A stretch of 32,000 nucleotides of DNA from NCBI GenBank assembly GCA_024277875.1, contig JAJRUI010000107.1, forward strand, positions 1-32,000, in the 5' to 3' direction. The notes below the pieces were generated by a model. It saw only the letters and a list, made by a program, of their open reading frames with translations, was not told where the DNA came from and did not search any database. The stretch is from Deferrisomatales bacterium. Its GTDB lineage: Bacteria; Desulfobacterota; Deferrisomatia; Deferrisomatales; Deferrisomataceae. A program made the position numbers and the translations under genes. Positions 1-32,000 of the stretch are shown here, piece by piece. Each line of letters begins with the position of its first letter. Positions within the stretch are counted from its first letter, which is position 1.

Positions 1-1
1 G

Positions 2-1321
2 GAGTACTGGAACCCGATCTTGGAGTGTCTGGAGGAGGAGCGGCTGCGTGAGCTGCAGTTGCGGAAGTTCCGGCAGGTGGTGTCGTGGGTGTGGGAGCGC
101 AGCGGGCTGTACCGCCGGAAGTACGAGGCGGCGGGAGTGACCCCGGCAGACATCCGGACGTGGGAGGACGTGTCGCGGGTGCCGCTGCTGACCAAGGACG
201 ACTACCGGTGCCAGGGTGTGGAGCCGTTTCCGTACGGGGAGACGCTGTGCGTGCCCCTGGAAGAGGTGACGGAGTTCCACCAGACGAGTGGGACGACGGG
301 CACGCCGGTGTACCAGCCGGACACGTGGTCGGACTGGGAGTGGTGGAGCGAGTGCTGGGCGACGATCCTGTGGGCCCAGGGGTTCCGGCCGACGGACCGG
401 GTGTTTTTGCCGTTCGGCTACAACATCTTCGTGGCGTACTGGGCGGGGCACTACGCGGGGGAGAAGATCGGGTGCGAGATGGTGCCCGGGGGTGTGCTGG
501 GCACGCGCGAGCGGCTGATGAAGATGCGCGAACTGAAGGTAAACGCGTTCATGGCGACGCCGACCTACGTGCTGGGGATGGCGGAGACGGCGCGAAACGA
601 GATCGGGTCGGACCCGCGGGAGTGGGGGATCGAGCGGATCCTGTGCGCCGGGGAGCCGGGAGCGCTGGTGGCGAGCACCAAGAAGCGGATGGAACAGGCG
701 TGGGGGTGCCCGGTGTACGACCACGTGGGAGCGACCGAGGTGGGGGCGTGGTCGTTCGAGTGCCGGCACCAGCCTGGGGGTCTGCACGTGAACGAGGGGA
801 TGTTCCTGGTGGAACTGCTGGGGCTGGAGGACGACGAGCCGGTGACGGAGGCGGGGGTGCCGGGCCGGATCGTGATCACGTCGTTCGATCGGCAGGCGCA
901 GCCGTGCGTGCGGTTCGACACCAAGGACGTGTCCATGTGGGCCGAGGACACCTGCGAGTGTGGGCGCACCTGGCGGATTCTCGACCGGGGTGTCCACGGG
1001 CGTGTGGACCACATCACGAAGGTCAAGGGGGTGCTGTTTTCCCCGGTGACGGTAGAGGAGGTGGTGCGCTCGTTCGACGAGTTGCAAGGGGAGTTCGAGA
1101 TCGTGGTGGAGAAGCGCGGCGACCTGGACCACATCTCGTTGAAGGTGGAGGTGCCGGAGGGGCTGGGCGAGGAGGGCCAGAAGGACCTGCTGGGGCGGCT
1201 TTCGAGCGCGCTTCGGTGGAAGACGCAGCTGAACATCGCGCTCGAGCCGGTGGGGCTGGGGACGTTGCCGCGCTACCAGGTGAAGGCGGAGCGGTTCCAC
1301 GACCTGAGGAGCAAGCCATGA
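2..1321 (+). CDS. PaaK / coenzyme F390 synthetase-family aryl-CoA ligase (phenylacetate-CoA-ligase-like), 5' end cut by the window edge
   Basis: The frame stays open back to base 2 (EYWNPILECLEEERLRELQL...), so the TTG at 20 in the ORF track is not the true start. Motifs seen: QTSGTTGTPV (AMP-binding P-loop), ATPTY, GEPG, HVGATE. The size of about 430 aa is typical of PaaK rather than a 520-aa benzoate-CoA ligase. Substrate cannot be derived. Confidence 0.85.
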   Translation, partial: EYWNPILECLEEERLRELQLRKFRQVVSWVWERSGLYRRKYEAAGVTPADIRTWEDVSRVPLLTKDDYRCQGVEPFPYGETLCVPLEEVTEFHQTSGTTGTPVYQPDTWSDWEWWSECWATILWAQGFRPTDRVFLPFGYNIFVAYWAGHYAGEKIGCEMVPGGVLGTRERLMKMRELKVNAFMATPTYVLGMAETARNEIGSDPREWGIERILCAGEPGALVASTKKRMEQAWGCPVYDHVGATEVGAWSFECRHQPGGLHVNEGMFLVELLGLEDDEPVTEAGVPGRIVITSFDRQAQPCVRFDTKDVSMWAEDTCECGRTWRILDRGVHGRVDHITKVKGVLFSPVTVEEVVRSFDELQGEFEIVVEKRGDLDHISLKVEVPEGLGEEGQKDLLGRLSSALRWKTQLNIALEPVGLGTLPRYQVKAERFHDLRSKP

Positions 1322-1542
1322 GCAGGGACGGGCGGGCCGGGGAGATCCGGCGGGCGCTGGAGGACGTAGCCCGGGCGCTGGAGACCCTGGAGAGGGCCGG
1401 TGGGGGGATCCCGGCGGTGGAGAAGAACGCGACGCGGATGCGGGGGACGTTGCGACAGCTGGAAGTCCAGTTCCGGGACCTCGACGGCGGGGCGCCCGAT
1501 CCTTCCCCAACCCGCAGGACGGAAGAGAAGGAGGAACCATGA
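1318..1542 (+). CDS. Small hypothetical protein (74 aa), translationally coupled on both sides
   Basis: The ATG at 1318 overlaps the ligase stop (ATGA), and its own stop overlaps the ATG of the next gene at 1539 (ATGA). Third-position G/C is high. The acidic C-terminus (EEKEEP) is encoded by the AAGGAGGA ribosome-binding site of the next gene. No recognisable family. Confidence 0.45.
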   Translation: MSRDGRAGEIRRALEDVARALETLERAGGGIPAVEKNATRMRGTLRQLEVQFRDLDGGAPDPSPTRRTEEKEEP

Positions 1543-2495
1543 CGAACCGCACTGCACGTTCCATCCGTGTCGCCGTGGCCGCTGGCCTGTTGTCCGTGCT
1601 GGCAGCCGCGGCCCCGTGCTGGGCCGGAGGAGGCCAGCACTACCCGAACGGGGCCGAGGACTTCGTGGTGGGGGCCCTGCCGCCGCCCGGCCTGTACCTG
1701 AAGAACTACATGCTCTACGCCAGCAAAGACGAGCTCCGGGACAACGACGGCGACAAGGCCGGCGTGGACTTCGACGCCACGGTGATCGCCGACATCCCCC
1801 GGATCATCTGGGTCAGCCCGTACAAGTTCCTCGGGGGCTCCTGGGCCATGCACGCGTTCTTGCCGCTGTACAAGACCGACGTGTCCGTGGACGCGCCGGA
1901 CGGAACCGAACTCGTGGACTCGGACTCGTCGGGCCTGGGGGACATCATCTTCAGCCCGTTCGTGCTGGGCTGGCACTTCGGCCCGTCGTTCCACGTGGTG
2001 TTCGCCCTGGACATGTTCGCGCCCACGGGGAACTACGACAAGAAGGAGGCGGCCAGCCAGATCCTGTCCAGGAACAACTGGACGTTCGAGCCCGTGCTCG
2101 CCATGACCTACCTGGCGGGGCCCATGGACTTTTCGATCAAGCTGATGTACGACTTCAACACGACCAACGACGAGTACCTCAACCCGGCAACCGGCGAGAC
2201 CGTGGACCTCGAGCCCGGCCAGGAGTTCCACTTCGACTGGGCCATGGGGTACGCGTTCCTGAACAGCTTCCGGGCCGGCGCCACCGGTTTCTTCTACTGG
2301 CAGACCACGGACGACAAGATCGACGGCGAAACCGTGGACGACAACCGCTCCGCCCTGGCCGCCATCGGGCCGGCCCTCAAATGGTGGCCGGACAAGGGGC
2401 GGTTCAGCGCCACGGCCAAGTACCTGTGGGAGTACAACGGCAAGAACATGCCCCAGGGCGAGAGCGCCTGGCTGAACATCATCTGGGCGTTCTGA
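1539..2495 (+). CDS. Outer-membrane beta-barrel channel of the MetA-pathway-of-phenol-degradation family (putative aromatic/hydrophobic substrate uptake)
   Basis: AAGGAGGA lies 5 nt before the ATG. A signal peptide is present (MTNRTARSIRVAVAAGLLSVLAAAAPCWA/GGG). The family-typical N-terminus HYPNGAEDF..G.LPPPGLY is present, the sequence has alternating aromatic-rich strands, and it ends in a C-terminal Phe (NIIWAF). Confidence 0.8.
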   Translation: MTNRTARSIRVAVAAGLLSVLAAAAPCWAGGGQHYPNGAEDFVVGALPPPGLYLKNYMLYASKDELRDNDGDKAGVDFDATVIADIPRIIWVSPYKFLGGSWAMHAFLPLYKTDVSVDAPDGTELVDSDSSGLGDIIFSPFVLGWHFGPSFHVVFALDMFAPTGNYDKKEAASQILSRNNWTFEPVLAMTYLAGPMDFSIKLMYDFNTTNDEYLNPATGETVDLEPGQEFHFDWAMGYAFLNSFRAGATGFFYWQTTDDKIDGETVDDNRSALAAIGPALKWWPDKGRFSATAKYLWEYNGKNMPQGESAWLNIIWAF

Positions 2496-2531
2496 ACGAA
2501 AACCCTTCGGGGACGGGCAGGAGCAGCAGGC

Positions 2532-2564
2532 GAGGCGGGGCCTGACCAAAGGCCCCGCCTCTTT
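2532..2564. terminator. Bidirectional intrinsic terminator between convergent genes
   Basis: GAGGCGGGGCC (2532-2542), loop tgaccaaa, GGCCCCGCCTC (2551-2561), followed by TTT. It sits between the stop at 2495 (+) and the stop at 2580 (-). Confidence 0.65.
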
Positions 2565-2579
2565 CCACGCCGCGGTGCC

Positions 2580-4016
2580 TCACCGGCCGGGGGCGTCCTC
2601 GCCGGAGAGTCCCCCGGCGGCGGGCAGGTAGTCCCGGCGCTGCAACCGGTACCGGCCCATCTTGCGCTCCACGGTCCGCCGGGACAGGCCGGAAGCCCGG
2701 GCCACCCGGTTGATCCGGCCGCCGAACTTGCGCAGCTGGTTGTCCAGGTAGGCCCGCTCGAACCGCTCCACCACCTGTTCCACCGCCTCGGGCAGGGGCA
2801 GGTCCAGCCCCGGCGGGTCCCCGGACACCTCCTCGAACAGGTCCGGGCCCAGGGCCTCTTTCAGGTGGCCCGGCCGGAGCACCTTGCCGCGGCCCATCAC
2901 CACCGCGCTCTCGATGATGTTCTCGAGTTCGCGCACGTTGCCGGGGTAGTCGTAGCGCTGGAGCAGGAGGGCGGCCTTGGGGTCGATGTCGGTGAACCGC
3001 TTGCCGTACTTCTCCGAGTACCGGGCCAGGAACGCGTGGGCCAGCAGCAGGATGTCCTCCCGCCGTTCCCTGAGGGGCGGGATCTCGATGTGCACCACGT
3101 GGAGGCGGTAGTACAGGTCCTGGCGGAACGCGCCCTTCTGCACCTCGTCGAGCAGGTTCTTGTTGGTCGCGGTCACGATCCGCACGCCCACCTCACGGGA
3201 ACGGGTCTCGCCCACCCGGGTGATCCGTCCCTCCTGGAGCACCCGCAGCAGCTTGACCTGGAGGCGGGGTTCCATCTCGCCGATCTCGTCCAGGAACAGG
3301 GTTCCCCCGGAGGCCGCCTCGAAGTAGCCGGTGCGTTCGGCGTGGGCGCCGGTGAACGCGCCCCGGGCGTGGCCGAACAGCTCGGTCTCCAGGAGGTCCG
3401 AGGGGATCGCGCCGCAGTTCACCGGCAGGAACGGGCCGTCGGCCCGGGGCGACTCGGTGTGGATCGCCCGGGCGAACAGTTCCTTGCCGGTGCCCGACTC
3501 CCCCTCGAGCAGGACGGTGGCGTCGGTGCGCCCGGCCCGGCGCACCCGCTCGAACAGCCGCTGCATGCCCGGGCTCCGGCCGAGGATGCGGTCCTGGAAG
3601 CCGCCCGCCCGCTCCCTGCGCAGGGACCGGACCTCGTCCTTGAGCCCCTTGACCTCCAGGGCCCGGCGCACGGCGTACAGGATCTCGTCGGGCAGCAGGG
3701 GTTTTCGCAGGTAGTCGAACGCGCCGAGCTTCATCACCTCGATCACCGAGTCCACCGACGCGTGGGCCGTGATCACCACGATCTCGGTCTCCGGGTGTTC
3801 GTCCTTGATCAGGCGCACCAGGTGCTCGCCGCCCCGGCCGGACATCACGAGATCGGTGATCACCAGGTCCGGCGGCGGCCCGTGTAGCTGGCCCTCGGCC
3901 TCCTCCACCGACCGGGCGCACCGGACGTCGTATCCTTCCACCGCCAGCACCCGGCGGACCAGCTCCAGCATGCCCGGCTCGTCGTCCACCACCAGGATGC
4001 TCTGGGGTCTTGCCAT
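2580..4016 (-). CDS. NtrC-family sigma54-dependent response regulator (receiver + AAA+ + HTH), 478 aa
   Basis: The start was moved to the ATG at 4016 (AAGGAG lies 6 nt upstream). The receiver domain begins there (MARPQSILVVDDEPGML..DLVITDLVMSG). Other motifs: Walker A GESGTGKE, the sigma54-contact loop GAFTGA, ESELFGH-like ETELFGH, and a C-terminal Fis-type HTH (RINRVARASGLSRRTVERKM). Confidence 0.9.
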   Translation of the reverse strand: MARPQSILVVDDEPGMLELVRRVLAVEGYDVRCARSVEEAEGQLHGPPPDLVITDLVMSGRGGEHLVRLIKDEHPETEIVVITAHASVDSVIEVMKLGAFDYLRKPLLPDEILYAVRRALEVKGLKDEVRSLRRERAGGFQDRILGRSPGMQRLFERVRRAGRTDATVLLEGESGTGKELFARAIHTESPRADGPFLPVNCGAIPSDLLETELFGHARGAFTGAHAERTGYFEAASGGTLFLDEIGEMEPRLQVKLLRVLQEGRITRVGETRSREVGVRIVTATNKNLLDEVQKGAFRQDLYYRLHVVHIEIPPLRERREDILLLAHAFLARYSEKYGKRFTDIDPKAALLLQRYDYPGNVRELENIIESAVVMGRGKVLRPGHLKEALGPDLFEEVSGDPPGLDLPLPEAVEQVVERFERAYLDNQLRKFGGRINRVARASGLSRRTVERKMGRYRLQRRDYLPAAGGLSGEDAPGR

Positions 4017-4027
4017 GACCGACTCCT

Positions 4028-5164
4028 TCACCACGACTCGAACCGGTACGGGATCGGCACCCCGTCCAGGCGAACCCGCGCTCCCGTGTTGTCCACCGGG
4101 ACCACCACGGCCTGGTCCGCGACCGCGGCAGCGTCCCAGGTGCCCCACCGTTTCCACACCTCGGGCCGGCAGCTCAGGGCGAACACGGCCGGCCCCACCG
4201 AACTCATCGAGACCACCTCGGCGCCCTGGTCCCGCAGTTCGCCGATCACCCGGTAGATCTCCCGCCCGTGGTCGCCGTGCAGCTCGCATTCGGCCCGCTT
4301 GGACCCGATCCCCGAAAGGTCGAACACCACGTCCCCGACCCCGGCCAGATCGCCCCGGGCCATGGCCGGCAGCAGGTCCAGGAGCACCCGGTACGCCTTG
4401 GCCGGCCCGTCCCGTTCGTCCAGAGCCCGGGCCCGGTTGAGCAGGGTGTCCGCCTCCACAGCGCCAGAGGTGACCGCCGGCCCGGTGTGGGGCAGCAGCA
4501 GCAGGGCCCGGGTCTCGGGGGGCAGGGCGATCCGGCTGACCAGTTCGCAGCGGTCCGAAGCAACGACCATGCCGCCGTGGATACCGGCCATGGCGCCCAC
4601 GTTGGTCTCGAACCCGGGCACGAGGCGGGTGCAGTCCCCGGGGAGTTCCTCGCAGTAGTTGTGGGCGATCAGCTTCCGGAGGTCCCGGACCGACAGGGGG
4701 CGGCCGCACACCTCGTTCAGGGCCACGGCCACGGCCGTGATCGTCCCCACCGAGGAGCCGAGGCCCATGTGCCTGCGACCGTGGTCCTGGACCTCGACCT
4801 CCAGCCCCCCCTCGGGCCGTGCCACGGCGTGGAACAGGTGGCCGAAGTGCTGGGCGATCGCCCTGCGGGTTCCCCGTGCCCGGACCCCGGGCTCCGGAGA
4901 CACCTCGACCCGTGCCCGGCAGTACAGGGCCACGGCGAACCCGATGCCGCCGCCGCCGGGCAGCCCGACCCGGAACCGGGTCATGTCCAGCACGGACGCG
5001 TGGAGCCGGCTGGGGATCTCGACCTCGCACACCGATCCCACCGCGACGGGTTCCCGGGGCCGGACCCTTCCCCCCCACCGGTCGGGAAACACGAACCGGG
5101 TGGCGTCTCCGGGCCGGAACGGGTGCAGGCCCGCACCGGCGCCTCGGGGGGGGGCGGTGTCCAT
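4028..5164 (-). CDS. GHMP-kinase-superfamily protein resembling beta-ribofuranosyl(amino/hydroxy)benzene 5'-phosphate (beta-RFAP) synthase
   Basis: EIPSRLHASVLDM....GGGGIGFAV parallels the TPSRIHMGLIDLNG...DGGIGLAL N-terminus of archaeal MJ1427-type enzymes (recalled). The GHMP phosphate-binding motif HMGLGSSVGTITAVAVAL is present. The gene ends 11 nt before the sigma54 regulator gene on the same strand. The ATG at 5164 was chosen as start (GAGGAG 10 nt upstream, and GC drops upstream of it). A later GTG start cannot be excluded. Confidence 0.65.
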   Translation of the reverse strand: MDTAPPRGAGAGLHPFRPGDATRFVFPDRWGGRVRPREPVAVGSVCEVEIPSRLHASVLDMTRFRVGLPGGGGIGFAVALYCRARVEVSPEPGVRARGTRRAIAQHFGHLFHAVARPEGGLEVEVQDHGRRHMGLGSSVGTITAVAVALNEVCGRPLSVRDLRKLIAHNYCEELPGDCTRLVPGFETNVGAMAGIHGGMVVASDRCELVSRIALPPETRALLLLPHTGPAVTSGAVEADTLLNRARALDERDGPAKAYRVLLDLLPAMARGDLAGVGDVVFDLSGIGSKRAECELHGDHGREIYRVIGELRDQGAEVVSMSSVGPAVFALSCRPEVWKRWGTWDAAAVADQAVVVPVDNTGARVRLDGVPIPYRFESW

Positions 5165-5360
5165 GGATGGGCGTCTCCTCGGTGCACCCTCGCCGGGGGG
5201 GTGCAACTTGGGTAACGGTGTTCTACAATGCCCGAAAAGACCTCTCCGAAAGCGGGACGGGGTTGCGAGGAATGCGACATCGTTGACGTAGTATAGTGAT
5301 CTTCCGGTTTGCAACGGCGGGAAGATCTGGCGTTTCGTGTTGCGGGAAGAGGATATCACG

Positions 5361-6521
5361 ATGGCCGGGCAGTATCAAAACAAGATTTTGGAAGAACGAG
5401 GTAGGGGGAGCCCGTGCGACGCCTTTGTCGCATTGATGGAGGGCACGGGGGACGGGGTGTACCTGGCCGACCTGTCTGGCCGGATCCAGCGGATCAACGC
5501 GGCCGCCGAGATCCTAACCGGTGCCACGGCCGGCTCTGCCCGGGGCCGGGCGTGCCACGAGTTCCTCGGTTGTACGGACCGGTCGGGTTGCCCGGTCCAC
5601 CGCCTAGCCGAGGGCGGGGTGTGGGTGGAGTCGGTGTGCCGGGGGGTCCGGACCGACGGCCAGCCCCTCACCCTGCGGTTGCGGGCGCGGGTGGTCAGCG
5701 ACGCCGTGGGCCGGCCCACCGGGCACCTGGCGGTGTTCTCCGAGGCGTCCCTCCAGGAGAGCCTCCAGCGCAAGATCGTGGTGTACGAGCGGCTGGCCAG
5801 CCTGGGGGAGCTGGCCACGTCCCTGGTGCACGAGGTGGGAAACCCGATCTCGGTGATCCTGGGGTTCGCCCGCCTGCTGGACCAGCAGGGCGGGCAGGAT
5901 CCCGGCGGCGAGCTGCGCGCCCGGATCTTCCAGGAGGCCGAGCGGTGCGGGAAGATCGTGGGCCAGCTCCTGAACTACGCCCGGTCGTCGTCGTTCGACG
6001 AGCCCCCCGGGCCCCTGGGGCTGCAGGGCGTGGTGGACGAGGTCCTGGACCTCCTGAGCTACCGGCTCCGCCGCCGGCAGGTGACGGCCGAGGTGGCGTG
6101 GGACCCGGAAGCGGCGTGGGTCCGGGCCGGGACCGGGGAGATGAAACAGGTGTTCCTGAACCTGTTCCTGAACGCCCTGGACGCGTCCGAGCCCGGGGGA
6201 ACGGTCCGGATCGTGGGGCGGCGCCTCTTCCGGGAGGTCACGGTGGGGGGCGGGTCGCTCCTGAGCCCGGTGGCCGAGGTGGTGCGCGACGAGTGGGTCC
6301 AGGTGCGGGTGGAGGACCGGGGGCACGGCCTGGGGGCCGGGGACCCGGAACGGTTCTTCGCACCGTTCGCCACCACCAAGGAGGCCGGGGGCGGGCTCGG
6401 CCTCACCGTGTGCCGCCGGATCGTCGAGGAGCTGGGCGGGGCGATCCGGCTCGAGGACAACCCCGGCGGCGGGGCGGTCGCGGTGGTGGAGCTGCCCGCG
6501 TGCCCGCCGGACACCGCGTGA
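5361..6521 (+). CDS. Soluble PAS-domain sensor histidine kinase (NtrB-like), 386 aa
   Basis: The ATG at 5361 is preceded by GGAAGAGGA 7 nt upstream. No hydrophobic transmembrane segment is present. The PAS core GDGVYLADLSGRIQRINAAAEILTG is followed by the Cys/His cluster CHEFLGCTDRSGCPVH. The H-box is SLVHEVGNPIS, the N-box is FLNLFLNALDA, and G-boxes are DRGHGL and GGGLGLTV. Confidence 0.85.
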   Translation: MAGQYQNKILEERGRGSPCDAFVALMEGTGDGVYLADLSGRIQRINAAAEILTGATAGSARGRACHEFLGCTDRSGCPVHRLAEGGVWVESVCRGVRTDGQPLTLRLRARVVSDAVGRPTGHLAVFSEASLQESLQRKIVVYERLASLGELATSLVHEVGNPISVILGFARLLDQQGGQDPGGELRARIFQEAERCGKIVGQLLNYARSSSFDEPPGPLGLQGVVDEVLDLLSYRLRRRQVTAEVAWDPEAAWVRAGTGEMKQVFLNLFLNALDASEPGGTVRIVGRRLFREVTVGGGSLLSPVAEVVRDEWVQVRVEDRGHGLGAGDPERFFAPFATTKEAGGGLGLTVCRRIVEELGGAIRLEDNPGGGAVAVVELPACPPDTA

Positions 6522-6533
6522 CCCGGGCTTACG

Positions 6534-7091
6534 CTACGGGTTCTCCCGGCGCCACAGTTCGTACCGGTACAGCGCGGCCAGCACCAGGCCGTGGGTGATC
6601 TCGCCGCCGGCGACCCGGTCCTGGAGTTCGTCCACGGGCACCAGCACCACCTCGAGGTCTTCGCCGGCGTCCGGGCTGGGTTCGGCCACCCGGCGGCAAC
6701 CCAGGGCCAGGTAGGTGTGGCACCGGTTGGTCTGGAACGCGGGCTGGGGGTGGACCCACCCGAGGGGTACGAGTTCGTCAGGCGCGTAACCGGTCTCCTC
6801 CAGCAGTTCCCGCCGGACCGACTCGGCCGGGTCCCGGTCGTCGGCGTCCACCATGCCGCCGGGGATCTCCAGGGTGAGCTGGCGGAGGCCGTGCCGGTAC
6901 TGGCGGACCAGCACCGCGTCGCCGTCCCGGGTGACCGGGACCACGTTGACCCAGTCCGGGGTTTCCAGGACGATGAACGCGTGCTCTTCGCCGGTTCGCG
7001 GGCTGACCGCCCGGTCCCGGCGCACGGCAAAGATCCGGTGGTCTGCCACGGGCGTGGAGCAGACCACCGGCCACGGTCTGGGCGCGGGCAT
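6534..7091 (-). CDS. NUDIX hydrolase (ADP-ribose pyrophosphatase-like), 185 aa
   Basis: The ATG at 7091 has AAGGAGG 7 nt upstream. The Nudix box is GGMVDADDRDPAESVRRELLEETGY. Confidence 0.85.
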   Translation of the reverse strand: MPAPRPWPVVCSTPVADHRIFAVRRDRAVSPRTGEEHAFIVLETPDWVNVVPVTRDGDAVLVRQYRHGLRQLTLEIPGGMVDADDRDPAESVRRELLEETGYAPDELVPLGWVHPQPAFQTNRCHTYLALGCRRVAEPSPDAGEDLEVVLVPVDELQDRVAGGEITHGLVLAALYRYELWRRENP

Positions 7092-7175
7092 GGCAACGCC
7101 TCCTTTCGGGGGCGCACTGTAACAGCGCCGTTCGGCCCGGCGCAACCCGGCCGGAACGGCCGAGGGAAGGGGGCG

Positions 7176-7721
7176 ATGGAGATCCACCTGAGCATCCACG
7201 AGTCCAGGGAGGGATGGGTCAGCTTAGAGACCGATCCCCGTCTGTCCAGGACCAAGGAGCGCCTGTACGACCGGTGTCTTCCGTGCCTGACAGACCTCCT
7301 CGAGCAACTGAAGACCTGGCCCCGGGAGATCCGCCTGACCCACGCGTGGTCGTGCTGGAAGGTCGTGGCCGTGGTGGAGAGCCGGGACGAGGGGCTCGCC
7401 GTGCTCCACCGGTTCTCCGAGGCGTACCCGGACGCGTACGTGTACGGCAAGCTGGGCACGGGCCGGGGCCGGGACACGGTGGCCGTGATGTTCCACACCG
7501 AGGACGAGGACCGGCGGGACGAACTGGAGGCGATGCTGCGCAGCGTGGTGGACCGGCACTTCCCGGGGCGGCGGGTGTTCAGCTCCCGGGGGTGCGGCGA
7601 CCCCTACGAGCGGCTTCTCGGCCCGTGGCCCCGGTGGCGCCGGACCGCCAGGATCCGCCGTCCAGAAGCCGTGGACGCGGTGCGGCGCGACCTGCGGGCG
7701 GCGCTGTACGGCAGGGGCTGA
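7176..7721 (+). CDS. Hypothetical protein, 181 aa
   Basis: The ATG at 7176 follows a G-rich stretch (GAGGGAAGGGGG). Third-position G/C is strong throughout. The gene is divergent from the NUDIX gene and convergent with ubiX (7-nt gap). No family recognised. Confidence 0.55.
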   Translation: MEIHLSIHESREGWVSLETDPRLSRTKERLYDRCLPCLTDLLEQLKTWPREIRLTHAWSCWKVVAVVESRDEGLAVLHRFSEAYPDAYVYGKLGTGRGRDTVAVMFHTEDEDRRDELEAMLRSVVDRHFPGRRVFSSRGCGDPYERLLGPWPRWRRTARIRRPEAVDAVRRDLRAALYGRG

Positions 7722-7728
7722 CGGGGAC

Positions 7729-8313
7729 CTACTGGACCACCGACAGGTCGCCGCCGCTCCACCGGCGGAACAGGTCGTGTTCCACGCCCAGGGCGTCCAG
7801 GGCCTTGCCCACGGTCTGGTCCACAATCTCCCGGATCGTCTTGGGCCGGTGGTAGAACGCGACCATCGGGGGCAGGATCACGGCGCCCAGGTCGGCGCAC
7901 TTGCGCAGGATCTCCAGGTGTCCCTTGTGCAGCGGCGTCTCCCGGAACAAGATCACCAGCCGCCGCCGCTCCTTGAGGGTCACGTCCGCGGCGCGCACCA
8001 GCAGGTTCTCGTTGTACGAGTTGGCGATCGCGGACGCGGTCTTCACCGAGCACGGCGCCACCACCATGCCGTGGGTCAGGAACGACCCGCTGGCGATCGC
8101 AGCGCCCACGTCCTCCACGTCGTGGCAAACGTCGGCCAGGGCCTCCACCTGCTCCACGGTGTGGTCGCTCTCGAGCACGATGTTGCGGCGGCTCGCCTTC
8201 GACAGCACCAGGTGGGACTCCACGTCCGCCTCCCGGAGCACCTCCAGGATCCGGATTCCGTACTGGGGGCCGGTGGCCCCCGAGATGCCGACGACGATCC
8301 GTTTGCGCGCCAT
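7729..8313 (-). CDS. ubiX: UbiX flavin prenyltransferase (prFMN synthase), 194 aa
   Basis: The start was moved to the ATG at 8313 (GGGAGAGGA upstream). Motifs: MARKRIVVGISGATGPQYG, VVAPCSVKTASAIANSY, RERRRLVILFRETPLH, ILPPMVAFYHRPKT. Confidence 0.9.
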   Translation of the reverse strand: MARKRIVVGISGATGPQYGIRILEVLREADVESHLVLSKASRRNIVLESDHTVEQVEALADVCHDVEDVGAAIASGSFLTHGMVVAPCSVKTASAIANSYNENLLVRAADVTLKERRRLVILFRETPLHKGHLEILRKCADLGAVILPPMVAFYHRPKTIREIVDQTVGKALDALGVEHDLFRRWSGGDLSVVQ

Positions 8314-8347
8314 GTTCCTCTCCCGTCTGTAGCCGGCTTCCGAACAA

Positions 8348-8395
8348 GCGACCTGCTCCGCGCCCCACGGGTGGGGTTTTTGAGCATCCTGGTCG
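8348..8395. repeat. Palindromic intergenic repeat, copy C (REP-like family)
   Basis: GCGACCTGCTCCGCGCCCCACGGGTGGGGTTTTTGAGCATCCTGGTCG. It shares CCCCAYGGRNGGGGTTTTT-[C/G]AGCA[T/G]CCTG with the copies at 16803-16853 and 28256-28296. It lies in the ubiD3-ubiX gap. Confidence 0.5.
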
Positions 8396-8396
8396 T

Positions 8397-9734
8397 TTAC
8401 GCGCCCCGGGCCGTCCGTAGCAGGGCCTCGGCCCGGTCCTGCGCCGTTGCCTGCACGACCGAGCGCACGCGGCCCCGGGTGCGCTCGTACCCGGTGGCGT
8501 CCAGGCCCAGTTTGGACGTGCGCAGGGGCTCGGGGCAAGAGGGGTCGATCGGCGACCCCCGCCGGCCGGTTACGGTCACCGCGTCCCGGTCGGGCTGGAA
8601 CCGGGTGGCCACCGACCACGCGACCCCGGCCGAGTCGGACGGGTCCACGTCGTCGGCCACCAGCACCACGTGTTTGACTCCGTCCAGGTCGAGGAGCGCC
8701 CCGAGCAGGGTCTGCACCCGGCCGGCCGGGGCCGGGGCCACCTGGACGACCACCGAGCCGCCCAGGGTGCGGGGCACCACGTGGCACCGCCCGAGTTCCG
8801 GGAACCTCGGCGCTGCCCGGGTGGCCACCAGGGCCTCGGTGGTGAGGGCCAGGAGCAGGTCCCCCTCGGGGCCGTCGGGCAGCAGCGCGTGGTACAGCGC
8901 CCCCTCCCGGTGGGTGATCCGCCGGACCCGCAGGGTGGGGGACGCCGGGAACACGCCCGCGTACCCCCCGATCTCGCCCATGGGCCCGTCCACCCGTTCG
9001 TCGTCCGGGTCCACCTCGCCCTCGATCAGGAACTCGGCCAGGGCCGGCACCTCGATGCCGGTGGCAGCCGCCCGGACCACCGGGACGGGGTCGCCCCGGA
9101 GCCCCCCGGCCACCGCGAGCTTGTCCACCCCCGGCGGAGCCTTGAGGGCGAACGCCGCCAGGGTCAGGGGGTCGACCCCGATGGTCACCGCCACGGGCAG
9201 GGGCTCTCCCCGGGCCTTGTGGGCCGCGTACAGGTCGGACAGGGGCGGATTGAGCAGCGCGACCCCGAACTCCCGGTCGCCGCGCACCTCCATCCGGTGG
9301 ATGCCCCGGTGCACCGCGCCCGTGGCCGGGTCCCGGGCCGACACCATGCCGGCGGTCACGAACGGGCCCGCGTCTCCCTCGTAGTGGGTGAGGACCGGCA
9401 TCACCCGCTCGATCGGGTCCCCGGACGAGTCCACCGCCTCCACCGGCCCGCCCCCTGCGAGGACCGGCGCCACGGGTTCGGCCGCGCCGCCGGCCCACCG
9501 GGTCGCCACCCGGTCCGGGTCCACCCCCAGGGCCCACGCGAGCACCTCCCGGCCGTGGAGCAGGTTGCCCACCACCGGCGTCCGGTGGCCGTCCACGGCC
9601 GTGAACCGCACCGCGGTGTCCGGCGCCGCGGCCAGCACGGCCGCGACCTCGTGGCGGGCCGACACCGGCTCGCGCACCTCCAAGAGCCGGCCCCGGTCCT
9701 CCAGGACGCCCAGCGCGTCCCTCAGGTCGCGCAC
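8397..9734 (-). CDS. UbiD-family (de)carboxylase, third paralogue, 445 aa
   Basis: The start was set at the GTG at 9734, 4 nt after the stop of the upstream small gene; the longer ORF overlaps that gene. UbiD-like blocks: GPFVTAGMV, RGIHRM, GVDP, GPMGEIGGYAG. It is more divergent than the other two paralogues. Confidence 0.78.
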   Translation of the reverse strand: MRDLRDALGVLEDRGRLLEVREPVSARHEVAAVLAAAPDTAVRFTAVDGHRTPVVGNLLHGREVLAWALGVDPDRVATRWAGGAAEPVAPVLAGGGPVEAVDSSGDPIERVMPVLTHYEGDAGPFVTAGMVSARDPATGAVHRGIHRMEVRGDREFGVALLNPPLSDLYAAHKARGEPLPVAVTIGVDPLTLAAFALKAPPGVDKLAVAGGLRGDPVPVVRAAATGIEVPALAEFLIEGEVDPDDERVDGPMGEIGGYAGVFPASPTLRVRRITHREGALYHALLPDGPEGDLLLALTTEALVATRAAPRFPELGRCHVVPRTLGGSVVVQVAPAPAGRVQTLLGALLDLDGVKHVVLVADDVDPSDSAGVAWSVATRFQPDRDAVTVTGRRGSPIDPSCPEPLRTSKLGLDATGYERTRGRVRSVVQATAQDRAEALLRTARGA

Positions 9735-9738
9735 GCCC

Positions 9739-9996
9739 CTACCGCCACTCGGGTGGGATCTTGTCGATCCGCTCCACCACCCGCACCGACCACGGCTGGC
9801 CCACCCACTGGCCGCGGCCGAGCCGGGGCCACAGGCGGTCCGGATACCGGTCCGGGTCGGACGAGACCACCGCACGCACGCACCGGCACGCGTACTTTGC
9901 CCGGCCGGCCGTGAGGTCGCGCAGCACCATCTCGGTCTCCTGGTCCTGGGGCACCTCGTCCAAATCGCCCAGAAAAAACGTGTCGTATTCGGTCAT
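9739..9996 (-). CDS. Small 85-aa protein; size and position fit the 10-kDa gamma subunit of phenylphosphate carboxylase
   Basis: The ATG at 9996 has GGAGA 7 nt upstream. Third-position G/C is high. It sits between two UbiD paralogues. The assignment rests on size and context only; I do not recall the reference sequence. Confidence 0.5.
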   Translation of the reverse strand: MTEYDTFFLGDLDEVPQDQETEMVLRDLTAGRAKYACRCVRAVVSSDPDRYPDRLWPRLGRGQWVGQPWSVRVVERIDKIPPEWR

Positions 9997-10026
9997 GGGT
10001 CTGTCTCCGTTTCGGGTCGCGGTGGG

Positions 10027-11475
10027 TCAGTCCGTGAAGCCGTAGCTCTTCCAGTTGGACAGGACCTTCTCCCGGACGTCCTCCGGGTACACGTTGTTGA
10101 ACGACACCAGGATCGGCTTGTCCGACGGCTTCCAGTCCCGGGGGAACAGGCAGTCGAACATCACCTTGGCCCCCCGGCCCCACTTGCGCTCCTCGGGGGA
10201 CGCGAACGGGTTCAGGGGCGTTCCCAGGTGGTTCCGGTAGATGTGGATGTCCGTGGCCGGGTTGCACTTGGTGCACAGGGCGTGAATCACCTCGTCCTTG
10301 TTGTAGATGTCGGTCTTCTCGTCCACCACCACCACCATGTGGAACCACGGGCCGAGCTTGCTGCCGAACACCAGCTGGGCCACCTGGCTCGCGATGCCGC
10401 TGTAGGCGTGGGGCACGCCGACCACCACCAAGTGGTGGGTGGACTCGGGCCACATGTACACCCCGGTCACCGGGATGCCCTGGCTCCGGAGCAGCTTCTC
10501 CATCTCGAGCCCCAGGGAGAACGACCTGAGCAGCTGCCCCTCGTCGGTGGGAACCCCCATGTTGGACACGGTCAGCACCGGGCGCTTGCGCCGGGTGATC
10601 GCCCGCACCCGGTACACGGTACGGGGCTCCCGGGGGGACGTGCGGTACCCGGTGTACTCCCCGAACGGCGCCTCCTCGAGTTCGACGTTGGGCAGGATCT
10701 CGCCCTCGATCACGATCTCGGCGTGGGCCGGCACCATCAGGTCGTTGGTCTCACATTTGACCACCTCGACTGCCTCGCCCATCAGCTGGCCGCAGAACTG
10801 GTCCTCGGGGATCGGGGACGGCGCGCATGCCGCGATCCCGGCCAGGGGGTCCATGCCGATCACCGTGGCGAACGGCATCGGTTCGTTGCGGGGCACGGCC
10901 TTGTTGTGGAACCATTTGCCCATGTCCGAGAACGGCAGCACCGGCCCGACCATGGTCTTCTCGTCGAACACCATCTGGCGGTACATGCCCCAGTTGATCT
11001 CGTCGCTGTCCGGGTCCTTGGCCACGATCATGTGCCAGGTGCACAGGTACCGGCCGCCGTCCCCGTCGTGGACCATGGGGCCGGGCAGGTCGAACAGGTT
11101 GACGTCGTCGCCGGTGACGACCACCTCCTTGACCGGCGCCCCGTCGGACGGGACCACCTTGGGCGGCACCGGCTCGCCCCGGTCGGTGCGTTCCACGTAC
11201 ACCTTGCCGATCTCGGGGATCGACGCGTCCGCGTCGAGCCCCAGGGACAGGGCCAGCTTGCGGTAGGTGGCCAGGGGCGCGCCCAGGGCCTCGAACTCCG
11301 GGTAGTCCTTGATCTTCTTGAAGTACGGCGACGGGCCCTTGCGCTCGCACACCAACCGCACGATCGCGCCCAGTTCCAGGTCCCAGTCCACCTCCTGCTC
11401 CACGGTGACCAGGTCACCGGCCCGGTCCAGGGCCTTCATGAACTCCCGGTTGTCCTTGTAATACGTGTGCGCCAT
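10027..11475 (-). CDS. UbiD-family large subunit of a phenylphosphate-carboxylase-like enzyme (alpha/beta type), 482 aa
   Basis: The start was set at the ATG at 11475 (AGGAG 8 nt upstream); the track start GTG overlaps the ribosome-binding site. UbiD blocks: GGRYLCTW, NWGMYR, PFATVIGMDP, APFGEYTGY. It is adjacent to the KdsC-like delta-subunit gene. Confidence 0.85.
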   Translation of the reverse strand: MAHTYYKDNREFMKALDRAGDLVTVEQEVDWDLELGAIVRLVCERKGPSPYFKKIKDYPEFEALGAPLATYRKLALSLGLDADASIPEIGKVYVERTDRGEPVPPKVVPSDGAPVKEVVVTGDDVNLFDLPGPMVHDGDGGRYLCTWHMIVAKDPDSDEINWGMYRQMVFDEKTMVGPVLPFSDMGKWFHNKAVPRNEPMPFATVIGMDPLAGIAACAPSPIPEDQFCGQLMGEAVEVVKCETNDLMVPAHAEIVIEGEILPNVELEEAPFGEYTGYRTSPREPRTVYRVRAITRRKRPVLTVSNMGVPTDEGQLLRSFSLGLEMEKLLRSQGIPVTGVYMWPESTHHLVVVGVPHAYSGIASQVAQLVFGSKLGPWFHMVVVVDEKTDIYNKDEVIHALCTKCNPATDIHIYRNHLGTPLNPFASPEERKWGRGAKVMFDCLFPRDWKPSDKPILVSFNNVYPEDVREKVLSNWKSYGFTD

Positions 11476-11541
11476 CAGCGGCACTCCTTTCGGCGGGTGA
11501 AGGGGCGCGATCTCCCCGTGAGTCGGCGGTTCCCGGGGCGC

Positions 11542-12084
11542 TCAGCCCCAGCCCATGTTCGAGACCTTGTCCACCAGGGGCTGCCACCGGCCCTGGGCCC
11601 GCAGGATGAACTCGGCGAGTTCCCTGAGCATGCCCTGGCCGCCGGCCCGGCGGGTGACCAGGTGGGCGACGTCCTTGACCTCGGGCGCGCCGTTGGCCGG
11701 GGACACGGCGAACCCGACCCGGCGCATCGCGCCGATGTCGATGATCTCGTCGCCCACGTAGCACACCTCCTCGAGGTCGATCCCGAGCTCTGCGATCAGC
11801 TCCTGCATCTTGGTCCACTTGTCCTTGGCCATGTACACGCGCTTGATCCCGATCTCCTCGGCCCGGGCCAGCACGATCTTGGACTTGCGGGTCATCAGGG
11901 CCACCTCGATCTTGCTCATCATCAGGGCGTTGGCCCCGAACCCGTCGTCGTGGTGGAACGCCTGGAACTTCTCACCGGCCTCGTTGAACAGCACCGTGCC
12001 GCTGGTGAGCACGCCGTGCACGTCGAGCACCACCGCCTGGACCCGCTTGGCCCGTTCGATCGCGTCCATGAAGTCGTAAGCCAT
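11542..12084 (-). CDS. ppcD: KdsC-like HAD protein, phenylphosphate-carboxylase delta-subunit type, 180 aa
   Basis: Colinear with E. coli KdsC (recalled). LDVHGVLTSG corresponds to LDVDGVLSDG, AFHHDDGFG to AFNVRDGYG, and YVGDEIID to YVGDDLID. It sits between two UbiD paralogues, as the delta-subunit gene does in the known ppc cluster. Confidence 0.75.
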   Translation of the reverse strand: MAYDFMDAIERAKRVQAVVLDVHGVLTSGTVLFNEAGEKFQAFHHDDGFGANALMMSKIEVALMTRKSKIVLARAEEIGIKRVYMAKDKWTKMQELIAELGIDLEEVCYVGDEIIDIGAMRRVGFAVSPANGAPEVKDVAHLVTRRAGGQGMLRELAEFILRAQGRWQPLVDKVSNMGWG

Positions 12085-12169
12085 CGGTTTCGGTCCCTTT
12101 CCCGGCCGCCGGCCGTCGTTCGTCGGGGTGCGGGCAACGCGCCCGGCACCCGCGGTTTCCCCGTCCGCG

Positions 12170-13582
12170 TCAGTCGAGCCCCAGTTCCGCCCACCGGGCC
12201 TGAATCCGCTCGAGTACCTCCGCGGACATCTCCACCTGCACCGGCTTGTCCTCCCACTCGAACGGCAGGGTGGCGTCCATGATGATCCGGGAGGTGATGA
12301 ACTTGTTCACCTTGTCGTGGAGCGCCGGGTCCAGCGGGGTGGACCGGCCCCGGTGGATGATCTGGGTGCTGCGCTCCGGGTCGTACCGGGTGGCCAGGGC
12401 CCACCACACCCGGGGCAGGTCGTCGGCCCGGATGTCGTCGTCCACGATGATCAGCCCCTTGAGGCCGTAGGTGCAGGTGTTGCTGGCGATGACGGCCGCG
12501 GCCACCTGGTTCGAGTGGCCCGGGTACATCTGCTTCACCGACACGATCGCCCAGAACCGGCCGCACGCCTCGGGGGGCATGTACACCGACTGGATCCCCC
12601 GGATCCCCATCCGGGTCAGCTCGGTCCACAGGGTGGCGTTGCGCACGAACGCGAGCATCATGTGGTTGTCGTTGACCGGACGGCCCACCGACGCGGCTAG
12701 CAGGATCGGGTCGTCGCGGTGGTAGATCCGGTGCACGTCGATCGCGGGTTTGGGCACCTGTTTGTAGATCTCTTCGGTGTAGTACCCGGTGTACTCCCCG
12801 AACGGCCCCTCGAGCCGGGGGTTGTCCCCATCGATGTACCCTTCGAGCACGATCTCCGCCGTTGCCGGGATCGGCAGGCCCGTGAGCGGCGCCTTGACGA
12901 TCTCCACGGGCTCGCCCCGCAGGGTGCCGACCACGTCGTACTCGTCCGCGTTCTCCACCATGGCGCTGCCCGCGAGCATCAGCAGGGGGTCGCACCCCAC
13001 CACCACGCAGATCGGCATCTTCTGGCCGGCCTTGCGGTACTTCTGGAGGATCCGGTCGCCCCGCTTGCCCTTGAGGATCTGGGCGCCCACGGTGTTCCGG
13101 TCGAGCACCTGGCTCCGGTAGGTGCCCAGGTTGATCTCCCCGGTCTCCGGGTCCTTGACCACCATGAAGCACGCGGTGCCGATGTACCGGCCGCCGTCCT
13201 TCTCGTAGAACTTGGGCGCGGGCAGCTTGTACAGGTCCACGTCGTCGCCCTCGATCACGTTCTCGAACACGGGCCCGGTGTCCACCTCCCTGGACCGGAT
13301 CACCTCGCCGATCGAGAGCTTCATCCACTCGTAGCTCAGGTCGCACATGCTCAGGTGGGGCGGCTTGCCCAGGGCCCGGGCCAGGCGCTTGGTGTTGCTG
13401 TACGCGCCGAACATCACCCGGCCGATGCTGTCCCTGACGTTCTCGAACAGCAGGGCGGGCCCGTCCCGCTCCTCCACCAACTTGGCGATGTGGGACATCT
13501 CCAGGTCCCAGTCCACCTCGGCGGAAACCCGTTTGAGGTCGCCCCCTTCCTCGCACTGCGCGATGAAATCCCGAAGATCCAT
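12170..13582 (-). CDS. UbiD-family large subunit of a phenylphosphate-carboxylase-like enzyme (alpha/beta type), 470 aa
   Basis: The start was moved to the ATG at 13582 (GGGAGG 7 nt upstream; MDLRDFIAQCEEGGDLKRV is a typical UbiD N-terminus). Blocks: GGRYIGT, NLGTYR, PICVVVGCDP, GPFGEYTGYY. Confidence 0.85.
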   Translation of the reverse strand: MDLRDFIAQCEEGGDLKRVSAEVDWDLEMSHIAKLVEERDGPALLFENVRDSIGRVMFGAYSNTKRLARALGKPPHLSMCDLSYEWMKLSIGEVIRSREVDTGPVFENVIEGDDVDLYKLPAPKFYEKDGGRYIGTACFMVVKDPETGEINLGTYRSQVLDRNTVGAQILKGKRGDRILQKYRKAGQKMPICVVVGCDPLLMLAGSAMVENADEYDVVGTLRGEPVEIVKAPLTGLPIPATAEIVLEGYIDGDNPRLEGPFGEYTGYYTEEIYKQVPKPAIDVHRIYHRDDPILLAASVGRPVNDNHMMLAFVRNATLWTELTRMGIRGIQSVYMPPEACGRFWAIVSVKQMYPGHSNQVAAAVIASNTCTYGLKGLIIVDDDIRADDLPRVWWALATRYDPERSTQIIHRGRSTPLDPALHDKVNKFITSRIIMDATLPFEWEDKPVQVEMSAEVLERIQARWAELGLD

Positions 13583-13633
13583 GTCGCTGCCTCCCGGTAC
13601 CCTCGATGGTTTGTGATGAACCCGCGTTTGATT

Positions 13634-13656
13634 GTCAAGGATAGCCGCGCCTTGAC
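13634..13656. promoter_or_regulatory. Inverted repeat GTCAAGG-N9-CCTTGAC in the LysR/ppc divergent region
   Basis: Perfect 7-bp arms at 13634-13640 and 13650-13656. The arms contain TTGACA (minus strand) and TTGACC (plus strand) hexamers. Confidence 0.35.
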
Positions 13657-13669
13657 CCCGAAGCAATTC

Positions 13670-13690
13670 ATATGTTTTTATGCAACATAT
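13670..13690. promoter_or_regulatory. AT-rich dyad ATATGTT-N7-AACATAT, candidate LysR-type regulator box
   Basis: Perfect 7-bp arms in the most AT-rich part of the 143-bp divergent intergenic region, 36 bp upstream of the LysR start codon. Confidence 0.45.
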
Positions 13691-13725
13691 AACCAAAACT
13701 ATGAGCCTGGGGGCAGAGGAGTCCG

Positions 13726-14649
13726 GTGATCAACCTCAACCAGCTGCGGGTGTTCCACGAGGCCGCCCGGTGCCAGAACTTCAGCCAGGCGGCCCGGAAC
13801 CTGTGCGTGACCCAGCCGGCCGTGACCGGCCAGATCCGGGCCCTGGAACGGGCGCTGGCCGTTCCCCTGTTCAAGCGCCGGGGCCGGCGCATGGCCCTGA
13901 CCGAGGCGGGCGCCCTCCTGTACCGCCGGGCCCGGGAGGTGTTCGAGCTGGAACGGGTGATGGAGCGGGAGATCGCCGAGGTCCGGGAACTCAAACGCGG
14001 GCTCCTGAAGATCGGTACCACCCAGACCTACGCCCGGTACCTGATGCCCGACCTGATCTCCCGGTTCCGGGCCGCGTACCCCCAGGTGAAGATCATCCTG
14101 GACGAGGGCAGCTCCCGGGACGTGTGCCGGAGCCTGCTGGACCTGCGGAACGAACTCGCCGTGGTGGCCGGCACGGACGGGATGAAGGGGGTGACGTTCG
14201 TTCCGTTCCGGGACGAAGAGGTGGTGCTGCTGGCGCACCCGGACGACCCCCTGGCCCGGGCGGGGCCCATCCGGTTCGCCGACCTGGACGGCCGCCTCGT
14301 GCTGATGCGGGAGGAGGGATCGAGCACCCACGCCCTGGTGCGGCGGTGCTTCGAGCGCCGGGGCCTGGCGCCCAACGTGCTCGTGGAGACGAGCAACGTG
14401 GACTTCATTAAGGAGATGGTGGAGAAGGGCGAGGGGGTCGCGTTCCTGGTGCGCTCTGCGATCCGACAGGAGGTGGCGTCGGGCCGGGTGCGGGTGGTGA
14501 CCGTGACCGACGAGGCGATGATCCTCCCCGTGTACATCGCACTGCCCGAGGGGCCGGCCCTGTCCCCGGCCGCCCGGGCGTTCCTCGAGATCCTGGAGAG
14601 CGAGAAGTCGGCCGGTGCCCGGGGGCCGGTGGGGGAGCCCCCGGGTTGA
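13726..14649 (+). CDS. LysR-family transcriptional regulator, 307 aa
   Basis: GTG start with GAGGAG 4 nt upstream. The N-terminal wHTH is NLNQLRVFHEAARCQNFSQAARNLCVTQPAVTGQIRALE. A LysR substrate-binding domain follows. It is divergent from the ppc-like operon. Confidence 0.9.
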   Translation: MINLNQLRVFHEAARCQNFSQAARNLCVTQPAVTGQIRALERALAVPLFKRRGRRMALTEAGALLYRRAREVFELERVMEREIAEVRELKRGLLKIGTTQTYARYLMPDLISRFRAAYPQVKIILDEGSSRDVCRSLLDLRNELAVVAGTDGMKGVTFVPFRDEEVVLLAHPDDPLARAGPIRFADLDGRLVLMREEGSSTHALVRRCFERRGLAPNVLVETSNVDFIKEMVEKGEGVAFLVRSAIRQEVASGRVRVVTVTDEAMILPVYIALPEGPALSPAARAFLEILESEKSAGARGPVGEPPG

Positions 14650-15030
14650 TCAGATCCCGTCGCCCGAGTACACGTCCGGGGCCACCCGCTCCGGCTCCTC
14701 GAAGGTCTCCACATGGGCGGGCCGCCGCACGCGCTGGACCGTGCCGTCGGGCCACCGGATCTCCCAGACCACCCCGCGGTCGCTGTGCTCGACCAGGTGC
14801 AGGTACCCGTTCCGCCGGGCCAGGGCGTACGGCAGCGCGACCTGGATCGCGTTGCGGGGGCACACCTTGACGCACGCGTAGCAGTCCCAGCACTCACCGG
14901 GCTCGCGCAGACGGGAGCGCCCCCGGGCGAAGTCCTTGACCACGACGTCCCCGGGGCACACCCGGACGCAGGGCGGCTCGGGGCTCGCCCCGCAGCCGTC
15001 GCACGCTTTCCAGTCGATCACGGCGGGCAC
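14650..15030 (-). CDS. AprB-like iron-sulfur subunit (adenylylsulfate-reductase beta family), 126 aa
   Basis: GTG at 15030 with AGGAGG 6 nt upstream. MPAVIDWKACDGC...PPCVRVCPGD...EPGECWDCYACVKVCPRNAI is colinear with the AprB two-ferredoxin-cluster region, and the WEIRWPDGTVQR tail resembles AprB MWTVKFRNGT (recalled). Confidence 0.8.
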   Translation of the reverse strand: MPAVIDWKACDGCGASPEPPCVRVCPGDVVVKDFARGRSRLREPGECWDCYACVKVCPRNAIQVALPYALARRNGYLHLVEHSDRGVVWEIRWPDGTVQRVRRPAHVETFEEPERVAPDVYSGDGI

Positions 15031-16745
15031 GGCGCACCTCCTGTGGCCGGCCCGGCGGGGGAGGGCCGGAGCGGTCGCCGAAACGTGTGGATCCGCCCGT
15101 CCGGCGTGTACCGGGAGTTCACGAAACAGCGCCACTCGTCCCGGGGCTCCGGGTGGTCCAGGCGGGTCTGGTAGCCGGGCCACCGGGTCTCCTCGCGGGC
15201 CTCCAGGTGGGCCACCACGGCCCGGGCGGTGAGCACCCGGTCGCGCACCTCCGCGGCCAGGAGGCGCTGGTGGGGGTCCCGGCCGCAGAGTTCGGCCAGG
15301 TCGCCCTCAAGGGCCTCCAACTCGGCCCGGGCCTTTGCGAGCCGGCGGCCGTGGAGTTCGTAGAACGTGCTGTGTCCCCCGGCCCACTCGTCCATCACCC
15401 GCTGGAGGCGCTCGGTGGCGTCCGTGGGATCGAGGGCTCCCCCCCGGGCCGCGGGTTGCCCGAGGGCGCGGGCCCGCTCCTCCGTCTGTGCGTCCACGCG
15501 CGGCCCCGGCAGGGGCAGCGCCCCTGCCGCGATGTCGGCTGCTGCCGATCGGGCCGCGATGAACCCCTCCACCCACGCCCCGCTCACGTACTTCTTCGGG
15601 GCACCGCCGGTCACGTCGCCGGCCGCGTACAGCCCGGGCACGGTGGCCCGCCGGCCCCCGTCTACCCACAACCCGCTGCCCGTGTGGCCGCCCAGGATGT
15701 ACGGGCCGCTCGTGGAGATCGTGACGGTCGCGCCGCCGGCGTCCAGGCCCTCGGCCGCCCACAGCGCGACCTGGGCCGGCGTCATGTCCAGGTACGCGCC
15801 GAGGACGTCGTCCCTGCCGCCGGCACCGGTCTGCCCCAGCCGGAGCACCACGGGGCCCCGGCCGGCCTTGCACTCCTCCAGCAGGGCCCGGAGCCGCTGG
15901 GGGGTGGTGAGCCGGTCGGTGTTCCACGCCCGGGCGTACCGGTCGTGGAACCGCTCGCCGAGCAGGTTTTCCTCCCGGCCGCCGAACGTCTGCGCCAGGG
16001 TTCCGGTGGGCGCTGCGGTGTGGAGGATCCGGGTCGGGACGAACCGCATCTCCAGGGTGGTCAACTCGGCGCCGGCCCGCAGGGCCGCTGCGTAGCCCGC
16101 GCCCGTGTTGAACGGGCAGTACCACATCCGGTTGCGGGCGTCGCCCCGGTTCGGAGTCCGGTACAGCCCTGCGGCACCGCCCGTGGCCAGGATCACGGCC
16201 CGCGCCCGGACCTCGAGCAGTTCCCCCGTGCGCACCCCCAGGAAGTAGGCGCCCCGTACCGCGCCGTCCCGGACGCGCAGGTCCACCAGGGCGTGCCTGT
16301 GGACCACCCGGGCCCCGCAGCCCCGTACCCGGCGGGCCAGGATCGGCTTGAGGCTCTCCCCGAAGATCTGTATCGAGCGGGGACCCTTTGGGAGCGGCCG
16401 GCCGCGGCCGTCCCTCGGGATCGGCAGGCCCCACGACTCGACTCGGTGGGTGGCGCCGTTGATCTGCTCGGCCAGGGAGCGCACGAGGTCTTCGCGCATC
16501 ACGCCGTGGGCGTCGCGGCGCACGGAGGCCACGTAGTCGTCCACCGCCACTCCCTCGGGCAGGTACGCGTTGATCGCGTTGAGCCCCATGGCCAGGCAGC
16601 CGGACCGGCTGACGTGGGCCTTGTCCACCAGGGTGACGTCCAGGTGGGGCGCCACCTCCCGGGCCTCCACCGCAGCGGCACACCCGGCCGCACCGCCCCC
16701 CACCACCAGCAGGTCGGTATCCAGGACGTCGACATGCGTTTTCAT
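15018..16745 (-). CDS. AprA-like FAD flavoprotein (adenylylsulfate-reductase alpha family), 575 aa
   Basis: It has the DLLVVGGGAAGCAAA dinucleotide fold. It is colinear with recalled Desulfovibrio AprA through VDKA..RSG...GLNAIN, RMWYCPFNTGAGY (compare RAWYPVWNAGSTY), LEMRFVPTR, GGHTGSG, and the C-terminal EETRWPGY...WRCFVNSRYTPDGRIHTFRRP (compare ESRYPGFY...WKCFVNSKYDP..KIFKKP). It is about 90 aa shorter than canonical AprA. Confidence 0.85.
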   Translation of the reverse strand: MKTHVDVLDTDLLVVGGGAAGCAAAVEAREVAPHLDVTLVDKAHVSRSGCLAMGLNAINAYLPEGVAVDDYVASVRRDAHGVMREDLVRSLAEQINGATHRVESWGLPIPRDGRGRPLPKGPRSIQIFGESLKPILARRVRGCGARVVHRHALVDLRVRDGAVRGAYFLGVRTGELLEVRARAVILATGGAAGLYRTPNRGDARNRMWYCPFNTGAGYAAALRAGAELTTLEMRFVPTRILHTAAPTGTLAQTFGGREENLLGERFHDRYARAWNTDRLTTPQRLRALLEECKAGRGPVVLRLGQTGAGGRDDVLGAYLDMTPAQVALWAAEGLDAGGATVTISTSGPYILGGHTGSGLWVDGGRRATVPGLYAAGDVTGGAPKKYVSGAWVEGFIAARSAAADIAAGALPLPGPRVDAQTEERARALGQPAARGGALDPTDATERLQRVMDEWAGGHSTFYELHGRRLAKARAELEALEGDLAELCGRDPHQRLLAAEVRDRVLTARAVVAHLEAREETRWPGYQTRLDHPEPRDEWRCFVNSRYTPDGRIHTFRRPLRPSPAGPATGGAPCPP

Positions 16746-16802
16746 CCGAGACCCTCGTCGTTGTCGCGGCCGGCCCGCAGGCCCTGCCGCCGGCGGGATA
16801 GG

Positions 16803-16853
16803 CTCAGCAGGTCGCTGAAAAACCCACGGACGGGGTTTTCAGCATCCTGTTAG
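16803..16853. repeat. Palindromic intergenic repeat, copy A (REP-like family)
   Basis: CTCAGCAGGTCGCTGAAAAACCCACGGACGGGGTTTTCAGCATCCTGTTAG. The core stem is CTGAAAAACCC/GGGTTTTCAG with a 7-nt loop. It overlaps the TAA stop of the SiR-like gene and fills the SiR-aprA gap. Confidence 0.55.
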
Positions 16854-18136
16854 TCCCAGGCTGCGATCACCTCCAGCAGTTCGTCCAGGGACGCCCTTTC
16901 CACGACCGCCCGCCCCAGGCCGGTTCCGTCCCGGCGCAACAGGTCGAACCGGGGCGTCCGGTCGCCGGTCGCGTCCCGGACCAGCCCCGAGCACAGCACC
17001 CCGGCGTCCGTCACCTGGGGCTGTGCGCAGGAGTTGGGGCAGCCGCACACGGCCCAGGAAAAGGCACGTCCCCGGGGGCCGAGGCTGTCGAGCACCCGGC
17101 CGGCCACCTCCCGGGTGGGCGCCAGGGCCTTGGGGCAGGTCCGGGCGCCCGGGCACACCTGCATCGCCACGGTTCCGTCGCCGTGCTGCCCGGCCCAGCC
17201 GGCCGCGTCCAGTTCCCGTTCGAGGGCCGGCCGTCCGGCCGGGGACTCGGGGTGCAGGGCCACGTCCTGGGACGGAAGCAGGGTCAGCTGCCCTGCGCAG
17301 CGGCGTTCGGCGATCCTCGCCAGCCGGGAGAACCGGCTGGCGGACAGGTCGCCCGCGAACACCCGCACCACCACGGGGCGGGTCCGGTCCCCGGCCGGCC
17401 GGGGACCGGCGGCCTCTGCCGGCCGAGGTCGCGGCTCCGGTGCCGGCAGTTCCCCGTCCACGAGGGAGAAAAACGCCTCGCGCCCGACCGAGGCGACCAG
17501 GTGCTTGAGCCGTTTTCCGGGCGGCACGTGCTCCCGGTACACGCGCACCACGGCACCGATCACCGGCAGGACCCGCTCCTCCGGCAGCGCGCTGGCGTAC
17601 GGAAGCCCCTCGGCCGGCGCCCGGCCGAGGCCCCCGGCGAGCCACACGTCCCAACGGGCCTGGCCGCCCACCGAGCCCGCGTACACGAGCCCCACGTCCT
17701 GGATCAGGTGCCGGGCGCCGTCGTACCCGGCGTCCACGCCGACCTTGAACTTCTTGGGCAACCCCTCGAACGCCGGGTTTCCCGTGCAGCGCGCGTGGAT
17801 GCAGCGGGCCAGGGCCACAGCAGGGGCGCGGCCGGGGCCTGCCGGCGTGCTCACCGCGACCCCGCGGACCGTGCCGCCGCAGGCGCCCCGGGACGTGAGC
17901 CCGGCCGGGCCGAGGCGGCCCACGGCGTGTTCGAGGCGGTCCCGGCGCAGCCCGTGCAGTTCCACGCTCATCCGGGTGGTCAGGTGCAGGTGCCCGTCGG
18001 CCAGCTGGTCCGCGACCGCGCACAGCGTCCGGACCTGGCCCGCGGCCAGGACGCCCCCGGGCACCTTGACCCGCAGCATGTACAGCCCGGTCTGGGTCTG
18101 CTCGTAGATCCCGTTCGAGCGAAGGTCGGTATCCAT
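16850..18136 (-). CDS. Nitrite/sulfite-reductase-family siroheme [4Fe-4S] hemoprotein (small SiR-like), 428 aa
   Basis: The start was moved to the ATG at 18136; upstream of it lies AT-rich non-coding DNA. The first repeat is GLYMLRVKVPGGVL...LHLTTRMSVELHGL...ACGGTVRGV. The C-terminal cluster-binding motif is CPGARTC ... CGCPNSC (CX5C...CXCX3C). Confidence 0.8.
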   Translation of the reverse strand: MDTDLRSNGIYEQTQTGLYMLRVKVPGGVLAAGQVRTLCAVADQLADGHLHLTTRMSVELHGLRRDRLEHAVGRLGPAGLTSRGACGGTVRGVAVSTPAGPGRAPAVALARCIHARCTGNPAFEGLPKKFKVGVDAGYDGARHLIQDVGLVYAGSVGGQARWDVWLAGGLGRAPAEGLPYASALPEERVLPVIGAVVRVYREHVPPGKRLKHLVASVGREAFFSLVDGELPAPEPRPRPAEAAGPRPAGDRTRPVVVRVFAGDLSASRFSRLARIAERRCAGQLTLLPSQDVALHPESPAGRPALERELDAAGWAGQHGDGTVAMQVCPGARTCPKALAPTREVAGRVLDSLGPRGRAFSWAVCGCPNSCAQPQVTDAGVLCSGLVRDATGDRTPRFDLLRRDGTGLGRAVVERASLDELLEVIAAWD

Positions 18137-18170
18137 CGGTCTCGATAGGTGTAGGGTTTCGGGGTGTATC

Positions 18171-18199
18171 AAGATAGTGTACACTATTTTATATGTCAA
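18171..18199 (-). promoter_or_regulatory. Sigma70-type promoter for the SiR-aprA-aprB operon
   Basis: The minus strand reads TTGACA (18199-18194), N17, TATCTT (18176-18171), about 35 nt upstream of the ATG at 18136, inside a conspicuously AT-rich 154-bp island. Confidence 0.55.
18174..18187. promoter_or_regulatory. Perfect 14-bp palindrome ATAGTGTACACTAT overlapping the promoter spacer and -10 (candidate operator)
   Basis: The sequence is self-complementary, and it overlaps the -10 hexamer of the predicted promoter. Confidence 0.5.
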
Positions 18200-18290
18200 G
18201 AATATGATTTCAAATAGTCGTGATAAAAGATGTGTTTTGCGGGGAGGGGGGGACGGAGCGGTCCGGGCAGGAACTGGGGCGTTCGAGCGG

Positions 18291-19019
18291 TCAGGAGCCG
18301 GGAACCGGGGGCGGGGCGGACGGGCAGTGGTGCTCCCAGCCCAGGATCGTGGCGGCGCCGACGGTGTCGGCGCCGTAGGCGAGGACCCGGACGCCCGGGG
18401 GGAGCTCGGGTTCGATCCGGTCCCACTCGCCGTGGGTGAGGGACGTGCCGCCCACCAGGACCACACCGCAGCGGCGGACCGCCTCGGGCACGGGGGCCAC
18501 CCGGGGTACGGGTCCGCCGGCCGGCCCGGCAGCGGACAGCACCAGCACCGGGTTTTCCGGCAGCAGGGCGTCCGCCATGCACGGGTTGGCCGCGGCTAGA
18601 CACACGCAAGGGCACGCCGGAGGGGGGTGGGCGAGCCGCTCCCGCAGGCGCGCGGAGCACCCGTCGGCCCCGGCCGTTTCGCACAGCAGCACCGGGGGCG
18701 GCCGCTCCCCGGTGAAGGCGAGCACCGCGTTCAGGACGGCCAGCAGCCGGGCCCGCCCCGCGGGGGTGTCGGCGGGCTGCGCGAGCAGCTGGTCCAGGGT
18801 CCCCTCTAACCGGGCCACCAGGGGGGACAGCCCGAACCCCCCGGCGCCGCCCACCGTGGCCCGCAGCACGAAGCGGCCTTCCGGCGGCGGCAGGCAGTGG
18901 AGCCCCGGCCACCGGTCCGGCACGGTGGTCACCCGAACCGGCTCGGAGCCCAGCCGCTCCCCGGCCACCCGGGCCCGCAGCCCGGCCCGCAGCCGTTCGA
19001 ACGCGGGGCGTACGGTCAC
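18291..19019 (-). CDS. Cys-rich hypothetical protein, possibly DUF364/Rossmann-like (putative metal-chelation) family, 242 aa
   Basis: The GTG at 19019 overlaps the TGA of the upstream gene (GTGA). The C-terminal VVLVGGTSLTHGEWDRI...VRVLAYGAD resembles the DUF364 block (D-V-V-x-I-T-G-S-T-L-V-N-G-T-L). Cysteine cluster: CETAGADGC ... CPCVC ... C. The family call is weak. Confidence 0.55.
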   Translation of the reverse strand: MTVRPAFERLRAGLRARVAGERLGSEPVRVTTVPDRWPGLHCLPPPEGRFVLRATVGGAGGFGLSPLVARLEGTLDQLLAQPADTPAGRARLLAVLNAVLAFTGERPPPVLLCETAGADGCSARLRERLAHPPPACPCVCLAAANPCMADALLPENPVLVLSAAGPAGGPVPRVAPVPEAVRRCGVVLVGGTSLTHGEWDRIEPELPPGVRVLAYGADTVGAATILGWEHHCPSAPPPVPGS

Positions 19020-20746
19020 GGCCCGGGCCGTTCGTAGGGCCAGCCCACCACGCCGCCCTCCAGGAACCGCACGTTGTCCAGCCCGGCGCCCTGGAGGATC
19101 CGCTGGCCCTCGTACCCCCGCAGCCCGATCTTGCACAGGAGGACCACCGGCCGGTCCTTCGGGATCTCGTCCGTGCGGGCCCGCAGGGTGCCCAGGGGCA
19201 CCAGCCGGGCCCCGTCGAACGGCAGCGCCCGGTGTTCGGCCGGGCTGCGCACGTCCACGAGCACCGGGGGCTCCCCGGAGCGGCGTTCTTCCCGGTACGC
19301 GGCGGGATCCACCGCGCTGGCCCACCCGTCGAGCTTGTTGCGGGCGGCGTTGGCAGCGGTAAGCAGCAGGTCCATGGGCGGGGCGTAGGGTGGCGCGTAC
19401 ACCAGGTCCAGGTTGGCCACCTGGTCCACGGTCATGCCGGTGGACACCGGGGCCACGGCCGCGTCCACCCGGCGGGCCACGTCCCCCCGGCCCACCCCCT
19501 GGACCCCCAGGACCCGCCGGGACCCCCGGTCCACCACGATCTTGAGGAGGATCGGGGCCGCGTCCTCCATGAAGTGGGGCTTGTCGCCGCCCACCACCAG
19601 GGCGGTCAGCACGTCGAACCCGTGCTGGCGCGCCTCGGCCTCTCCCAGGCCGGTGCGGGCCACGGTGAGGTCGAACAGCCGCATCACCAGGGAACCGGCC
19701 ACCCCAGGGAACGTGTCCACGTCCCCGAGCACCGCGTTGGTGCCAGCCACCCGCCCCTCCTTGTTGGCGGTGGAGCCCAGGGGCACCCAGCACGGTTTGC
19801 CGCTGACCACGTGGACCTTCTCGGCGCAGTCCCCGGCCGCGTAGATGTCGGGGTCGCTGGTCCGCATGTGGGGGTCCACCCGGATCGCTCCGGAGGGCCC
19901 GAGTTCGAGTCCGGCGGCCTCGGCCAGGGCCACCTCGGGCCGCACCCCGGTGGCCACCAGCACCAGGTCTGCGGGCAACTCGCCCGCGGTGGTGCGCACG
20001 GCCGTGGCCCGGGCGCCGTCCCCCACGATCGCCTCCACCGAGGTCCCGGTGAGGATCCGGACCCCCTGGGAGTCGGCGTACCGGGACAGGTGGCCGGCCA
20101 GCTCCGGATCCACCGGCGGGAGCACCTGGGGCAGGCGTTCCACCACGGTCACCAGGTCGCCCCGTTCCCGGAGGGCCTCGGTCACCTCGAGCCCGATCAG
20201 GCCCGCGCCCACCACCACGGCCCGCAGCGGCCGGGCGTCCTGGAGCCCGCCGATGTCCTTGTCCCGCAGCAGTTCGGCGATCTCGTCCAGGGCCGCCCGC
20301 AGGCGGCGGGCGTCCTCGTACGTTTTGAGGAAGAACACGTTGGGCCGGTCCATGCCGGGCACCGGCGGCGCCACCGGCCGGGCGCCGGTGGCGAGCACCA
20401 GCTTGTCGTAGGGCAGGGTGCCGGTCTCGCCGGTCTCCAGGTTGCGCACCGCGACCCGCTTGCTGGCCCGGTCGATCGAGACCGCCTCGGTGCGCAGGAG
20501 CAGCCGCACATCCTTGACGTCGTCGAAGTAGTCCCGGTCCCGCAGCTTGCCGGACGGGGTCTTCATCAGCTCGTCCAGGGCCTTGACCCGGCCGCTCAGG
20601 TAGTACGGGAACCCGCACGCGCCGTAGCTCGCGTGGGGACCCCGTTCGAGCACGGTGATCTCGGCCCCGGGATCCAGGCGGCGGGCGCGGGCCGCCGCCT
20701 TGGGACCGGCCGCCACCCCCCCGATGATCACGATCCGTCTGCCCAC
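19016..20746 (-). CDS. CoA-disulfide-reductase-family FAD/NAD(P) oxidoreductase with C-terminal rhodanese domain (Npsr/CoADR-RHD type), 576 aa
   Basis: The start was moved to the GTG at 20746 (GGGAGGAG 5 nt upstream). Motifs: RIVIIGGVAAGPKAA, the redox Cys context SYGACGFPYYLSG, a second dinucleotide fold VVVGAGLIGLE, AAGDCA, and the rhodanese active-site loop LLCKIGLRG. Confidence 0.85.
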   Translation of the reverse strand: MGRRIVIIGGVAAGPKAAARARRLDPGAEITVLERGPHASYGACGFPYYLSGRVKALDELMKTPSGKLRDRDYFDDVKDVRLLLRTEAVSIDRASKRVAVRNLETGETGTLPYDKLVLATGARPVAPPVPGMDRPNVFFLKTYEDARRLRAALDEIAELLRDKDIGGLQDARPLRAVVVGAGLIGLEVTEALRERGDLVTVVERLPQVLPPVDPELAGHLSRYADSQGVRILTGTSVEAIVGDGARATAVRTTAGELPADLVLVATGVRPEVALAEAAGLELGPSGAIRVDPHMRTSDPDIYAAGDCAEKVHVVSGKPCWVPLGSTANKEGRVAGTNAVLGDVDTFPGVAGSLVMRLFDLTVARTGLGEAEARQHGFDVLTALVVGGDKPHFMEDAAPILLKIVVDRGSRRVLGVQGVGRGDVARRVDAAVAPVSTGMTVDQVANLDLVYAPPYAPPMDLLLTAANAARNKLDGWASAVDPAAYREERRSGEPPVLVDVRSPAEHRALPFDGARLVPLGTLRARTDEIPKDRPVVLLCKIGLRGYEGQRILQGAGLDNVRFLEGGVVGWPYERPGP

Positions 20747-20869
20747 GATGACTCCTCCCGGCGGGCGTCCCCCGCCACACGATGCGAAACAGGCAAGCAA
20801 CGCCCGTTCTGATGCGCTGGCCGGGAAGTAGTCACAGAAAAAAGCGTGAAATCGGGCGGCGGGCCCGGG

Positions 20870-21937
20870 TCAGGCGGGGGGGAGTACCACGGTGAGCAGG
20901 TCGGGCAGGGTGTCGAGAACGAAGTCCGGCCGGTGGGGGCCGAGCCCCCGTAGCACGCTCTCGCCGCCGGACACCACGGCCACCGGCACGCCCGCGGCCC
21001 GGGCCGCGCCCAGGTCGGCCAGGCTGTCCCCGACCATGAGGGCTTCGTCGGCAGGGCAGCCCAGGCGGTCCAGGGCCATCTCGAGCCCGTGGCCGGCCGG
21101 CTTCAGATGCGGGGCGTCGTCCCGGGTGACCACGGCGGCCAGGTGCTGGTCGAGCCCCAGGCGGCCGAGGACCCGGTCCGTGCCCGCCCGGCCGATGTTG
21201 GTGACCAGGGCCAGTCGGCACCCGGCCCGGGACAGGCCAGCCAGGGTGTCCCGGGCGCCCGGTCGCAGACTCCACCGCTGCTCGGCGTCCAGGTCGTACC
21301 GGTCGTAGATCGGCCGCAAGGCCGCCTCGATCCTCTGGCGCAGCGCGCCGGACCCCGCCGCTTCCAGGGCTCTTTGCCGGATCCCGGCGTAGTTCTGCGC
21401 GGCCACCCGGTCCGGCGGGATCCCGAGGGCTGTCACGGCCCGGCGCAGGTCGGCCTCGGCCCGTTCCAGGTCCCACTGGAAGTCCACCAGGGTGCCTTCG
21501 AGGTCGAACAGGACCGCGCGGTGGCGGGGATTGCCTGGAGCGGGGAACAGCAGCTCCAGCGCGTCCCCCTGGGCGAGGTCGAGGGCGCCCCGCAGCCCCA
21601 TCCCGGCCACCACCTCCACCACGTCCTCCGGGTGGCCGGCCACCCGGGGCACCACCACCACGCCCGCGAACACGCCGCCGATCCGGACCCGGTACGCGTC
21701 GGCCGAGCAGAACGCCGGGTCGGGGGGCACCAGCCGGAAGTCCGGCGTCCGGGCCCGGACGGCGGCCCACGCGGCCCGGTCCGCCGGGCCGGCGGGGTGG
21801 AGGTTCAACGTGCCGGGGAACGGGTCGATCCGGGCCCCGGCACGCAACTGCCCGGTCACCCAGTCGAGCCGCACGAAGCCGGCTGCCTCCCGGCAGCCGG
21901 CCCGCACGGTTCCGGTGAGTCGAACGTCAGCGTCCAC
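20870..21937 (-). CDS. Fusion protein: N-terminal archaeal-type (CTP-dependent) riboflavin-kinase-like RibK/DUF120 domain plus C-terminal class-IA HAD phosphatase domain, 355 aa
   Basis: GTG at 21937. The N-terminal GTVRAG..GFVRL...PFPGTLNL...GVVVVPRVAGHPEDVVEVVA...QGDALELLF is colinear with recalled MJ0056. HAD motifs: FDLEGTL (I, D-x-E), LVTN (II), LKP (III), GDSLADLGAA (IV). Confidence 0.78.
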   Translation of the reverse strand: MDADVRLTGTVRAGCREAAGFVRLDWVTGQLRAGARIDPFPGTLNLHPAGPADRAAWAAVRARTPDFRLVPPDPAFCSADAYRVRIGGVFAGVVVVPRVAGHPEDVVEVVAGMGLRGALDLAQGDALELLFPAPGNPRHRAVLFDLEGTLVDFQWDLERAEADLRRAVTALGIPPDRVAAQNYAGIRQRALEAAGSGALRQRIEAALRPIYDRYDLDAEQRWSLRPGARDTLAGLSRAGCRLALVTNIGRAGTDRVLGRLGLDQHLAAVVTRDDAPHLKPAGHGLEMALDRLGCPADEALMVGDSLADLGAARAAGVPVAVVSGGESVLRGLGPHRPDFVLDTLPDLLTVVLPPA

Positions 21938-21946
21938 GCCCGCGGC

Positions 21947-22465
21947 TCAGTGCGGGTAGGGCGCGTGGGAGTCCGGCAGGGGGGTCTCCAGGGGCCAGCT
22001 CTCCCCCCGGTACCGGATCACGGGTTTGGCCCCGTCCCGGGTCCACCACCCGGTCACGAGTCCCAGGAACAGGTCGTGGGTGCCGCAGGCGGCCACCTTG
22101 AGCACCCGGCACTCGTACGAGGCCGCGGCCCCCCCGACCCGGGGGCTCTCGACGCTGTCGCTAGGGACGAGTTCCAGGCCGAGTTTCCGGAGCTTGTCCG
22201 GGTCGTTCCCCGGGATCGTGCCCGCCAGGATCGCCTGGCGGTCCTGGGCCGCGTCCACCACGTTGAGGGTGAAGTTGCGCCCCTCGTTCACCAGCCGGTG
22301 GGCCGTGGACCCGGGCTTCAGGTACACCACCGCGATCACCGGGTCGTAGGACACCCACATGGTGGTCACGGCCACCACGTCGGTGGCACCGCCGGCCCGG
22401 ACGGCCAAGAACACCTCGGGGCACGGCAGGCTAGAGAGCAGCTCGTCTCGTCGGGCGGATTGCAT
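21947..22465 (-). CDS. Flavin-reductase-like (FMN-binding split-barrel) protein, 172 aa
   Basis: The ATG at 22465 has GAGGAG 5 nt upstream, 28 nt after the ppsB stop. The pattern VVAVTTMWVSYDPVIAVVYL...STAHRLVNEGRNFTLNV...D is typical of PF01613-type flavin reductases. Confidence 0.75.
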   Translation of the reverse strand: MQSARRDELLSSLPCPEVFLAVRAGGATDVVAVTTMWVSYDPVIAVVYLKPGSTAHRLVNEGRNFTLNVVDAAQDRQAILAGTIPGNDPDKLRKLGLELVPSDSVESPRVGGAAASYECRVLKVAACGTHDLFLGLVTGWWTRDGAKPVIRYRGESWPLETPLPDSHAPYPH

Positions 22466-22493
22466 GGTCGTCTCCTCGGGCGCGGCCGCCGGT

Positions 22494-23591
22494 TCAGGTG
22501 GACGCGCACTTGTTTTCGAAGTTTACCTTCACCCCGGCCATCAGCCCGCCGATGATCGATTCCATGGCCGTCTTGGGTTTGTCGGTCACGGCCTTGGTCT
22601 GTTTGCGGGACCAGACCGTTTCGGGCCGTGCCTGGAGGATCACGATGCTGTCCGGGAACGGCAGGTCCTCGTCCACGGCCCACTCCACGTCCATGGGCCG
22701 TCCGTAGTGCTTCTCGATCCGGCGGGCCAGTTCGGTGAGCTCCCGGATCTCCTCGTCGGTGATCGACGCCTTCTCCCGGTCCGGTTCCGGGACCGCCCGG
22801 ACCTGCACGCCCTCCTCGGACGACACCAGCAGGTACGCCTCGGGCTTGGGCACCACGTTCCTGCGGATCACGTCGAAGGTGACCTTGTCCACCAGGAAGT
22901 CGTCCGGGGTGATGTCCCCGGACACGACCCCCTCGCCGAACCCCCACGCCGCGTTGATCGCGACCTTGGACCGGTCGCCGTTGATCGGGTTCAGGGTGAA
23001 CAGCACGCCCGAGCTGCGGGCGTTGGCCATTTTCTGGATTCCCACCGAGATGCGCACGTTCTCGTGGCTGAACCCCTTCTCCTCCCGGTACGCGATCACC
23101 CGGTCGGTGAACAGGCTGGCCCAGCACGCCCGTACCTTGTCGACCACCGCGTCCTCGCCGACCACCCACAGGTAGGTGTCCTGGAGCCCGGCGAACGACG
23201 CGTCCGCCAGGTCTTCCAGGGTGGCGCTGGAGCGAACGGCCACGGGCAGGTCGCCGCCGCCGCTCCGGTCGCACAGCTCCCGGTACGCGAGGCGAATCGC
23301 GTTTTCCACCGGGCCGGGGATCGCCGTGGCGTGGATCATGCGGCGCACCTCCTGCCCCACCTCGTCCACGCACGCGCCGGAAGAGGTCTTTTGGAGCACC
23401 TTGCAGATTGGGTCCCGCAGCCCGGTCTCCACCAGGAAGTCGTAGTACGCGTCGGTGGTGACCGCGAACCCGGGGGGCACCCGGATGCCGGCGTGGATCA
23501 GTTCTCCCAGGCTCGCGCACTTGCCCCCGACCCGGGGGGAGTGCTCCGACCGGCACGTTTCGAACCACAGGATGGCGTGTTCGTCAGCCAT
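22494..23591 (-). CDS. ppsB: Phenylphosphate-synthase beta-subunit-like protein (PEP-synthase N-terminal ATP-grasp/PPDK_N domain only), 365 aa
   Basis: Motifs: GGKCASLGEL, PPGFAVTTDAY, VAVRSSATLEDLADASFAGLQDTYL, GVLFTLNP, GFGEGVVSG. It is a stand-alone nucleotide-binding domain placed right after the His-domain protein, as in the known pps system. The phenolic substrate is not provable from sequence. Confidence 0.82.
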   Translation of the reverse strand: MADEHAILWFETCRSEHSPRVGGKCASLGELIHAGIRVPPGFAVTTDAYYDFLVETGLRDPICKVLQKTSSGACVDEVGQEVRRMIHATAIPGPVENAIRLAYRELCDRSGGGDLPVAVRSSATLEDLADASFAGLQDTYLWVVGEDAVVDKVRACWASLFTDRVIAYREEKGFSHENVRISVGIQKMANARSSGVLFTLNPINGDRSKVAINAAWGFGEGVVSGDITPDDFLVDKVTFDVIRRNVVPKPEAYLLVSSEEGVQVRAVPEPDREKASITDEEIRELTELARRIEKHYGRPMDVEWAVDEDLPFPDSIVILQARPETVWSRKQTKAVTDKPKTAMESIIGGLMAGVKVNFENKCAST

Positions 23592-23595
23592 GGGA

Positions 23596-25431
23596 TCACG
23601 CCTCCTCGATGAGTTCGATGGTGCCGGTGTTGCCGTCCACCCGGACCCGCTGGCCGCTCTGGAACGTCTGGGTCCCGGTGCCGGTGCCCACCACCGCGGG
23701 CAGGCCGTACTCGCGGCACACGATCGCGGCGTGGCACATGATGCCGCCCACGTCGGTGACCGCGGCCTTGATCTTGGTGAACGCAGGGGCCCAGCTCGGG
23801 CTGGTGGTGGGGCACACCAGCACGTCCCCGTCCTGGAGGGTGGAAATGTCGGCCACCGTGCGGCACACCCGCACCGTGCCCTCCACCACGCCGGGGCTGC
23901 CCGCGAACCCGGTCAGCTTGCTGCCGTCGCCGTCCTTGCCCTTGGCCCACGCGGCCAGGGAGTCGTTGGTGATCCCCCACAGCACGATGGTGAACGGCTC
24001 GGTGATCGTCTCGGGCGGGGTGCCCACAGCCGGCAGCGCGTTCCACTGCTTGAACTTCTCCATCACGCCCTTGCGCCACGCGATCTCGGGGCCCCAGTGG
24101 AGGTTGCCCATCGGCTCGGTGCCGGTGGCCCAGGAGGTCACCAGGTCCCACATGGCCTGCTTGATCTCGTGGCGGTTCAGGAGCCAGATGTCCTCGACGT
24201 CGGGCCAGAACCCGGCCTTGACGAACCGGCGGGACACCTCGCGCATCTTGTTCCAGAAGATCGAGTGGAACCAGTGCTCCACGTAGAACAGGTGGCTCTC
24301 CACGTACGGGAACACCCGCTGGGCCGTGCCCACCAGGTTGTCGAACGTCTGCCGGTCCTCGTCGGTGGCCAGCAGGGCCCGGTACTCGGTGATGATCCGG
24401 TCGCGCTCCCGCTTGAGCTCGCCCAGGGGCCGGTCGATCGAGTCGCCCTTCTTGATCTTCTGGATGTACAGCCGGATCGACGCCAGGGGGATCTCCAGCT
24501 CGTCGAGCCACGACGAGTCGTGGTGGAACCACCCGGTCCCGGTGGAGATGTAGAACCACGGGTACTTGGCCTTCTCGAACCGCTGTTCCCAGATCCGGCC
24601 GTCGTTGGACTGCTTGAGCTCCGCGAATAGCTCGTCCACGCTCTTGTCGGCCAGGATCTGGTCCTCGATGCCCAGTTCACACGCCAGCCGCGCCAGCCGC
24701 TTCAGCTCCTCGTCGGGCTGGTACAGGATCACGTCGATCCCGCTCACCATCTGGGTCACCCGCTGGAGCGGGATGTCCGGGAACGCCTTCTGGCAGAAGT
24801 CGAGCAGGGTCACGTACGCGGCGTAGCCCAGGTTCAGGAACTCGAAGTGGTACTGCCACGCGAGGATGCCGAGCTGGATCAGGCGGTCGTAGGCCTTGAG
24901 CAGTTCGTACCCGCTGCTCTTGCCCACCGCGTCGAACACCACCGAGACGTCCTCCATCTCGGGCAGCTCGGGGATGTCGAGTTCGTCCAGGTCCTTGATG
25001 ACCTGGCTCATCTTGGTCTCCCACTTCGCGTACAGCTCGTCCCAGTTCTGGTAGTAGTAGCCGGCCCGTTCCATGAACCACTCGACCCGCTGGGGGATGT
25101 CCTCCGGGTTCGCCACCGGCACCGGCGAGATGTAGATGCGGCCGTTGATGATCCGGTGGTCCACGCCCAGGGCCGGGGGAACCATGAAAATCCGGGTGTT
25201 GTACTGGGACAGGGCCAGGAACCATGCCTCGTCCCAGATGATGTCGAACGGGTAGATCGGCTCGGGGTAGTGGAGCCCATCGTAGAACCAGAACATGGAC
25301 TCCTCGTACGCCTTGCGCTTCGGGTCGTCCGTGGTGAAGCGGTAGTAGTACGGGTACATCCGCTCCCAGCCCTCGGTGCCTGGGATCTGCTCGACGTCGT
25401 GGGGCTTCGGGAAACCGCTGCTGTCGGCCAT
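23596..25431 (-). CDS. ppsA: Phenylphosphate-synthase alpha-subunit-like protein (PEP-utilising enzyme mobile His domain at the C-terminus), 611 aa
   Basis: The start was moved to the ATG at 25431 (AAGGAGG 5 nt upstream). The C-terminal swivel domain is GSPGVVEGTVRV...GDVLVCPTTSPSWAPAF..AAVTDVGGIMCHAAIVCREYGLPAVVG, with the phospho-His context GGxxCHAAIV. The long Trp/Tyr-rich N-terminal region matches my recollection of PpsA-type proteins. Confidence 0.82.
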   Translation of the reverse strand: MADSSGFPKPHDVEQIPGTEGWERMYPYYYRFTTDDPKRKAYEESMFWFYDGLHYPEPIYPFDIIWDEAWFLALSQYNTRIFMVPPALGVDHRIINGRIYISPVPVANPEDIPQRVEWFMERAGYYYQNWDELYAKWETKMSQVIKDLDELDIPELPEMEDVSVVFDAVGKSSGYELLKAYDRLIQLGILAWQYHFEFLNLGYAAYVTLLDFCQKAFPDIPLQRVTQMVSGIDVILYQPDEELKRLARLACELGIEDQILADKSVDELFAELKQSNDGRIWEQRFEKAKYPWFYISTGTGWFHHDSSWLDELEIPLASIRLYIQKIKKGDSIDRPLGELKRERDRIITEYRALLATDEDRQTFDNLVGTAQRVFPYVESHLFYVEHWFHSIFWNKMREVSRRFVKAGFWPDVEDIWLLNRHEIKQAMWDLVTSWATGTEPMGNLHWGPEIAWRKGVMEKFKQWNALPAVGTPPETITEPFTIVLWGITNDSLAAWAKGKDGDGSKLTGFAGSPGVVEGTVRVCRTVADISTLQDGDVLVCPTTSPSWAPAFTKIKAAVTDVGGIMCHAAIVCREYGLPAVVGTGTGTQTFQSGQRVRVDGNTGTIELIEEA

Positions 25432-25533
25432 GGGGACCTCCTTCTGGAACGGGTGTGGAAAAACGAACGGGGTTTCGTGCCGTCGTCGCTGGACCGGTTC
25501 CGGGCCGGCACGGGCGCCTGAAAAAGATGAAAA

Positions 25534-25548
25534 GCAATGGTCGTGCCA
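25534..25548 (-). promoter_or_regulatory. Sigma54 (-24/-12) promoter of the ppsA operon
   Basis: The minus strand reads cTTGGCACGACCATTGCTTTT, that is TGGCAC-N5-TTGC with GG and GC correctly spaced. It lies about 100 nt upstream of the ppsA ATG. Confidence 0.7.
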
Positions 25549-25613
25549 AGGCGGTTTTTGCGGCATGTGTACTGAAACGCTGTTTAGCTGACGAGGCGGG
25601 TTCCCGTCAAAAA

Positions 25614-25629
25614 GCGTCACCCGTGACGC
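25614..25629. promoter_or_regulatory. Perfect dyad GCGTCAC-CC-GTGACGC, candidate enhancer-binding-protein site (UAS 1)
   Basis: A 16-bp palindrome whose centre lies about 75 bp upstream of the -24 element. Confidence 0.5.
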
Positions 25630-25676
25630 ATCTGGGCCTCCGGCTGCGTTTCGGCCCGTCCGGGCGCCCGCACAGG

Positions 25677-25692
25677 GCGACACCGGTGACGC
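25677..25692. promoter_or_regulatory. Near-dyad GCGACAC-CG-GTGACGC, candidate UAS 2
   Basis: It has one mismatch to the UAS 1 half-sites. The centre-to-centre distance to UAS 1 is 63 bp, about six helical turns. Confidence 0.42.
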
Positions 25693-25732
25693 ACCCGGCG
25701 CCAGGGGCGGGAAAAACGGAGCGCGAACGGCG

Positions 25733-25762
25733 TTGACGCGGGCCGGCCCGGGTTGCTATCCT
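25733..25762 (+). promoter_or_regulatory. Candidate sigma70 promoter of the trp operon
   Basis: TTGACG (25733-25738), N18, TATCCT (25757-25762). The leader ATG is at 25771, so the leader mRNA would be leaderless or nearly so. Confidence 0.45.
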
Positions 25763-25770
25763 GCACCACC

Positions 25771-25857
25771 ATGAGAGACACGACCGCCAACACCGCAGCA
25801 GCGATCGCGCACGGCCAGAGCCTCACCGGCTGGTGGTGGCCCCTCTTCCGGGGCTGA
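25771..25857 (+). CDS. trpL: trp operon leader peptide, 28 aa, with three consecutive Trp codons
   Basis: MRDTTANTAAAIAHGQSLTGWWWPLFRG*. TGG TGG TGG lies at 25831-25839. It sits between a promoter-like element and two hairpin/T-run structures, 123 nt upstream of trpE. Confidence 0.65.
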   Translation: MRDTTANTAAAIAHGQSLTGWWWPLFRG

Positions 25858-25883
25858 CCGCCGCCGTTTTCCCCAGGAAGCGC

Positions 25884-25922
25884 GCCGCGGACGGCCCACG
25901 CCGTCCGCGGCCTTTTGTTTTT
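25884..25922 (+). terminator. Attenuator hairpin 1 with T-run
   Basis: GCCGCGGACGGC (25884-25895), loop ccac, GCCGTCCGCGGC (25900-25911), then CTTTTGTTTTT. Confidence 0.62.
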
Positions 25923-25958
25923 CGGGGCCGCGGGAGACCGCGGCCCCGGGTCGTTTTT
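25923..25958 (+). terminator. Attenuator hairpin 2 with T-run
   Basis: CGGGGCCGCGG (25923-25933), loop gaga, CCGCGGCCCCG (25938-25948), then GGTCGTTTTT. The 3' arm of hairpin 1 (CCGCGGCC) can alternatively pair with the 5' arm of hairpin 2 (GGCCGCGG). Confidence 0.55.
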
Positions 25959-25979
25959 CGGCCGAGGAGAACGCGACCG

Positions 25980-27488
<1,509 letters not shown>

Positions 27489-27507
27489 TCCGGAACCGGA
27501 AGACGCC

Positions 27508-28062
<555 letters not shown>

Positions 28063-28077
<15 letters not shown>

Positions 28078-28296
28078 AAAAGCGGCCTGCTAGCACCCCA
28101 CGGAGGGGGTGCCAAATCACGAGGGTTGAAAACCCGAGTGATTTGAAAGACCTCGACGATTCCGCAGGATAGCGGAATCGGACGTTTCACAGAAACGCCC
28201 AACGGGCAAGCCCCATGGATGGGGCGAGTCACGGGGCCGTCCCCGAGAGGTCGTGGCTGAAAAACCCATGGACGGGGTTTTTCAGCAGCCTGCTAG
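28063..28296. repeat. 234-bp mosaic of eight stem-loops bounded by 19-bp terminal inverted repeats (MITE/BIME-like insertion) between trpG and trpD
   Basis: The left end CTAGCAGGCCGCTGAAAAA (28063-28081) matches the reverse complement of the right end (28278-28296, CTAGCAGGCTGCTGAAAAA) at 18 of 19 positions. Hairpins lie at 28063-28093, 28093-28112, 28114-28144, 28157-28180, 28180-28200, 28210-28225, 28232-28245 and 28256-28286. The last one is copy B of the REP-like family. Confidence 0.5.
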
Positions 28297-28339
28297 AAAT
28301 CGCGTGACCCGGCGCAGCGCGCCGAGAAGGACGCCGAAC

Positions 28340-29401
28340 ATGCTCAGAGACCTGATCCGCAAACTGGTGGACGGGCGCGACCTGGCCCGGGGCGAGATGA
28401 TCGACGCGATGGACGCCCTGATGGGCGGCGAGGCCACCCCGGCCCAGACCGCAGCGTTCCTCACGGCCCTGCGCGTCAAGGGCGAGACCGTGGACGAGAT
28501 CGTGGGCGCGGCCCGGGTGATGCGCGAGCGCGCCACCCCGATCCCGGTGCCCGGCCCGGCCGGCCCGGGCGTGAGCGTGGACCGGGACGAGATCAACGTG
28601 GAGCACGAGACGGTCCTGGACACCTGCGGCACCGGGGGGGACGCGACCCACACGTTCAACATCTCCACTACCACTGCGTTCGTGGTGGCTGGCGCAGGGA
28701 TCACGGTGGCCAAGCACGGCAACCGGGCCGTGTCGAGCCGGTGCGGCAGCGCCGACGTGCTCGAGGCCCTGGGGGTGAACCTAGACGTCACCCCGGGCCA
28801 GGTGGGCGGATTCCTGCGGGAGATCGGCATCGGGTTCCTGTACGCGCCGCTCTTGCACTCGGCCATGCGCCACGTGGCGCCGGTGCGGCGGGAGATGGGG
28901 ATCCGCACGATCTTCAACCTCCTGGGGCCCCTGACCAACCCGGCCGGGGCCCACCGCCAGGTGCTCGGGGTGTACCGCGGGGACCTGGTGGGGGTGCTGG
29001 CCCGGGTGCTCGGTGAACTGGGCAGCGAGCGCGCCCTGGTGGTGCACGGGGCCGACGGCCTGGACGAGCTGACGATCACCGGGCCGACCCGGGTGGCCGA
29101 ACTGCGGGGCGGCGCCGTGACCGAGTACGAGGTCCGGCCCGGCGCGTTCGGCCTGGCCGAGGCGTCCATCGACGCGATTAGGGGGGGCGACGCCCGGGAG
29201 AACGCGGTGATCGTCCGGGCCGTGCTGTCCGGCGAGCCCGGACCCCGGCGGGACGTGGTGCTCCTGAACGCCGGCGCGGCCCTGGCCGTGGCCGGCGCTG
29301 CGCCCGACATTGCCGCCGGCGTGCGGCTGGCCGGGGAGGTGATCGACGACGGCCGCGCCCTCGAAAAGCTCGACCGGCTCGTGGAGCTGACCCGGCGATG
29401 A
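28340..29401 (+). CDS. trpD: Anthranilate phosphoribosyltransferase, 353 aa
   Basis: The start was moved to the ATG at 28340 (GAGAAGGA 8 nt upstream; [15 protein letters not shown] is a typical TrpD N-terminus). Motifs: [30 protein letters not shown]. Confidence 0.9.
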
Positions 29402-30180
29402 GCATCCTGGACGAGATTACGGCCCGCCGCCGCGAGCGGATGGACGAGGCCCGCCGGGCCGTGCCCCTGGAGGCGGTGCGCGACCGGGCCGCCGCAGCGC
29501 CCCGGGGCGCGGACCCGCTGGACCGGCTGGCCGGTTGGCCGGCCGGCCGCCGGGCCGTGATCGCCGAGGTGAAGCGCCGCAGCCCGTCCAGGGGCGCGTT
29601 GCGGCCCCGCCTGGATCCGGCCGGCCTGGCCCGGGACTACGAGGCGGCCGGCGCGTTCGCCGTGTCGGTGATCACCGAGCCGGACTTCTTCGGCGGCAGC
29701 CTGGGGGACCTGGCCGCTGCCCGCACCGCCGTGGACCTGCCCCTGCTGCGCAAGGACTTCGTGGTGGACCCGTACCAGGTGTGGGAGGCCCGGGCGGCCG
29801 GCGCCGACCTCGTGCTCCTGATCGTGGCCGTCCTGGGAGACCGGACCGCGGAGTACGTGGCCCTGTGCCGGGCAGCCGGGGTGGAGCCCCTGGTGGAGGT
29901 CCACGACGGGGCCGAGTTCGACGCGGCCGTGGCAGCCGGCGCCCGGCTCGTAGGGGTCAACAACCGGGACCTCCGGACGTTTCGGGTCGACCTCGGCACC
30001 ACCTGCCGCCTCGCGCCCCGGGCCCCGGACGGGGTGGTGGTGGTGAGCGAGAGCGGACTGGCCGGCCCGGCCGACCTGGACGACCTGGAGGCACGGGGCG
30101 CCCGGGTGTTCCTGGTGGGGGAGGCCCTGGTGACCGCGCCGGACCCGGCTGCTGCGCTGCGGACCCTGGTGCTGCGATGA
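29398..30180 (+). CDS. trpC: Indole-3-glycerol-phosphate synthase, 260 aa
   Basis: ATGA overlap with trpD. Motifs: [35 protein letters not shown]. Confidence 0.92.
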
Positions 30181-30839
30181 GCGCCGCGCGCACCCGGGTC
30201 AAGATCTGCGGCCTCACCCGCCGCGACGACGCCCTGCGGGCCGTGGACCTGGGTGCCGACGCCGTGGGGTTCGTGTTCGCGCCCCGGAGCCGGCGGCTGG
30301 CAGACCCCGAGACGGTGGCCCGGATTGCGGAGGAGATCCCGCCGCTGGTCACCGTGGTGGGGGTGTTCCAGGACCAGCCCGCCCTCGAGGTGCGCACGAC
30401 AGCCGCCCTGTGCGGCCTGCACCTGGTGCAGCTCCACGGCGCCGAGGACCCGGCCTTTGCCCGGGCCGTGGACCGGCCGGTGCTCAAGGCCGCTTGGCTC
30501 GCCCAGGAAGCCGACCTCGCCCAACTGGACGCGTGGCCCCGGGCCACCGCGTTCCTCCTGGACGCCGTGGCCCGGGGCGCCCGGGGGGGCACCGGCCGCA
30601 CCTGCGACTGGACCCTGGCCCGCCGCGCGGCCGGCCGGGTCCGGGTGGTGCTGGCCGGCGGGCTCCACGCGGGCAACGTGGCCGACGCGATCCGGGCGGT
30701 GGGCCCGTGGGCCGTGGACGGCGCCACCGGCACCGAGGCCGCCCCCGGCCGGAAGGACCCGGAGAAACTGCGCGCGTTCCTGGCCGCCGTGCGCGCGGCC
30801 GACGCGGAGCGCGCCGAGAGCGGGAGCAAAGCCCCATGA
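30177..30839 (+). CDS. trpF: Phosphoribosylanthranilate isomerase, 220 aa
   Basis: ATGA overlap with trpC. Motifs: [25 protein letters not shown]...GGTG..DW, LAGGL. Confidence 0.9.
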
Positions 30840-32000
30840 CCGACCTCCAGCCCCGGGGCCACTACGGCCCGTTCGGCGGCCAGTACGTGGCCGAGACCCT
30901 GATGCCCGCGCTGATCGAACTCGAACGCGCCCTGGACGCGGCCGCGGACGATCCCGGGTTCCGGGCGGAGTTCCGGGCCCTGCTCGCGGACTACGTGGGC
31001 CGGCCCACGCCCCTGACCCGGGCGGACCGGCTGGCCGCGGAGTTCGGGGGCGCGCGCATCTACCTGAAGCGGGAGGACCTGTGTCACACGGGCGCCCACA
31101 AGATCAACAACACGGTGGGCCAGGTGCTCCTGGCCCGGCGCATGGGCAAGCGCCGGGTGATCGCCGAGACCGGCGCCGGCCAGCACGGGGTGGCCACGGC
31201 CACGGCCGCGGCCCGGTTCGGGCTCGGCTGCACCGTGTACATGGGCGCCGAGGACGTGCGGCGCCAGGCGCCCAACGTGGAGCGAATGCGGCTGCTGGGC
31301 GCCGAGGTGGTGCCGGTGGCCGCGGGCAGCCGCACCCTGAAGGACGCCATGAACGAGGCGATCCGCCAGTGGGTGAGCCGCGTGGAGACCACCTTCTACG
31401 TGATCGGATCGGTGGCCGGCCCCCACCCGTACCCCCGGATGGTGCGGGCGTTCCAGCGGGTGATCGGCGACGAGGCCCGGGCCCAGTGCCTGGAGGCGGA
31501 AGGCCGGCTGCCCGACGCGGTGGTCGCGTGCCTGGGCGGCGGCAGCAACGCCATGGGCATCTTCCCAGCGTTCCTGGACGACCCCGTGGACCTGGTGGCC
31601 GTGGAGGCGGCCGGGGAGGGGGTGCCCACCGGCCGGCACGCGGCTGCGATCGCGGCCGGCCGGGTCGGGGTGCTCCACGGGATGAAATCCTACTTCCTCC
31701 AGGACGACCACGGCCAGATCCTGGAGGCCCACTCGATCTCCGCCGGCCTGGACTACCCGGGCGTGGGACCCGAGGTGGCCGAACTGGCCCGGTCCGGCCG
31801 GGTGCGCACCGCCGCGGCCACCGACGCCGAGGCCGTGGCCGCGTTCCACCGGCTCGCGCGCACCGAGGGCATCCTGCCCGCCCTGGAGAGCGCCCACGCC
31901 CTGGCCCGGGTCGGCGACCTGGCCCGGGAGAAGGGCCCGGACGGGGTGGTGGTCCTCAACCTCTCGGGCCGGGGAGACAAGGACCTGGCCACCGTGCTCG
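30836..32000 (+). CDS. trpB: Tryptophan synthase beta chain, 3' end cut by the window edge (absent from the ORF track because it has no stop)
   Basis: ATGA overlap with trpF. My own translation gives [26 protein letters not shown]..., [16 protein letters not shown] (PLP Lys), [32 protein letters not shown] and [10 protein letters not shown]. The last complete codon ends at 31999. Confidence 0.93.

Follow-up and report, generated by a model that had tools for sequence, protein, structure and literature searches.

A predicted assimilatory sulfur module with an AprAB-type (P)APS reductase and a small siroheme sulfite reductase beside phenol genes of a Deferrisomatales bacterium

MtPAPSR, the reductase of the archaeon Methanothermococcus thermolithotrophicus, is assimilatory and specific for PAPS; a role in holding the 3′-phosphate is proposed for its residues K120, R121 and S122, and Gln145 of APS reductases would clash with this phosphate, which a Ser and an Arg accommodate (Jespersen et al. 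2023, PMC10322725). The enzyme (structure 8A8O) pairs an FAD-carrying alpha subunit with a beta subunit holding two [4Fe-4S] clusters, and it is the sole characterised member of a clade of short AprA-like proteins. Canonical AprBA, represented by the enzymes of A. fulgidus (1JNR/2FJA) and D. gigas (3GYX), belongs to the same fold family. CysH-type thioredoxin-dependent APS/PAPS reductases are single-domain proteins of the PAPS_reduct fold that use thiol chemistry for the assimilatory reduction of (P)APS to sulfite, and the siroheme enzymes closest to the hemoprotein described here are NirA/SirA (1ZJ8) and the plant SiR/NiR proteins. Here we describe a bacterial relative of MtPAPSR in the window, the whole 32,000-nucleotide stretch analysed (contig JAJRUI010000107.1, Deferrisomatales bacterium). 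A minus-strand array of three genes encodes a siroheme NIR_SIR protein, an AprA-like flavoprotein and an AprB-like di-cluster ferredoxin (Table 1), and we consider it quite likely that they form an assimilatory module leading from (P)APS through sulfite to sulfide, expressed as one sulfur-assimilation transcription unit. This assignment draws on homology, clade membership, conserved catalytic residues, gene order and cross-genome neighbourhoods.

All reading frames of the array have the GC3 pattern typical of real genes (the window is 71% GC), and dN/dS against a close relative is 0.20–0.36, indicating that the three genes are under purifying selection. Their coordinates bear out the three-gene minus-strand operon described in the earlier note, including the order of aprA before aprB and a 13-nt overlap between the aprB start at 15030 and the stop codon of aprA, which begins at 15018. 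When the window was searched by tblastn with Sat, CysC, CysH, CysD, CysNC, CysK, OAHS and QmoABC queries, nothing further matched, which agrees with the earlier report that sat and qmo are missing; the window holds no sat, cysC, cysDN, cysQ or cysK gene, and neither AprM nor Dsr.

Table 1. Features of the module and its flanks (positions in the window).
Feature	Position	Strand	Remarks
Predicted small siroheme-[4Fe-4S] sulfite reductase (SiR; NIR_SIR protein, NirA/SirA superfamily)	16850–18136	-	428 aa; first gene of module
AprA-like FAD subunit of a predicted assimilatory (P)APS reductase of dissimilatory architecture	15018–16745	-	575 aa; ATG start
AprB-like subunit with two [4Fe-4S] motifs	14650–15030	-	126 aa; GTG start
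Predicted sigma-70-like promoter, TTGACA-17 nt-TATCTT	18171–18199	-	in AT-rich 154-bp gap upstream of SiR gene
Perfect 14-bp palindrome ATAGTGTACACTAT, candidate operator	18174–18187	-	overlaps spacer and -10 hexamer; inverted repeat I2
pps-like genes	22494–25683		module lies between these and the ppc/UbiD genes
ppc-like genes (UbiD x3, HAD, UbiX)	7729–13696		

The AprA-like protein belongs to the short clade typified by MtPAPSR. It carries an FAD_binding_2 domain (1.7e-26) and passes NF005331, the NCBIfam model of that clade (585 bits, cutoff 557), which MtPAPSR also matches, and it fails the aprA model TIGR02061 (333 bits, cutoff 642). Its closest solved structure is the 571-aa MtPAPSR alpha subunit (8A8O_A, E 2e-139 over residues 7–548), with which it is colinear throughout at only about 50% identity; matches to the AprA proteins of A. 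fulgidus (1e-91) and D. gigas (7e-65) are weaker. In the tree, the window protein and MtPAPSR group together and are split from canonical AprA with 100% bootstrap. The earlier note had described a colinear protein about 90 aa shorter than canonical AprA. Colinearity holds, with residues 5–556 aligning to residues 18–631 of the 643 in A. fulgidus AprA, and the shortfall is about 70–90 aa depending on the reference; four segments of the canonical protein (Af 299–305, 340–350, 408–424 and 495–511) have no counterpart in the window protein. This shortness is no anomaly, since all members of the clade measure about 555–600 aa.

The active site is conserved, and the substrate pocket resembles that of the PAPS-specific enzyme. 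Aligned with APS/PAPS reductases, the protein keeps the catalytic residues N59, W208, R239, R284 and H354, a set common to MtPAPSR and, for the residues of the FAD-N5 chemistry, to canonical AprBA. The phylogeny and this alignment had both been proposed as checks in the earlier note. R123 and S124 of the window protein stand at W144 and Q145 of A. fulgidus AprA and equal R121 and S122 of MtPAPSR; MtPAPSR Lys120 is replaced by Pro122, leaving two of the three proposed 3′-phosphate residues present.

The smaller subunit scores better against dissimilatory AprB than against the MtPAPSR beta subunit. Fer4 dicluster domains were found in it, and its eight cysteines (CX2CX7CX3CP and CX2CX2CX3CP) and Trp48 are shared with canonical AprB. 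Structure matches favour 3GYX_B (5e-19) and 1JNR_B (3e-16) over 8A8O_C (2e-13), and the protein is longer than the 104-aa MtPAPSR beta subunit. In contrast to canonical AprB, it fails TIGR02060 (83 bits, cutoff 136), and a domain search found no APS-reductase_C tail (PF12139).

The third protein is a compact member of the siroheme sulfite reductase superfamily. It has two stretches each of NIR_SIR (7.8e-26) and NIR_SIR_ferr (5.5e-25), the repeat arrangement of NirA/SirA and plant SiR/NiR, and the CX5C...CXCX3C signature reported earlier reads VCPGARTC and VCGCPNSC. Among solved structures M. tuberculosis NirA/SirA (1ZJ8, E 6.7e-26) comes nearest; the CX5C/CX3C siroheme-[4Fe-4S] ligands and the LPKKFK motif align with it, and basic substrate-pocket motifs are shared. 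The window protein falls about 130 aa short of it, with ~95 residues missing at the N-terminus and some of the C-terminus missing too, and identity to these enzymes is only about 27–30%. Homologues of ~430 aa occur widely in Desulfuromonadales, Geobacteraceae and Deferrisomatales, and we know of no biochemical characterisation of this Desulfuromonadales/Geobacter subgroup. A 46%-identical relative lies in a cysH-cysD-cysNC-SiR-cysK operon of Desulfuromonas sp. KJ2020.

Gene order and neighbourhoods across 81 loci of the short AprA-like clade point to sulfur assimilation as the setting of the family. The earlier note had regarded the A-then-B order, the reverse of canonical B-A, as inverted, and had expected that its reading would fail if the pair fell inside a well-characterised clade in which A-B is normal. 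The pair does fall in such a clade, that of MtPAPSR, and in 70/81 loci the ~126-aa ferredoxin gene directly follows aprA, preceding it in none. Neighbours include sat (46 loci), Rrf2 (37), SiR (24), cysK (7), cysC (6) and O-acetylhomoserine sulfhydrylase (OAHS; 6), as well as ThiF/JAB and TauE. Nor does the missing qmo appear to set the window apart: no Qmo-like cluster was seen among the neighbour clusters of the survey, which were inspected without Qmo or AprM queries, unlike at the canonical locus inspected, where Qmo adjoins aprBA. The closest independent orthologues lie in SiR-OAHS-AprA-AprB arrays.

The earlier idea of a route from APS through sulfite to sulfide stands in outline and is refined to an assimilatory route in which PAPS would be the likelier substrate. 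Activated sulfate (probably PAPS, possibly APS) would be supplied by enzymes presumably encoded elsewhere in the genome, and would be turned into sulfite by the alpha/beta reductase, whose architecture (FAD and two [4Fe-4S]) and presumed chemistry, with an N5-sulfite adduct, are those of dissimilatory APS reductases. Electrons would pass through the beta-subunit clusters to FAD, with a soluble donor of low potential, probably ferredoxin, as their source. The small SiR, encoded just upstream, would then convert the sulfite to sulfide, from which cysteine and homocysteine would be made. The known system differs from this scheme in its partners: MtPAPSR works with the F420-dependent Fsr rather than a monomeric siroheme SiR, and the window has no adjacent ATPS, APSK or PAP-phosphatase gene; both enzymes have an assimilatory genomic context.

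Direct use of APS by the same module, in a Sat-AprAB-SiR route without APS kinase, is a less probable reading that deserves weight. In 46/81 loci sat lies right after aprB, with cysC mostly missing from the neighbourhood, and direct APS use is likely in most members of the short clade. The Sat-linked majority, however, has Trp-Asn at the pocket positions where canonical APS reductases have Trp-Gln and the window protein has the Arg-Ser of the PAPS-specific enzyme, the pair that accommodates the 3′-phosphate in place of the clashing Gln145 (PMC10322725). Every one of the six loci with an adjacent cysC has the Arg-Ser pair (6/17 such loci versus 0/61 others; Fisher P = 5e-5), an association made up of six loci, three of them Natroniella, that are not independent data points. 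The Pro at the Lys120 position favours APS, as do those loci whose motif is KGPRSI exactly as in the window; these have cysK and SiR nearby and neither sat nor cysC. From the 8A8O-type pocket we infer that PAPS is the likelier substrate. We find it very unlikely that the genes are instead dissimilatory or detoxifying, with AprAB running in reverse from sulfite to APS or a respiratory (P)APS/sulfite reductase pair. Dissimilatory APS reductases, whose architecture the enzyme has, are reversible (PMC10322725), and sulfite detoxification by AprAB is discussed in the literature, but the reverse reaction of MtPAPSR is not measurable, the AprB-like protein lacks the APS-reductase_C tail, the window has no Qmo, AprM, Dsr or Sat, no neighbour cluster in the clade survey looked Qmo-like, and the SiR beside the reductase belongs to the monomeric assimilatory class, a relative of it lying in a cys operon. 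A role of the hemoprotein as assimilatory nitrite reductase or CobG-like enzyme, with its place next to the reductase genes due to chance, is extremely improbable: the protein's best NCBIfam matches are CobG (140 bits), the NirA family and ferredoxin-nitrite reductase, and its homologues are named "nitrite/sulfite reductase", but all these scores fall far below the curated cutoffs, homologues sit within cys operons and SiR lies beside AprAB-like genes at 24 loci. The structure 1ZJ8, labelled "nitrite reductase NirA", is a sulfite reductase.

The earlier note also considered recruitment to the aromatic pathway, with a speculative role in anaerobic prFMN maturation. In the anaerobic phenol pathway the module might act as a prFMN-maturation oxidoreductase for the UbiD-type phenylphosphate carboxylase or handle sulfur from sulfated or sulfonated phenolics. 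The flanking pps-like and ppc-like genes suggest this, as does the shared direction of the module and the upstream ppsAB, flavin reductase, riboflavin-kinase-HAD fusion and CoADR-rhodanese genes, from which read-through into the module may occur. The order unk-SiR-AprA-AprB-LysR-ppc-UbiX also recurs in GCA_054026035.1. That genome belongs to a very close relative, 87–97% identical at the nucleotide level, however, so its synteny is not independent evidence, and adjacency to ppc recurs only there; the next orthologues (63–72% identity) lie in SiR-OAHS, Prismane or prmA contexts without UbiD or pps genes. A literature search found no paper tying apr-like genes to phenol clusters, sulfur assimilation is the clade-wide neighbourhood, and the catalytic residues and SiR cluster motifs are all retained. 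The module also has its own conserved promoter, predicted to be sigma-70-like: a consensus scan of 14300–19200 found 2 promoter-like sites against 0.1 expected from shuffles, and the -35 hexamer and a TAnnnT -10 are kept in L088/L089. The dyad of the overlapping palindrome is partly kept there (ATAGTATATGCTAG), and we infer from it a candidate regulator-binding operator and regulation of the module. Recruitment to phenol metabolism is accordingly very improbable, the prFMN role finds no support, and the position between pps and ppc genes is most likely a lineage-specific juxtaposition without a functional link.

The reductase of the module is a further member of the known family of short assimilatory (P)APS reductases, here with a bacterial host. 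It has no homology to CysH, which catalyses the step predicted for it and is encoded in the same operon as the SiR relative in Desulfuromonas sp. KJ2020. The AprAB-type enzyme would stand where related Desulfuromonas-type cys operons have CysH, in what appears to be a non-orthologous displacement.

The three-gene minus-strand module is, on sequence comparison, a predicted assimilatory (P)APS reductase of a short, dissimilatory-like AprAB clade, paired with a small and probably assimilatory sulfite reductase (SiR). The array and its flanks are as an earlier note had described them, and we confirmed the open reading frames (ORFs), their domains and the 13-nt overlap by which the aprB start (15030) precedes the aprA stop codon, which begins at 15018. 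In this window of 71% GC, the codon-position GC content of all three ORFs follows the pattern expected of genuine genes.

Features of the sulfur module and its flanks, listed from high to low coordinates
Feature	Position	Strand	Remarks
Two pps-like PEP-utilising/PPDK_N genes	22494-25683	-	High-coordinate flank
CTP-dependent (archaeal-type) riboflavin kinase domain fused to HAD phosphatase, and flavin-reductase-like gene	20870-21937 and 21947-22465	-	High-coordinate flank; directly downstream of the pps-like genes
CoA-disulfide-reductase-like (CoADR) flavoprotein with C-terminal rhodanese domain	19016-20800	-	Between flavin genes and sulfur module
207-aa ORF	18291-18912	-	Good GC3 signal
Gap upstream of SiR gene	18137-18290		154 bp, AT-rich
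Promoter-like TTGACA-17-TATCTT	18199-18171	-	
Perfect 14-bp palindrome ATAGTGTACACTAT	18174-18187		Overlaps -10 hexamer of SiR promoter; partly conserved in L088 (sister genome)
NIR_SIR hemoprotein (SiR) gene	16850-18136	-	428 aa; NIR_SIR and NIR_SIR_ferr, two stretches each (Pfam)
AprA-like gene	15018-16745	-	575 aa; FAD_binding_2 domain
AprB-like gene	14650-15030	-	126 aa; GTG start; 4Fe-4S dicluster domains
LysR gene	13726-14649	+	Convergent with aprB, divergent from ppc/UbiD operon
Three UbiD paralogues and HAD protein			Low-coordinate flank beyond LysR
UbiX gene	7729-8367		Low-coordinate flank beyond LysR
GHMP-kinase-fold protein	4028-5359	-	Weak similarity to beta-ribofuranosylaminobenzene 5'-phosphate synthase

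The AprA-like protein exceeds the cutoff of NF005331, a 563-position NCBIfam model named 'adenylyl-sulfate reductase subunit alpha' (585 versus 557 bits; residues 2-549 on profile positions 2-543), and falls below that of the canonical aprA equivalog TIGR02061 (333 versus 642 bits). Its best match among solved structures is the alpha chain (8A8O_A, 571 aa) of the assimilatory PAPS reductase of Methanothermococcus thermolithotrophicus (MtPAPSR), aligned end to end (query 7-548 on chain 5-539, E = 2e-139). The AprA proteins of A. fulgidus (1e-91) and D. gigas (7e-65) also match, each with several insertions that the window protein lacks. Thousands of relatives of about 555-600 aa were retrieved by protein search, and the short AprA that the earlier note pointed out is therefore the family norm. 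These relatives come from Bacillota (Carboxydocella, Natroniella, Iocasia), Nitrospirota, Manganitrophaceae, Chloroflexota, Myxococcota, Hydrothermarchaeales and others; judged by name, most fall outside the taxa that we take to be sulfate reducers, although Thermodesulfobacteriota MAGs are included. A neighbor-joining tree on Kimura distances (200 bootstraps), built from 25 short-type sequences, 16 canonical AprA retrieved with the A. fulgidus sequence, MtPAPSR and A. fulgidus AprA, separated the short clade, with the window and MtPAPSR inside it, from canonical AprA at 100% bootstrap, the canonical sample consisting of Archaeoglobus- and Chloroflexi-type lineages only. The low TIGR02061 score points the same way. 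MtPAPSR is a heterotetramer with the FAD/[4Fe-4S] architecture of dissimilatory APS reductases that functions in sulfate assimilation, prefers PAPS and has no measurable reverse reaction (PMC10322725).

The AprB-like subunit scores 83 bits against TIGR02060, below the cutoff of 136. It carries eight cysteines in two [4Fe-4S] motifs (CX2CX7CX3CP and CX2CX2CX3CP) as well as Trp48, and has no Pfam match to APS-reductase_C (PF12139), unlike the canonical AprB of A. profundus, which contains this domain. A small two-[4Fe-4S] beta subunit encoded directly downstream of alpha, as in the window, is the arrangement of the MtPAPSR-type clade. To compare neighborhoods across the short clade we took 80 loci from species-representative genomes (L005-L084) plus the window, clustered the ORFs within 7 kb of each AprA-like gene and identified recurrent clusters by Pfam. 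The AprB-like ferredoxin of ~126 aa lies directly downstream on the same strand in 70/81 loci and upstream in none; 2 of the remaining 11 show a weaker AprB-like match just downstream, and all seven close homologue loci have aprB directly after aprA. The A-then-B order presented as an anomaly in the earlier note is thus the clade norm, and the phylogeny puts the pair within this clade, an outcome that the earlier note had itself named as counting against its reading.

The remaining recurrent neighbors include ATP sulfurylase (Sat), directly after aprB in 46/81 loci, an upstream Rrf2 regulator (37/81; the window has no Rrf2 gene) and a nearby NIR_SIR protein from the same cluster as the window's SiR (24/81). 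TauE (9/81), cysteine synthase CysK (7/81), the APS kinase CysC (6/81), O-acetylhomoserine sulfhydrylase (OAHS, 6/81) and ThiF/JAB sulfur-carrier genes (6-9 of 81) are also found nearby. No Qmo-like cluster was apparent among the Pfam-identified recurrent neighbors of the 81 loci; by contrast, the canonical AprBA locus of A. profundus (L090) reads sat-DUF6955-aprB (150 aa, with PF12139)-aprA-qmoA-qmoB-qmoC. Whole-window tblastn queries with Sat, CysC, CysH, CysD, CysNC, CysK, OAHS and QmoABC returned nothing further, and the absence of sat and qmo, also singled out earlier as unusual, counts as a family norm. In Nitrospirota (L049, 6030-8537, and related loci), the SiR beside the AprAB-like and Sat genes forms part of an 835-aa fusion protein that also carries HEPN-like and, at the C terminus, TusA domains. 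A Prismane (hybrid-cluster protein) gene also recurs beside the sulfur-assimilation neighborhood in three otherwise different genomes (L001, 12274-13921; L085, 2283-3914; L091, 12060-13679).

The residues of the FAD-sulfite adduct mechanism in the A. fulgidus (Af) structures (Af Asn74, Trp234, Arg265, Arg317 and His398) align with N59, W208, R239, R284 and H354 of the window protein, and the five positions are invariant in 25/25 short-clade sequences (24/25 at the Arg317 position) and in 16/16 canonical ones. The pocket at the adenosine 3' position differs: Af Trp144-Gln145, present as Trp and Gln in 15/16 canonical sequences, is Arg123-Ser124 in the window, as in MtPAPSR (Arg121-Ser122). This substitution of Arg/Ser for Trp/Gln, the A-B order and an alpha subunit below the TIGR02061 cutoff all distinguish the window from canonical AprBA. 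In MtPAPSR, Lys120, Arg121 and Ser122 have been proposed from modelling as a 3'-phosphate pocket (PMC10322725); the window has Pro122 in place of Lys120 and retains two of the three proposed residues, with no Gln. Among the 81 surveyed loci, 61 have a Trp-Asn pocket, with sat adjacent in 39 and cysC in none, whereas the Arg-Ser type, found in 17 loci plus the window and MtPAPSR, accounts for all 6 loci with adjacent cysC (P = 5e-5, Fisher's exact test). This association is only suggestive because several of the loci come from related taxa. Pocket and association together favor PAPS, which we consider the probable substrate, with fair confidence, provided that the assimilatory reading holds. 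Within the short clade, Arg-Ser versus Trp-Asn may mark PAPS versus APS users.

The hemoprotein contains the motifs VCPGARTC (CX5C) and VCGCPNSC (CXCX3C). Its closest solved structure is 1ZJ8 (E = 6.7e-26), with which the CX5C and CX3C cysteines, the four that would bind the [4Fe-4S]-siroheme center, and the basic pocket motifs align; the entry, from M. tuberculosis, bears the title 'ferredoxin-dependent nitrite reductase NirA', but the protein is in fact a sulfite reductase. No NCBIfam equivalog, CysI, Sir and NirA included, was reached: all scores lie far below their cutoffs, the best being those of CobG (140 versus 235 bits) and then NirA (104 versus 523 bits). We rejected CobG on its sub-cutoff score and on the sulfate-assimilation context of the homologues. 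NCBIfam has no model of its own for this ~430-aa subgroup, and homologues of 425-450 aa, named 'nitrite/sulfite reductase' at source, are numerous among Desulfuromonadales, Geobacteraceae and Deferrisomatales.

Gene order in relatives bears on the function of both enzymes. Desulfuromonas sp. KJ2020 (L091) encodes a 46%-identical SiR in the array PAPS_reduct (CysH)-PAPS_reduct (CysD)-CysN/C-SiR-PALP (CysK)-Cys_Met_Meta_PP x2 (OAHS), with a hybrid-cluster protein gene alongside, while the closest independent relative of the window AprA (71% identical; L001/L005) lies in the array SiR (432 aa, 50% identical)-OAHS-AprA-AprB-Prismane. The two arrays suggest that the AprAB-type reductase fills the role and neighborhood of CysH in related cys operons, taking the place that CysH holds in those of the Desulfuromonas type, and the hemoprotein is best read as an assimilatory sulfite reductase. 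The APS-to-sulfite-to-sulfide route built from dissimilatory-type parts that the earlier note had offered as one possibility is therefore essentially right, once qualified as assimilatory and as probably starting from PAPS.

The riboflavin kinase-HAD fusion and the flavin-reductase-like gene, together with UbiX, look like a flavin-supply set for prFMN-dependent UbiD carboxylases. The CoADR-rhodanese protein is under the CoADR model cutoffs (344 versus 579 bits) and may function as a persulfide or polysulfide reductase. The 207-aa ORF has no Pfam or NCBIfam match; in L088/L089 a gene is called at its place upstream of SiR, and this stretch is 87% nucleotide-identical to the window. On the other side, the LysR and aprB stop codons abut (14649/14650). 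Since LysR is transcribed divergently from the ppc operon and converges on aprB, control of ppc is its more likely role; its assignment as CysB was rejected, CysB models scoring below a 'selenium metabolism-associated LysR' model (193 bits) that is itself under its cutoff of 250. Further along, in the aromatic island, the GHMP-kinase-fold gene is flanked by those for the sigma-54 response regulator and the PAS histidine kinase.

The position of the module between the phenylphosphate genes pps and ppc recurs in L088 (GCA_054026035.1) and L089, which read unknown-SiR-AprA-AprB (13-nt overlap)-LysR-UbiD-HAD-UbiD-Phenyl_P_gamma-UbiD-UbiX. Nucleotide identity between GCA_054026035.1 and the window is 87-97%, so this assembly represents the same lineage and the shared placement is no independent observation. 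We rejected an independently conserved pps/ppc placement because it is common to the near-identical L088/L089 only. No pps or ppc genes occur near more distant orthologues wherever neighbors are visible: L001/L005 have a sulfur-assimilation context, L085 reads AprA-AprB-Prismane, L086 reads OAHS-AprA-AprB, and L002-L004 have prmA and housekeeping genes as neighbors. On the 3-kb contig L087, AprA-AprB is accompanied by unannotated neighbors only. A literature search returned no paper tying apr-like genes to phenylphosphate clusters.

If the module did serve anaerobic phenol catabolism, its transcripts could arise by read-through of the co-directional pps-flavin genes, and it might reduce PAPS or sulfite freed from sulfated or sulfonated phenolics entering the pathway; alternatively, it might act as a low-potential redox partner for the UbiD/prFMN system. 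The sole support for such a link is adjacency in two near-identical genomes, and we regard a functional tie in this lineage as very improbable. Recruitment to the aromatic pathway for prFMN maturation, raised in the earlier note, likewise gained no support beyond adjacency, and the locus contributes nothing to the question of how prFMN matures anaerobically. The gap upstream of the SiR gene contains a promoter-like motif overlapped by a palindrome, and L088 keeps the -35 hexamer and a TAnnnT -10; motif, palindrome and their conservation indicate that the assimilatory module probably has its own regulated promoter, although some transcription may also reach it from the co-directional genes upstream. 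To look for a sulfur or SAM riboswitch ahead of the module, we searched the entire window with Rfam; no family reached its gathering score. In the comparison of the window with the sister genome, purifying selection acts on SiR, AprA and AprB (dN/dS 0.20-0.36), and dS is higher in the sulfur module (0.26-0.31; 14650-18136) than in LysR/UbiD (0.17; 10027-14649), possibly a sign that the module has had a separate history or has recombined.

An assimilatory sulfur module beside phenol genes in one lineage is a real but ordinary finding, and its main value is corrective. An 'AprA/AprB' annotation in organisms that are not sulfate reducers should not be taken as evidence of dissimilatory sulfur metabolism, nor A-B order as an anomaly; such annotations mark a widespread assimilatory clade whose one characterized member is the methanogen PAPS reductase described in 2023. 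The locus appears to be a typical bacterial member of this clade, paired with an uncharacterized SiR subgroup of ~430 aa, and the survey of 81 loci suggests a rule in which cysC neighbors go with Arg-Ser, and sat neighbors with Trp-Asn, in the adenosine-3' pocket.

Follow-up and report, generated by a model that had tools for sequence, protein, structure and literature searches.

Directly downstream of ppsA and ppsB, a Deferrisomatales contig carries one gene for a flavin-reductase-like split-barrel protein (172 aa) and another for a fusion (355 aa) of an archaeal-type, CTP-dependent riboflavin kinase-like (RibK-like) domain to a class-IA HAD domain. We hypothesize that the two genes form an accessory flavin branch that may feed UbiX and, via UbiX, the prFMN-dependent UbiD-type phenylphosphate carboxylase; judged from sequence and gene context, we put this reading at about even odds (a probability of roughly 0.5).

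UbiX and UbiD enzymes underlie the activation of phenol under anaerobic conditions, and reportedly that of phthalate, benzene and naphthalene as well; they also find use in biocatalytic carboxylation and decarboxylation. The locus and its relatives provide concrete candidate genes for the supply of reduced FMN and a prenyl donor to UbiX and for prFMN maturation, especially in strict anaerobes, and if the proteins work as proposed, their co-expression could increase the amount of holo-UbiD obtained from engineered hosts.

Two genes downstream of ppsAB

All of the features described here lie on the minus strand of the window, that is, the whole 32,000-nucleotide stretch of DNA that was analysed. 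The ppsA reading frame spans 23596-25683 with a probable start (MADSS) at 25431, giving a gene for the His-carrier subunit (23596..25431; NF006152, 981 bits; PF00391), and ppsB (22494..23591; PF01326, E 2e-113) encodes the ATP-binding subunit of a phenylphosphate-synthase-type dikinase. A gap of 28 nt (22466-22493) holding a GAGGAG ribosome-binding site separates ppsB from the flavin-reductase-like gene (21947..22465), and only 9 nt (21938-21946) separate the latter from the RibK-like/HAD fusion gene (20870..21937), in agreement with the sequence-only reading, which had described genes of 172 and 355 aa on the same strand after ppsA-ppsB with these two gaps. No terminator-like site was found between the genes of the window pps operon. 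A sigma-54 promoter-like site (TGGCAC-N5-TTGC; 25534..25548) lies ~100 nt upstream of ppsA; it is the one perfect match, and because ~1.6 sites per window are expected by chance at one mismatch or fewer, its position alone is suggestive. Neither protein encoded after ppsB is of the CBS type expected of a ppsC, as had been noted, with no Pfam match to a CBS domain among the predicted window proteins scanned, these two included.

Profile matches delimit a carboxylase block (8397..13696) that comprises the UbiD-type genes ppcA (12170-13696) and ppcB (10027-11484) together with ppcD (11542-12084), ppcC (9739-10026) and a third UbiD-like gene (8397-9875). Beyond it lie the gene for the UbiX flavin prenyltransferase (7729..8325; NF004685, 256 bits), which presumably receives the supplied flavin, and that for a NudE-like NUDIX hydrolase (6534..7199), whose homologues adjoin or are fused with PNPOx-like and RibK-like genes in five related loci (L008, L012, L096, L097 and L105, where L numbers denote loci). 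The UbiD-type genes and UbiX measure 7-13 kb from the module, close to the 8-14 kb given earlier.

The 172-aa protein matches PF01613 with an E value of 5e-21 and 75.9 bits against a gathering cutoff of 27, which bears out its assignment as flavin-reductase-like, and among solved structures it is closest to the PH0856 FMN-binding protein (E 8e-16) and to flavoredoxin. Against the named reductases (RutF, HpaC, StyB and HsaB) it scores 30 bits or less for cutoffs of 200-255, short of orthology with any of them.

The RibK-like and HAD domains

The N-terminal part of the fusion (aa 1-132; 21542..21937, supported by Pfam, alignment and Foldseek) matches PF01982 (CTP-dep_RFKase) over aa 11-129, with an E value of 1e-17 and 64.6 bits against a gathering cutoff of 25, and covers profile positions 1-119 of 121. 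Both the profile and the fold support what had been read from the letters, namely that the first ~130 aa resemble archaeal CTP-dependent riboflavin kinase, and the peptides named then (PFPGTLNL, GVVVVPRVAGHPEDVVEVVA and QGDALELLF) are each found in the protein. The AlphaFold model of the whole fusion has a pLDDT of 89.5 and a pTM of 0.71, and that of the RibK-like domain a pLDDT of 92.7; searched against the PDB with Foldseek, the domain model retrieves archaeal CTP-dependent riboflavin kinases only (5trd, 2vbu, 2vbv, 2oyn, 2p3m and 2vbs; TM 0.79-0.84, rmsd 2.1-2.8 A, with TM 0.81-0.84 for 5trd and 0.79-0.83 for 2vbu), the next unrelated match having an E value of 0.27. The domain has, by model and search alike, the cradle-loop-barrel fold of MJ0056 and RbkR.

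RibK motif definitions and residue roles were taken from previous work (bioRxiv 10.1101/2021.04.15.440061). In an alignment with MJ0056 and Ta RbkR, G14, G42-T43-L44-N45 and E108 are kept, all of them invariant among bacterial and archaeal sequences except L44 (at least 90%); Gly14, the Asn of GTLN and the Glu of the IEII strand are phosphate/Mg ligands in archaeal RibK (bioRxiv 10.1101/2021.04.15.440061). The cytosine loop LRxxxxL is also kept (LRGALDL, 115-121, with R116 invariant). Two motifs are altered: the GxGEG nucleotide loop reads G14-C-R-E-A18 in the window, with only its first Gly and its Glu retained (clade consensus G-[RK]-[RQ]-E-A-A-G-F), and the PxxTxx riboflavin motif keeps an invariant P97 and has its Thr replaced (P-R-V-A-G-H), the contacts of this motif to riboflavin being described as mainly backbone (bioRxiv 10.1101/2021.04.15.440061). 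Cys77 is invariant among the aligned bacterial homologues (A1, A3 and A4), as is the likewise clade-specific Trp26. The NCBIfam RibK equivalogs are not reached (NF040694 ribK_Meth, 30.6 bits against 168; NF010762, 47.5 against 279). Arg in place of Gly in the Gly-rich loop was considered as a mark of the phenol-linked clade and discarded, since ubiX-adjacent forms keep G-V-G-E-A and L013 has G-R-G-E-A.

The remainder of the fusion (aa 138-355; 20870..21526) is placed by Pfam and Foldseek as a HAD-IA domain: PF00702 and PF13419 match aa 140-322 (E 7e-28 and 2.5e-22; 98.8 and 80.3 bits), and Foldseek returns generic HAD-IA phosphatases (2hsz, 3d6j and 4ex7 at E ~1e-12). Its motif I (FDLEGTLVDFQW) reads F-D145-L-E147-G-T, confirming the D-L-E-G-T of a class-IA HAD that had been noticed, and departs from the canonical DxDx(T/V) in that the general acid/base at Asp+2 is replaced by E147. 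The nucleophile Asp145 is invariant in the family, motifs II-IV are present (an LVTN strand; K279, G303-D304 and D308, invariant in the family), and E147 shows no variation among the pps-linked clade or the stand-alone relatives. The domain does not reach the phosphoglycolate phosphatase/PpaX equivalogs (TIGR01449, 98.3 bits against 180; NF009804, 79.5 against 218) and forms its own signature subfamily ('DxEGTLVDFQW'). Glu at Asp+2 has a precedent, because enolase-phosphatase E1 (1yns), an active enzyme, carries D-I-E-G-T, as does its yeast homologue UTR4 (2g80). Close D-x-E relatives of the HAD half are also found alone in unrelated, housekeeping-like contexts; a view of the D-to-E change as a pps specialisation was rejected, since stand-alone HADs elsewhere carry the same signature.

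Related loci and the proposed flavin supply

The fusion is not a product of chance, because ~45 protein clusters (at the 90% identity level; 35-86% identical to the window fusion) share its two-domain architecture and the gene order is conserved across independent lineages. The records of these relatives name them as Deltaproteobacteria or as Deferrisomatales MAGs; an exact look-up of the window fusion found no record. A profile search of 1.84 billion representatives, listed without taxonomy, gave ~1,900 related ones, and among the strongest matches a HAD occurs in 30 of the 47 multidomain representatives, most with a canonical DxD motif I.

Across related metagenomic loci, three arrangements are seen for the RibK-like subtype of phenol clusters: it lies after ppsB, joined to a D-x-E HAD or next to one; it overlaps ubiX at the 3' end in a frame of its own and has a PNPOx-like gene behind it (three lineages: L098; L099/L100/L102; L103); or it forms a fusion with a type-2 IPP isomerase (312 bits for TIGR02151, whose cutoff is 281), with a NUDIX::PNPOx fusion alongside (L096, L097 and L105). 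With a PNPOx::RibK-like fusion next to NUDIX (P0111/L008), the lineages that have one or the other of these RibK-like fusions number four in all; the PNPOx-like matches are weak and do not represent PdxH orthologues. In L108, another kind of HAD is fused to the RibK-like domain directly after a UbiD-like gene. In most lineages the RibK-like gene comes with a split-barrel partner, and orthologues of the 172-aa protein (63-74% identity) lie after ppsB in L007 and between ppcA and ppcD in L098, L100, L102 and L103, the latter being loci with the RibK-like gene after ubiX.

The D-x-E module lies near pps in seven lineages, directly downstream of ppsB in six and ~2 kb upstream of ppsA in L001, and the split-barrel gene is directly 3' of ppsB in four (the window, L001, L002 and L007). 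UbiD or UbiX genes occur within 10 kb in three of the seven, a count restricted by contig ends in L007, L013 and L101, and in L001 none was found within 10 kb on either side; the commonest neighbour of the module in the D-x-E clade is ppsB, not ubiX. Pairs of a canonical RibK::HAD with a PNPOx-like gene are found where pps, UbiD and UbiX are all missing from the vicinity (L005 and L124), and in L096, L097 and L008 the NUDIX, PNPOx, RibK and IDI-2 genes lie after a divergent second pps-like gene or gene pair. The idea of a dedicated flavin/prFMN-precursor module, put forward in the sequence-only reading, is partly borne out, in its domain identities and in the links of the RibK-like domain to prFMN genes elsewhere; RibK::HAD is also widespread outside phenol loci.

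We favour a riboflavin to FMN to FMNH2 route for UbiX because the RibK-like subtype and the flavin-reductase orthologue recur in loci with ubiX, ppc and IPP isomerase genes. In the route that we infer, the RibK-like domain would convert riboflavin to FMN with a nucleoside triphosphate, the split-barrel protein would reduce FMN to FMNH2 or hand FMN over, and UbiX, which requires reduced FMN (PMC6541611), would then prenylate FMNH2. Counted for this supply were the invariant RibK phosphate/Mg ligands, the invariant HAD residues Asp145, K279, D304 and D308, the ubiX overlap, the IPP-isomerase and PNPOx fusions, L108 and the four loci that have the flavin-reductase orthologue within the ppc operon. 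Counted against it were the RibK equivalog score, the altered GxGEG and PxxT motifs, the few UbiD/UbiX genes near pps-linked modules and the canonical RibK::HAD and PNPOx pairs away from pps, UbiD and UbiX, as well as the fact that FMN synthesis in Bacteria is normally carried out by RibF already (PMC5397151).

The fused HAD may be catalytically active as a phosphatase and work in tandem with the kinase domain. Its most economical candidate substrate would be a flavin-pathway compound, either FMN (as in a plant fusion considered below) or 5-amino-6-ribitylamino-uracil phosphate, with DMAPP or IPP as a less likely alternative. A putative DMAPP-to-DMAP role is mildly disfavoured, because RibK::HAD fusions are common outside phenol loci, because D-x-E HADs stand alone in unrelated contexts and because the cluster UbiX has the Gln of DMAPP-using UbiX. 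In the cluster UbiX enzymes, Gln occupies the position of AnUbiX Q203; this residue is Gln in DMAPP-specific AnUbiX and Phe in DMAP-specific PaUbiX (PMC6541611), and a separate DMAP-forming step may therefore be superfluous. The mutual exclusion of NUDIX and D-x-E HAD that would be expected if both made DMAP is unclean, as both are present in the window and in L012 and ubiX-adjacent loci have neither.

A wider role can be imagined, in which the split-barrel protein, the RibK-like protein and variable partners (D-x-E HAD, type-2 IPP isomerase or NUDIX) would constitute a dedicated O2-independent toolkit with which anaerobic degraders of aromatics build prFMN, and would make FMNH2 and a dimethylallyl donor on demand for UbiX. 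Oxidative maturation of prFMNH2 needs O2 in vitro, and the PNPOx- or flavin-reductase-like protein might also perform this step. We regard this extension as quite unlikely; if it were true, bacterial homologues of a supposedly Archaea-restricted kinase would be a hallmark of the toolkit.

The same genes might instead serve general flavin homeostasis: the RibK::HAD and split-barrel proteins would interconvert riboflavin and FMN, would simply be induced along with a catabolic island that has a high flavin demand, and would not channel flavin specifically to UbiX or into prFMN. The mostly canonical DxD motif of the 30 RibK::HAD representatives, the fusions with an adjacent PNPOx-like gene in L005 and L124, and the lone D-x-E HADs in housekeeping-like contexts would all fit such a role, and flavin interconversion has precedents in plant AtFMN/FHy and in AtNUDX23, a Nudix FAD pyrophosphatase (PMC9678776). 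However, the ubiX frame overlap, the type-2 IPP isomerase fusion and the UbiD-like adjacency recur in independent lineages, which is not what a generic housekeeping role would predict, and we consider this explanation unlikely.

Flavin supply to UbiX also has to be weighed against a part in phenol phosphorylation itself, in which the split-barrel and RibK-like/HAD proteins would take the place of the CBS-type PpsC and act on the dikinase as stimulators or regulators, for example by nucleotide binding or phosphate release. The position of the RibK-like/HAD gene directly 3' of ppsB in six of seven D-x-E lineages, the split-barrel gene in the ppsC slot of Thauera in four, the gene order after divergent pps-like genes in L096, L097 and L008, and the window proteins scanned, free of CBS-domain matches, are consistent with this; yet the RibK-like gene follows ubiX rather than pps in three lineages, where the flavin reductase lies between ppcA and ppcD, the IPP isomerase fusions show no evident dikinase link, and homologous modules occur without any pps gene; we consider a dikinase accessory role improbable. 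The domain might, finally, not be a riboflavin kinase but a kinase for pyridoxal/pyridoxine (in a B6-salvage-like set with HAD and PNPOx-like proteins) or for a prenyl alcohol, or a flavin- or nucleotide-sensing domain, in line with the sensor role of the RbkR kinase domain (PMC5397151). Its GxGEG loop and PxxT differ from those of characterised RibKs, it has invariant Trp26 and Cys77 of its own, its scores fall far below the equivalog cutoffs, and its commonest partners, HAD and PNPOx-like proteins, are also B6 salvage enzyme classes. Against this stand the retained phosphate/Mg ligands and cytosine loop and the weakness of the PNPOx-like matches, and the PF01613 partners in the window and L007 and the FMN dependence of the fused IDI-2 point to flavin; we hold a substrate or function of this other kind to be highly unlikely.

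Comparison with known systems

No description of a bacterial split-barrel and RibK-like/HAD module was found in the open-access literature, and neither the D. anilini aniline paper nor the benzene-cluster paper mentions the module genes. The window domain shares its fold, GTLN, Gly14, Glu108 and LRxxxxL with archaeal RibK (MJ0056 and the Thermoplasma RbkR kinase domain; EC 2.7.1.161), from which it differs in its low identity (24-26%), in a loop of the form G-[C/R/K]-[R/Q]-E-A instead of GxGEG, in the loss of the PxxT Thr, in the additional invariants Trp26 and Cys77, in its fusion to a HAD (relatives have IDI-2 or a PNPOx-like domain as the fusion partner) and in its bacterial host. RibK orthologues have been stated to be absent from Bacteria, and the RbkR kinase domain also acts as a sensor (PMC5397151).

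The HAD half has the core motifs and the HAD-IA fold of class-IA phosphatases (phosphoglycolate phosphatase/PpaX-like), and its D-x-E-G-T motif I is common to enolase-phosphatase E1, although sequence search detected no similarity between the two. The 172-aa protein shares PF01613 with PH0856/flavoredoxin and with two-component flavin reductases (Fre, RutF, HpaC and StyB), systems that deliver reduced flavin to a partner enzyme, as exemplified by RutF (PMC7662398). Whereas two-component reductases serve a monooxygenase, the client proposed here is a prenyltransferase, UbiX. Thauera aromatica PpsC is a CBS-domain stimulatory protein whose gene directly follows ppsB; the window module occupies the same place but has no CBS domain, and its folds are unrelated to PpsC.

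The closest described analogue is plant AtFMN/FHy, in which a riboflavin-kinase-type domain and a HAD-superfamily phosphatase are likewise joined in one polypeptide, a bifunctional riboflavin kinase/FMN hydrolase (Sandoval and Roje 2005, as summarised in PMC9678776). Other kinase-HAD fusions in flavin metabolism were not found described in the literature searched. The plant riboflavin kinase is of the ATP-dependent eukaryotic/bacterial type, with a fold unrelated to PF01982, and its HAD is N-terminal. In the window fusion the kinase-type PF01982 domain is N-terminal, so that both the domain order and the kinase type differ, and AtFMN/FHy is without an operon context of pps, ppc or ubiX. The resemblance between the two fusions is convergent, functional and architectural, not homologous.

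The pps operon in an anaerobic phenol cluster

Third-codon-position G+C analysis and profile searches delineate in the window (G+C ~72%) an anaerobic phenol-to-4-hydroxybenzoate cluster comprising phenylphosphate synthase, phenylphosphate carboxylase, UbiX and CoA ligase. Genes for an aromatic-acid CoA-ligase-like protein (20-1321, +), a Phenol_MetA_deg outer-membrane protein (1308-2495, +), a sigma-54 response regulator (2580-~4027, -), a GHMP-fold protein (4028-5359, -), a PAS histidine kinase (5337-6521, +), a NUDIX hydrolase (6534-7199, -) and a conserved 180-aa protein, p180 (7176-7721, +), precede UbiX (7729-8325, -), a third UbiD-like gene (8397-9875, -), ppcC (9739-10026, -), ppcB (10027-11484, -), ppcD (11542-12084, -), ppcA (12170-13696, -) and a LysR regulator (13726-14649, +). 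A sulfur/redox block (14650-20800, -) separates this ppc operon from the pps operon, in which the RibK-like::HAD fusion (20870-21937, -), the flavin-reductase-like gene (21947-22465, -), ppsB (22494-23591, -) and ppsA (23596-25431, -, the start being probable) are bounded by a divergent trp operon (from 25833, +).

The gene positions and gaps (28 nt and 9 nt) of the sequence-only reading were all recovered, and no terminator-like sites were found between ppsB, the reductase gene and the fusion, whose co-transcription is a plausible prediction. A perfect sigma-54 -24/-12 consensus, TGGCACGACCATTGC (25534-25548, -), lies ~100 nt 5' of where ppsA probably starts; taken alone it lacks statistical significance, and it is its position that makes it suggestive, fitting the sigma-54 activator and PAS sensor kinase encoded at 2580-6521.

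Several neighboring features merit description. The sulfur/redox block encodes a CoA-disulfide-reductase-like protein that ends in a rhodanese domain (19016-20800, 70 nt past the fusion), a protein resembling sulfite/nitrite reductases (16850-18466) and the pair FAD_binding_2 and 4Fe-4S ferredoxin (15018-16745, 14650-15183); no such block was seen among the other phenol loci examined. The GHMP-kinase-fold protein (4028-5359, -), encoded between the sigma-54 regulator and sensor kinase genes and not detected in the other loci compared, resembles beta-ribofuranosylaminobenzene 5'-phosphate synthase weakly and below threshold; the substrate of that enzyme is 4-aminobenzoate or 4-hydroxybenzoate. 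p180 (beginning MEIHLSIHESREGW), encoded between NUDIX and UbiX, has no Pfam or NCBIfam match, and its homologues (49-58% identity) lie directly 3' of the RibK::HAD fusion in one related locus (L001) and follow the CoA ligase in others (L002-L004). Directly upstream of ppsA in four lineages (L001:12995-13642, L002:5719-6366, L096:8696-9343 and L097) is a conserved 215-aa protein with no Pfam match of any kind, possibly another accessory protein of pps; the window, where ppsA is flanked by the divergent trp operon, lacks this gene. The trpE-G-D-C-(F)B leader (25884-25950, +) contains two strong, GC-rich terminator-like hairpins of 12-13 bp with a T-run behind each, an arrangement that recalls a transcription attenuator.

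The RibK-like domain and its recurrent partners

For both proteins, profile searches agree with the families first proposed. The N-terminal half of the fusion matches RibK (PF01982, aa 11-129, 64.6 bits vs. a gathering score of 25), HAD profiles match aa 140-350 (motif I, F-D-L-E-G-T), and PF01613 is the family hit by the 172-aa protein (75.9 bits). In alignments against published RibK motifs (bioRxiv 10.1101/2021.04.15.440061), the GTLN phosphate motif, the metal/phosphate ligands G14/N45/E108 and the LRxxxxL cytosine loop are kept, the GxGEG loop is partly lost (G-C-R-E-A in the window) and the Thr of the PxxT riboflavin motif is replaced; Trp26 and Cys77 are additional invariants of the bacterial clade. 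The domain falls far short of the NCBIfam RibK equivalogs, and a Foldseek search of the PDB with its AlphaFold model gave no match below E 0.27 beyond archaeal RibKs. Because of this fold match, the pattern of kept and lost motifs and the missed equivalogs, the domain is considered a divergent member of this fold family with a predicted intact phosphoryl-transfer core, and its substrate is probably riboflavin.

RibK orthologues are held to be absent from Bacteria (PMC5397151). A profile of the RibK-like domain retrieved 1,929 representatives at E <=1e-3 among 1.84 billion 50%-identity clusters, and the two-domain fusion is real and conserved, with ~45 clusters (35-86% identity) among 5.8 billion proteins, nearly all derived from metagenomes or MAGs labelled Deltaproteobacteria or Deferrisomatales and none bearing an informative name. 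Stand-alone RibK-like proteins with an archaeal-type SGxGxG loop also occur in low-GC loci (L104-L119, GC 0.41-0.48) and have 'LPWV', 'GFC' and 'YPED' features in common with the bacterial clade; apart from weak CoADR-like hits at four loci, none of the phenol-cluster reference proteins used as queries was found near their genes.

For comparison we assembled ten contig sets through exact-protein look-ups and 28 further loci by scanning metagenomes with an alignment of the RibK-like domain, annotated by tblastn with window proteins and profile searches. Three gene arrangements recur across the phenol clusters. Seven lineages (the window, L001, L002-4, L007, L012, L013/14/95 and L101) carry ppsA-ppsB-(flavin reductase or PNPOx-like)-RibK-like, with a HAD bearing Glu at Asp+2 of motif I (D-x-E) fused or adjacent. 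Others (L098, L099/100/102 and L103) carry ppsA-ppsB-ppcA-flavin reductase-ppcD-ppcB-ppcC-UbiD-UbiX-RibK-like-PNPOx-like without the D-x-E HAD, and in L098 the reading frames of ubiX, RibK-like and PNPOx-like overlap. The third arrangement (L096, L097 and L105; in L008 as NUDIX, PNPOx::RibK-like, IPP isomerase) runs from a divergent second pps pair to NUDIX::PNPOx and on to RibK-like::type-2 IPP isomerase (TIGR02151, 312 bits vs. a cutoff of 281). At L096:4932-7450 these fusions (362 and 477 aa, with a 4-nt overlap, as also seen in L097, L105 and L008) lie downstream of ppsA'/ppsB' (38-50% identity to window pps) and are followed by a canonical p215-ppsA-ppsB-ppcADBC cluster. IPP isomerase is a source of DMAPP and is itself FMN-dependent. 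An independent fusion of reversed domain order (L108:676-1782, on a 2.3-kb contig), in which an N-terminal HAD (motif I D-V-G-G-T, Asp+2 being Gly) precedes a RibK-like domain, lies directly 3' of a UbiD-like gene. Through these fusions and adjacencies, which are independent of one another, the RibK-like domain is linked with a split-barrel flavoprotein, UbiX, IPP isomerase and NUDIX; this linkage is the strongest evidence for the general idea of a supply module.

A proposed flavin supply for UbiX and competing readings

The best explanation, with a probability of about 0.5, is that the module is a flavin-branch supply for UbiX and prFMN. The RibK-like kinase would produce FMN, the split-barrel protein would supply FMNH2, and the coupled HAD would act on a substrate probably drawn from the flavin pathway. 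This interpretation, as put forward in the sequence-only reading, is partly supported: the profile match stands, most orthologous D-x-E fusions are located in pps loci, and UbiD/UbiX are visible in three of the seven D-x-E lineages, but the broader RibK::HAD architecture also occurs outside such loci. HADs are present in 30 of the 47 multidomain proteins found among the 150 best profile hits, mostly with the canonical D-x-D motif and in both domain orders. In L005 and L124 a PNPOx-like gene comes after the canonical fusion, and neither pps nor UbiD nor UbiX lies within reach; L123 has neither the PNPOx-like neighbor nor these genes. The RibK::HAD module is thus general among bacteria, whether or not a split-barrel partner accompanies it, and phenol clusters have recruited one version.

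That breadth is what a generic flavin homeostasis module, merely co-located with the phenol genes, would show, a reading we hold unlikely given the recurrent linkage to UbiX and IPP isomerase. The position after ppsB would also suit accessory subunits of phenylphosphate synthase in place of PpsC; with canonical fusions found away from pps, this is less likely still. Least credible is another substrate or a sensing role for the RibK-like domain, to which the altered riboflavin and glycine-rich motifs would lend themselves and the retained phosphate, metal and cytosine motifs would not.

The HAD half retains the nucleophile Asp145, Lys279, Asp304 and Asp308 as invariant residues, and Glu147 (Asp+2) is invariant throughout the pps-linked clade. 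Its signature, DxEGTLVDFQW, also marks many stand-alone HADs (205-238 aa), some of which adjoin a separate RibK-like gene after ppsB (L012 and L013) and others of which occupy unrelated, housekeeping-like contexts (L009-L011). Fold and sequence searches returned only generic class-IA phosphatases; the repeated, independent origin of kinase-HAD fusions argues that kinase and HAD act within one metabolite family. The suggested conversion of DMAPP to DMAP is mildly disfavored by this coupling, by the widespread canonical fusions, by the co-occurrence of NUDIX and D-x-E HAD, which are not mutually exclusive among the loci compared, and by UbiX itself. All cluster UbiX proteins examined (window 7729-8325, -; L002, L012, L098, L100 and L103) carry Gln where A. 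niger UbiX has Q203, and fungal PAD1 is the closest PDB match to the window's own UbiX, which suggests that they may use DMAPP: the A. niger enzyme, with Gln203, is DMAPP-specific and the P. aeruginosa enzyme, with Phe181, DMAP-specific, with the caution that specificity does not hinge on this one residue alone (PMC6541611).

The domain families themselves are already known; their occurrence in Bacteria, the fusions described here and their location within UbiX/UbiD catabolic clusters appear to be undescribed so far. Human enolase-phosphatase E1 and yeast UTR4, which read L-L-D-I-E-G-T, provide a precedent for the D-x-E motif I of the window HAD, and the plant riboflavin kinase/FMN hydrolase (PMC9678776) is a precedent for joining a kinase to a HAD-type phosphatase that acts on the same kind of metabolite.
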